Positions 1 to 38,427 of a stretch of 38,427 bases of DNA are shown here, piece after piece. A program made the translations under genes and the position numbers. How positions within the stretch are numbered: position 1 is the stretch's first letter; each line of letters opens with the position of its first letter. The DNA is from a virus: IMG/VR virus record IMGVR_UViG_3300050144_000056. One strand, written 5' to 3'. The notes beneath the pieces were generated by a model, which was not told where the DNA came from, did no database searches, and worked only from the letters and a program-made list of their open reading frames with translations.

Positions 1-127
1 TTTCTTGATAGGTCAGGTTGCCATAAGGGGTATATTGGTTTACCCGATTGGCGCGAGTAGCGTATTTAGCCGCCTCAAGGTTGCCTGCTGCGGTTTTCTC
101 TGCTGCTCCTGTGTAGTCAGGTGCTGC
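1..127. repeat. Terminal overlap identical to 38301..38427 (circular contig closure)
   Basis: All 127 nt compared by eye are identical to the last 127 nt of the window. Confidence 0.95.
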
Positions 128-569
128 TGGTTCGCTGGACTTCATACTTACCCCTAAGATATTTGCACTCTTCCTTAAACATTCGGAAGATATGAACATC
201 ACCATCAGGGTTTGCCTGCGCTAGTGTGCATTCTAGCGTAAAGCCCATTTTGGTGACAAGATTTATTGACTTCGCATTACTTGCCGCTATTGGTGCAGTA
301 ATACGTTTTACTTTTAACTGATTAAACGGGTAATCAAATATAAGATGCAAGAACCCTTTGGTTGCCCATAACCCTTCACCGGCAATGTGCTCAATGATGT
401 TTGCACCATTCCAATCCTCAAACAAAACGCCAGCAATTAGATTGCCATTAGCGTCTAGCTTTCCTATTGCGGTTCCTCGCCCTTTAGTCCACGTACCCCC
501 TGTTTTTGCAGATACCCACGGCCCGACTAGATCGGCGTCGAATGTGACTTCGTTCCCGTAGACTCTCAA
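117..569 (-). CDS. GNAT-like N-acetyltransferase (putative)
   Basis: 150-aa ORF. TTG start overlaps the upstream stop (TTGA). The segment KVKRITAPIAASNAKSINLVTKMGF...DVHIFRM resembles the GNAT acetyl-CoA-binding core. Motif recall only. Confidence 0.5.
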   Translation of the reverse strand: MRVYGNEVTFDADLVGPWVSAKTGGTWTKGRGTAIGKLDANGNLIAGVLFEDWNGANIIEHIAGEGLWATKGFLHLIFDYPFNQLKVKRITAPIAASNAKSINLVTKMGFTLECTLAQANPDGDVHIFRMFKEECKYLRGKYEVQRTSST

Positions 570-2089
570 AGTACGCTCTGCCCTTGTTGGTATAAGTAAT
601 CTATATTGGTGAACCGCACGTCTGAGCCGTTATTCTGGATTTTAAGACGTACCGCCGCAGAGTTACACACGGCCCCCACGGTCTGCCATGCTGTGATTCC
701 TGTTAGACCACCGCCCCAAACCATAGAACCCCATACCATTGAACCCCAAACCATACCGGTAGGAGGTGTGTAGCTCAGTGAGCCTTGAGGGTCTGACAGA
801 TTGAAGTCAGTATTCAGCCCATAAAGCACGGAGGGAGTGCCTGTACTTTGCAAATAAGGCCGGACCATCGTGAAGTATTTATTCCTCGCTTTGTTGCCAA
901 AGTAGTTAAAAGCGGGAAGCACATCAGCTTGAATAGGCACGGTCACATCTAGGTTACCAGTCCAAGCCTTTTTAATAGAGTTGCCATCCCCGTAATAGAG
1001 GCCAGTCGCAGCATTTAGCCAAACGGTAGCATTCCAGCCGGTTAGCTTAGTCCAAGCGCCTGTAATCGTGTTTTGTGCATATTGATAGTTTTGACCGTTA
1101 CCCATTGGCACGTTCAATATCAGCATGTTGTTATCGGGGTATTGGCACAACTGCCAGCCGTAGTTACCCGAGTACGAGTTAGCCGCTTGACTGACGGAGT
1201 TTTGGATTTTGTCGGTCAGGGCCACGCGCCTATCAACGGAAGCGGACAAAAGCCCCTTACCCAGAGGGAATACGCCTTCCATGCAGTTAATGGCTAAATC
1301 ACCGCCAAATTTGATACCGCACCGACGCCCCAAAGGTCTTCCAAGGGTAAACACTCCGACTAGGTTCCATGCAGATGCGCTAGAAGGGTCTGTGCCAGAG
1401 TAAACAGCCACCTCGCCGTTTGTACTGATAATAACAAAATGGTCATCCGAGCCGGAGCCTGCGTCAATAGTCCACGTATAGCATGCCTGAATTGAGCCGC
1501 CCAAGCGAAATATAGAGCCTAGGTCGATAGAAGAAGCCGCACCGCCTACGGAGTTCACCGGCAGATACCAAACCCGCATCGAGTTTGTCTCTACAAAGAA
1601 AAGACGGTTTTTAAATAGCTGCGCGTGTACTAGGAGCGTGGTCGTTACGCCAGTGATAGCGGGTGTAGACGCGCCGGTAATGGTTGTCCAAGTAGTGCCA
1701 TTCCATAGGCGGGGAGAATCCACCCCGTTTACCATGTAAAGGAAAGAACCGCCCGGAGTCGTAATCTGCGCATGTTGCCAGCGAGCGTTAGTCAATCCAG
1801 TCTGTACAGCCGCACCCACTGCGCCTGCCGTGGTGACGTTGTAGAACGATGTGCCAGCCGCTGCGAATAGCGTAGAAGCGCCAGTTGTAGGCAGATACTC
1901 AACCAATGTCTCTACCGTGCTAGGAAGGCCGGTAACGTGGCTTGCAGAGCCTTTGCGGATAGCTAGGTACGACGGATAGGGCCACCAGTTTTCTAAAACT
2001 ACGGCATCGCTTGGCCCCATGTCTGCGATTGAGTCCCTGTCGTTAAGGCCGGAAACTGGCGCGGGTATGGATGTTGCCGAGGCTTTCAT
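566..2089 (-). CDS. Virion/tail structural protein (507 aa), function unknown
   Basis: Long ORF, ATGA-coupled to the upstream gene, located in the post-head structural block. Confidence 0.6.
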   Translation of the reverse strand: MKASATSIPAPVSGLNDRDSIADMGPSDAVVLENWWPYPSYLAIRKGSASHVTGLPSTVETLVEYLPTTGASTLFAAAGTSFYNVTTAGAVGAAVQTGLTNARWQHAQITTPGGSFLYMVNGVDSPRLWNGTTWTTITGASTPAITGVTTTLLVHAQLFKNRLFFVETNSMRVWYLPVNSVGGAASSIDLGSIFRLGGSIQACYTWTIDAGSGSDDHFVIISTNGEVAVYSGTDPSSASAWNLVGVFTLGRPLGRRCGIKFGGDLAINCMEGVFPLGKGLLSASVDRRVALTDKIQNSVSQAANSYSGNYGWQLCQYPDNNMLILNVPMGNGQNYQYAQNTITGAWTKLTGWNATVWLNAATGLYYGDGNSIKKAWTGNLDVTVPIQADVLPAFNYFGNKARNKYFTMVRPYLQSTGTPSVLYGLNTDFNLSDPQGSLSYTPPTGMVWGSMVWGSMVWGGGLTGITAWQTVGAVCNSAAVRLKIQNNGSDVRFTNIDYLYQQGQSVL

Positions 2090-2349
2090 TTAACGCCCTT
2101 CATCAGTCCCAAAGGCATCACGCCGCCGATAACTTCACCGGCCATTTTTGGCATGCCTTCTTTAACGGGTGCAGTTAGACCTTGAGCGGCCATCCATTCC
2201 TCTCCGCCAACTGGTTGATTGACGTTTAGGCCAGCTTTGCGCAGTGCCCATGCGATTGCATCAACGGGTGCAGATACGTTCGTTGCAAGCGTGTTTGATG
2301 CGCTTTGCGCTGTGTCTCGCAAGGCTTGAATGATTGCTTTTTTGTCCAT
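2086..2349 (-). CDS. Hypothetical structural-module protein (87 aa)
   Basis: ATG start adjacent to the upstream TAA; stop coupled (ATGA) to the next gene. Confidence 0.5.
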   Translation of the reverse strand: MDKKAIIQALRDTAQSASNTLATNVSAPVDAIAWALRKAGLNVNQPVGGEEWMAAQGLTAPVKEGMPKMAGEVIGGVMPLGLMKGVK

Positions 2350-3243
2350 TTAGCCCACCCAGTTGCCATCAGGCAGATTCATTGTGGTTAGGAGTACGGA
2401 GCTACCAATAGGGGAGAGACTGAGCTTCGGATAGCTCTTGTCCTGCGATTTATTGTTTTCGAGCAGGCTTCTGAATTCTGCTAGGTCAAAAGAGGCATCC
2501 AGTCCCTTAGCCTGTTTCCACTGTACTTTGAGGCCAGTAATAAGCAAGCTGTCGGTGAAAATGAAAGTATCAGAGTCAGAATTGAACGTTGTCTGAGCCA
2601 CGCCGCCAGCAGAGTAAATCCATGCCTTAGAAATATACTCAAAACCAAAAACCAGTCCATTAGGCGGGGGGGGATTGATCGCATATGTATTGCCGACAAT
2701 GCGGAATCGCTCACGAGGGCCAGCGTAGACAATGCCGGATTTAAAGGACTGCCAATCCTGCGCCGATTGCGGCCCCATCAAAGGCCAGCGGTTAGTTCTA
2801 TCCCACTCCGTCTGCGGAATCTCTCTATCCCAATCGGAGGGAAGGTTGTATTGCACTTGAGAGAGTTGCAGGGTCACAGTGCCTGATGCTGTGGCAGGCA
2901 TGTTCATGGTTACCTGCGTGGCACTGTCCACAGAGGTAATCTGCGCGAATGGCTCAATACCTACGCCAGCCAATCCAAACTGAGTAGATAGGCCGGTTGT
3001 GTCTAGTCCAGTGACTACGTTAGAGCCTTGTACGGTTGTTCCCGTGCGGGAGTAAGCAACGGTCTGGAGGATGTATTCCTTGTTCAGCCGTTGCCACTCA
3101 AACTGCTTAATCAGGTCATTACCCAGCCGATACAACAATGCAGACATTTGACGTGTCTGCGGGTCAGTCGTTCCCACCACGAGGGAGGGGCGATTGATTG
3201 CGAGTTCATCGCATACTTGTTGTATCAGGCTAAGTAAATTCAT
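2350..3243 (-). CDS. Hypothetical virion protein (297 aa)
   Basis: ORF 2350..3291 trimmed to the ATG at 3243 (MNLLSLIQQ...), 2 nt after the upstream stop. Confidence 0.55.
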   Translation of the reverse strand: MNLLSLIQQVCDELAINRPSLVVGTTDPQTRQMSALLYRLGNDLIKQFEWQRLNKEYILQTVAYSRTGTTVQGSNVVTGLDTTGLSTQFGLAGVGIEPFAQITSVDSATQVTMNMPATASGTVTLQLSQVQYNLPSDWDREIPQTEWDRTNRWPLMGPQSAQDWQSFKSGIVYAGPRERFRIVGNTYAINPPPPNGLVFGFEYISKAWIYSAGGVAQTTFNSDSDTFIFTDSLLITGLKVQWKQAKGLDASFDLAEFRSLLENNKSQDKSYPKLSLSPIGSSVLLTTMNLPDGNWVG

Positions 3244-3245
3244 CG

Positions 3246-3599
3246 CTATTCCATCAGTTTGTTTTTCAAGGCATAACCCATAAGAGGCCAAATTTTCTGC
3301 TTGGCATTCTCACGGGCAATTTTTCGCCCAATTTCAGCATCAAAGTTTTCAGGCGATGCGCATGCGCTTTCACCAGTCACTGTAAAGCCGTTTTTTAATA
3401 CGATTACGCATATTGTCAAAAGCTTCAACTCGGGAACTTGTGGGCTTCCTTCTGTGGCTTGTTCTGCGGTAAACCAATATTCGGCCTTGATGTTTTGCTC
3501 AATGTCATCGGGTGTGACTCTTGGGGCTGTCAGGCCTTTGTGTTGAATCTCTTGTTCAATGGCGCTGTCATCGGTGCGGGGGGATTGAATGCGAATCAT
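3246..3599 (-). CDS. Gp49-like protein (N4 gp49 / Sf6 gp66 family)
   Basis: C-terminal LKNGFTVTGESACASPENFDAEIGRKIARENAKQKIWPLMGY matches the family signature as I recall it. Confidence 0.7.
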   Translation of the reverse strand: MIRIQSPRTDDSAIEQEIQHKGLTAPRVTPDDIEQNIKAEYWFTAEQATEGSPQVPELKLLTICVIVLKNGFTVTGESACASPENFDAEIGRKIARENAKQKIWPLMGYALKNKLME

Positions 3600-4153
3600 G
3601 CTTGTGCTCCTTCGGCAGCTTCTTTCCGTGGGCGTCCCACTTTCTTTTCGTTGCTCTCAGCGATCATGGCGCGAAGCTCTGCCATTTCTTGACGGAGGCG
3701 TTCATTCTCTGCGGCCTGCGCTGTGGCGACTGCGGTGGATTCTGCGACGCCGAGATAAGCCTTGGCCTTCTCGCGCAGTTCACGAAAACCCATGCCCATT
3801 TTCTGGCAATGTGTATCAGACAGTCCGGCAAGTTGCTCTACCGTGTGGCATTCAAAGTATTTCGATTCCTTGACCTGTGCGCGGGTGATCTGGGGCCACT
3901 GCTCCAAAGGTGTGCCTGTAAAGCCTTGAGACTCACCACGCTCGTAATCAGCCCATGCGCGGGGGTATTTGTGTTTGTCTTGCTCAGTGAGTTTTCGCTC
4001 AATGATGTTGTTTGTATCGCCGGGGATGGTGATGCGAATAAACGGGAAGTCTTTGAAAATCGGACGACCTGCTTTTTCAGACTCTGCCTTAAGCTCTACA
4101 GCCTCCGAATAAACGGTTGCAAATACGTTGGACTCCAAATGAGGTTGGCTCAT
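3596..4153 (-). CDS. Hypothetical head-module protein (185 aa)
   Basis: ATG start; ATGA coupling to the downstream gene; preceded by a terminator-like hairpin. Confidence 0.55.
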   Translation of the reverse strand: MSQPHLESNVFATVYSEAVELKAESEKAGRPIFKDFPFIRITIPGDTNNIIERKLTEQDKHKYPRAWADYERGESQGFTGTPLEQWPQITRAQVKESKYFECHTVEQLAGLSDTHCQKMGMGFRELREKAKAYLGVAESTAVATAQAAENERLRQEMAELRAMIAESNEKKVGRPRKEAAEGAQA

Positions 4154-4181
4154 GGATTACCTTTCAAAGTTAAAGAGAAGA

Positions 4182-4197
4182 TAGCCCCGAAGGGCTA
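4182..4197 (-). terminator. C(UUCG)G tetraloop hairpin followed by a U-rich tract
   Basis: Minus strand reads TAGCCC-TTCG-GGGCTA then TCTTCTCTTTAACTTT. Confidence 0.6.
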
Positions 4198-4202
4198 CCC
4201 TA

Positions 4203-4571
4203 TTATGCCGACAAAATAGCGAACCAGTTAGCAGACGAAGAGCCCACAAACAAAGCTCGGCCACCAGCAGCAACGGAGAAACCGCCAGTAGTTGCGGTCA
4301 GTGCGTTAATCTGCGCACCAGTGCCGGGATAAACCAGCAAAGCGTTAGCGCCAGAATTAACAACCACCACCTGAGAACCTTGCTCGGGCAACATCAAACG
4401 CACGCCGGTATTCAGCGCAGTTGTAGTCACACGGTTGATGATTGCAGAGAGTTGCAAAGCATCAGCGTTGGTTGTACCGGTAGCGGTCAGAGTATCTGCA
4501 ACATCGCCGCAGATTTGTACGGCAGCAGATGCAGAATTGCCTGCACCCATAAGACGTGAGGGGATAGCCAT
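4203..4571 (-). CDS. Small Ala/Thr/Gly-rich head-associated protein (122 aa)
   Basis: ORF with ATG start, second gene after the capsid gene, bracketed by hairpins. Confidence 0.5.
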   Translation of the reverse strand: MAIPSRLMGAGNSASAAVQICGDVADTLTATGTTNADALQLSAIINRVTTTALNTGVRLMLPEQGSQVVVVNSGANALLVYPGTGAQINALTATTGGFSVAAGGRALFVGSSSANWFAILSA

Positions 4572-4589
4572 TGTTTACTCCTTGAAGAA

Positions 4590-4605
4590 TGGCCCCGAAG
4601 GGCCA
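4590..4605 (-). terminator. C(UUCG)G tetraloop hairpin
   Basis: Minus strand reads TGGCCC-TTCG-GGGCCA then TTCTTC. Confidence 0.5.
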
Positions 4606-4611
4606 CCCATA

Positions 4612-4908
4612 TTAGACAGAAGCCACGGAGAACCAGCCACGATCACCCGTTGCCATTGCGACAGCGGGAGACAGGTAGGAGCCACCAGAGGCAGTAGCCA
4701 AGAAGGTAGTGGTGTTCACAGTGCAGACGGCAGTAGATGCAGTGATCGCGGCGTTAGCCTGCGCATACACGTAACGACGACCGTTAGAACCGAAAACCTG
4801 AGAACCCAGACGGGCATCAACTACTTTACCGGCAGCAATGTCAGCAGCCAGAGTGATAGTGTTCAAGTCAGCGCCGATGCTGGGGGTAATGGAAAATGGA
4901 GCAGCCAT
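4612..4908 (-). CDS. Small head-associated protein, possible decoration/cement protein (98 aa)
   Basis: Lies immediately downstream of the capsid gene; size and position only. Confidence 0.5.
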   Translation of the reverse strand: MAAPFSITPSIGADLNTITLAADIAAGKVVDARLGSQVFGSNGRRYVYAQANAAITASTAVCTVNTTTFLATASGGSYLSPAVAMATGDRGWFSVASV

Positions 4909-4933
4909 GATAAATTCCTTTCAAGTATTAGAA

Positions 4934-4947
4934 GGGGCCGAAGCCCC
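4934..4947 (-). terminator. C(UUCG)G tetraloop hairpin directly after the capsid gene
   Basis: Minus strand reads GGGGC-TTCG-GCCCC, starting 5 nt after the capsid stop. Confidence 0.5.
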
Positions 4948-4952
4948 GTTCA

Positions 4953-5945
4953 TTAATCAGCCAAAACGCCTTGGAACTGAGCGCCAGAGCAGGTCAAGTT
5001 ACCGGCCCAGCCCATCAAACGGACGATAGCGTCTTGGTTGACAGACTGACGGTCGCCGCCGATTGGCACGAAGTTACGGTCGCGGTGTGGGCGCAAGAAC
5101 AAGAACTTCGAGTTGATGAAGTACATGCGGTTAGTGGGGATAGATCCACCGATACCGCCATCCAGATAAACGTCACAGTTCAAGCCAGCACCCATGTACT
5201 TGATCGAGGTGAAGCCAGCCGCAGCAGAGGACTCGGAAGTCACGCGCTGGATAGCTTGCAAGCTCTCAAGGAACAAGCGGTAGTAGTTGTTGTCAGCCAC
5301 GATCATGTCAGGGCGGTCAGTACCACGCACCAACTGCACAGCCACACGGTTCATGTAAGACTGGATGTTGGCAGAGGTAGCAGCAGCGCCGCCGTCAGTG
5401 GTAGCGTCGAACGCCACGTTACGCCAGAAGCTCCATGTTGCACGGTTAATGCCGCCATAAGTGCCAGAGGTAGGCGAAGTGGAGATAGCAGCAGCCAAAC
5501 CGGTGATGTCCTTACCAGAGTTGCCAGTACCGTCAGAGTACACGCCAGCGCTGATCTGGTTCATCAACTGAGCTTCGGCAACTTGCACACGGCCTTCGAG
5601 CATATCAATGATTTGCTCTTTGCCAGCATTCTGGAGTTGCTCCAAGCCAGAGATAGACACAGCAGCAGCGTACTGCTTCAGGTCGAACTGAGCCGCAGAG
5701 ATTGGGCTGTTCGGGGTGATGTCGATTGTGTCGTAACCGGAATACGAAGATGCGTTCAGGGTAGAGGCATCGTTGTACATCAGTTCCTGCAAAATCACGT
5801 TACCACCGGAGAACGGCTTGACGTTGCCGCGCTCTTTCAGTTTCGCCAGCAGTGCGTTGTTACGGGTTACGGAGTCCGCAAGGGTTCCGCTACGAGATTG
5901 GATTGTGGTCGAAATAATATCCGACAAGTTAGCAAAAGTTGCCAT
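4953..5945 (-). CDS. Major capsid protein
   Basis: 330 aa, directly after a scaffold-like gene. Size, position and sequence character fit HK97-fold capsids of P22/epsilon15/BPP-1-type podophages. Confidence 0.8.
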   Translation of the reverse strand: MATFANLSDIISTTIQSRSGTLADSVTRNNALLAKLKERGNVKPFSGGNVILQELMYNDASTLNASSYSGYDTIDITPNSPISAAQFDLKQYAAAVSISGLEQLQNAGKEQIIDMLEGRVQVAEAQLMNQISAGVYSDGTGNSGKDITGLAAAISTSPTSGTYGGINRATWSFWRNVAFDATTDGGAAATSANIQSYMNRVAVQLVRGTDRPDMIVADNNYYRLFLESLQAIQRVTSESSAAAGFTSIKYMGAGLNCDVYLDGGIGGSIPTNRMYFINSKFLFLRPHRDRNFVPIGGDRQSVNQDAIVRLMGWAGNLTCSGAQFQGVLAD

Positions 5946-5968
5946 GGTTCAGGTTCCTTTAAATTGAA

Positions 5969-6967
5969 TTAGCCAAATTGACTCGCAATCAAAGATCGCA
6001 AATCGCTTCCATTGGTCTGTACGCCGCCAGCGCTAGGACTAGACCCCTTCACCGATACCGCCGCAGTTTTTGCGCGTAGGGCTTGGGCTTCTGCCATTGC
6101 CTTTTTCTGAGCTTCTGACCGTTGCTGTTCAATCAGGGATTGCCTGATGTCTGGATTCATCCAAACAGCCTTCTCGTATGCATCTTGCAGTGATGTGGCT
6201 TTGCCGGTCTCCAGCAAATCAGCCATATCATTGCGCACAGCATCGAAGTGTGCGTTCCCAGCACTAGCAAACTGCTCTAACTCGTGATTAGCGCGGGTTT
6301 GCTCTTGCTGTTGAATTGAATTATGCCACTGTGCCTGAGTTTGACGCAATTCATTTAATTGCTGCATCAAATACTGGGTTTGCGGGTCATATTGCGGGGG
6401 ATTCTGGATTTGCTCAAGATTAACACCGTACTGTTGTGCTAGTTGTTGGAAATACTGCGCTTTAGTGGCTGGGTCAGAATATCGCAGAGTATGGTCAGCC
6501 TTCAATAGATGACCGATAGCTGTAGGCGCATCCACTCCGAGGCTTTGGAATGTTTGCTGATAAGGGGCAATTACTGCCTCATATGCTCGAGCCTTTTGCG
6601 CGTGGGTTTTAAATTCCTCTACGCCACGGTGAAAATCAGATTCGCGCCGGTTTGCCTCGTTGGTCAGAATCCGCACTTCCTCGGGTGTCAGTGCTTCGCC
6701 TCGCTCGGCCTTGAGGTAAGCCTCTTGTGCGGCAGGCTTCCAACTAGACGGGGCCTTGATTGGCTTTGGCTCATCCTTTGGAATCTCTGGCGCAGTCTCT
6801 TTTGCCGCAAATCGTCCAGCTTCATCCCTAGCACGTTGCTCGGCTGTTGTCTCTAAGGGTTTATCCTCAGTGACGGATTCAGATGTATTGACTACAGTTT
6901 CAGTCTGGGAGACTTCATCCGTTTTATCTTCAAAAGCTGATTCAAGGGCACTTCGTAGGTCTGACAT
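5969..6967 (-). CDS. Scaffolding protein (putative)
   Basis: 332 aa, acidic N-terminus, Gln/Ala/Glu-rich helical composition, immediately upstream of the capsid gene. Confidence 0.6.
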   Translation of the reverse strand: MSDLRSALESAFEDKTDEVSQTETVVNTSESVTEDKPLETTAEQRARDEAGRFAAKETAPEIPKDEPKPIKAPSSWKPAAQEAYLKAERGEALTPEEVRILTNEANRRESDFHRGVEEFKTHAQKARAYEAVIAPYQQTFQSLGVDAPTAIGHLLKADHTLRYSDPATKAQYFQQLAQQYGVNLEQIQNPPQYDPQTQYLMQQLNELRQTQAQWHNSIQQQEQTRANHELEQFASAGNAHFDAVRNDMADLLETGKATSLQDAYEKAVWMNPDIRQSLIEQQRSEAQKKAMAEAQALRAKTAAVSVKGSSPSAGGVQTNGSDLRSLIASQFG

Positions 6968-6994
6968 AAGAGGTTTTCTCTTTCCTTTGGTTGA

Positions 6995-7309
6995 TTAACC
7001 TAGAACCGAATTAACGGCGTTGATAATGTCTCGTTTAATAGTCGGGTCTTTTTTTGGCTCTGGAGGTTTGAGCTTCTCATTGCCAAGCTCTATTAGCCCG
7101 TTCTTTCTCAAGTGCTCACGATGCGCAGAGCGTGAGCTAATCCATTCGCCCGTTGCCTGAGATTGATACCCGCCAATATCGGGAATGACGTAATTCACCC
7201 TCGGGGGGCGTGCGTGCATCTCTTGTTTGAGTTGCCACTGCCTCTCACCTTCCTCGCCGGATAGGTTCCAAAGCTCAAGCCATTTCTCTTTATCTGTCTT
7301 TTCGGTCAT
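6995..7309 (-). CDS. Hypothetical protein (104 aa)
   Basis: ATG start, ATGA-coupled to the upstream gene. Confidence 0.5.
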   Translation of the reverse strand: MTEKTDKEKWLELWNLSGEEGERQWQLKQEMHARPPRVNYVIPDIGGYQSQATGEWISSRSAHREHLRKNGLIELGNEKLKPPEPKKDPTIKRDIINAVNSVLG

Positions 7310-8820
7310 AGCAGCATCAAGATTTCTATATCTTCCTCATCGTCTGCGATTCTGCGCAATTCTAAAGCAATGAGTATCTGTTTAGCTACATATAGCTGTC
7401 GCTCTGCGTTTTGCGCAATTTGTGTGTAGTCAATCTGCGGATATTCGCGTTTAACTGCCTCTTTTACTTCTTCTGGCGCTATCTCTGGCTGCTCTTGCAC
7501 CAGTTCGATGACTTCCTCTAGCTTTGGCTTCTTTTTGTGGAGCTTTTCCCACTGTTTGTGCCAATACCCGTCATGGGTATCCTGCATCAACTGGCCTAGC
7601 ATTGCCGAGCCGTTGATAACAGCGCCAGAGCCTACCAATGCGCCGGATGTGGCGTGTACAACTGGAGTGCCTGAGCGTGCGGCAGTTCCTGAGATTGTTG
7701 CACCTTGCCCTGCCAATATGCCGCTTGTTGCATGCGGTACGTTGTGAACCGCAGTTCCGGCAATAACGGATCCTTGGCCGGTCAGTACACCCGATGATGT
7801 GAAAGCACGGAATCGCGCCGCAGTGCCGGATAGGGTAGGCCCCTGCCCAGTTAGCGTGCCGGATGTGTCGTGCGTTGTAAAGCCTGCGCCTCTAGCTGCG
7901 CTACCGACAATGGTTGAGCCTTGGCCTACCAATGCACCACTAGACGACATAGCCCTGAATCGCGTAGCTGTGCCAGCGATAGAGCCAATCTGACCTGTCA
8001 GTGCGCCGCTAGTACCATGAACCGCGATGTGTGCCGCAGTTCCCGCTACGGTAGATCCTTGACCTGTTAGCGCTCCCGATGTGGCGTGAGTTGTCGCACC
8101 TCCAGAAGCCTGCTTTACCTCAAGCGCCGCATAAATCGAGTTGAGATATATCGTGTCCGTAGACGATGGTGCGAGTACGTCATCCCATGTGTAGCTCGCC
8201 GTGGTGCTGCCCGTGCGGACAGATACAGAGCCACCATAGACACCCGCTAGGTTTGCAGTGTCCAGACGTGTGACGCCTGAGCCGTCTGTCTGATAGATGT
8301 TTCCTGAGCCTGCGACTGTCGCAGTGATAGCAGCCAGCACATCAGACGTAGCAGCCGGTGCGCCCGACAAGGTTGGCGTCCATGCGCCATCAGTCGGGCC
8401 GTTATTAGCCGAGCCAGATACGCCTAGCGTTGTGCTTGCGTTCTGATAGACGATAGGCAGCAGCGTGAGTGCCGCGAATCCGCCCGGTGGAGCCGATGCC
8501 GCCGTAGCCGTGAAAGTAAACGTGCCGCCTGTCGTGAAGTAGGCGGTGTGAAACCAAATACGCTGAGAGTATTGGTCAGCCTGTGACGGTGTAACTACCC
8601 GCTCAGTCCAAGTCGCTGCCGCGCCACTATTGGTGATCGTCAGTGGCGATACGTCAGACACATCCCGCATGGTCTTGGTAATCAAGACAACAAGGCTGTT
8701 GTCTGGAATGACCATTGACCCGCTAGTTACGGTCGTGCCATTAGACGATACGCGGGTGCCTACCGTTCTAGATAGGGCAGGCGTTCCCGAAGGCTGATTA
8801 AATAGTAGTAACAGCGACAT
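7306..8820 (-). CDS. Virion-module protein with seven tandem ~22-26-aa repeats and an acidic helical C-terminus
   Basis: 504 aa. Repeat consensus is H-A-T-S-G-A-L-T-G-Q-G-S-x-I-A-G-T-A-A (aa 245-411). The C-terminus ends DDEEDIEILMLL. Confidence 0.6.
   Translation of the reverse strand: MSLLLLFNQPSGTPALSRTVGTRVSSNGTTVTSGSMVIPDNSLVVLITKTMRDVSDVSPLTITNSGAAATWTERVVTPSQADQYSQRIWFHTAYFTTGGTFTFTATAASAPPGGFAALTLLPIVYQNASTTLGVSGSANNGPTDGAWTPTLSGAPAATSDVLAAITATVAGSGNIYQTDGSGVTRLDTANLAGVYGGSVSVRTGSTTASYTWDDVLAPSSTDTIYLNSIYAALEVKQASGGATTHATSGALTGQGSTVAGTAAHIAVHGTSGALTGQIGSIAGTATRFRAMSSSGALVGQGSTIVGSAARGAGFTTHDTSGTLTGQGPTLSGTAARFRAFTSSGVLTGQGSVIAGTAVHNVPHATSGILAGQGATISGTAARSGTPVVHATSGALVGSGAVINGSAMLGQLMQDTHDGYWHKQWEKLHKKKPKLEEVIELVQEQPEIAPEEVKEAVKREYPQIDYTQIAQNAERQLYVAKQILIALELRRIADDEEDIEILMLL
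7588..8088 (-). repeat. Seven in-frame tandem coding repeats (~66-78 nt each)
   Basis: Units start at aa 245, 268, 292, 317, 341, 363 and 389 of the 504-aa ORF. Confidence 0.8.
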
Positions 8821-8842
8821 TCATTGTTCTTTCCGTCGCTAG

Positions 8843-10306
8843 TTAGTTCGGCAAATAGATGTATTGAATCGCGGTTATGGTGAAACTCGGAGTAGTGCCG
8901 CCAATAGTCCAGACTACGCGCCATGTACGGGGAATAACCATGCTGCAAGTCGCGGTGGTTCCCGTAGTGGCTACGCCTGCGGTAGTTGCCACGCCGGGGT
9001 AGATCATGATGCCGTACTGGCCTGTAGCAGTCAGTGAGGCCGTGGTCGCACCGGGTACGTCATACCAAGTAGTACCTGCATCGGTAGAACCCTGAACCTT
9101 GATAACGCATGTCGGGCTAGTTCCTGTCACCGCGCCCATGTTCACCACGATCTGCACACCCTTGTTGCCGACGTTGGTGATGGTTGCGCCGTTACCTGTG
9201 GCAGTCTTTGCACCAGTGTCACCAGTGGTAAGGGCTGTAGACATACCCCGTTGACGGTCCCACGAAGTACCGTTGAACGTCAGAGCAGCCGCGCCAATCT
9301 GGGTTACTGTCGGGTTAGCCAGAGCATCGGCAGAAGCCGCCGCAGTTGGATAGCCTGTTACTGTCGCAGTGGTCTGCAAGTTGGCAGCGGTGTTGCTTGC
9401 CACTAGGTTGACCGTTGGCGTCCATGTCTCCGTGCTGATACGGGTAAACGCTTGGATAGAACCGCCTGTAATGGTCGATGCAATGCGCAGACGCACGAAG
9501 TTACAGCGAATGGCAAACGAATAAATGATCTGCGACGCCGTGGCAGTGATGGCCGCAGTGATAGGAACACCTGTCACCAATGCAGCGTTAAACACAGGCA
9601 AGGCAATCCAGTTCACGTTATCGTTTGACTGCTCGAAGATAAACGTACCCGCTGTGCCTGTAGACACCACCTGCACCGATGCCGCACGATAGCCGGACAC
9701 GTTCAATCCAGCAGTGCCGGAGGTAGGTTGCAGGATGTTGTTGACGGTAGCGGTCTGTGCAGATGCACCTGTCAGCACCAAAGGCAACTCAGTGACCGGC
9801 ATGATGCCTGAGCTGTCCGAATCGCCTAAGTCGCCATAAGCGGTATTCAGGTTGAATGTCGTGGTAGTAGACGCGCCGGTATTGGTTGCGCTAACCCGCA
9901 CATAGTTACCGTTTAGCGTAAACGAACGGCCAAAACCTACACCTGCGGACACGTAGAACACAATATCAGGTACTGCGCGTGTGCCTGCCAAGTCAATAAA
10001 CTGGCTAACGGTCAGCGTCATCGGCTGATCGCTAGTCATCAGCAGGGATATGCTTGGCTGATCTAGCGCGGTCTCGATGACACCGGTAAACGTAGCAGCG
10101 GCTGCAAGCTGTACAGTGCTAGAGTTGTTTGTCGAGAATCGAAAGATTGTGGCGTTGTTGCTGGTGGGCAGTGGGTTTGTAGCGTCCACATCCACGGCAG
10201 AGCCATCCGAACCCCACGAGGGTTTAACTCGTTGGTATTGAATGCCCCCGATGTCGTCCGTGGCTACCGCAGAGCCAGTGCCGGGTAGGGTTACGTTATC
10301 GGCCAT
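8843..10306 (-). CDS. Thr/Ala/Gly-rich virion protein (487 aa), function unknown
   Basis: Long ORF with ATG start, located between the portal and scaffold genes. Confidence 0.55.
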   Translation of the reverse strand: MADNVTLPGTGSAVATDDIGGIQYQRVKPSWGSDGSAVDVDATNPLPTSNNATIFRFSTNNSSTVQLAAAATFTGVIETALDQPSISLLMTSDQPMTLTVSQFIDLAGTRAVPDIVFYVSAGVGFGRSFTLNGNYVRVSATNTGASTTTTFNLNTAYGDLGDSDSSGIMPVTELPLVLTGASAQTATVNNILQPTSGTAGLNVSGYRAASVQVVSTGTAGTFIFEQSNDNVNWIALPVFNAALVTGVPITAAITATASQIIYSFAIRCNFVRLRIASTITGGSIQAFTRISTETWTPTVNLVASNTAANLQTTATVTGYPTAAASADALANPTVTQIGAAALTFNGTSWDRQRGMSTALTTGDTGAKTATGNGATITNVGNKGVQIVVNMGAVTGTSPTCVIKVQGSTDAGTTWYDVPGATTASLTATGQYGIMIYPGVATTAGVATTGTTATCSMVIPRTWRVVWTIGGTTPSFTITAIQYIYLPN

Positions 10307-10307
10307 G

Positions 10308-10943
10308 TTATGCGCTCAGTGCGGTGTAGGTCAGAGAGGAGCAGGACACGGTATCGCCGTCTACCCACATATCGGGCCAATGACGATTACCTTTTGATGT
10401 GTTTGCTTTTTCAGGTATTACTTGCATATTTGCCTCGCAATGAAGTCCGCATACGGTCTTGCTAACCAACGGAACGATGTGATCTACGTGCCACTTAAAA
10501 CCAAACATTTGTGAGCGCAGCCTTGCAAGGTGATACGCCTCACGCATAAAAAACTCATTTGCCCAAGCTGGTGTTGCTTGTTTTGCGACGCTGCGCTTTT
10601 TAGATTCGCGCTCAGCACAAACATGCAGGTTTTTCTTCACCCAATTTGCAGTCAATTCTAACGCTCGCTCAGGATTTGCAGCTCGCCACGATGCAGCATT
10701 CTTTGCATGGCGCTCTTTATTCGCCTTTGCCCAAGCTATTGCGCGCTCGCTATTCTTCTTTATGTTTTCTCTTGCGTACTGACGATGACGCTCACGCAAA
10801 ATATCTCTACGCTCAGCGTAATATGCAGCCGCGTTTTCTTTGGAGCATTGAACGCAGCATCTTGTGCTTTGCTTACGAAGACCGCCCAAATCTGGGTGTT
10901 TTTCGCACACAGATCCGATGTAAGTAGCGGCTTGCTTTCTCAT
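10308..10943 (-). CDS. HNH endonuclease (homing-endonuclease-like)
   Basis: HNH core is WHVDHIVPL...CGLHCEANMQVIPEKANTSKGNRHW, with an N-terminal Cys cluster. The ATG at 10943 overlaps the upstream stop (TAATG). The last 16 aa duplicate the upstream gene's C-terminus. Confidence 0.85.
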   Translation of the reverse strand: MRKQAATYIGSVCEKHPDLGGLRKQSTRCCVQCSKENAAAYYAERRDILRERHRQYARENIKKNSERAIAWAKANKERHAKNAASWRAANPERALELTANWVKKNLHVCAERESKKRSVAKQATPAWANEFFMREAYHLARLRSQMFGFKWHVDHIVPLVSKTVCGLHCEANMQVIPEKANTSKGNRHWPDMWVDGDTVSCSSLTYTALSA

Positions 10944-11332
10944 TACGCAGACAAAGCCGTGTAAGTTAGTGAGCTGCAAGAAACCGTATCTCCTGCGGCA
11001 ACAGTTAGTCCGTTAGTCATCACGATGTCTGACGCAGATGCCGCCACAGCGCAGTGGACGCACACAGTACCACCCGAGGTTTGCAGTGTTGCCGTGGCTA
11101 CCGGAGAAGCGTTGCCGGTTGCATTGGTGTCGCTGGTGATCGCGTTAGCCGTTGCCGTGCCTGCCGATGCTGCACCGAATGGGGTTGCACTCATCACCAG
11201 AGTGGCTACAGCCGTGCCCGGAGCGCTTACCGTGCCAGTCAAGCGGAAAACTAGCCGTGGCGATGCGCCTAGCTGTCCAGTCACGTAATCGGTTGCGCCG
11301 TTGCGAATTGCGGTTGTGTGAGTTACTGCCAT
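10943..11332 (-). CDS. Small Ala/Thr-rich virion-module protein (129 aa)
   Basis: ATG start; ends GDTVSCSSLTYTALSA-TAA. Confidence 0.55.
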   Translation of the reverse strand: MAVTHTTAIRNGATDYVTGQLGASPRLVFRLTGTVSAPGTAVATLVMSATPFGAASAGTATANAITSDTNATGNASPVATATLQTSGGTVCVHCAVAASASDIVMTNGLTVAAGDTVSCSSLTYTALSA

Positions 11333-11334
11333 GA

Positions 11335-11493
11335 TTATTCCCCTTTGACTTCGGTTTGTGCTTGAAAGAATGCGTCTCGCTGCTTTTCATCAACGAAGCC
11401 GACTAGCTCTACCGTTTCAGTCTCTCCGGTAGCTGCTCGCTTGATTTCAATGGTCATTTTGACCTCGCCCACTACACCAATTAAATCAGCCAT
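11335..11493 (-). CDS. Hypothetical small protein (52 aa)
   Basis: Hand-translated as MADLIGVVGEVKMTIEIKR...TEVKGE. GAGGA RBS present. It fills the gap between the portal stop and the next gene. Confidence 0.45.
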   Translation of the reverse strand: MADLIGVVGEVKMTIEIKRAATGETETVELVGFVDEKQRDAFFQAQTEVKGE

Positions 11494-11495
11494 GA

Positions 11496-13688
11496 TTAGT
11501 CCTCGCTCACTTCAATTACACCAATAGCGCGGCCATCAGGCCCACGCTCTACCATCCTTCGCTTAGGCCGGTTCATTTGCTGCACAGCGTCTGCCAGCAT
11601 GGTCACTGCCTGAGTGATAGCCTGCGATTGTGCGTCAACTCCTGCCACTGCTTGAGAGGCCATCGCCTTCACTTCCTCACCCACTGCGCCTAGTTCTTCC
11701 TTGCCATCAATAGATATTTGAGCGGTTGGCTTCTCTGCGGCCTGCGCGTTCATTGCGGCAATCTGTAGCTTTGTCTCGCTGTCAAGCTGTGCGCGGTACA
11801 TTGCGCGCTCTGTCTCGGCTTGTTGTTTGATCTGCTCCAGCTCTAGGGCGTGCTGCATCTTCGCGGCTTCGATTGCTTGCGCATTCTGGGCTTTGAATTG
11901 CTCAGTCTGTGCCATTGCGGATTGTTTAGCCTGCTCCAATTGCATAGCGGCCTGAGCCTTGATCTGCTCGGGGTCTGGTGGAGGCGGTGCTTCTGGCTTA
12001 GGCTCATTCATCTTTTGAATGGTGTTTTCCAGCACGTTCTCCAATTGACGCCCACCCTTGAAGGTACGGACAACGAATTGCAGAACTTCGCCCACCAGAG
12101 CGCCCATCTCAGGGGCTGCTTGCACCATGGGCACTGCGTCTCTCAGGACTGCGCCGAATGCTTGCATGAACTCCGTGCGGCTTTGCTTTTCGCCGATTTC
12201 GTCCATTTCCACCAGAGAATCAGCGGCTACTTCGATGCGGAAAGAACGGGCGGGTTCTTGTTTAATCAGTGCAATGGCTTGCTCGGCATAGGGCGCGTCA
12301 TCCGTCCCCAGAATGCCGGACATTTGAATCAGGCTCTCAGGGCTGTACAGGTCGCACATCATTTGGGCTTTGATGCGTAGCAACTCAGAGCAGAATTGCG
12401 CCACTTCGGTCTGCATGCGCTTAAGACGCAAAGAGGCGTATTGGCTCTTGATCTGCTGTGCTGTCGCGGTCTCTGAGGCCATAGACGCGCCTCGGATGAT
12501 GTCTGACAAGCCGGTGACTTCGTAGACCACCTGTTTAGCCTGCTCTCGGGCTGTGTAGCAATGGGTTAGGGCCATTACCACTTGGTCAAGCGGCAGGAAG
12601 TCTACAGCCCCTTTGAGTCCGCCCTTCTCACCGAATGCCGCCCACGAATCCACGCCAATGAGGGTATTGTTCACGCCCTCATTCAGCATTCGCTCAATAG
12701 CTGGTTGGCTTGCGTCGTACACGCCTACAACCTTCAACGCCTCAGTCAGCATACCTATACGCTGCGTCAGCATGTCGATTTCTTCGGCTTGGTCTTGATA
12801 GAGAGTGTAATCAGGGACAGGGACTAGCGTGTCTGTGGTTTGGGTAGCGAAAAGCGGTTTGGGGCAGGGCCAGAAGTTGTCCAACCCATACGGGTCTTCC
12901 TTGCTGTCCAGCATCTTGGTATGCCCCTCGGCAATCCAATAGACGCGCTTATCGTTTTTGCTCCAGATTTCCCAAACAATGGCCTTTTTGAGGCTTTCCT
13001 GCTCGGCTTGGCTTGCATCTGTTTTGCTCAGGTCATCCAATCCGATCGGCTCATGGGCAAGGGGAACCTCTTTAAAGTCCTCGCCAAAGCGCTTCACGCC
13101 GTCTGCACGGCTCATGTAAATGCGACGGGCTACCCATACCACCTCATCCCATGTACGGGCGGGAGAGCATCGAAAATCTTTCCAGAATACGTAATCAGTG
13201 GGAGTGCATTCGTAGGTCATGTCGGGCTGCTCGCCCATAACATCCTCTACAGGTTCCTCGATTACCTCTGCTTCCGCCACTTCCTTCGTTTCAAATCGAA
13301 CCCACGCTGTTCCACGTCCCGGCAGTAGCCGATCAAGTACCGCATGTTTATTCGTATTGTCGAAGTCACCATAGTGGTCGATCTCGTATTGGAGTGCGCG
13401 CTCAAGGATAACCGAAGCTGTGCGGCCTACGGGGTCTTTATCTTTCCAACGGCGCTCTACTTGTGCGCGTGGGGTGCGGCCATACAAGGCGGGGAGCATC
13501 GTTTGGATGTTTGCCCACAAGATGTTGTAACGCTTGCCGTTATCGCTCCAGCCTTGACGCTCATCACGATAGCGCTTGACGATCTTGTCGCCGCGCTTCT
13601 GCCACTTCTTGTCCTCATCCTGAGCGAGTTTTAGCTCTTGCGTCCAGCGGCGATGTTCGTCTACCGGATTGATTTCGTCTTCTGTCAT
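11496..13688 (-). CDS. Portal protein
   Basis: 730 aa, in the terminase-proximal position. The long Ala/Gln-rich helical C-terminal region resembles P22-type portal barrels. Confidence 0.75.
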   Translation of the reverse strand: MTEDEINPVDEHRRWTQELKLAQDEDKKWQKRGDKIVKRYRDERQGWSDNGKRYNILWANIQTMLPALYGRTPRAQVERRWKDKDPVGRTASVILERALQYEIDHYGDFDNTNKHAVLDRLLPGRGTAWVRFETKEVAEAEVIEEPVEDVMGEQPDMTYECTPTDYVFWKDFRCSPARTWDEVVWVARRIYMSRADGVKRFGEDFKEVPLAHEPIGLDDLSKTDASQAEQESLKKAIVWEIWSKNDKRVYWIAEGHTKMLDSKEDPYGLDNFWPCPKPLFATQTTDTLVPVPDYTLYQDQAEEIDMLTQRIGMLTEALKVVGVYDASQPAIERMLNEGVNNTLIGVDSWAAFGEKGGLKGAVDFLPLDQVVMALTHCYTAREQAKQVVYEVTGLSDIIRGASMASETATAQQIKSQYASLRLKRMQTEVAQFCSELLRIKAQMMCDLYSPESLIQMSGILGTDDAPYAEQAIALIKQEPARSFRIEVAADSLVEMDEIGEKQSRTEFMQAFGAVLRDAVPMVQAAPEMGALVGEVLQFVVRTFKGGRQLENVLENTIQKMNEPKPEAPPPPDPEQIKAQAAMQLEQAKQSAMAQTEQFKAQNAQAIEAAKMQHALELEQIKQQAETERAMYRAQLDSETKLQIAAMNAQAAEKPTAQISIDGKEELGAVGEEVKAMASQAVAGVDAQSQAITQAVTMLADAVQQMNRPKRRMVERGPDGRAIGVIEVSED

Positions 13689-14023
13689 GGGGTAATCGCG
13701 GCAGATACCGCGCCATTAGCAGCAAAGGGAATGCCGTTTGCATAGGTTACAGCGGCATTAGTAGAGATGCACAGCCCACTAGCAGACAAGGGAAGGCCAT
13801 CGGACCATTGCACATCAGCGGGTAGCCCTGCCGTAGCGTCAAAGTAGCGCACCCGTCCTGCGTCTGTCAGCAATAGACCGTTGCAATACTCATCGCCACC
13901 AGCAGCAACAGCGCGGTTCAATCCTGCGGTGGATGTGAGAATGCCGCCTAGGAATGCGTCAGTAGCTACGGGTGCGGCTGTGCCTAGCTGCACTTGACCG
14001 TTGATGACGGATAGAACGCTCAT
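13685..14023 (-). CDS. Hypothetical protein (112 aa) between terL and portal
   Basis: ATGA coupling at both ends. Confidence 0.5.
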   Translation of the reverse strand: MSVLSVINGQVQLGTAAPVATDAFLGGILTSTAGLNRAVAAGGDEYCNGLLLTDAGRVRYFDATAGLPADVQWSDGLPLSASGLCISTNAAVTYANGIPFAANGAVSAAITP

Positions 14024-14196
14024 CGCTCACCCTTCATAAATGATTCAAGGGTAACGGGAGCTTGTCCGTTTTCCTGCTTGGCAAGCTGATAAGCCCGATA
14101 TTCAGGGGTTACCGCCATTGCCTTTTGTGCCTGTCCAGCCATGCCGCCTAGCTCGGGCTTTGCAGTTCTCAGGGCTTTGATGATTGCTTCTAGCAT
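14020..14196 (-). CDS. Hypothetical small protein (58 aa)
   Basis: Hand-translated as MLEAIIKALRTAKPELGG.... TAATG overlap with the terL stop and ATGA overlap with the next gene. Confidence 0.45.
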   Translation of the reverse strand: MLEAIIKALRTAKPELGGMAGQAQKAMAVTPEYRAYQLAKQENGQAPVTLESFMKGER

Positions 14197-15548
14197 TAGA
14201 ACCTCTCGCGCTTTGTAGGGGTTTCTGCCCAGAGTTTATCTAGGGATTGGGTGATTATGCGCCCATTTACGCCTTTTATGGCAAATTCTGCGGGTTTTTC
14301 GGGTTCTTTTGCGACAACTTGCGACATTACTTGGCACCCATAGGCGAAGCCATCGCTAGGGTGAGACGCCCAATTGTGGTTAGGCTCTCGGCTAAATACG
14401 CCCGATTCCTCGTTGTAGACAAACTCCCATGCCATTAGTCCGTCTATGCCTTCCTCGCACTTGGTCTTATGGAAAGCGCACTTCTTGATTGTGGTTCGCG
14501 CAGCCTCGATCTGGTCTGATTTGCGAGACTGGGGGACTATGGCCAGCTTATCGTGCCCAAAAGCCGCAATGAATCGCTCTATCGCCGTGTGCTTGCTTTG
14601 GAATGTCTTGGCCCGTGCGTCAGACGGTAGCCATATCTTCCCTAGGCAGTTGCGCCCACCAATATCGGAGAGCTTGTCTCTCAGCTCGGGTATCCAGTCA
14701 TCAGCATCCATGCCGTTACCCTGCGTGTAGTCCACAAGGTTAAACCCGCCCGGCACTGATTGCCAAAACCACCACGCCGTTGTATCCCTAAAACCAAGGT
14801 CAGACGATATGACAATCTTCGCCCCGTCTGGGTCGTACTCTACGCCATCATGGATTCGTCCTTCTCTCTCGGCTTGTCCCACCCACTTAGCCAGAATAGC
14901 GCCTTGGCTTGAGCCATACGCCCCGTTCCATACGTGCTCGGCTTTATCCTCATCGGCTTCAAAGTCTGCCAGCATATCCGCATATAGGGGCGTATTCTTA
15001 AACCAAGGATTGTCGTACCAGTTAATCATGATGCAGATAGCGTCCTCTCGCTTGTCTTTGCGAAAGAACTTATCTACTGCATCTGTCTTGTAGCGTGGAT
15101 TCCAGCTAAACCACAGTTCAGAGCCGGGTTTACGGATAGTAGGCCGTAGCAGGTCTAGCGAGTGCTGGCTAAGGGTCTGGGCCTCCTCTACCCATGCAAT
15201 ATCAAAGCCTTCTAGGGACTTGATGTTTGCAGCATTGAAAGACTGCAAGCCCTTGAAGATGATTAGGCTATCGTGCGGTCCTCGTATTTCTGATTCCAGA
15301 ATGGTGAACTGCGAATCTAGGCCCATGCCTATGATTTTGTCCACAATAAGCTGCTTAACAGATTCCTTGATACTGATCTGCACCTCTCGCAGACACACGA
15401 TGCGCTTACCCGTTAGGGCTTGGCATACGATCTGCTCTGCGAAAAAATGCGACTTGGCCCCACCTCGCCCACCGTATGCGCCCTTATAGCGCTTTGGCTG
15501 GAGTAATGGGGCTAACTTAGCTGGAACTTTAAGACGGAGGGTTGACAA
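14196..15548 (-). CDS. terL: Terminase large subunit
   Basis: Walker A is GAYGGRGGAKSH; also LREVQ and WVEEAQ. PBSX/Terminase_3-like N-terminus. TTG start overlaps terS. Confidence 0.9.
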   Translation of the reverse strand: MSTLRLKVPAKLAPLLQPKRYKGAYGGRGGAKSHFFAEQIVCQALTGKRIVCLREVQISIKESVKQLIVDKIIGMGLDSQFTILESEIRGPHDSLIIFKGLQSFNAANIKSLEGFDIAWVEEAQTLSQHSLDLLRPTIRKPGSELWFSWNPRYKTDAVDKFFRKDKREDAICIMINWYDNPWFKNTPLYADMLADFEADEDKAEHVWNGAYGSSQGAILAKWVGQAEREGRIHDGVEYDPDGAKIVISSDLGFRDTTAWWFWQSVPGGFNLVDYTQGNGMDADDWIPELRDKLSDIGGRNCLGKIWLPSDARAKTFQSKHTAIERFIAAFGHDKLAIVPQSRKSDQIEAARTTIKKCAFHKTKCEEGIDGLMAWEFVYNEESGVFSREPNHNWASHPSDGFAYGCQVMSQVVAKEPEKPAEFAIKGVNGRIITQSLDKLWAETPTKRERF

Positions 15549-15957
15549 CTTCGAACTGCACTTTAGTTACGACTTGGAGCGGGTTCTTATCGTCGCCGGT
15601 CAACTCTAGCTTATCGCCGTACAGTTTAGGAAGCATCTTGGAGAGCATCCATTTACGGGTATCAACCCTCAGACGGTTACGGGCTACAGCCGTTGCACTT
15701 AGGTCGATAGTCTCATCTTCGCCGTTATGCTTTACCTCTACTTGGTACTCATCAGAGATGTTTAGGATTTCGTCTGCCAGTTGGAGATAGCCGATTTCCC
15801 TTGCTCGCGTGTATTGTGTAAGGAATTCAGGATTGGCCTTTGTCCAATTAAGGATAGTCCTAGCTGATTCTCCTACTGCCTCTGCCGCCTTACGTAGGCT
15901 TAGACCATCCTCTAGGAGGATACACACCTCATCGGCTTTGTCTTGATTGAATGCCAT
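15529..15957 (-). CDS. terS: Terminase small subunit
   Basis: N-terminal HTH (LSLRKAAEAVGESARTILNW) plus RLRVDTRKWMLSKMLPKLYGDK, typical of small terminases. Confidence 0.8.
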   Translation of the reverse strand: MAFNQDKADEVCILLEDGLSLRKAAEAVGESARTILNWTKANPEFLTQYTRAREIGYLQLADEILNISDEYQVEVKHNGEDETIDLSATAVARNRLRVDTRKWMLSKMLPKLYGDKLELTGDDKNPLQVVTKVQFEVVNPPS

Positions 15958-15987
15958 AGTCTTACCTCGGGTTTTCCGTGATGTTCA

Positions 15988-16016
15988 ATTATAGGCATGG
16001 AATGTGCTTTTGTGTT
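15988..16016 (-). promoter_or_regulatory. Candidate late promoter upstream of terS
   Basis: Perfect TATAAT (15993..15988) with a weak -35 (AACACA) at 17-nt spacing, about 30 nt upstream of the terS ATG. Confidence 0.4.
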
Positions 16017-16138
16017 GATGGCGGCCACGTTACCGCAACCCTACGCCACTTCTCCAAGTCGTCTGGAGGTGAACGCTTCACCATCAAGTAAGCCGCCTGC
16101 TTTAGCTGCATCGAAGATGCCAAGCGGCTTATTTCATA

Positions 16139-16255
16139 GTGTTATCAAAGCGTGTGAGGGAATTGAACCCACGTACTGTCAGCGTTGCACCTTATCGGCC
16201 GATTGATGCAGGCTGCTGGTCATACCAACGAAACCTTACCACGCTTTGATAACAC
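16139..16255 (-). other. 117-nt structured element with tRNA-like D and T arms, closed by a 16-bp perfect stem
   Basis: GTGTTATCAAAGCGTG (16139..16154) is the exact reverse complement of 16240..16255. The minus strand contains GGTT-TCGTTGGTAT-GACC and GTGGG-TTCAATT-CCCTC. Confidence 0.5.
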
Positions 16256-16407
16256 ATCCATTCTCACAATTTCGCTTATGTTTAAGGCTCGGCGCTTTTG
16301 ATGCTTGCACTGCCAAAACAAACGGGCTGCCAGTGGTCGCACTTGAGAGAATTGTCCAGTCTAGGATTGAGACTGCCGGAGGGAAACCGTTGAGCCTGCC
16401 CTTTGTT

Positions 16408-16752
16408 CTATTTTAGCACTTCTGCATGCTTTAGTTTTTGTGTTTCACTGTCAAAAAACAATTTTAAATTTCCTTCTTGTTCTTTCCATTTTGATGTCTC
16501 TACAAATGGAGATGCAAAAATAATCAAAACAAAGTCGTTAAGTACAGATTTTTTTAATCTATATGTATTGTCTGGAGACCAAGTAGGATTATCTACAACC
16601 TCCCATGAAAATTCTGAATTTTTGTGCTCAATTACAGCACCATCAGCCCATGCTTTAATCAGCTCTGCATGCTTGTGTGGTTTCATTTTTTTCTGGTTGC
16701 ATTGGTATAGTAAATTATGGGCTTTTGGGTGGTTTATAAGCCATATTCGCAA
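16408..16752 (-). CDS. Hypothetical protein in an AT-rich cassette
   Basis: ORF with TTG start at 16752; alternative ATG at 16686 (MKPHKHAELIKAWADGAVIEHK...). Confidence 0.5.
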   Translation of the reverse strand: MRIWLINHPKAHNLLYQCNQKKMKPHKHAELIKAWADGAVIEHKNSEFSWEVVDNPTWSPDNTYRLKKSVLNDFVLIIFASPFVETSKWKEQEGNLKLFFDSETQKLKHAEVLK

Positions 16753-16961
16753 AATGTGTCAGCAATATCAAAAGCTCGATTTACCAATTGTTTAGGCGTT
16801 ACCAAACCTTTTCCTAATGCTGTAACTAGGTTTGTGTCAGACATAAAAGAAGCTAATGTTTTCATAGCTACTTGCTGTCGTACAGAAGGGACCTTGTCTT
16901 CTATTGACTCAAGCAGTTTCACTATATTGCTTAAATGTGCGTTTGTTACGTGTATGCTCAT
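16734..16961 (-). CDS. Hypothetical protein (75 aa) in an AT-rich cassette
   Basis: ATG preceded by the conserved leader AGGAGTGAGAA. Confidence 0.55.
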   Translation of the reverse strand: MSIHVTNAHLSNIVKLLESIEDKVPSVRQQVAMKTLASFMSDTNLVTALGKGLVTPKQLVNRAFDIADTFCEYGL

Positions 16962-16980
16962 TTCTCACTCCTGAAACTTC

Positions 16981-17023
16981 ACTTTACTTTAAAAAATTGT
17001 TTTTTCTATTAGGGTTTACCCTA
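16981..17023 (-). promoter_or_regulatory. Operator palindrome plus promoter
   Basis: TAGGGTTTACCCTA at 17010..17023; -35 position TAGAAA (17003..17008); 16-nt spacer; -10 TAAAGT (16981..16986). Confidence 0.55.
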
Positions 17024-17129
17024 GGTTTAGCAAAATAATTGCACCTACTATCGCAAAAGCAAACGCCACTCCGAACAAGCCTCCAGCCAGTAGCGCGTCT
17101 AGTTCACGGTCTTCGTGTTCTTCGTTCAT
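17016..17129 (-). CDS. Small membrane protein (37 aa)
   Basis: ATG at 17129, ATGA-coupled to the upstream gene. Hydrophobic C-terminus GGLFGVAFAFAIVGAIILLNLG. Confidence 0.45.
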   Translation of the reverse strand: MNEEHEDRELDALLAGGLFGVAFAFAIVGAIILLNLG

Positions 17130-17410
17130 GCTGTCTCCTTCGTTGGAACTGGAGCCCATTGCAATGTCTCGTCCTCTCCGTCGTTGTCTCGGATTGGGCG
17201 CATCCATTCATCAAGTCCGATGCTTTCTTGGCCGCCGCCTGTCACGTTGCTTGCTGCATCCAAAATCCAGCAAGGCTTATCAATGTGTAGCCAGTAACCT
17301 GCTCTGGCCAACTCATCTTTACTTGCCAAACGAAGGCACGTTACAAACCTGCCTTCGTTCCCTGCTCTGCTTCTCACAATCACCGCCAAATCACCTTGCT
17401 TGCAGTTCAT
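17126..17410 (-). CDS. Hypothetical protein (94 aa)
   Basis: ATGA coupling at both ends. Confidence 0.55.
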   Translation of the reverse strand: MNCKQGDLAVIVRSRAGNEGRFVTCLRLASKDELARAGYWLHIDKPCWILDAASNVTGGGQESIGLDEWMRPIRDNDGEDETLQWAPVPTKETA

Positions 17411-17652
17411 ACAGCCCCCACGTTAAAAATAGAATTCACGTTGCTAAAAATACTCGGCTTTTGCCCCACCGTATAGGTGTACTGCTTGTTCCTGCCGATA
17501 GTCTCCACACTCGCCACAGCCAGCTTACCCTGCCGATACAGGCTACTCAATGCGGCCTGCACCTGTCGCCTGCTCATGCCTGTTTTCTTGACGATGCGCT
17601 CACGGTCTGTAATGCCTGAGAGCATGCAGTTATAGACTATTTCCATTGTCAT
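17407..17652 (-). CDS. Winged-helix DNA-binding protein (putative)
   Basis: 81 aa; the HTH-like segment is ITDRERIVKKTGMSRRQVQAALSSLYRQGKL. Confidence 0.5.
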   Translation of the reverse strand: MTMEIVYNCMLSGITDRERIVKKTGMSRRQVQAALSSLYRQGKLAVASVETIGRNKQYTYTVGQKPSIFSNVNSIFNVGAV

Positions 17653-18104
17653 ACCGTCACCACCTCCGGCGCTTTGCTGCGCATTCTGTTAGTCGCCTTA
17701 GCGATAAATTTCTCATACTCACCACGGCTTACGCTTGTACGCTGTAGGTGATGCCACTCCATTAGCTCTCGGATTGAGTGCTTTTCCCCCTCTGTAATGT
17801 CCCACTTGCCCCATCGGTCATAGCGGTGTTTCAGCTTAATCAGCGAGAACTCAGCCACTTTGCAAGCTTGCATCACTTCAGGGCCTATGCCGTTACGTGC
17901 CATTGTCTCTGCTACTCCCAGCATTGCGCACAGTCCGTAATAGCCATTCAGGTCATCTACTCCTGCTACAAGGGCATCTAGGTAGGCTTGTTCGCCTCTC
18001 TGTAGCTCTGATAGTGGTGCGTCAGGGGTAATACAAGCCCCCTCGATTGCGAGGCTGATAGGATTCATTAGTTGATAGACTTTCCGCTTGCACTGCTTAC
18101 GCAT
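17649..18104 (-). CDS. Hypothetical protein (151 aa)
   Basis: ORF with ATG start, coupled to its neighbours. Confidence 0.5.
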   Translation of the reverse strand: MRKQCKRKVYQLMNPISLAIEGACITPDAPLSELQRGEQAYLDALVAGVDDLNGYYGLCAMLGVAETMARNGIGPEVMQACKVAEFSLIKLKHRYDRWGKWDITEGEKHSIRELMEWHHLQRTSVSRGEYEKFIAKATNRMRSKAPEVVTV

Positions 18105-18405
18105 TCCATAAACCTCGTTTCTTCAATTCTTCCACTGTCTTTAGGTGTGCCTTAGTCCACATTTCCCGCTTCTCTAATGCGCTCATCAAGTGCCCTTGGT
18201 CTAGGGCTGTATGGCATCGGCTGCACAAGGTAGCGCACTTGTCATCGCTCGCCTTGATTCCGCGCCCTTTGCCCTCTGATGCCCAATTGCTATGCGCCCC
18301 GCATTGGCTAGAGTCATCCCTGCCGCAGTTCTGGCACGGTATCGTGCGGTAAGCCTCCATCAGCTTTTTGCTGCGCACGTATTGGAATTTAGGTCGGGCT
18401 GTCAT
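18097..18405 (-). CDS. YbcO/DUF1364-like Cys/His-cluster protein (putative nuclease)
   Basis: The pattern CQNCG...CGAHSNW...GKGRGIKASD...LCSRCHTALDQG resembles the YbcO family as I recall it. Confidence 0.5.
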   Translation of the reverse strand: MTARPKFQYVRSKKLMEAYRTIPCQNCGRDDSSQCGAHSNWASEGKGRGIKASDDKCATLCSRCHTALDQGHLMSALEKREMWTKAHLKTVEELKKRGLWNA

Positions 18406-18641
18406 TTTGCCTTCATAGCCTTACGCTTATCTAAAATCACATGCGCCATTTTGTCTGTTAAATAGCCTTCAAGCATCAATCGTCGAAATACTGTGACAGA
18501 TACACCAAGCGCTTCAGTAGCTTTTGCCTCGGATCCAAGCTCATTGATTACGTTTTTGCAAATGGCTTGAAAAGGCTTTATTTGTAGGTCTGTTAAAACA
18601 GTAATGCGTCTGGTTGTCCGATCTCTTGCCAAGCTACTCAC
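18402..18641 (-). CDS. Small HTH protein (79 aa, putative)
   Basis: GTG start 6 nt after AAGGAG; HTH-like segment SEAKATEALGVSVTVFRRLM. Confidence 0.45.
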   Translation of the reverse strand: MSSLARDRTTRRITVLTDLQIKPFQAICKNVINELGSEAKATEALGVSVTVFRRLMLEGYLTDKMAHVILDKRKAMKAK

Positions 18642-18644
18642 ATT

Positions 18645-19052
18645 TCACTCCTTAAAAACAATCCCATGCTCCGCGCCCCATGCGTGAAGCCACTCTATAA
18701 ACTGACTGCCTTGCTCTTTAGTAAACTTTCGGGTTTGAAAGTCTAGTTGCACAATTCCGTCACCGTCTAGGTTCGGAATGATGCGACCACCAGCCATTTT
18801 GTAATCCTTGCAAAACTTTTGCACTAGCAATCGCTTCCAGTCTTTAGCGTCCCACTTTGCGCCTAGGTGTTGCGCTTGCTTGGCAATCTCACCAATCATT
18901 GCGTGGTATTTTTCGTTTTGTTCTGCCGTTCTTGATTGCTCATTGATTGTCAAAACAAGTCGATGACCAATGTCTAATTTTTCTTTGCATTGCTCCCAAA
19001 TGCTGCATATCAATTGGTGCGCTTGCTTCTTTTCGTTTAGATAAAAAATCAT
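18645..19052 (-). CDS. NinB/Orf-like recombination mediator (putative)
   Basis: 135 aa; RTAEQNEKYHAMIGEIAKQ and overall size resemble lambda NinB family proteins. Confidence 0.55.
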   Translation of the reverse strand: MIFYLNEKKQAHQLICSIWEQCKEKLDIGHRLVLTINEQSRTAEQNEKYHAMIGEIAKQAQHLGAKWDAKDWKRLLVQKFCKDYKMAGGRIIPNLDGDGIVQLDFQTRKFTKEQGSQFIEWLHAWGAEHGIVFKE

Positions 19053-19543
19053 CGCAAAAACTCAGGGCAATAAGTATGATATTTTTTCTTTCCATCTAAA
19101 TAAGCTTGATGCGCTAACTCCGCTGTTTTGTAGTAACCAAGACTGATATTTTTTCCAGAAGCTCTAATTTTTGATTGCCAAAGTTTGCTTTTTTTGTCAA
19201 AGTAAGCGCCCTTTAATCCAGATTGAGCTATAGATTTTTTTGCAACATTTTGAAAATTCTCAGATGCTTTTACGTCGTTTAAATTTTCTAATTTATTGTT
19301 TTGCCTATTTCCGTCAACATGGTCTATGTAAGCAGGAAAACTTCCATGCATATACAGCCATGCGAGCCTATGCATGTAATAAAGACGCCCATCAATGTGC
19401 ATTCTTAAATACCCATTTTTTGAAGGCTTTGCTACTACTATGCCGAGCTTTAAATTTGATACTTTTTTTAGTCTGTAAAAATTTCCTTGCTTTGGGCAAT
19501 AGAAAACAAGCTCTTTAAGTCTTTGCTGAGTTAAATTGTTCAT
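19049..19543 (-). CDS. HNH endonuclease with C-terminal AP2-like DNA-binding domain
   Basis: IDHVDGNRQNNKLENL (HNH_3 type) followed by GAYFDKKSKLWQSKIRASGKNISLGYYKTAELAHQAY (AP2 type). Strongly AT-rich. Confidence 0.8.
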   Translation of the reverse strand: MNNLTQQRLKELVFYCPKQGNFYRLKKVSNLKLGIVVAKPSKNGYLRMHIDGRLYYMHRLAWLYMHGSFPAYIDHVDGNRQNNKLENLNDVKASENFQNVAKKSIAQSGLKGAYFDKKSKLWQSKIRASGKNISLGYYKTAELAHQAYLDGKKKYHTYCPEFLR

Positions 19544-19573
19544 GATGCAATTATATCATGATACGCTCTTACA

Positions 19574-19759
19574 CTACCCGCATAGCGCCTGATTGCAAAG
19601 GTTCTGCACTGTCACCCATGCCTTGCCAATGTCCTGATTCTGGGCAATGTCCCGAATAGCTCTCAGGCTCTCGCGCAGAATCTCGATTTCCTGCTCGCGC
19701 TCCTCTGCCATGCGCTTGATGGTGTTTAGTGCGTCTTCGCTTACGTTGATGGTTTTCAT
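19574..19759 (-). CDS. Hypothetical protein (61 aa)
   Basis: ATGA-coupled to the upstream gene. Confidence 0.45.
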   Translation of the reverse strand: MKTINVSEDALNTIKRMAEEREQEIEILRESLRAIRDIAQNQDIGKAWVTVQNLCNQALCG

Positions 19760-20064
19760 GATTGGCCTTCTGCTTTTGCAATTGCTGCGATACCTGCCTG
19801 AAATGCTGCGCGCTGGTCATCGTGGATAAGGTCGGCCAGATCAAGCGAATGCGTAAGTGCTTTCAAAGCCTCCAAAAGCTCAGGCGCTGCGGCTATTAGT
19901 CGGGCGTCTGCTTCTTTTTTCACAGCTCCGTAGTGGTCACCATCAAATTCGTCGCCAACATAATGATTGCACAAAATTTCTTCGCCGTTGCTTGCGGTCA
20001 ACTCAAATAGATTGCAGCAAGGTTTGTATTTTGTAATCCAAGGTGCTTGTGTGTGTTTGCTCAT
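19756..20064 (-). CDS. Hypothetical protein (102 aa)
   Basis: Trimmed to the ATG at 20064 (MSKHTQAPW...), preceded by the conserved leader. Contains ARLIAAAPELLEALKAL, a motif common in phage early proteins. Confidence 0.55.
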   Translation of the reverse strand: MSKHTQAPWITKYKPCCNLFELTASNGEEILCNHYVGDEFDGDHYGAVKKEADARLIAAAPELLEALKALTHSLDLADLIHDDQRAAFQAGIAAIAKAEGQS

Positions 20065-20091
20065 TTCTCTCTCCGTGTTGTTGATAGCTGA

Positions 20092-20135
20092 ATTGTCTAG
20101 CACTTTTTCACGCTTGCGAATTAGGGGAAACCCTA
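20092..20135 (-). promoter_or_regulatory. Operator palindrome plus promoter
   Basis: TAGGGGAAACCCTA at 20122..20135; -35 TTCGCA (20115..20120); 17-nt spacer; -10 GACAAT (20092..20097). Confidence 0.6.
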
Positions 20136-20405
20136 GGTTTGTAAAATTTTTAGCGCCCTGAGTGCAGATTCCACGCTATCCACCATGCAAACAGGTAGCC
20201 CTTGCGCTTCCTCGGCTTGTTTTGCGTTCATTCCCTTGCGCCCGTAGCCTGTTTTTGGGTTTTTCACTTCCATGTAGCAGGTTCTCTCGCCTATCCACAC
20301 TTGCAGGTCATAGGGCTGGTGCACGATCTTGACCCGTGCGCCTGCTTTTCGTAGGGCCTGGACAACTTCGGCTTGATTTCCATCAACCCTGCGTGCGTAT
20401 CGCAT
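20133..20405 (-). CDS. VRR-NUC / PD-(D/E)XK-type nuclease (putative)
   Basis: 90 aa; VDGNQAEVVQALRKAG...YDLQVW...MEVK...NAKQ matches the D...E-x-K pattern of small phage VRR-NUC proteins. Confidence 0.55.
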   Translation of the reverse strand: MRYARRVDGNQAEVVQALRKAGARVKIVHQPYDLQVWIGERTCYMEVKNPKTGYGRKGMNAKQAEEAQGLPVCMVDSVESALRALKILQT

Positions 20406-20556
20406 TAAGCCTCTCCCTCACGCCCTTGATTAGCTCCAGCTCTGGAAATATCGTCTCGTAGTTCTTGAGTGCCCATCGCGCATAGTCCTCGTCAATCTTT
20501 TTTAGGCTCAGAATGTGGTCGATCAGCCGGTTTCGGAGTGTTGCTAGGGGGTGCAT
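20383..20556 (-). CDS. Hypothetical small protein (57 aa)
   Basis: Hand-translated as MHPLATLRNRLIDHILSLKK...; GGAG lies 6 nt upstream; below the ORF-track size cutoff. Confidence 0.35.
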   Translation of the reverse strand: MHPLATLRNRLIDHILSLKKIDEDYARWALKNYETIFPELELIKGVRERLNAIRTQG

Positions 20557-20643
20557 TTTTGCTCCATTTAATCAACTCCCATGCTTTGCTGAATGCTTCG
20601 TGGTCTGTTGGCCTTGGGGTTGAGCCCTTTCCTCCGTCGCTGG

Positions 20644-20811
20644 TCATAGTTCCTCCCAAAATTTCCATGTCCCAAATTCAATCTTCCAAAGGATGGAGAA
20701 CATAAAGACAACAGCCAAAGCGCCCAACAGCATGCCGAGATAGGTATAACCGTTAGCTCGAAAACCTAGCCAAATAGGCCAATAGATAAGCGTTGCCAGT
20801 GTGTATCTCAT
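20644..20811 (-). CDS. Small membrane protein (55 aa)
   Basis: Hand-translated as MRYTLATLIYWPIWLGF...LGMLLGALAVVFMFSILW...; AAGGAG RBS present. Confidence 0.45.
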   Translation of the reverse strand: MRYTLATLIYWPIWLGFRANGYTYLGMLLGALAVVFMFSILWKIEFGTWKFWEEL

Positions 20812-20942
20812 GTCTGCTCCTTTGCGCGTGCTGCGTCTCTAGGCAGTTTGATGATGTAGGTCATGTCAAATCCAATCCAATGAACAGAACTGAACCGAGC
20901 GAGGGCCATAGGGCCATGGGTTCGGCGTGTATGTGTAGCGCT

Positions 20943-21428
20943 TCATTTCGCCTCCGGTGGAGTTGGCAGGGTGCCTCCGTAGGTGCCCGCATATCTCCCG
21001 AGGTCGATAGTCCTTGGTTTAGGCTCCGCTTGCTTGGGTGCTGCGTTGTAGGTGTAGTTTTTTGTGAATAGCTCATGCTTTCCGACTGGAAGGCTGAGGT
21101 AATCAATAGTCCAATCTCTCTCGCGGACTATTATCTTTAGCGCTGCATTGGTTGGCGGCTCTTGCGCTTGCTCGGAAGCATCACGCACCGTCACAAAAAG
21201 TGAATTCACTAGGCTTGCGAGTTGCTCTGGCTCCAGCACATTGATGCCATTTGAATCACACCAACTGATGGCCGCATCCAGCATATCGTCTTCCAGCTCC
21301 ACCGGCTCTTGCGCTTGCTTGATGGCGGTGATGGCTGGACCGGCAATGGCTCCTGCTTGGTCGCCAAGTAGCCACAACTTTTCCAGCGCCTCCAGCGCAA
21401 GTGCTAGGGCTTCGTCTTTGGTGGTCAT
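20943..21428 (-). CDS. Hypothetical protein (161 aa)
   Basis: ATGA-coupled to the upstream gene. Confidence 0.55.
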   Translation of the reverse strand: MTTKDEALALALEALEKLWLLGDQAGAIAGPAITAIKQAQEPVELEDDMLDAAISWCDSNGINVLEPEQLASLVNSLFVTVRDASEQAQEPPTNAALKIIVRERDWTIDYLSLPVGKHELFTKNYTYNAAPKQAEPKPRTIDLGRYAGTYGGTLPTPPEAK

Positions 21429-21736
21429 TCCAATCCTTTCAGCGCAGATTGAATGCGCGTCAATCGTTCTTTGAGCTTTGTGTTTTCTTCGGCCAAAGCG
21501 TGATTTGCACGGCGCAATACTTCGGCATCAGTCGGGGTGCAGCCGGTAGGAATCGCTGCCAACAGTGCGCGGGAGTTTGTAGGTAAGCCTCGGCGCTTGA
21601 GAGCTTTACGGACTGCGCCATGAGACACGCCAAAGAAGTCTCCAACCTCGTCCAACGTCTTTCCCGTGAGCAGCATTCGGGTGTATTGCTCAACGTCACC
21701 AGTGCTGCGATTTCCTCGCTGTGGTGTGGTGGTCAT
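21425..21736 (-). CDS. HTH DNA-binding protein (putative)
   Basis: Trimmed to the ATG at 21736 (ATGA coupling); HTH-like segment TLDEVGDFFGVSHGAVRKALKRRG. Confidence 0.5.
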   Translation of the reverse strand: MTTTPQRGNRSTGDVEQYTRMLLTGKTLDEVGDFFGVSHGAVRKALKRRGLPTNSRALLAAIPTGCTPTDAEVLRRANHALAEENTKLKERLTRIQSALKGLE

Positions 21737-22008
21737 AGTGTTTCCTTCAGTTTGCGGATGGCGTCTGCTGCGCCACAGGTTCCATCTGCGAAGCCATCTG
21801 TCCATTCGTGCCCAGACCTCTTTTCGTCAGGCCAAAGGCGCTCGGAAAGGTTTGCAGCTTCCTCCAGCAAGTCGATCAGGGCTTGCTTGTCGTAGAGTGG
21901 GTGTGTTTTGTGGTGTGCATCAACTCGATGTGCTTTTCCTGCATCCGCTGTAGCGTGCCACCCTGTCGGCGTTTCGTATCTCCAAGCTACCGGCTCAGGC
22001 ATCTTCAT
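21733..22008 (-). CDS. Hypothetical protein (91 aa)
   Basis: ORF with ATG start in the operon chain. Confidence 0.5.
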   Translation of the reverse strand: MKMPEPVAWRYETPTGWHATADAGKAHRVDAHHKTHPLYDKQALIDLLEEAANLSERLWPDEKRSGHEWTDGFADGTCGAADAIRKLKETL

Positions 22009-22291
22009 GCTGGCCTCCCTTCACATATGGGTAAACGGCAAACCAAGGGCAGAAATAGTCGATGTCCAGCCAGCCTGCATATCGCGCTGGACGTTTTATA
22101 TACGTGAAAAATCCTCGCCGTTTTTTGTATCGAATGGCGTTGTCTTTTCGGAACTTGCCAACAATACGGTCACCCGCAAGAGTAAATTCAACCGTTATGT
22201 GATGCCCGTTATGCTGTTGGGTTACGGTTCCAACAACACGCCGTCCCCACTTTCCATCGTGACAAACAAAAACCTTCTTCCCTACTTTCAT
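21995..22291 (-). CDS. Hypothetical protein (98 aa)
   Basis: ATGA-coupled to the upstream gene. Confidence 0.5.
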   Translation of the reverse strand: MKVGKKVFVCHDGKWGRRVVGTVTQQHNGHHITVEFTLAGDRIVGKFRKDNAIRYKKRRGFFTYIKRPARYAGWLDIDYFCPWFAVYPYVKGGQHEDA

Positions 22292-22656
22292 TTCTGGCCT
22301 CCCTTGGCTGCGTCGATGGCGATGCGTAAGTTTGCAAAAGGGCCATCAATAGTCCAGCGATTACCTTCGTGCAGGTCTTGAAACCCATACGCTTCACATT
22401 GCGAATCAAGCCAATCCAGCCGCTCCGCATCGGCTTCCAGAGTCGCCAGCTTTGCAGCAAGGGCATCGCGCTCGGCTTGCAATGCGGACTTGTTCGCTAC
22501 AACCGCGCAATAGTGTTCAGTGTTTCGCTCAATCGTGGCCTTCAGCCGCTCGTTCTCTGCTTGCAGCGTTTGAATGGCTGCAACAACTTCTTGTGTAGAC
22601 ACATCAGCGTTATCGTGAAATTGATTTGTCTGCTTCAGTCGTTCAATCAGTGTCAT
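22288..22656 (-). CDS. Coiled-coil hypothetical protein (122 aa)
   Basis: Trimmed to the ATG at 22656 (ATGA coupling). A coiled coil is followed by RLDWLDSQ. Confidence 0.5.
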   Translation of the reverse strand: MTLIERLKQTNQFHDNADVSTQEVVAAIQTLQAENERLKATIERNTEHYCAVVANKSALQAERDALAAKLATLEADAERLDWLDSQCEAYGFQDLHEGNRWTIDGPFANLRIAIDAAKGGQK

Positions 22657-22925
22657 TTCTGCTCCTTGCGTGTGAATAGCTCTTTCCATGTGCGCTTGTG
22701 AGCATCCATCCAAGAGCCAGCGCCTTTATTCGCGCCAAGTGGGAATGCGTTTCCAAAGTCATCCAGCCACGCCACAGGCTTCTCCGCGAGCTGGCTTGCT
22801 GCTCCCTGAGCGTAGGCTTGGCGCATCGCTTTGAAAATCCGCTCCGTTGATATGGGAGGATTCTTGGTTGTGATGCCATTCGCTTCGTTGTAGATGCGTG
22901 TGCATTCATCGTCAGTCAGTAACAT
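22653..22925 (-). CDS. Hypothetical protein (90 aa)
   Basis: ATG at 22925, 6 nt after AGGAGG. Confidence 0.55.
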   Translation of the reverse strand: MLLTDDECTRIYNEANGITTKNPPISTERIFKAMRQAYAQGAASQLAEKPVAWLDDFGNAFPLGANKGAGSWMDAHKRTWKELFTRKEQK

Positions 22926-22954
22926 TCTCACCTCCTAAAAGTCTACCTATAAGC

Positions 22955-23149
22955 CTAGACAGTCCGTAAACCGCTAGGGATAGGCCAATTATCGTTAGTG
23001 CGTTCATTTTGTGAATTAGGGTTTACCCTAGCTAGTTCGTTTTCGCTCAGGTCTCCGGTCAGGAATAGCGCTTGATTGACTATGTGAGCGGGTAGGTCTG
23101 CACCTGCTTTACGTTGGTCTAGTAGGTTATGGGCTTCTGGGTGGTTCAT
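22955..23149 (-). CDS. Possible small ORF (MNHPEAHNLLDQRKAG...)
   Basis: ATG start. The N-terminal 9 codons recur at 16708..16734. The 3' part runs through the operator/promoter, so the real extent is uncertain. Confidence 0.3.
   Translation of the reverse strand: MNHPEAHNLLDQRKAGADLPAHIVNQALFLTGDLSENELARVNPNSQNERTNDNWPIPSGLRTV
22988..23030 (-). promoter_or_regulatory. Operator palindrome plus promoter
   Basis: TAGGGTTTACCCTA at 23017..23030; -35 TTCACA (23010..23015); 16-nt spacer; -10 GATAAT (22988..22993). Confidence 0.6.
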
Positions 23150-23420
23150 GCTTATTCAATTTAATTAATAAATCTCGTTGCTGCACATAAAGCCTTTCAA
23201 CAGCTTCCGACATTGCCACATAAAATTCATCGCAAATTCGCTCTGCTGAGTCACAGATTGCAACATCTCCAGCGCGGTCAACAAACCGCATTGCAATGTT
23301 TCCTAGCTCTGCTTCTTTTTTTAATAAGTCCCTCTCTAGGCGTAAAGCAGCATAAGCGGCAACCCATTGCACATTAGCGTCTAACAGTGCATCAAATGCA
23401 ATCTTTTCTTTTTTGTTCAT
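23127..23420 (-). CDS. Hypothetical protein (97 aa)
   Basis: ORF with ATG start. Confidence 0.5.
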   Translation of the reverse strand: MNKKEKIAFDALLDANVQWVAAYAALRLERDLLKKEAELGNIAMRFVDRAGDVAICDSAERICDEFYVAMSEAVERLYVQQRDLLIKLNKHEPPRSP

Positions 23421-23425
23421 GGCGT

Positions 23426-24046
23426 TTACTTACTTCCGCTGCCGTTGCAATCTGGACACTCCTGAACTCCACCTGCAAACTGCCCGCCAATCTCGCCTTC
23501 GCCCTTGCAGCACTCACATGTGCCATCCGGCAACGCGCTTGCCTTATGCTTGTTCAAAAATGCTTTGATGCGCTCATGCTCTAACTGCGCCAGTTTATAT
23601 TTACCACAATATTTGATGTCATCTACCGTTGCAGAGTAGTTAAGTAAAAAACCGTGCTCGACTTCAAATTCTTGATTGCTTACCAATGAATGAAGATACT
23701 TTGCAGATTCAATTTGAAGCAACCTATTCGGGGTTGGACTTCCATCTTCATATTTTGAAGTACTACCAAATGCGGCAACATTTAAAAGAACAGTTACAGC
23801 CGTCAATATTTTTTCATAGTTATATTGCTTGTTAAAAAATATCGCATCACCGCACTCTTTACAACGAGGTAATGCTTCTCCAGAAATAAATTCAACTTGC
23901 TCTTGCTGTAATTTCTTGATCGCCAAAATAGCCAAGATAGCTTTATTTGGCTCAATGCAATCTCGATGTTGCCCCATTTGGTTTAACAGCACTACAGCGC
24001 CTTTTAAAGCCGTAAACGCGAGTTCTAATACTTCATCTTTTGTCAT
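23426..24046 (-). CDS. Protein with C-terminal DnaJ-type zinc-finger motifs (206 aa)
   Basis: Two CxxCxGxG motifs, CECCKGEG and CPDCNGSG, at the C-terminus; the central part is AT-rich. Confidence 0.6.
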   Translation of the reverse strand: MTKDEVLELAFTALKGAVVLLNQMGQHRDCIEPNKAILAILAIKKLQQEQVEFISGEALPRCKECGDAIFFNKQYNYEKILTAVTVLLNVAAFGSTSKYEDGSPTPNRLLQIESAKYLHSLVSNQEFEVEHGFLLNYSATVDDIKYCGKYKLAQLEHERIKAFLNKHKASALPDGTCECCKGEGEIGGQFAGGVQECPDCNGSGSK

Positions 24047-24065
24047 CTCTCACTCCTAAAACTTC

Positions 24066-24109
24066 ACTGTACTTTTAACGGACTGCTTTGGGTATTGGGG
24101 TTTACCCTT
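24066..24109 (-). promoter_or_regulatory. Degenerate operator plus promoter
   Basis: TGGGGTTTACCCTT at 24096..24109; -35 position TACCCA (24089..24094); 17-nt spacer; -10 TACAGT (24066..24071). Confidence 0.5.
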
Positions 24110-24488
24110 GTCCAAACGATCTACGCAACGCTTGCAGCTTCTGCATGGCTTCGGCCTTGTCTCGCGCTACCTTTTGTTTTTCAGCCTCTGTAAGCTGTTT
24201 TTCAATCATGATGACAGGTGCGCGTTTAATAGGAGGCCCACCAAGGCACAAATCACGAAAGGCAATGCTAGAGGGTGGGAAGTTAGCGTTCATGCGCTTG
24301 AGGGCGTAATCCATGCTTTCCTTGCTTGTCAGATAAACGCCAATGTCATCCTTCCATACATCGCGGACAAGCTCAGGAGCTATGCCATCCCAATGACGCA
24401 TAAATGCTGCGCCGTAGGTAGCCCCCATGCGTCCAAAGATGTAGTCCAAGCCTTCATCCATCGTGCAATCAGCCAAGAAGTTTGACAT
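24102..24488 (-). CDS. Hypothetical protein downstream of the replication gene (128 aa)
   Basis: ATG at 24488, 6 nt after GGAGG. Its position suggests a replication accessory or loader role (inference only). Confidence 0.5.
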   Translation of the reverse strand: MSNFLADCTMDEGLDYIFGRMGATYGAAFMRHWDGIAPELVRDVWKDDIGVYLTSKESMDYALKRMNANFPPSSIAFRDLCLGGPPIKRAPVIMIEKQLTEAEKQKVARDKAEAMQKLQALRRSFGQG

Positions 24489-25113
24489 TTGAGCCTCCAA
24501 TCAATCCACGGGTTAAACCAGACAACACATTCTCATTGCGGCTTGGCTGGATAACGGACTTGTCTGCCACCCATTCAGCCTTAAACCCTCGCCAGCCTCT
24601 AGCGCAACACTCCCTCAGTGCGTCCTCTAGCGGCCAGCCAGCTTTGTCAGCTTCGCGCTTTATGCCATCAATGGCAGACTGCGTTATCGCTGCCCGCATG
24701 GTCTTGCGTGATTTTTTGAAGTCTTGCCAAACTTGAGTGGATACGCCTTCAGGCGCGTCTGTCTCTTTCTCTTTCTCTTTCTTTGTCTCTCTCTCTGTCT
24801 CTGTCTCTACACTATCAACTTGATATCGCTCTGATATCACGCTGATATCATCTTGTATCAGCCAGTTTTGCAGTGCATTACAGCTACTGATTACGTCTTT
24901 TTCAGGCATGCGAAGCCTGAAAGACAGATTCTTGATTGATGGCAGTTCTCCATCGTTTTCAGATGCGATAAGCCATAACATTACAAGCACTTTGGCAGAC
25001 TTTGCATCTAGCTCATGCCAATCCATGTCATCCAAAATATCGCGGTACAGCTTAATCCATGGCGGCTTACGATCTTTGAAGTGCTGATGTTTAGTCCAAT
25101 TTTTGATCTTCAT
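24469..25113 (-). CDS. Replication initiator-like protein with a DnaT-like C-terminal domain (putative)
   Basis: Trimmed to the ATG at 25113 (MKIKNWTKHQHFKDRKPPWIKLYRDILDD...). Acidic linker ETETERETKKEKEKE. C-terminus VWQDFKKSRK...GWRGFKAEW. Iterons lie inside the gene. Confidence 0.55.
   Translation of the reverse strand: MKIKNWTKHQHFKDRKPPWIKLYRDILDDMDWHELDAKSAKVLVMLWLIASENDGELPSIKNLSFRLRMPEKDVISSCNALQNWLIQDDISVISERYQVDSVETETERETKKEKEKETDAPEGVSTQVWQDFKKSRKTMRAAITQSAIDGIKREADKAGWPLEDALRECCARGWRGFKAEWVADKSVIQPSRNENVLSGLTRGLIGGSNVKLLG
24821..24860. repeat. Four iterons at exact 11-bp phasing (candidate origin)
   Basis: TGATATC at 24821, 24832 and 24843; TGTATCA at 24854; adjacent to a ~50-nt C/T-rich tract (24757..24809). 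Confidence 0.6.
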
Positions 25114-25445
25114 TTTTGAGACCTCCTCTTGTTTTTGTGGTGCGTATTGAAAATTGGCTTTAATCTTCTGATTAGCCTTATTTCTCGCATAGCCCAATCA
25201 CCAAGCCTCAAAGAACCGCTTGCTTTTATTGTTATACGTGTGTCGCTTGGCACTTCTTGCCATGGTGTGATGATTGATTTTCCATAGGAATACCTAAAAG
25301 CATGCCCACCAAATCTATTAGATAGGCTTGTTGTCTGTCCAACATAAACAAGGTCACCATCAAAATAGATTGCATAGACGCATGGAGCGTCAGGAAACAC
25401 TTTATCTTTACTTGGATAAAGCTGATAGTCTTTCCACCTAGACAT
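25110..25445 (-). CDS. GIY-YIG nuclease domain protein (homing-endonuclease-like)
   Basis: CVYAIYFDGDLVYVGQTTSLSNRFGGH matches GIY-(10-11)-YVG. AT-rich. ATGA-coupled to the replication gene. Confidence 0.7.
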   Translation of the reverse strand: MSRWKDYQLYPSKDKVFPDAPCVYAIYFDGDLVYVGQTTSLSNRFGGHAFRYSYGKSIITPWQEVPSDTRITIKASGSLRLGDWAMREIRLIRRLKPIFNTHHKNKRRSQK

Positions 25446-25455
25446 AAAACCCCAT

Positions 25456-25536
25456 AAAAAAAGGGCTACACCTGAAGTCTCATTCTTTCGAATGTTGGCG
25501 GACCGGTACAGTTCCGGCAGACTTCATGTGTAACCC
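25456..25536 (-). terminator. Branched hairpin with an 18-bp outer stem followed by T7
   Basis: Minus strand: GGGTTACACATGAAGTCT pairs with AGACTTCAGGTGTAGCCC (1 mismatch, 1 G-U). An inner CATTC-GAAA-GAATG hairpin is present. TTTTTTT follows, then the GIY-YIG ATG 10 nt later. Confidence 0.6.
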
Positions 25537-25582
25537 TACTGTGTTAAGCCCCGCCAAGGGCCGATAGCATAATTTTAGCAGA

Positions 25583-25792
25583 CTATGGCTTGCGAGTCAC
25601 TACCCGATAGACATAAAACCATCGCCCGTTATCGGGGTAGCGCTTGGTCTTGGTTAGCTCTTCGTTAGGGCGTAGCTGCTCCCCAATTCGACGCCAGCTA
25701 CAGACGCTTATTCCCGTCATTTGTAGCTCAAGGGTAGACATACCGCGCTTTTTAAGCAGGGCGATCAGTTTGCGGCCTTGGGTGGTTTTCAT
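25583..25792 (-). CDS. Small basic protein, possibly DNA-binding (69 aa)
   Basis: ATG start; the segment KLIALLKKRGMSTLELQMTG is winged-helix-like. Confidence 0.45.
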   Translation of the reverse strand: MKTTQGRKLIALLKKRGMSTLELQMTGISVCSWRRIGEQLRPNEELTKTKRYPDNGRWFYVYRVVTRKP

Positions 25793-25802
25793 GATTCATC
25801 CT

Positions 25803-26483
25803 TTAAATCAATGGCTCTTGTATTTGCTTGGGCGGCTCTGGTGCGAACAGTTGTCCTTGTGCTACTGCTTGCTCTATGAGCTTGCAGGCAATGTCGAAAT
25901 ACTTGGGTTCGCGCTCAATGCCGATAAAGGAGCAGCCTAGCTGGATTGCGGCTACAGCGCAACTCCCACTGCCTAGGAATGGGTCAAGCACCGTTGAGAT
26001 AAATGGCAGATATTCAATGCACCAGCGATAGAGCGCGACTGGCCTCTCGCATGGATGACAAGTTTCTGCAAGCCTTGATACGTCAAAGTTTGTCCAAGGG
26101 ATACGGACTATTTCCGTTTTCTGAAAATGGGTGCAACTAGCAATGTCACACTTGCTGAAGTTGGGCATAGGCTGCGCCTTGTCCCAAATAATTGCGCCGC
26201 CACGATCTTCAAAGCAGTTGAAGAAATTTGCACCCCAAATAATCCGGTGCTTTGATTTCTCTTTGATGAGACTGAAAAATTCATGCGAGGGTGAAGTCTC
26301 ATTCCACTGAACCAACTCACCCGCAAGATCGCCGCGCCCCCGAATGTTTCCAGTTGTCTGAACAAAATTACCCACTCCAAATGGCGGGTCAGTAATCACC
26401 GCATCCACCTTTGGCAGCGTTGGCAGCACATCCATGCAGTCGCCCAAATAGAGCGTTGCGTTTCCGATTCTTACGGGCTCCAT
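25803..26483 (-). CDS. DNA methyltransferase (N6-adenine/N4-cytosine type, beta-class motif order)
   Basis: Motif IV (ITDPPFG) is near the N-terminus and motif I (LDPFLGSGSCAVAA) near the C-terminus. Confidence 0.85.
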   Translation of the reverse strand: MEPVRIGNATLYLGDCMDVLPTLPKVDAVITDPPFGVGNFVQTTGNIRGRGDLAGELVQWNETSPSHEFFSLIKEKSKHRIIWGANFFNCFEDRGGAIIWDKAQPMPNFSKCDIASCTHFQKTEIVRIPWTNFDVSRLAETCHPCERPVALYRWCIEYLPFISTVLDPFLGSGSCAVAAIQLGCSFIGIEREPKYFDIACKLIEQAVAQGQLFAPEPPKQIQEPLI

Positions 26484-26593
26484 TAGCAGGGTACTCCGTG
26501 GCTCTTGATATGCGAATGATCAGACCCCGGACGATAGAACGTAGGCTGTGGGTCGCCGTCACCAGTCCGATACGTTCCGCGCCCGATCACATA

Positions 26594-26827
26594 CTAACGA
26601 ATCCCCGCTGTGTTCTTTTGGTCAAGCGCTTGTCGGCCCATGACTGTAATGTGGTATGCGCCCTCAGCCTCAAAACAGTAGCCAGCCTCGACCAACTGAG
26701 TTAGCCAACCCTTAAGAACTTCGGGGTGTAGCGGTGCGTTGTAGTCTCCGTGGGTAAAGTATTGTTCACGGCGGGGGGATTGCGCGATAGATGTGAGCAT
26801 CCGGCGCAGGCGTTCATTGAGTTTCAT
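26594..26827 (-). CDS. Small winged-helix-like protein (77 aa)
   Basis: Trimmed to the ATG at 26827 (ATGA coupling). Confidence 0.45.
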   Translation of the reverse strand: MKLNERLRRMLTSIAQSPRREQYFTHGDYNAPLHPEVLKGWLTQLVEAGYCFEAEGAYHITVMGRQALDQKNTAGIR

Positions 26828-27201
26828 TGCTTTACCTCCCAAAAAGAAACTGATTCAGAGTAATAACCATTGCTTTCGCCAAACCAGCGAATGTCCACAT
26901 ATCCTTTGATTGTTGACAGCTTGTAAAAAGTCCAAGTTTGACTTTCTGGCTCGTATTCATGTGTAAAACATTCTGGTGTTTCATGGCTAAAGTTTTCTTC
27001 GGCCATGAGAATAGGGCTTCCAATCAAGTCCAAAAGATCACCTGTAATGCTTTCAATGGTGACACTTTCGCAGCAATCTTGCTGATGGCTCATTTCAAAA
27101 ACTTGACCTTTGTCATTGGTGAAAATGAGTCTTTCATCATTTATGTTTTGAATGCTAGTTAACGTCTGCCCCAAAAGGCTGTTGAATTCGATGTAGCTCA
27201 T
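26824..27201 (-). CDS. Hypothetical protein, first gene of the minus-strand early operon (125 aa)
   Basis: ATG at 27201 preceded by the conserved leader AACGGAGCGACTA. Confidence 0.55.
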   Translation of the reverse strand: MSYIEFNSLLGQTLTSIQNINDERLIFTNDKGQVFEMSHQQDCCESVTIESITGDLLDLIGSPILMAEENFSHETPECFTHEYEPESQTWTFYKLSTIKGYVDIRWFGESNGYYSESVSFWEVKQ

Positions 27202-27229
27202 TAGTCGCTCCGTTGTTAAAGAGGCTTGA

Positions 27230-27303
27230 ATCATTGCACAGTTCGGCGGGTATCGGTATTAGGGTTTCCCCTAATGGTCGGCATCAAATTTATGCTAGAC
27301 AAT
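27230..27303. promoter_or_regulatory. Divergent control region: one palindrome flanked by two outward promoters
   Basis: TAGGGTTTCCCCTA at 27260..27273. Plus-strand promoter: TGGTCG-17-GACAAT (27275..27303). Minus-strand promoter: TACCGA-17-AATGAT (27258..27230). Confidence 0.55.
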
Positions 27304-27332
27304 TCACCACATCAACAAACCGGAGCGAACAG

Positions 27333-27536
27333 ATGCAAATCCCAAAAAGGTTGCTGAAGCATCCCGCAGTTTTAAGAGTTGAAGCTGGAGCCGACGCTGG
27401 AACCGATTACAGATTCTTTGTGTATTTGAAAGCTGGATATGTATTTACAGAAAGCAAGTGCGAAGGGACTAACGCTACTTGCTGCGGTGTCAATTCATAT
27501 GAGCAATTTATTCAACTAACCCCGATTTTTAAATAA
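27333..27536 (+). CDS. Hypothetical protein (67 aa)
   Basis: ATG at 27333 preceded by the leader CCGGAGCGAACAG. Confidence 0.5.
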   Translation: MQIPKRLLKHPAVLRVEAGADAGTDYRFFVYLKAGYVFTESKCEGTNATCCGVNSYEQFIQLTPIFK

Positions 27537-27540
27537 AACT

Positions 27541-27584
27541 TAGGGTAAACACCTATTCGCAAGCATCAAAAGCACATAGACAAT
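27541..27584 (+). promoter_or_regulatory. Degenerate operator plus promoter
   Basis: TAGGGTAAACACCTA at 27541..27555; -35 TTCGCA (27556..27561); 17-nt spacer; -10 GACAAT (27579..27584). Confidence 0.55.
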
Positions 27585-27612
27585 TCACCACATCAACAAA
27601 CCGGAGCGACAA

Positions 27613-27813
27613 ATGCACGAAAAACAAGTCTTAGCCGTACTTCATAGCATCCGCGCTATGGACACTATCTATCCTGAGGACATCGCCGCTATCTGCGCCG
27701 CTTTGTCTGCCAAAGTACACGCACAGACTAGCAGTCATCCCATGATGGCAGCGGCTGTGGATTCTTTGGACGATCTGCACATCTACATTGCTGACTATCT
27801 GGGGGAAGTATGA
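27613..27813 (+). CDS. Hypothetical protein (66 aa)
   Basis: ATG after the conserved leader; ATGA-coupled to the next gene. Confidence 0.55.
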   Translation: MHEKQVLAVLHSIRAMDTIYPEDIAAICAALSAKVHAQTSSHPMMAAAVDSLDDLHIYIADYLGEV

Positions 27814-28001
27814 GCCAAGTTGTTATGAATGAGCTAGTGAACATGAGTCAAGAAATCATCAAGCTGAAAGACGAAAAACGAGAGCTAATCGCCGCAGCAA
27901 AAAAAGCCTTGATTTACCTCGCTTACAGTGGGCAATTCAGCCGCAGCAGTGCCAAGGGTGTTCTGACCGACGCAATCGCAAAAGCAGAGGCCACAAAATG
28001 A
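27810..28001 (+). CDS. Hypothetical protein (63 aa)
   Basis: ATGA coupling at both ends. Confidence 0.55.
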   Translation: MSQVVMNELVNMSQEIIKLKDEKRELIAAAKKALIYLAYSGQFSRSSAKGVLTDAIAKAEATK

Positions 28002-28087
28002 AATACATCCGCCAATATCTGATCTACCGCCGCGCCGGTTTCACGGTGCTTAATTCTTTGAAACGTGCTTACAAGGTGTGGAAATGA
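27998..28087 (+). CDS. Hypothetical small basic protein (29 aa)
   Basis: Hand-translated as MKYIRQYLIYRRAGFTVLNSLKRAYKVWK; ATGA coupling at both ends. Confidence 0.35.
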   Translation: MKYIRQYLIYRRAGFTVLNSLKRAYKVWK

Positions 28088-28218
28088 CAGAGCAACAAAT
28101 CATTCAACTGGCATATGCCGAAGATGGGACATGTGAGCGCGTAGCTATCGAACTTGAGGCCATTGGCCTGACAAAATCGCAGGTTAAAGCAGTAATGATG
28201 AAGGAGATTGTGGGATGA
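28084..28218 (+). CDS. Hypothetical small protein (44 aa)
   Basis: Hand-translated as MTEQQIIQLAYAEDGTCERVAIELEAIGLTKSQVKAVMMKEIVG; ATGA coupling at both ends. Confidence 0.4.
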   Translation: MTEQQIIQLAYAEDGTCERVAIELEAIGLTKSQVKAVMMKEIVG

Positions 28219-28892
28219 TTGTTTACAAAGCTATTAACGCTGTGCAGGCTGAATTGGCTGTCAGTGGCATTACAAAAGATCGCACTAATACTCAGGGCAG
28301 CGGCTACAAGTTTCGCGGCATTGATGACGTTTACAACGCCATTGCGCCATTGTTGGCAAAGCATGGATTGTGTATCCTGCCTCGGGTGCTGTCTCGCACG
28401 GTTGATGAGCGCACCAGCAAAAACGGCGGGGCACTGTTCTATGTGACCGTCGATTCAGAGTTTGATTTTGTGAGCGCAGAGGATGGCTCAAAACACACGA
28501 TAAAGACCTTTGGCGAGGCTATGGACAGCGGCGACAAGGCCACTAACAAAGCCATGAGCGCGGCCTATAAATACGCCTGTTTTCAGGCATTCAGCATTCC
28601 CACTGAATCAGACAACGATGCAGACGCGCACACTCACGAAGTGAAGCAAAAAGAAGTGAAGCGCCAAGGCGGTTTATCGGGCATTGGAGACGACTTGTCC
28701 GAGGACTGGAAAACCTACCTACAAGACACGGCTAAACTCGTTGTAGACCTTGTGGCACAGGGTAAATTCGATGAGGCCAATTTCGAGCGCTACAAAGAAC
28801 CGCTAGACGATGTACAAGAGCTGTACCTTGAGCGTTTCCTCGATTCCAAAACCCGCAGCGCAATCCGCAAACACAACCAGACGAAAGGCTAA
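28215..28892 (+). CDS. erf: ERF-family single-strand annealing recombinase
   Basis: YKFRGIDDVYNAIAPLLAKHG and GEAMDSGDKATNKAMSAAYKYACFQAFSIPT match ERF family signatures. Confidence 0.85.
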   Translation: MIVYKAINAVQAELAVSGITKDRTNTQGSGYKFRGIDDVYNAIAPLLAKHGLCILPRVLSRTVDERTSKNGGALFYVTVDSEFDFVSAEDGSKHTIKTFGEAMDSGDKATNKAMSAAYKYACFQAFSIPTESDNDADAHTHEVKQKEVKRQGGLSGIGDDLSEDWKTYLQDTAKLVVDLVAQGKFDEANFERYKEPLDDVQELYLERFLDSKTRSAIRKHNQTKG

Positions 28893-28894
28893 TC

Positions 28895-29368
28895 ATGGCA
28901 TATACGCCAAAAAGCAAACCAAAAAAAGGTGCGCACCTGTATAAGCATGGATTGGTTGGACATCCTTTGTATGGTCGATGGCGAAGAATGATACAAAGAT
29001 GCACCGACCCAAATGCAAAAGACTATAAAAGCTACGGTGCACGTGGAATTACGGTGTGCAATGAGTGGATGTCCTTTGAGGTTTTTTTGGCTCAAATGGG
29101 GGAGCCAAAAGCAAAACAAGAATTAGACAGAATCGACAACTCAAAAGGATATTGTGCGGAAAATTGCAGGTGGGTAGATAGGTCAACAAACATGAAAAAC
29201 ACAAGAAATTCCGTAATCATTGAGTACAACGGAGAATCTAAAAACTTAGGCGATTGGGCAAAAATTGTCGGGGTTGCAAGAGATACGCTTAAATATAGGC
29301 TAAAGAATTGGCCTATTGAAAAAGCAATGAGTAAATGTAAATTCAAAACCAATGGAGAGCCAGCATGA
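28895..29368 (+). CDS. HNH-type homing-endonuclease-like protein with a C-terminal HTH
   Basis: ELDRIDNSKGYCAENCRWV is a motif of phage HNH-like proteins. The C-terminus reads NLGDWAKIVGVARDTLKYRLKN. AT-rich. Confidence 0.6.
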   Translation: MAYTPKSKPKKGAHLYKHGLVGHPLYGRWRRMIQRCTDPNAKDYKSYGARGITVCNEWMSFEVFLAQMGEPKAKQELDRIDNSKGYCAENCRWVDRSTNMKNTRNSVIIEYNGESKNLGDWAKIVGVARDTLKYRLKNWPIEKAMSKCKFKTNGEPA

Positions 29369-29688
29369 GCAATTACGACACACCATATCAACAAAAAGAT
29401 AACAGCGGTTCAATTTTCCGCAATGACAAGAAATTGTCTGACACCCACCCAGACGGTAAAGGCTCATGCGTCATTGATGGCGTCGAATACTGGGTCTCTA
29501 GCTGGAATAAAACCAGCGCAAAGGGCGTGCAGTTCCGCAGCTTGTCATTCCAACGCAAGGAACAACCCGCAACAGTGCCACAGCAACGCGCACCGGCTCC
29601 GCGACAGGCTCCAGCACGACAAGCGCCACAACAGGCGCAACGTCCTGCAAGTGGTTTTGATGACATGGACCAAGATATACCTTTTTGA
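29365..29688 (+). CDS. SSB-like protein with an acidic DIPF tail
   Basis: 107 aa. Pro/Gln/Ala-rich linker, then the C-terminal FDDMDQDIPF typical of SSB tails. It lies next to erf. Confidence 0.5.
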   Translation: MSNYDTPYQQKDNSGSIFRNDKKLSDTHPDGKGSCVIDGVEYWVSSWNKTSAKGVQFRSLSFQRKEQPATVPQQRAPAPRQAPARQAPQQAQRPASGFDDMDQDIPF

Positions 29689-29691
29689 TGT

Positions 29692-29713
29692 ATACTCCAT
29701 TTTAAAGGAGTAT
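29692..29713 (+). promoter_or_regulatory. Hairpin sequestering the RBS of the downstream HNH gene
   Basis: ATACTCC (29692..29698) pairs with GGAGTAT (29707..29713). The GGAG is the SD, 7 nt before the ATG at 29718. Confidence 0.45.
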
Positions 29714-29717
29714 CTTT

Positions 29718-30194
29718 ATGAAGCCGTGCATTGCTTGTCATATCCAAAAACCAATTGAGTGTTTTTATAAACACAAAGCCATGAAAGATGGTCATCTAAA
29801 CAAATGTATTGAGTGCTGTAAAAAGCATGAGCATTTGCGCAGAGTTTCAAAAATTGAAGAAATACGAGCTTACGACAGAATGCGCGGTTCTTTGCCTCAC
29901 AGACTTGAAGCTAATAGGCTTAGGCAAAAAACTGAGCAAGGAAAATTAATTCACTTGCAGGCAAATGAGAGATATAAAGAAAAATACAAGAACAGGCATG
30001 CTGCTAGGCACATTGTTGGAAATGCACTAAGGGATGGAAAAATATTTAAGCAGCCTTGCTTTGTTTGCGGAGACCCAAAGACTGAAGGACATCACCCAGA
30101 CTACGACAGGCCGCTAGAGGTTGTATGGCTTTGCATGAAACATCACAAAGAGGCACACAAAATGACAAACGAGCTACTTCGGAACCAAGGGTAA
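29718..30194 (+). CDS. HNH endonuclease
   Basis: N-terminal Cys clusters (CIACH..., CIECC) and C-terminal CFVCGDPKTEGHHPDYDRPLEVVWLCMKHHKEAH. AT-rich. Confidence 0.8.
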   Translation: MKPCIACHIQKPIECFYKHKAMKDGHLNKCIECCKKHEHLRRVSKIEEIRAYDRMRGSLPHRLEANRLRQKTEQGKLIHLQANERYKEKYKNRHAARHIVGNALRDGKIFKQPCFVCGDPKTEGHHPDYDRPLEVVWLCMKHHKEAHKMTNELLRNQG

Positions 30195-30200
30195 ACACCT

Positions 30201-30365
30201 ATGCCAATCATGACGCAACGGTTATATGATTTCCTTGAGGATGTGAAAGCAAACATATCTCACACGGAAACAATCGCGGCATTGAGGGCGATTGCCCTTG
30301 ATGCTCTATTACTTGCACAGGAGCTAGAAAATGCACAAACACGATCTGATAGTGATGAGAGCTAG
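30201..30365 (+). CDS. Hypothetical small protein (54 aa)
   Basis: Hand-translated as MPIMTQRLYDFLEDVKANISHTETIAALRAIALDALLLAQELENAQTRSDSDES. Confidence 0.35.
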   Translation: MPIMTQRLYDFLEDVKANISHTETIAALRAIALDALLLAQELENAQTRSDSDES

Positions 30366-30566
30366 TTTTATCGCTCTGGTGATTCTGATGTTATGGATAC
30401 TGTAGTAGGACGAATCCGTGACGCGCTGGCGATTGTCGGCGTGTTTGTTGTTATTCTTTTGATTGGGTTTCTTTGACCAATTTACGATGGTGTGCCGTAT
30501 GTGGCAAAAAAACAGAAGGCCCTCACACGCTTAAATTTGTTTTAGGCGGTAGGGCTTTGGTTTGTA

Positions 30567-30974
30567 CTAAGCACGGGCCTGCCCGTTCAGCTTCTCGATT
30601 GTTCGCAAACCTCCAAGGCCAAGCATCCCCATCAAAACAGGAAGCATCTCAGTGAGGTCTGCGGGGCGTAGGTCTAGGCTGTGCCCTGCGACCAATAGAC
30701 CGGCCTTGACTACGGGTAGGCCAATCCAGTTCCAAGCGCATGCCATGCCGCAAACCCAGCCAATGAACGGACGCCAGCCAGAGACAAAGACGGACGCGCT
30801 TTTGGCTTCCTCTTTGTTGACTTCAAGTTGTCCGGTGATTATCGCAAGGTCGCCGGATTGCTGCATTTTCAGCAGCTCCAGCTTTGCTGCATCACGTTGC
30901 GCGGGGTCTGGCCATAGCCGGTCAATCAACTTACCGCCAATGTCTAGGACTGCGCTTAGTGGGTCGTATGCCAT
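30567..30974 (-). CDS. Holin, 3-TM type
   Basis: 135 aa, adjacent to the endolysin. The N-terminal amphipathic region (DPAQRDAAKLELLKMQQ) followed by VFVSGWRPFIGWVCGMACAWNWIGLP resembles the 'holin of 3TMs' family. Confidence 0.7.
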   Translation of the reverse strand: MAYDPLSAVLDIGGKLIDRLWPDPAQRDAAKLELLKMQQSGDLAIITGQLEVNKEEAKSASVFVSGWRPFIGWVCGMACAWNWIGLPVVKAGLLVAGHSLDLRPADLTEMLPVLMGMLGLGGLRTIEKLNGQARA

Positions 30975-31445
30975 TTAAATCCCCTTGAGTTGGTCAGCAA
31001 TGCGACGCGCCCAGCCTTTGCCGAATGTGTCCCATGTGGTCAGCTTGGTCATAAATTCTAGACGCTGGCCTAAGAATCGAGCGCTAATAGCCTCAGCGTC
31101 TGAGCGCCCAACGGCTGCGAGTGTCATCGGGCCTATAACACCGTCATCTGCGAGATTGACAGCACGTTGTAAGAATCGGATAGCCTGCCCAATTCCACTG
31201 TTAACAGCAGCGTCAAACAGTAAATAAGCCACTTGAGGGGGGAGCTTGTCGCACTGCGCACGGTCCCAATAGTCTCGCTTATAAATGTCTTTTGCTGCGT
31301 CTAGCGTCAGGTTTTTGATGTCAACCTGCGGGTAAGCCCGTTTAGATATGCCGAACTTGGTTTCGCCGCCGGGGTCGCGTGGGTCGTTTACATACCCGCC
31401 TTCATGCGAGATTAGCTTGTCAAAACACTGGTCAAACCATGTCAT
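30975..31445 (-). CDS. Endolysin, glycoside hydrolase family 108 with PG_binding_3-like C-terminus
   Basis: The N-terminal SHEGGYVNDPRDPGGETKFGI is the GH108 signature; the C-terminus contains DGVIGPMTLAA. Confidence 0.85.
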   Translation of the reverse strand: MTWFDQCFDKLISHEGGYVNDPRDPGGETKFGISKRAYPQVDIKNLTLDAAKDIYKRDYWDRAQCDKLPPQVAYLLFDAAVNSGIGQAIRFLQRAVNLADDGVIGPMTLAAVGRSDAEAISARFLGQRLEFMTKLTTWDTFGKGWARRIADQLKGI

Positions 31446-31825
31446 TTGTCAGCCTTTCGGGATAGCCCCTCATGAATGGCACTCAGCATCTCAACGTGCC
31501 TATCTTCGGAGCGTCTAGCGTGCTCTTCCAGCTTGTCAAATATCTTAGCGATGTGTCCCCGTTGGGTCTCCATCTCGCTCATGATTCGACTATCTTCTTC
31601 TCTGGCGAATTTGATAGCTTCGGTCACACGGTAGTCAATGTGTTCCATGAACTTGTCACTCAGTTTAGATTGTCCCTGAGAGGCTTGTTCTTTTAGCTTT
31701 TCGTGCGCGTCTTTTATCGCTTTGTGCTCGGCCTCGTTGTGATTCCAAGCCCATGCCGCCACACCCGCAAGGGGAACCAAAACCCAGTCTTTAATGATTT
31801 CAAACATTGAAGGCTCTACGTTCAT
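31442..31825 (-). CDS. N-terminal TM plus coiled-coil protein (127 aa), possible i-spanin-like
   Basis: ATG at 31825. TM segment WVLVPLAGVAAWAW is followed by a charged helical region. Located in the lysis cassette. Confidence 0.4.
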   Translation of the reverse strand: MNVEPSMFEIIKDWVLVPLAGVAAWAWNHNEAEHKAIKDAHEKLKEQASQGQSKLSDKFMEHIDYRVTEAIKFAREEDSRIMSEMETQRGHIAKIFDKLEEHARRSEDRHVEMLSAIHEGLSRKADK

Positions 31826-31827
31826 TT

Positions 31828-32112
31828 TTACCCCATTGCTTTGATATGGTTGGGCGATATTGAGTTGATCTCTTTGGCAATAGCGGCAGCGAGTAGCCAC
31901 CTCTCATGCTCATGTTTTCCGATTATGCGTTCTAACGTGTGGGAGATAGTCCATTCCCCTCGCTCAGGCCAGCCGAAGACTAGCGCCCATGTTGTATGAG
32001 CGATAAGCACATCAAGAATGAATCCGGGGATGACTGCCCAGCAATGCCACCACTTCCCACCATCTACACACTCTAAGGCGGGTTTTAGCAGGATGAGAAA
32101 TAGGAAAATCAC
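31828..32112 (-). CDS. Membrane protein (94 aa)
   Basis: GTG start overlapping the upstream stop (GTGA); hydrophobic N-terminal segments. Confidence 0.45.
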   Translation of the reverse strand: MIFLFLILLKPALECVDGGKWWHCWAVIPGFILDVLIAHTTWALVFGWPERGEWTISHTLERIIGKHEHERWLLAAAIAKEINSISPNHIKAMG

Positions 32113-32432
32113 AGCAAGTCCCGCAGAGCCTTGATCTGGTTGTCAAATGCTTTGACTGCTTGGTAGCCGGGGTTTACTGCCAGAATTTCAGCCGGTGCGT
32201 TCAGCTCCATGAATGTCAGCATAAATTCGCGTGTAGCGCGGGGCATTAGTTGCTCGGCTTCTAGCTGCTTGATCTGAGCGCGAATGGCGTCTTTTGGGTC
32301 AGCTTCTGACGGCTTCTGGCGCAGTGCCTCGGCTTCTTCTTCCGTGATGGCAATGCAGCCTTCAGGCAGCAAGTGAGCAAATTCAGGCTCGATGCAGTGC
32401 AGAGAGTTATCGGGGGTTTTGTAGTGTTGCAT
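32109..32432 (-). CDS. Tail-fibre assembly/chaperone-like protein (putative)
   Basis: 107 aa, immediately downstream of the tail-fibre gene. The call rests on position and size. Confidence 0.4.
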   Translation of the reverse strand: MQHYKTPDNSLHCIEPEFAHLLPEGCIAITEEEAEALRQKPSEADPKDAIRAQIKQLEAEQLMPRATREFMLTFMELNAPAEILAVNPGYQAVKAFDNQIKALRDLL

Positions 32433-32442
32433 TACTTAGTCC

Positions 32443-34005
32443 TTAGCGAAGTTCCCACCATGCAGCTTGCCCTCCACTCAGTGCCGTTACGTTATAAGAA
32501 GCACCATGAGGAACAATCACCCATGCAGACAGAATAAATCTAGTTATCTGAGTTCCATTGATGGCAATTGTTGAAGCGGAAGCGGAAGTTGCAGACTCAG
32601 GCGCTACAACGATTGGCTTCCCTGTGGTGTTGTAGTATGTTGTTGCTACTGCGCGAGATGCGTTCACGTTCTGCCAAGTTTGCCCATAGCCCAGCGACTG
32701 CATGGCATCCAAAGCATTGCCACCCATGCCCTGCACCAATGATGGAGCAGTTGCCCATGTGCCTGCTGTAGCTTGCGTAGAGTCTACACAGCCAACAACC
32801 CGATAAGGTACGTTTGTTCGTGCTGTATTTGAGTAAAAAACACTCGCACTTGTAGCTGCGCCACTAATCGCAGTCGTGCTAATAAGGCCGGTTTCGTCTA
32901 GGTTATTTCCGCCCGCCAAGTTGATGATTGCAAGCTCTACCGTGCCAGCATTATCAATGGCGACAAGAATCAAGCGAGAGGCAACGGCGCTAACAGTTCC
33001 CAGAGTTGCCGTGTTAGGCACTACAAGGCTAATAGCCGTGGGCACTGTCCGCTTATTGGGTACACCCGTTGTCAGAGTGGTGGAGCGAAACTCTAAAACA
33101 GTGGGGTTTAGTCCAACGGTCAGCGCGTTACCCGCTACAGAGGCTGTAACTGGTTGAACTTGGTTAACCGTGGGAGGCAGTTCTTCAACTAGTGCCTGAG
33201 TAGTGCTAATCAGCGTTACACGGCTTCGATGGTTAGTTGGGATGTCACCGGCTTGGATGTTGACATATGCGCCTGTAACGTCTTGTTTTACCAAGTTCGG
33301 AGGCGTTGCAACACCGTTAATTGTGATTGTCGGAGTCGCGCCAGAGGCTGTATGGAATGTTACCCAAAACGTCTGATTGGCAGCGTAAGCCGTGATCGCT
33401 GGTGAAGGGGTAAGCGTGTAAGCAGTGCTAGTGCCTGCGGTTGTCGCCGCGATAAGAGGTGCAGACAATGCTGAACCGTCTGCCTTCTGATATGCAACAA
33501 CCTGCCAGCCACCAGAGATAGGAACCGCAATCAAGGCATCATTTGCCGCCGTGGTGATGTTTGCTGCCGTGGGGAGTACCAAGGTAGCGGAATGCGTCAA
33601 AAGCACCGCACCAGCGAAAATAAGGAAGCGCGGCCCGTTGTAGTTCGTGCCAAACGAAGTCACGCCAGTTGTACCAGTCACTCGGAGGAAGTTGGTTAAC
33701 TGTGCGCCAATGTCCAAGGTTGCGGCAGAGGCAATATCAGTCAGAGTGCCTTGGCTGAATAACTGCTCATATCGGAGGGATTGACCAGTCCCAGAGCCAG
33801 CGGCAAGGTTTGTCAGCTTGTTGCCGCCCATTTGCAAATTGCCGGTAATGGGGGTTTGTCCGTCAGCACTGATAGATTGCTGAATGGCTGCGGCAATGTC
33901 ATTGATAAGGGCTTGCCAATCTGCTGTTGTTGCTGTTACGCCTGAAACCGAGGGATTCCAGCTATTTGTTAAGAGGCTGTAGCCGCCTGAGCCATTTCGG
34001 GACAT
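32443..34005 (-). CDS. Tail fibre protein
   Basis: ATG at 34005 after AAGGA. The N-terminal SADGQTPITGNLQMGGNKLTNLAAGSGTGQSLRYEQL is a common tail-fibre motif. Confidence 0.75.
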   Translation of the reverse strand: MSRNGSGGYSLLTNSWNPSVSGVTATTADWQALINDIAAAIQQSISADGQTPITGNLQMGGNKLTNLAAGSGTGQSLRYEQLFSQGTLTDIASAATLDIGAQLTNFLRVTGTTGVTSFGTNYNGPRFLIFAGAVLLTHSATLVLPTAANITTAANDALIAVPISGGWQVVAYQKADGSALSAPLIAATTAGTSTAYTLTPSPAITAYAANQTFWVTFHTASGATPTITINGVATPPNLVKQDVTGAYVNIQAGDIPTNHRSRVTLISTTQALVEELPPTVNQVQPVTASVAGNALTVGLNPTVLEFRSTTLTTGVPNKRTVPTAISLVVPNTATLGTVSAVASRLILVAIDNAGTVELAIINLAGGNNLDETGLISTTAISGAATSASVFYSNTARTNVPYRVVGCVDSTQATAGTWATAPSLVQGMGGNALDAMQSLGYGQTWQNVNASRAVATTYYNTTGKPIVVAPESATSASASTIAINGTQITRFILSAWVIVPHGASYNVTALSGGQAAWWELR

Positions 34006-34161
34006 AGTTGATTCCTTTACACTGTAGGCATGACGCCCGAACAAATCTCATTCGCTATCGCGCTAATTTTAAAGCCACTAGCAGCGGCTCTAATACTATG
34101 CTTTTTGTATTTCATCAGAATCATGGTGATTCGTCATTTTCCTGAGTGTTGGTTGAAGCGC

Positions 34162-36048
34162 TTATTCTTGATTCGCCTGAATAAGCCCCGGCACTGAGGA
34201 ACCGATAGCCGCACCGCCTCTGCGAAGCCCTTGGACTAGAGCTTGCATTTGTGGCGTAACCATTCCGGCTTCCATCAATCGAGCGGCTTCCCGAGGGTCT
34301 AGCAGACTTTGTGCAAGTTGCGCAGCCATGCGTTCATTGGCATCACGGTAAACCACTTGCCCTGCTTTTTGTGCTAGGTTTCCAACTACTCCAAGCGGTG
34401 CAAAATTAGTCACCATTGCAGGCAAGCCACTTTGCTGCATCATGTTGCTAAACGCCATTTTTTGCACAGTGTCAGAGCCTACGCCACGGCCTGCGGTTTC
34501 AGCAAAGTTAGCCCGTGCCAAGTCATCTTTTAGCGCATTCATGGATTGAAGCTGTGCAGGCTCCAAGGTGTTTTCAAGTGTTGCACCTTTAAATCCGGTA
34601 GCAGTCTGCGCAGTCTCATCGCTTAGTTTTCGCGCAAATTGCGATGGCATGATTTTTCCGGTCAAAGGATTGACAGCACCCATCAATTCCTCACCCACCG
34701 CCATCTGATTAATAGGGCGTGAGGCTTGCTGATAGGCTTCGCGCGAAGCGCCATAAACAGGGGATATGGCGTCCATCTCTTTGGTAAGAGTGGTTTTCAT
34801 ATCCATCAAAGCAGACTTTGCATTGCGTCCAAGTGCGTTTGTAGCAGTAGGCTCCAAGGCGTCATCAATGGCTAATTTGAGATAGTGAAGACCATCAATA
34901 GAAGTCAGCGGATTGCCAATATCAACACCCTTATCTGCGGCCATGCGTTTTGCATCATTGATAAATCCAGCGAATGAAGGCCGCTTTGCCAAGTCTTCTA
35001 GGGCTTTAGTTGGACGAATAGCCATTGCTGCAGATTGCGCTTCGGTTCTTACAGGTGCATTACCAAGTGAACCTAGGCCAGCAAATTGAGCGTCTTTTGC
35101 GATCTGGTCTTGAATAGCCAACTCTCGGCGCATTAAGTCAGAATTACGCGCACGGCTATATGCCACTTCTGCCGCACCTTGTCGGGCTTGCAATGCTGCT
35201 TCTTTTGCTGTTTTGTCACCAGCCAGATTACGAAGTGCAGCAATACGCGCATCATTGTTAGCGGCCTGACGTGCGGCAACTTGGTTCATTGCCACAGGGT
35301 CTGCGGCAGTAGCTGTGCGCTGTAGTGCTGCGATGCCGGGGTTATTTGCAGCTTCGGCAGCAGTAGGCAGTGAGCCGGGAACTAGCTCTTGTGCGCCTCG
35401 TAGATTGCGGACTACCTCATCAGCATTACCGCCAGAAGCCGTGCGAAGTGTGCGCCCCATGATGGCATTGCGTCCACCTTCATAAAGCGGGTCAATAAAC
35501 GACTTTGCCACTTGTGCGCCACGCACGGCAATAGGAACTGCCGCACCAGCGCCAGCACCAATAGCCACGTTTTTAAATCGCTCACCCGCGCTAGTACCGG
35601 GCTGCAATGCCCCATAAACACCACCAACGGCAGCGGAACCGGGGATAGTGGCAGCTCCCGGAATAAATGCAGCAGGGGCAGCGGCAATCACGTTGCCGGT
35701 GATATTGCCAGCCATGCCAGCGCCGGTATTCATCAGGGGCGCGTCAAGGTTGCGGCTTTCTTGAATTTGCTCATTAGATAAGCCGCCCATACCTTGAGGC
35801 AAATACTGCCTTACGCCTCGGGCAATGTCGTAGCCAGCTTTACCCATACCAGCAAAGAATTTGTCAGTGCCACTCATGCCCACGGTGGGGTCATATTTTG
35901 CGCGGTCTTCTTCTAGGTTCTTTGCCGCCCTTGTTGCCTTGTCTTCTTTGGTTGCAGATAGTAAAGCCAAACCAGCATCGGAGACTTTAGACAAGTCGCC
36001 AGATTGCAGCGCCATCAAATCGGCATCGGACAGCTTGGTTAAATCCAT
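34162..36048 (-). CDS. Internal virion / ejection-type protein (628 aa, putative)
   Basis: Ala/Gly-rich with glycine-zipper-like hydrophobic stretches (GAGMAGNITGNVIAAAPAAFIPGAATIPGSAAVGGVYG). TAATG-coupled to the upstream gene. Confidence 0.5.
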   Translation of the reverse strand: MDLTKLSDADLMALQSGDLSKVSDAGLALLSATKEDKATRAAKNLEEDRAKYDPTVGMSGTDKFFAGMGKAGYDIARGVRQYLPQGMGGLSNEQIQESRNLDAPLMNTGAGMAGNITGNVIAAAPAAFIPGAATIPGSAAVGGVYGALQPGTSAGERFKNVAIGAGAGAAVPIAVRGAQVAKSFIDPLYEGGRNAIMGRTLRTASGGNADEVVRNLRGAQELVPGSLPTAAEAANNPGIAALQRTATAADPVAMNQVAARQAANNDARIAALRNLAGDKTAKEAALQARQGAAEVAYSRARNSDLMRRELAIQDQIAKDAQFAGLGSLGNAPVRTEAQSAAMAIRPTKALEDLAKRPSFAGFINDAKRMAADKGVDIGNPLTSIDGLHYLKLAIDDALEPTATNALGRNAKSALMDMKTTLTKEMDAISPVYGASREAYQQASRPINQMAVGEELMGAVNPLTGKIMPSQFARKLSDETAQTATGFKGATLENTLEPAQLQSMNALKDDLARANFAETAGRGVGSDTVQKMAFSNMMQQSGLPAMVTNFAPLGVVGNLAQKAGQVVYRDANERMAAQLAQSLLDPREAARLMEAGMVTPQMQALVQGLRRGGAAIGSSVPGLIQANQE

Positions 36049-37409
36049 TATTTCCTACCTTTCCGACGTTCAATCTCTGCGGCAATAGCACCAGCATCAG
36101 GAACTGTTGGAGCGCTTGGAGTGCTTTGTTCAAAGATATTGAACCCACCCAATCCGCGCTTCTCTCGTGCATAGCTGTCTGCACGGTTGTACAAGCCAAT
36201 AGACTTGCCAGCCTGCTTTTCCATCCAATCGGTAAGCTGTGCTCGAGCCGCTGCGCTTTGTCCAAGTTGCGGAACTGTTTTCTCGATAAACTCACGGTCA
36301 GCGTTAGACGGGTTAGCGCCCAATGCTTTCACACGGTCAAGAATCAGCTTACTTGCTTCTGCGTTGTAAACCTGAGAACCTACAAGCCCCTTTGGTGCGA
36401 TTCCAGTCCAGCCCTCGATCATGTTCGCAATGCCGAGTCGGGTATTTGCGCCGCCGCCAGAGTAAGCCCCTGCTTTTTCTGCATCGCGCAGATTTTGAAC
36501 CGTAGCCAATACGCTCTGAGCCGTTTGTGCAGCATCACGCCATTTACCAAGCTGCTCGGCATCCATTTTGCCTAGTTCAGTGTCAAAGGCTTTAGGTCCA
36601 GCATTGATAACAGTGTTGTTAGTAGAAGACTTGCCAGCGGCAGCAATGCGAGATTTAGCGCCAATCAAAGCCTCATTAGGAACCCATTTGCCTGTAACGG
36701 GGTCTTTGATAATCAAATCACTTGCAACGTCTACTTGCTTTTCAACCGGTGCGCCAATCGGCTTGCCTGTCATCGAATCAACCAATTGCCCGTTAATCAC
36801 TACGCCCTTGTTTTTGCCGTAGTTTTGTGATTCGTAATAAGACTTCACCATCGCATCAGGCACGCCAGCATTTAGCGCGTCTTGTGGTGTTGATGCGGTT
36901 TTCAGAATGTTGGTGTACTTTAGACGTTGCTCAAGCTCTTGATTCTTGTTGTACTCATTCTGAGCCGTAGTAAGCGCCCCCTGCATTCCCATTTGTTGGA
37001 ACTGAGGGAACTGCGAGCCAGCGGCAACACGATAAAAGTCATCCATGCTTCCGGACTTTGCTGGCATCTGCACCGGCGCGTTTACGTTGCCTTCATCGTC
37101 ATTAGGCGTGAGAGGTTGCACAGTCTCAGCGGGTTTACCACGTAGCGCGGTAATCATCGCGTTCATGTCGCCTTGCATGGCTGCTTGTTTCTTCGCTTGC
37201 AGGTCTTTCAGCTCAGTCTCTGCACCTTGGGCGTCTTTCATGCCACGATACATCCGCAAGCCTTGCACCAGCGATTGCGAAAAATCAGGGCGCACGTAAT
37301 GGCCGCTAATCATCTGCCCCTCAGCGGGGGCAAATTCCTGATCGCGCATAGCCTGCGCTTGGGCTAGACGCTTTTGTAGAAGCTGCTCTTGCGTTTCAAA
37401 GTTTTGCAT
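36048..37409 (-). CDS. Internal virion / ejection-type protein (453 aa, putative)
   Basis: Trimmed to the ATG at 37409 (MQNFETQEQ...); Gln/Ala-rich. Confidence 0.45.
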   Translation of the reverse strand: MQNFETQEQLLQKRLAQAQAMRDQEFAPAEGQMISGHYVRPDFSQSLVQGLRMYRGMKDAQGAETELKDLQAKKQAAMQGDMNAMITALRGKPAETVQPLTPNDDEGNVNAPVQMPAKSGSMDDFYRVAAGSQFPQFQQMGMQGALTTAQNEYNKNQELEQRLKYTNILKTASTPQDALNAGVPDAMVKSYYESQNYGKNKGVVINGQLVDSMTGKPIGAPVEKQVDVASDLIIKDPVTGKWVPNEALIGAKSRIAAAGKSSTNNTVINAGPKAFDTELGKMDAEQLGKWRDAAQTAQSVLATVQNLRDAEKAGAYSGGGANTRLGIANMIEGWTGIAPKGLVGSQVYNAEASKLILDRVKALGANPSNADREFIEKTVPQLGQSAAARAQLTDWMEKQAGKSIGLYNRADSYAREKRGLGGFNIFEQSTPSAPTVPDAGAIAAEIERRKGRK

Positions 37410-38427
37410 AGTCAACGCCCTTGAATCCGTGAATCTCAAACACTGCGTCAGGCATTACTTTTTCGACTTCCTGAGCCATCACGCCAATTTGTTTGCCGCC
37501 GCCCCAAATATAGTCGTACTCGTAGATGCCAATGCCGGTTTTGTGTGTGCCAATGCGCTTAATGTTCTTTTTCAGGCGACGGTCTGACATTGCTTTACCG
37601 GCAGATCCGCCCACTTGAGCGCCCATCATTGCACCAGCAGGCCCACCATACATACCACCCAAAGCAGCTCCGCCAATGCTGAACAGTCCACCCATCATAT
37701 TGGACTGGTTAGCGTTGTTTGCATTTGATGCGCCTAGGTCTGCTTGGTATTGCGACTGAGCCGCTCCAAGGTAGTTTGCGCCCTGAGTCTGCCCTTGCTG
37801 TGCATATTGTTGGAATTGTGGCGACTGAACCTGAGCGCCTGAGCGCAATGCGTTAACCAAGTTAAGAGGCCGGTCTTGGACATATGCCTGCTCTTGCAAA
37901 GCACTTGTACGGTTTGCTTGGTCTAGGCTGATACCTTGGAGAGCCGCTTGCAATTGGAGGTCGTTAGCGCGTTGGCCTTGCGCGGTCATTTCTTTGCCGT
38001 AAGCGTCAGAGCCTAGGGTTATGCCTTGGTTTGCCAGCCGTGTGCGCAGTGCTTCGTCTTGTTGTGCAAGTTGAGGCTGTAGGCGAGACATGATCGCTTC
38101 TTGCGCGGTTTTGCCTACGTCAATCGCACGGCTAGGCAATTGCGACATATCCAATTCAGGATTTGACAAAAGCCCTTGTACCTTGTCAAAACCTTGAGAG
38201 GCTGTATCGGCGTATTTGTCCGATAGCTGCATTTGCTTGTCTAGCGTGGCCTGAGCTTGTGGCGTGAGAGTCTGGGTCTGATTCCACGTACCGTCGCCGT
38301 TTTCTTGATAGGTCAGGTTGCCATAAGGGGTATATTGGTTTACCCGATTGGCGCGAGTAGCGTATTTAGCCGCCTCAAGGTTGCCTGCTGCGGTTTTCTC
38401 TGCTGCTCCTGTGTAGTCAGGTGCTGC
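37396..38427 (-). CDS. Gln/Ala/Gly-rich virion protein with a C-terminal Peptidase_S74 intramolecular chaperone domain; crosses the circular junction
   Basis: The C-terminus SDRRLKKNIKRIG...IGVMAQEVEKVMPDAV matches the S74 auto-processing domain. The reading frame stays open to the window end. The real ATG is at position 145 of the overlap copy (MKSSEPAAPDYTGAAEK..., AGGGG RBS), giving about 349 aa. Confidence 0.75.
   Translation of the reverse strand, partial: AAPDYTGAAEKTAAGNLEAAKYATRANRVNQYTPYGNLTYQENGDGTWNQTQTLTPQAQATLDKQMQLSDKYADTASQGFDKVQGLLSNPELDMSQLPSRAIDVGKTAQEAIMSRLQPQLAQQDEALRTRLANQGITLGSDAYGKEMTAQGQRANDLQLQAALQGISLDQANRTSALQEQAYVQDRPLNLVNALRSGAQVQSPQFQQYAQQGQTQGANYLGAAQSQYQADLGASNANNANQSNMMGGLFSIGGAALGGMYGGPAGAMMGAQVGGSAGKAMSDRRLKKNIKRIGTHKTGIGIYEYDYIWGGGKQIGVMAQEVEKVMPDAVFEIHGFKGVDYAKL
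38301..38427. repeat. Terminal overlap identical to 1..127
   Basis: Exact 127-nt identity to the window start. Confidence 0.95.

Follow-up and report, generated by a model that had tools for sequence, protein, structure and literature searches.

Homing endonucleases are usually thought to enter coding sequence only inside introns or inteins and otherwise to sit between genes. Other mobile elements target the ends of genes: e14 and phage 21 in icd, and the integrators of tRNA genes, enter the 3' end of the target gene and bring a diverged replacement end. The gene stays intact and its native end remains as a leftover, as in the cassette described here. Their integration depends on a site-specific recombinase together with an attachment site, not on double-strand break and repair.

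Duplicated gene ends that accompany an endonuclease are known from fungal mitochondria. In Glomus, atp6, atp9, cox2 and nad3 carry mobile endonuclease ORFs (mORFs) together with a C-terminal duplication of the gene (Beaudet et al., PMC3630166). At the DNA level, inserted and native copies share 64-81% identity and the native copy shares 91-98% with the insert-free relative; the changes are largely synonymous (PMC3630166). The first mORF case, atp6 of Allomyces macrogynus, goes back to Paquin, Laforest and Lang 1994, as cited in PMC3630166 and PMC3045599. For phages, reviews and surveys describe free-standing nucleases that lie between genes or split genes (PMC2988022, PMC3045599, PMC10448857, PMC12724721). 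In T4, the stop of nrdA and the start of mobE share the overlap UAAUGA, taken as a sign of translational coupling (PMC2988022). A full-text literature search of limited coverage returned no nuclease cassette accompanied by a duplicated gene end, either from phages or with an HNH-type enzyme.

Here, we analyse such a cassette in a viral DNA of 38,427 nt (IMG/VR record IMGVR_UViG_3300050144_000056; this whole stretch is called the window). It is apparently a phage, HNH-type variant of the fungal mitochondrial strategy, not a new principle, and apparently undescribed in phages. The original prediction had regarded the arrangement as not a described homing strategy, which does not stand, since the same strategy is described for fungal mitochondrial mobile ORFs (PMC3630166). 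As in the mORFs, an endonuclease ORF interrupts a gene near its 3' end, the gene body continues in frame into a foreign C-terminal segment, and the native C-terminus persists downstream, where it resembles insert-free relatives more closely; in the mORFs, too, the differences are largely synonymous. However, mORF enzymes are of the LAGLIDADG or GIY-YIG type and belong to organelle genomes, whereas the present enzyme is HNH-type and found in tailed phages. Moreover, a mORF is often in phase with the upstream gene, whereas here the nuclease ORF begins at the host stop and runs on into the leftover behind it. Given the HNH-type motif and the phage hosts, the element would work like the mitochondrial elements without being one of them.

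The locus also resembles the free-standing homing endonucleases of T4-like phages (mobE and the seg genes; 'intronless homing') in that the nuclease is a stand-alone ORF with no intron or intein (PMC2988022, PMC2790892). Shared as well are presence or absence in close relatives, a start-stop overlap like that of mobE/nrdA and the lack of a promoter of its own. Unlike the nuclease in the window, those of T4 occupy intergenic positions or divide a gene into two functional parts, as in nrdA of Aeh1 (PMC3045599), and no duplicate end is supplied.

Layout of the interrupted gene and its empty site

All genes discussed around the site are on the minus strand in the ORF list of the window. According to that list and PHROG matches, the terminase gene (14196..15548) and the portal gene (11496..13688, then a 52-aa ORF) precede the host gene, a 129-aa ORF at 11332..10943 with its last 16 codons supplied by the cassette. 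These codons, at 10993..10946 and directly before TAA (10945..10943), specify GDTVSCSSLTYTALSA. The nuclease ORF (211 aa, 10943..10308, TAA at 10310..10308) is in a different frame, and its ATG (10943..10941) overlaps the host stop as TAATG; this overlap, already pointed out in the original prediction, is seen at 10945..10941. Residues 1-192 (10368..10943) are the nuclease proper, as delimited by PHROG matches, 398 homologues, invariant residues and an AlphaFold2 model. Comparison of family C-termini places a three-codon junction, WVD (10359..10367), between the nuclease frame and the displaced native 3' end of the host gene, and the WPDM-ending nuclease of the window has no stop codon of its own. 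The displaced end, with G/C-type codons and TAA (10308..10358), is read as the tail of the nuclease ORF and was recognised by comparison with two nuclease-less relatives, L002 and L003. Downstream follow a 487-aa gene (8843..10306, ATG at 10306), a 504-aa ORF and, farther along, the major head protein gene (4953..5945). The 487-aa and 504-aa genes had zero matches in Pfam and NCBIfam. Since the host ORF stops before the nuclease ORF, the nuclease gene is outside any intron or intein. The cassette contains no promoter-like site and no intron-like RNA, its terminator-like sites are no more frequent than in shuffled sequence, and no Rfam family matches 10000..11600 at E up to 1.

The sequence GDTVSCSSLTYTALSA plus TAA is encoded twice on the minus strand, at 10993..10946 and at 10358..10311 (48 nt each). 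The upstream copy reads GGA GAT ACG GTT TCT TGC AGC TCA CTA ACT TAC ACG GCT TTG TCT GCG TAA and the downstream copy GGC GAT ACC GTG TCC TGC TCC TCT CTG ACC TAC ACC GCA CTG AGC GCA TAA, followed by C and the next ATG. The copies are 635 nt apart and thus the host gene and the tail of the nuclease ORF are read in different frames. Comparison of the copies bears out the initial description of identical peptides that differ at 16 nt in 13 codons, all synonymously; both serine family switches, AGC/TCC and TCT/AGC, are present. In 200,000 trials of 16 random substitutions the peptide was never preserved. The longest identical run between the copies is 5 nt. Random encodings of the peptide are expected to differ at 15.5 ± 2.8 positions and 16 differences are observed, hence the two copies diverge as far as the peptide permits. 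At third codon positions, GC amounts to 0.44 for the upstream copy and 0.42 for the nuclease body; the downstream copy has 0.75, the host-gene body 0.55 and the next gene 0.59. This agrees with the earlier assignment of an A/T-type upstream copy that resembles the insert and a G/C-type downstream copy that resembles the flanks. Overall GC falls from about 0.56-0.62 outside to about 0.48 across the insert. The fused 211-aa protein is encoded on 17 JGI contigs from several samples, and in three of these independent contigs an 811-nt segment that spans both junctions is identical; the arrangement is thus not an assembly error.

An IMG/VR scan with the 129-aa protein yielded 259 relatives, and no second copy of the tail was found in the best 80 of them. 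L002 and L003 (the latter a 38,416-nt contig) encode proteins 99% identical to the host protein and lack the nuclease, so that the nuclease gene is present or absent at the same locus among close relatives. In blastn, L003 is 92% identical to window 15332..10959 and 85% identical to 10358..8789, and its positions 4340-4374 align to both copies. A base-level alignment shows that L003 equals the window through ...ACTGTTGCCGCAGGAGATAC and then continues with the G/C-type end; divergence from the empty-site allele starts directly after GGAGATAC (10993..10986), and the L003-type empty-site junction contains ACTGTTGCCGCAGGAGATACCGTGTCATGCTCCTCTCTGACC. The single gene end of L002 and L003 differs from the downstream copy at 2 nt. 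From the upstream copy, the L003 gene end differs at 15 nt (manual count on the alignment), all within the last 40 nt. An empty site rebuilt from the upstream flank of the window and the downstream copy is 92-100% identical to L003 in every 50-nt bin. The L003 alignment and the spacing of the copies define an insert of 635 nt (10985..10351), with boundaries ambiguous within the repeated GGMGATAC. The insert comprises the last codons in foreign spelling, the stop and the nuclease ORF. Its replacement 3' end, A/T-type codons plus TAA, occupies 10943..10985 according to the L003 alignment and third-position GC, and the flanks of window and L003 show no co-conversion tract beyond 43 nt. The start context of the 487-aa gene, TAA C ATG, is identical in the window and in the empty-site allele.

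These comparisons uphold the core of the original prediction. In L002 and L003 the end of the gene is G/C-type and contiguous with the gene body, the empty site in L003 and the 635-nt insert match an insertion of nuclease and replacement 3' end near the end of the host gene, and a downstream copy only 2 nt from the single end of L002 and L003 is what a displaced original 3' end in the nuclease ORF tail should look like. L003 could in principle be a deletion derivative that only appears never to have been invaded. However, the farther nuclease-less phages L021, L027 and L028 also have the G/C-type end, with 2-4 nt different. An A/T-type end without nuclease, the expected donor, was not found; the nearest natural allele differs at 12 nt.

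The nuclease family at this and other gene ends

The nuclease matches phrog_1035 ('endonuclease VII', E 1.7e-11) and phrog_26577 (E 2e-22), and both matches stop at residue 188-193. Its N-terminal segment is rich in Cys and His, helical repeats follow, and the C-terminal part has an HVDH...N...N motif and finishes with WPDM. Among 25 homologues, the residues of HVDH(152-155)...N172...N181..K184.N186 are invariant or nearly so, with D154, H155, N172 and N181 invariant. The HVDH...N stretch aligns weakly to the HNH motif of Cas9 (E 0.12), the only match to a solved structure; a Foldseek search of the AlphaFold2 model (pLDDT 78) against the PDB gave no match. The PHROG families that match bear the labels 'endonuclease VII' and 'endonuclease', and homologues in phage records are annotated as HNH or endonuclease VII. 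No curated HNH model in Pfam or NCBIfam matches the protein and hence the designation HNH-type rests on the motif, the PHROG labels and the depositors' annotations. For residues about 31-122 the model shows six or seven helices, each of 15 residues, in which the motif W..(A/K)N(P/K)E(K/R) recurs (pLDDT >90); they presumably form the DNA-binding part, and the number of repeats differs among family members. Homologues of the nuclease occur at many unrelated positions. Of the best 120 among 398 homologues, most end ...NRHWPDMP or ...PDMW plus 0 to about 20 unrelated residues, and within these 120 all or part of the 16-residue tail occurs only in members inserted at the same host gene. The tail is therefore not a trait of the nuclease family: among the best 120 homologues the family ends ...WPDMP or ...WPDMW. 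The last 24 residues of the window protein are predicted to be disordered, and the tail has pLDDT <50 in the AlphaFold2 model.

In other phages, this gene end is also where the three closest nuclease homologues are located, and the nuclease lineage is therefore tied to the site; their leftovers comprise 18, 13, 4 or a decayed 9 codons. In L168 (P0122; nuclease 62% identical to that of the window), the nuclease gene overlaps a gene of the host family as TAATG and has its own stop. Directly after it, TAAATG leads into a mini-ORF, MRNNKLIIAAGDTVSCSSLTYTALSA, the stop of which overlaps the next ATG (TAATG). The three overlaps of L168 lie at 215..222 (TAATG), 803..811 (TAAATG) and 885..892 (TAATG), and the mini-ORF has 26 codons. 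In L082 and L087 (P0124; 57%), PDMP is followed by VSCSSLTYTALSA, a fused leftover of 13 codons with saturated synonymous differences from the upstream copy. L086 and L088, of the same lineage, have only PDMP plus ALSA, which indicates a deletion of nine codons. L083-L085 (P0123; 57%) end ...PDGVAFCALSA with the decayed leftover GVAFCALSA. The leftover shrinks and decays, suggesting that the enzyme does not need it. Read from these C-termini, the fusion found in the window belongs to a series whose stages make decay of the scar visible: own stop and mini-ORF, then a 16-codon fusion, then 13 and 4 codons. In the nuclease of L082, about 35 residues are missing from the N-terminus, where the Cys/His-rich segment would be.

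The last 20 nt of the upstream copy, ACTTACACGGCTTTGTCTGC, are common to the upstream copies of the window and L082. They are absent from 84 other loci and occur in IMG/VR only in two cassette-bearing contigs; this confinement to cassettes fits a carried end that travels with the nuclease gene. The final 20 nt of the carried end are identical (window 10946..10969, L082 1740..1759) in phages with nuclease proteins only about 57-61% identical. This identity points either to recent exchange between cassettes or to some constraint, on DNA or RNA, that acts just ahead of the nuclease start.

More than 576 family members were matched in IMG/VR, and 130 members with usable flanks, from IMG/VR and metagenomes, were screened for protein-level similarity between the sequences before and after the nuclease ORF, with mismatched loci as controls. 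In L121, L122 and L217 the host gene encodes a 335-aa metallophosphoesterase and the duplicate comprises 36 codons; in L097 the host gene encodes 134 aa and 40 codons are duplicated. Empty sites are available for both. The single gene end of the nuclease-less L254-L267 shares 95-109 of 111 nt with the leftover of L121 and only 73-77 of 111 with the upstream copy; in the nuclease-less L333-L339, the leftover of L097 matches at 86-89 of 123 nt and the upstream copy at 72-74 of 123. Homology between L097 and a nuclease-less relative breaks immediately before the upstream copy. The carried ends of L121 and L097 also change some residues and so create hybrid proteins, like the hybrid genes of the mitochondrial mORFs. 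L097 has the overlap ATGA twice (2813..2818 and 3352..3357), and its displaced end is a 41-codon mini-ORF. By sequence comparison, one nuclease family uses gene-end replacement repeatedly.

A further locus, L102 (about 2930..2985 and 3476..3530), has a short ORF, MSLKPAFEGELLWLLP*, before the nuclease and a downstream gene that starts MSLDPAFQGELWLLGW... with its ATG overlapping the end of the nuclease ORF. It may be a mirror image with a duplicated 5' end of the downstream gene, at a score of 57 that is borderline against the controls. Flank similarities that scored below about 57 at other loci were rejected as low-complexity noise at the level of the mismatched-locus controls. The window contains a second, unrelated HNH gene on the plus strand (28895..29368; phrog_3377, E 4.5e-49), 2 nt after the gene of an Erf-like single-strand annealing protein (28215..28892, plus strand). 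No gene-end duplicate flanks this second gene (score 29, equal to the control mean).

Proposed mechanism and rival explanations

We consider it very probable that a free-standing HNH-type homing endonuclease gene lies inside the 3' end of the conserved 129-aa phage gene. With the same high confidence in the explanation as a whole, the mobile unit would consist of roughly the last 14 codons in foreign synonymous spelling, the stop and the nuclease ORF that starts on this stop (TAATG). The enzyme would cut the uninterrupted allele near GGAGATAC|CGTG, a site guessed from the junction, and repair of the break from a cassette-bearing genome would copy the unit in. With the missing codons provided by the cassette, the host protein would stay the same. 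The genome that bears the nuclease would be immune because neither junction retains the full empty-site sequence, and the copies would be unable to recombine and delete the element because identical runs are at most 5 nt long. We infer endonuclease activity, cleavage, homing, removal of the cleavage site and protection from recombination by analogy with described homing systems. If so, a phage nuclease family enters a conserved gene end directly and pays with a spare gene end, and the junction region of the L003-type allele is the predicted target site of an uncharacterised nuclease family.

In the lineage of the window, the nuclease would have lost its own stop, so that it reads into the native end and keeps the original stop/start context of the downstream gene. 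Terminating ribosomes are probably handed to the downstream gene through chained stop/start overlaps, and chains of this kind occur in the window, L168 and L097. We propose that the fusion is tolerated or favoured because read-through into the native end restores the TAA C ATG of the 487-aa gene. The leftover of L121 has no start codon, hence this read-through or relay scheme is not universal.

A more general reading is put forward tentatively: gene-end replacement would be a general route, free of introns and inteins, by which one HNH-type family enters phage coding sequence, with selection for maximal DNA difference and with the displaced end kept open, fused or as a mini-ORF, to pass ribosomes on. 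Alternatively, the replacement end might be passive, the gene end of a distant donor dragged in with divergence that has no adaptive role in immunity or stability, which we regard as rather unlikely. Co-conversion of flanking markers is standard in homing (PMC2790892), and natural orthologues that share all 16 residues are on average 11.3 nt apart, at most 22 nt, with 11% of pairs at 16 or more. The 'recoded' end of the original prediction thus stands as synonymous divergence and needs no special process. However, all five duplicate pairs reach the divergence expected of random encodings of one peptide: 16, 17, 17, 22 and 24 differences are observed and 15.5, 13.5, 15.5, 22.9 and 23.1 expected, with longest identical runs of 5-6 nt. 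The three pairs at the 129-aa gene may share cassette ancestry and are thus not fully independent. This synonymous saturation lies above the typical natural pair and fits a survival filter against similar repeats. Together with the orthologue mean, it suggests that cassettes with similar repeats may have been lost.

The remaining explanations depart further from a mobile cassette. That the 16-residue tail is a functional part of the nuclease, for example a tether to a binding partner of the host C-terminus, would account for a tail that is in frame, identical to an invariant motif of the host family and present in its fused form on 17 contigs. We regard it as improbable: members of the nuclease family stop short of the tail, close relatives inserted at this site retain 13 residues, 4 residues, a decayed remnant or a mini-ORF of its own, the tail is predicted to be disordered, and it is only 2 nt from the native end of a relative, as expected of a recent leftover. 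Direct repeats flank the insert, as they would if the gene end had been duplicated in tandem and had diverged in place before a nuclease landed between the copies. Yet the flanks are 92-100% identical to L003 while the upstream copy differs at 15 of the last 40 nt, the divergence would be confined to 43 nt and wholly synonymous, and the same 20-nt stretch of the upstream copy recurs in the cassette of another phage, which leaves this history very improbable. Packaging helpers occur beside terminase genes, and the HNH-type protein, whose gene follows those of the terminase and portal within the head and packaging module, might be such a domesticated phage function and not mobile. Its absence from L003 (38,416 nt, flanks 92% identical), the homologues at many unrelated positions and a GC content lower than the surroundings make this equally far-fetched.

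If the more general reading of gene-end replacement is true, such cassettes would be a hidden source of hybrid C-termini, and possibly of hybrid N-termini (L102), in phage proteins. A nuclease ORF between two synonymously saturated copies of a gene end would serve as a search signature for phage genomes, and odd C-terminal tails on phage nucleases, or small ORFs behind them, may be displaced gene ends.

The host gene

For the host protein, 2,893 homologues were counted; most share about 80% identity with it, and the C-terminus is nearly invariant. Such strong conservation is unusual for a small phage protein. The conservation of the 129-aa protein may be the reason why a homing nuclease is drawn to its gene. 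The protein had zero matches in Pfam, PHROG and NCBIfam, its AlphaFold2 model is unusable (pLDDT 41), and a profile search returned no meaningful solved structure. From its place between the portal and major head genes, our guess is that it is a virion gene.

A megablast search with the 4.9-kb stretch around the site found nothing in phage records. The only phage record with a homologue of the host gene is Sphingopyxis phage VSN-002 (L001, MZ127829.1), where it is at another genome position, carries no nuclease and ends with the G/C-type sequence. In VSN-002, the homologue comes after coat and tail-accessory genes and not after the portal gene. Directly after it lies a 488-aa glycine-rich ORF (L001 4413..5879) that is unannotated in GenBank.

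Follow-up and report, generated by a model that had tools for sequence, protein, structure and literature searches.

A short palindrome, TAGGG-N4-CCCTA, most likely co-ordinates phage gene expression through one small phage-encoded protein, as judged from the sequence of the window (the whole 38,427-nucleotide stretch of viral DNA analysed, IMG/VR record IMGVR_UViG_3300050144_000056) and its relatives. The palindrome is read here as an operator for a dimer of the winged-helix protein wHTH-A, centred near -43.5 beside sigma-70-type promoters, from which the dimer would activate these promoters and autoregulate P_L, the promoter of its own gene. We give this reading a probability of about 0.6.

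Palindrome modules and their register

Four exact copies of TAGGGNNNNCCCTA occur in the window (17010, 20122, 23017 and 27260), compared with a mean of 0.00 in 100 dinucleotide-preserving shuffles, and TAGGG-N4-CCCTA has the highest repeat count among the 5-N-5 palindromes of the 38-kb window. A loose search allowing two mismatches gives 15 matches against 9.0 expected, which is no enrichment by itself. Two further sites that the original prediction called degenerate are genuine variants: AAGGGTAAACCCCA at 24096 on the minus strand and, at 27541, a 15-bp form, TAGGGTAAACACCTA, that is seen again in relatives. The window was also scanned with a position-weight matrix trained on 34 modules from the relatives only. 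Above 12 bits it recovers the six known sites (in seven orientations) and adds AAGGGTAAACACCTA at 30187-30201 on the plus strand, with zero matches across ~25 kb of structural and lysis genes. All six predicted positions are upheld, and the list was incomplete, with 30187 lying outside the range that it covered. The seven putative operators and eight promoter-like sites all fall within the 17-30 kb early/replication region, where the gene array is long and co-directional and the palindromes lie at its gene boundaries; four of the modules (17010, 20122, 23017 and 24096) are oriented along the minus strand. The sites and their promoter-like elements are as follows.

17010..17023, minus: palindrome of module F, TAGGGTAAACCCTA (matrix 32.8 bits); the TAA stop of the upstream ORF 17016-17207 is at its centre
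16981..17008, minus: promoter-like element of module F, TAGAAA (17008-17003)-16-TAAAGT (16986-16981); leader AAGTGAAGTTTCAGGAGTGAGAA, then ATG 16961
20122..20135, minus: palindrome of module E, TAGGGTTTCCCCTA (40.4 bits); its TAG is the stop of gene 20133-20405
20092..20120, minus: promoter-like element of module E, TTCGCA (20120-20115)-17-GACAAT (20097-20092); leader ending in ATCAACAACACGGAGAG, then ATG 20064
23017..23030, minus: palindrome of module D, TAGGGTAAACCCTA (36.4 bits); inside the 3' part of ORF 22955-23149(-)
22988..23015, minus: promoter-like element of module D, TTCACA-16-GATAAT; the next gene starts at 22925
24096..24109, minus: degenerate palindrome of module C, AAGGGTAAACCCCA (25.3 bits); the stop codon of gene 24102-24500 is at its centre
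24066..24094, minus: promoter-like element of module C, TACCCA (24094-24089)-17-TACAGT (24071-24066); class-2 leader, then ATG 24046
27260..27273, both strands: central palindrome of the divergent control region; a -10-like hexamer lies exactly 24 nt away on each side
27275..27303, plus: P_R1, TGGTCG-17-GACAAT (27298-27303); 33-nt conserved leader, then ATG 27333
27230..27258, minus: P_L, TACCGA-17-AATGAT (27235-27230) with TGc before the -10 (extended -10 format); its putative targets are the DUF7448 gene (ATG 27201), then the winged-helix gene
27541..27555, plus: 15-bp variant palindrome of module B, TAGGGTAAACACCTA (23.8 bits); variant shared with L055, L066 and L135
27556..27584, plus: P_R2, TTCGCA-17-GACAAT (27579-27584); leader identical to that of P_R1, then ATG 27613
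30187..30201, plus: seventh site, AAGGGTAAACACCTA (14.3 bits); the stop codon of gene 29718-30194 is at its centre
up to 30230, plus: promoter-like element of the seventh site, TGCCAA-17-TATGAT (30225-30230)

The orthologue of the module C site in L131/L132 is AAGGGTAAACCCTA, and the seventh site, which is followed on its 3' side by a small conserved ORF and two hairpins (30278-30305 and 30420-30445), is kept in L055, L135 and L144. The claim that every site is intergenic or overlaps a stop codon is slightly off at 23017, where ORF 22955-23149(-) reads through. At 23017 and 30187, small ORFs begin directly after the palindrome and overlap the putative -35/-10, which weighs against the promoter reading; ORF 22912-23007, likely a membrane peptide, overlaps these elements in module D. 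Module F is the final module ahead of small genes, terS and the structural operon. The original prediction described all of these promoters as early; module F at 17010 possibly supplies the late operon, in which case the regulon would extend beyond early genes.

The palindrome lies 23-24 nt upstream of a -10-like hexamer at every site in the window, which places its centre near -43.5 if transcription starts ~7 nt past the -10, in agreement with the predicted centre near -43. A -10-like hexamer occurs at this distance from a random position in 2.2% of cases per strand (4.4% for either strand). The clade has 30 distinct exact palindromes, of which 28 hold the register. Across 42 distinct modules the spacers diverge, yet there are no indels other than the 16/17 alternation. 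The predicted 1-nt gap between palindrome and -35 hexamer is found at the 14-bp sites; in the 15-bp variants the hexamer directly abuts the palindrome. The -35 hexamers, several of which had been described as poor, follow a consensus T-W-C-N-C-A that is non-canonical throughout, with G at position 3 in one of 34 modules, and the -10 hexamers of the target promoters score 4/6. These scores use sigma-70 preferences that are assumed for the host; TTCACA-16-GATAAT of module D is the closest match among the window modules (10/12). The modules continue with a Shine-Dalgarno sequence and ATG 25-35 nt past the -10, and the two predicted classes of conserved leader are confirmed: the copies of one, 33 nt long, are identical, and those of the other, 36 nt long, share 89% identity. 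The single 27260 site faces two divergent promoters symmetrically, and a constant 62 bp separates the divergent -10 hexamers in all 8 distinct control regions, N5 variants included.

About 20 related uncultivated phage contigs retain the palindrome, the 23-24-nt distance and the Shine-Dalgarno/ATG while spacer sequences diverge; close relatives share descent, which makes their modules less than fully independent as evidence. This pattern supports the predicted set of promoter modules under one palindrome-binding factor, as far as sequence comparison can indicate.

The candidate regulator wHTH-A

Five small HTH proteins had been nominated as possible binders, among which that encoded at 26594-26827(-) is most likely the best candidate: it is a winged helix, and its gene travels with the palindrome down to ~42% protein identity.

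26483..26827, minus: wHTH-A gene, candidate operator-binding protein, winged helix; 77 codons (26594-26827) to an in-frame TAG at 26596-26594

Homologues of wHTH-A are 110-114 aa long. As a point against this candidate, the in-frame TAG of the window cuts off the most conserved motif of the family, and the 36 intact codons beyond it encode the family's conserved C-terminal tail. Pfam HTH_45 is matched by 42 of 53 family members; Pfam has no entry dedicated to the family, and PHROG yields no match. The AF2 model has a mean pLDDT of 78.8, with ten-residue blocks over residues 1-70 averaging 79-97, and is a winged helix with the MotA N-terminal domain, a PhiH1 repressor-like protein, MarR and PadR as nearest solved folds. 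As a counterpoint to activation, MarR- and PadR-like winged-helix proteins are usually repressors.

Each of the 16 viral-contig loci whose wHTH-A homologue is close (68% identity or more) carries palindrome modules, as do L128-L130. In these loci, wHTH-A is the first gene behind a palindrome-bearing promoter, and in most close relatives it is the first one to follow the divergent palindrome. Among distant homologues (42-52% identity), six have TAGG(G/T)-N4-6-CCCTA in the promoter region of their own operon and a seventh has a degenerate copy; these come from other samples, including a TARA ocean scaffold. Some cases speak against the link: the box is absent in one wHTH-A subgroup (L146-148 and L222-223), and L048, a 10.6-kb fragment, has the divergent palindrome without the wHTH-A gene. 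The other conserved small HTH protein (25583-25792) is missing from L055, L066 and L135, all of which have modules.

Proposed circuit and alternative explanations

In the proposed circuit, a sigma-70-type host RNA polymerase would read the operator-adjacent promoters. P_L would fire unaided from its extended -10 (TGnAATGAT); many relatives' P_L also has an xxGACA or TTGACT -35. A bound wHTH-A dimer would then activate the remaining promoters by touching RNA polymerase from -43.5, as Mor and C do, and would autoregulate P_L. The sequence comparison itself establishes the motif with its register and conservation, and the pairing of motif and wHTH-A gene; binding by wHTH-A, the positions of the transcription starts and the sign of regulation are what we infer here. 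The non-canonical -35 hexamers and the fixed register incline us towards activation over repression.

It is possible, if doubtful, that wHTH-A is instead a repressor at the same operator, acting in Cro-like early shut-off, as a maintenance repressor with dispersed operators or as a roadblock at gene boundaries. MarR, PadR and PhiH1-repressor-like folds among its nearest structures are consistent with repression, as are operators at gene boundaries along one long co-directional array. The operator also abuts the -35-position hexamer, where a winged dimer could block sigma region 4 or the alpha C-terminal domain, and in distant relatives 2-4 nt separate it from a near-consensus TTGACT -35 of the regulator operon, which fits negative autoregulation. 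However, the operator overlaps the -10 or inferred start at no site, repression does not need a register fixed to 1 bp over 42 modules, and the target promoters already look intrinsically weak. Integrase, partition genes and other lysogeny functions are all absent from the window's main ORFs in Pfam and PHROG scans, and a search of 185,579 species genomes found no prophage copy of the wHTH-A gene. A host transcription factor, such as a global regulator, whose site was adopted by diverse phages of that host is unlikely. A 21-nt core with flank and centre (TAGGGTTTCCCCTAATTCNCA) does occur as single copies in more distant phage contigs, and the wHTH-A gene is absent from the examined stretches of several of these. 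Class II CRP/FNR sites have a comparable 5-N4-5 layout and a position near -42, a resemblance that would suit such a factor by analogy. Nevertheless, a one-genome-per-species pattern scan gives 12 matches against ~35 expected on a rough estimate, which is at or below chance; none of the 12 has the promoter register, there is no sign of a host regulon, and the box pairs with the phage wHTH-A gene in highly dissimilar contigs and environments.

A role in RNA, as a hairpin at gene ends that serves termination or attenuation, processing or, in read-through transcripts, boxB-like antitermination, is scarcely credible, even with sites at or over the stop codons of upstream genes and a GAAA tetraloop in one orientation. 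At -3.5 to -6.4 kcal/mol (z 0.0 to -2.2) the hairpin is weak, and it lacks a U-tract; its stem is shorter in the 15-bp variants, and half-site sequences are conserved, with over 40 instances showing not one compensatory change. At 27260 the copy separates two divergent promoters and stands upstream of the inferred start of each, and L001 and L065 have separate canonical terminator hairpins ahead of the palindrome; all of these features argue for action at the DNA level. For a terminator the hairpin is too weak and lacks the U-tract. It is very unlikely that the module is mainly a recombination or shuffling cassette whose conservation reflects spread by homologous recombination. ORF 27333-27536 is bracketed by the identical 33-nt promoter/leader repeats, different relatives have different genes upstream of module D, the DUF7448 gene is inserted directly after P_L in this window only, and relatives differ in their genes on the right side of the control region. 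There is also precedent in the PeSL cassettes of T4-type phages, in which small variable genes are reported to lie between repeated early-promoter modules that contain a short palindrome and that appear to promote the shuffling of genes (PMC2839356, PMC4122927). In the phage studied here the palindrome precedes the -35 position, would be too weak a terminator and is tied to a specific regulator gene. Recombination does not explain half-sites and a 1-bp register kept despite diverging 17-nt spacers, or why the tie to the wHTH-A gene recurs in unrelated contexts, and shuffling is more naturally read as something that repeated promoter modules bring about than as a rival account of them.

Comparison with known regulatory systems

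The top structural match of the wHTH-A model is the N-terminal domain of T4 MotA (1bja, E = 6.7e-3, TM 0.48/0.57), a weak match that is typical for any winged helix; wHTH-A and MotA have no sequence-detectable homology. MotA acts by sigma appropriation, replacing -35 recognition at middle promoters; it needs AsiA, and its box is at -30 and is not palindromic. P1 C1 operators and the "stoperators" of cluster A mycobacteriophages are many copies of one short operator, dispersed over the genome at gene boundaries and recognised by one phage protein, but they are asymmetric, have no fixed -43.5 register and act by repression or roadblock in lysogeny, whereas the site here is a palindrome locked to a promoter. 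At lambda OR, the gene of an autoregulating protein (cI/Cro) lies beside a divergent control region with palindromic operators, and a dimer adjoining the -35 can serve one promoter as activator and another as repressor. The wHTH-A gene likewise adjoins a divergent palindromic control region. Unlike the tripartite OR, this phage has a single operator, or two spaced operators, and reuses the same operator at five further promoters distant from the switch; lysogeny functions were not found in it and the protein fold differs.

The favoured model is activation with the geometry of Mu Mor and C by a non-homologous protein, plus autoregulation. Mor and C bind as dimers to a dyad element that is centred at -43.5 and consists of two 5-bp inverted repeats, and their promoters, several of which form one regulon, are without a typical -35 (PMC4390567, PMC2582627). 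The phage 14-bp dyad is similarly near -43.5 by its geometry and its -35-position hexamers are non-canonical. In contrast to Mor and C, activation in this phage is inferred only, wHTH-A is an HTH_45-type winged helix with a conserved disordered tail (the ~50 main ORFs scanned in the window have no Pfam Mor match), the element is 14-15 bp rather than 16 bp, one site serves two divergent promoters, and the regulator's own promoter also has a site. A circuit of this kind is already familiar, and the comparison supports the case well.

Palindrome sites and their promoter register

The 14-bp palindrome TAGGG-N4-CCCTA occurs in the window as exact copies of TAGGGNNNNCCCTA at 17010, 20122, 23017 and 27260, compared to a shuffle mean of 0.00, and TAGGGNNNNCCCTA is the most repeated 5-N-5 palindrome of the genome. 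Matching with two mismatches gives no enrichment by itself, so that context decides which variants of the palindrome count. A position-weight matrix trained on 34 modules from relatives only (a module being the palindrome with its -35-position hexamer, -10 hexamer and leader) exceeds a cut-off of 12 bits at the six sites of the original prediction (seven orientations) and at 30187-30201(+), and nowhere else in the window. All six sites are thus recovered, but the list was incomplete by one. Variant sites and associated features are as follows.

Palindrome variants and features beside the palindromes
24096, minus strand: variant palindrome, reading AAGGGTAAACCCCA
27541: variant palindrome in the 15-bp (N5) form, reading TAGGGTAAACACCTA
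30187-30445, plus strand: seventh palindrome/promoter unit, at the end of the rightward operon
22912-23007, minus strand: hydrophobic 31-codon ORF MNALTIIGLSLAVYGLSRLIGRLLGGENVTD, with its start 9 nt after the 23017 palindrome

The claim that every site is intergenic or overlaps a stop codon needs correction at 23017, which lies inside the 3' part of ORF 22955-23149(-); at 30187, a conserved small ORF begins at the edge of the palindrome. ORF 22912-23007(-) is without a Shine-Dalgarno sequence and overlaps the putative -35/-10 region of the 23017 module. In this frame, relatives differ mainly by synonymous or conservative substitutions, with ATA for ATG in one subgroup, and this synonymous-rich pattern suggests that it is probably a real gene. 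The 30187 palindrome/promoter is followed by the small conserved ORF (30201-30365) and by hairpins at 30278-30305 and 30420-30445, and the unit could be a source of a short transcript.

Every site carries, in the direction of its downstream gene, a -35-position hexamer, a 16-17-nt spacer and a -10-like hexamer. The distance from palindrome end to -10 hexamer is 23-24 nt at 8/8 promoter-like units, against a background of 2.2% per strand for a -10-like hexamer at this distance from random positions. The -35-position hexamer follows after 1 nt, as predicted, in the 14-bp form but after 0 nt in the 15-bp form. With a transcription start assumed about 7 nt after the -10 hexamer (starts are inferred), the palindrome would extend from -50 to -37 with its centre at -43.5, in agreement with the predicted centre near -43. 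The -10 hexamers are GACAAT, GATAAT, TACAGT, TAAAGT and TATGAT, and the consensus at the -35 position is T-W-C-N-C-A; one of 34 modules has G as its third base. A generic promoter and terminator scan gave no enrichment, and at 9 of 12 matches to the sigma-70 consensus (-35/-10, 16-18 bp apart) it passes only the 23017 module; in the other modules the -10 hexamer is acceptable but the -35 hexamer poor. The constant spacing and the downstream Shine-Dalgarno sequence and ATG support a putative promoter function. An alternative -10 reading, TGcTAGACA, was rejected because it has no T at -7 and a 15-nt spacer.

Both predicted leader classes proved to be real repeats (D8 and D9). A 33-nt promoter/leader segment is 100% identical at 27296-27328 and 27577-27609 and flanks ORF 27333-27536, which suggests recent gain of this ORF by recombination between promoter modules. 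Leaders of many modules (e.g., 27304-27332 and 20065-20091), also on the distant viral contigs L220 and L224, share the motif CATCAACAA(A/C)C..GGAG, possibly as a translation enhancer or a conserved initial transcribed sequence.

Genome context and conservation in relatives

The first and last 127 nt of the window (1-127 and 38301-38427) are an identical direct repeat, due to circular assembly or to a direct terminal repeat, so that the window represents an entire phage genome (~38.3 kb) whose ends overlap. Its genes include those for portal, large and small terminase subunits, tail proteins, amidase, holin and endolysin, and a replication/recombination region encodes an O-like replication protein, Erf, NinB, HNH and GIY-YIG nucleases, and a DNA methyltransferase. 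No lysogeny function, integrase included, was recognised when the main ORFs were scanned against Pfam and PHROG. A near-identity search of GenBank phages gave no match to the window; the portal protein is 29-39% identical to portals of Bradyrhizobium, Myxococcus (Mx8/Mx9), Stenotrophomonas and Brucella phages. Genes run leftward from ~27200 round to ~30570 and a short operon runs rightward (27333-30365), which makes 27201-27333 a divergent control region.

Several other features were observed in the leftward region. No relatives were found for ORF 23426-24046. A small GIY-YIG-like ORF (25110-25445(-)) lies between a 69-aa HTH-like gene and the replication gene and is preceded by a terminator-like hairpin at 25448-25467. 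Within the replication gene (24469-25197), at ~24780-24870(-), a GA-rich tract comes after three to four repeats resembling TGATATCA; the arrangement looks like an origin of lambda type, in which iterons lie within the initiator gene. Between the small genes after the 17010 module and the small terminase gene, ~440 nt (15960-16410(-)) have no convincing ORF; this stretch contains a T-arm-like GGTTCAATTCC and is partly conserved in relatives. Searches for tRNA and Rfam families, which included it, returned no tRNA and no significant Rfam match.

Viral contigs were scanned with the neighbouring proteins and the candidate regulator, which yielded ~20 contigs of the same clade, all with modules at orthologous places. 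Across 42 distinct modules the palindrome, its flanking A and T, the -10 hexamer and the spacing are conserved, while spacer sequence and flanks diverge; among the 30 distinct exact palindromes of the clade, 28 show a -10-like hexamer 23-24 nt away. The two -10 hexamers of a divergent control region are separated by 62 bp in all eight distinct regions compared, with a 14-bp and a 15-bp palindrome alike, which indicates that the 15-bp form is a conserved variant of half-site spacing and not decay. The original observation is therefore confirmed and extended to seven sites, eight promoter-like units and clade-wide conservation.

Further features occur beside the modules of some contigs. In L001 (a relative, IMGVR_UViG_3300020045_001670), an ORF at ~275-550, right of the control region, consists nearly entirely of Gly/Tyr/Ser/Asp repeats (GSGYGYGYGS...); after it come a terminator and a palindrome module, in this order. 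Some distant contigs have a second element next to the palindrome: an everted CCCTATTAGGG lies just upstream of it in L158 and L198, and the divergent region of L224 (547-593) holds a pair of palindromes with 32 bp between them.

As RNA, the palindrome would form hairpins of -3.5 to -6.4 kcal/mol with no U-tract after them, and an intrinsic (Rho-independent) terminator was rejected on both grounds. At 27260 the palindrome precedes both divergent promoters, and these properties together suggest that the element acts in DNA. Relatives L001 and L065 have a canonical terminator hairpin and T-run just 5' of the palindrome, which indicates that the palindrome is part of the promoter module and not the terminator.

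The candidate regulator wHTH-A and its co-occurrence with the palindrome

ORF 26594-26827(-), which encodes the candidate operator-binding protein wHTH-A, was one of five small HTH proteins nominated originally, and it is the one for which a winged-helix prediction and co-occurrence with the palindrome now point to a role. Its product is 77 aa long, whereas homologues have 110-114 aa. Codon 78 is an in-frame TAG (26596-26594) that is CAG or AAG in all homologues; the following 36 codons (26483-26596(-)) are intact, end in a TAATG overlap with the methylase start codon, and encode the most conserved motif of the family, RPGSDHSHIKSxGxxC. TAG is an ordinary stop elsewhere in the genome (e.g., gene 20133-20405), and the wHTH-A TAG would be either a recent nonsense mutation, an assembly error or a site of read-through. 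A nonsense mutation would leave a DNA-binding domain without its tail.

The wHTH-A family is without a Pfam family of its own, and searches of PHROGs, GenBank phages and one genome per species found no match; against PDB sequences nothing was significant (best E = 0.47, designed TPR proteins). A full-database profile search for the family gave 54 clusters at 50% identity; the wider family alignments (A2 and A3) were too divergent for locus scans. Pfam HTH_45 (PF14947, winged helix) matches 42 of 53 aligned members weakly to moderately (best E = 4.1e-7). AF2 with a 53-sequence alignment predicts a winged helix over residues 1-70 (mean pLDDT of 79-97 in ten-residue blocks; helices H5-16, H21-25 and H35-48, strands E51-54 and E57-60, helix H62-69) and a low-confidence tail; a run with 17 close sequences only was unusable (pLDDT 47). 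Foldseek retrieved only winged-helix proteins (MotA N-terminal domain, PhiH1 repressor-like, MarR, PadR and Sso10a), all at E >= 6.7e-3. The model thus has the predicted features of a winged-helix fold, namely a three-helix bundle and a beta-hairpin wing.

In every close relative, wHTH-A is the first gene after a palindrome-bearing promoter with a conserved ...CCGCCGAACTGTGCAATGAT... core, and this palindrome is, in most of them, part of a divergent control region. In this genome only, a DUF7448 gene (26824-27201(-)) lies between the minus-strand promoter P_L and wHTH-A, which directly follows P_L in relatives; comparison of the loci indicates that the DUF7448 gene is an insertion.

The palindrome is present in 16/16 viral-contig loci with a close wHTH-A homologue, and also in L128-L130. 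Among more distant contexts it occurs in six of eight distinct ones, with a degenerate copy in another (the contig of family member P0018). The six contigs encode members with 42-52% identity (P0019, P0020, P0021, P0023, P0025 and P0028), come from other samples (one is a TARA ocean scaffold) and carry, in the operon's promoter region, TAGG(G/T)-N4-6-CCCTA, mostly with a -10-like hexamer at 22-24 nt; roughly estimated, a 300-nt region would hold such a match by chance in ~3% of cases. This distant co-occurrence is the strongest evidence for wHTH-A as the putative binder. Exceptions are the fragment L048, which has a divergent palindrome and no wHTH-A gene, and a subgroup of loci (L146-L148, L222 and L223) with a 42-44% regulator homologue. 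The latter have no TAGGG palindrome; TGTAA-N6-TTACA palindromes occur in their promoter regions and a Cro-like 77-aa gene lies upstream of the regulator homologue, which may represent a switch of different specificity.

The other nominated proteins fared less well. HTH protein 25583-25792 is a weaker candidate because it is absent from the module-carrying relatives L055, L066 and L135; ORF 21425-21805, with a weak Sigma70_r4 match, is conserved only in L203; ORF 18402-18641 has no homologues in relatives; and the remaining HTH-like ORFs are not conserved in the clade. The replication protein was also set aside as binder, having iteron-like repeats of its own. We estimate a probability of roughly 75-80% that the palindrome is the operator of this phage protein at real promoters, and wHTH-A can be named as the probable regulator with fair confidence. 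The predicted organisation of promoter modules under one factor is supported by modules conserved across the clade and linked to a specific candidate regulator.

Mode of control and comparison with known systems

If the palindrome is such an operator, activation of weak promoters is about twice as likely as pure repression. The palindrome never overlaps the -10 hexamer or the inferred start, and its distance to the -10 hexamer is fixed within 1 bp; this register and the T-W-C-N-C-A at the -35 position count in favour of activation, and with non-canonical -35 and 4/6 -10 hexamers these promoters should be weak alone. The regulator's own promoter looks self-sufficient: P_L has TGn before its -10 hexamer, and relatives have GAGACA, TAGACA or TTGACT as -35 hexamer. 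Pure repression by the operator-bound protein, the less favoured reading, would suit the fold class of wHTH-A, whose members are mostly repressors, and the abutment of operator and -35 hexamer, notably at the strong P_L-type promoters of distant relatives, for which negative autoregulation is the simplest reading.

Binding by a host factor, for example at a CRP/FNR-type class II site, would fit the divergent palindrome of L048 in a fragment that lacks the wHTH-A gene, and the extended motif found singly in more distant phage contigs, where the stretches examined have no wHTH-A gene. However, a scan of one genome per bacterial species gave 12 matches, about or below chance by a rough estimate and none in promoter register; we consider a host factor very unlikely. 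Operator function does not compete with a reading of the modules as a recombination or shuffling cassette, which would be a consequence of repeated promoter modules. The bracketing of ORF 27333-27536 by identical repeats would fit such shuffling, as would the occurrence of module D (23017) after different upstream genes in different relatives. The PeSL cassettes of T4-type phages, repeated promoter/stem-loop motifs, are a parallel to these modules (PMC2839356, PMC4122927).

If the operator reading holds, the phage would have a compact, fully specified regulon: a single operator sequence, eight promoters and a candidate regulator from an unannotated family, which would serve a clade of uncultivated phages without a characterised relative. 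It could become a test case for winged-helix activation from -43.5, as well as for divergent promoters that are activated symmetrically, and the operator could mark promoters and early regions in related metagenomic contigs. A control circuit of this kind is already well known in phages; the case is clean and testable and not surprising, and leaves current concepts of phage gene control unchanged.

A more far-reaching joint reading, which we regard as tentative and rather doubtful, is that the 110-114-aa winged-helix proteins are an undescribed family of phage activators with the role of Mor/C (the dyad at -43.5 replacing -35 recognition) and an unrelated fold. Their near-invariant tail would contact RNA polymerase, two divergent promoters would be driven at once by a single dimer, and almost the entire non-structural programme of this widespread clade of uncultivated phages would be under one operator type. 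The TAG of this genome would then give a tail-less, DNA-binding-only form with altered (repressing) activity.

Mor and C of phage Mu bind as dimers to 5-bp inverted repeats with the dyad centred at -43.5, at promoters without a typical -35 (PMC4390567, PMC2582627). The likeness, which also counts in favour of activation, extends to the palindrome centre of -43.5 (from inferred starts) and to a recognisable -10 hexamer with no typical -35 hexamer. Unlike Mor and C, the candidate here is a predicted winged helix, and none of the ~50 main ORFs of the window has a Pfam match to the Mor family. The system would work like Mor/C-type activation, or possibly as a Cro-type autoregulated switch, while being a member of neither family.
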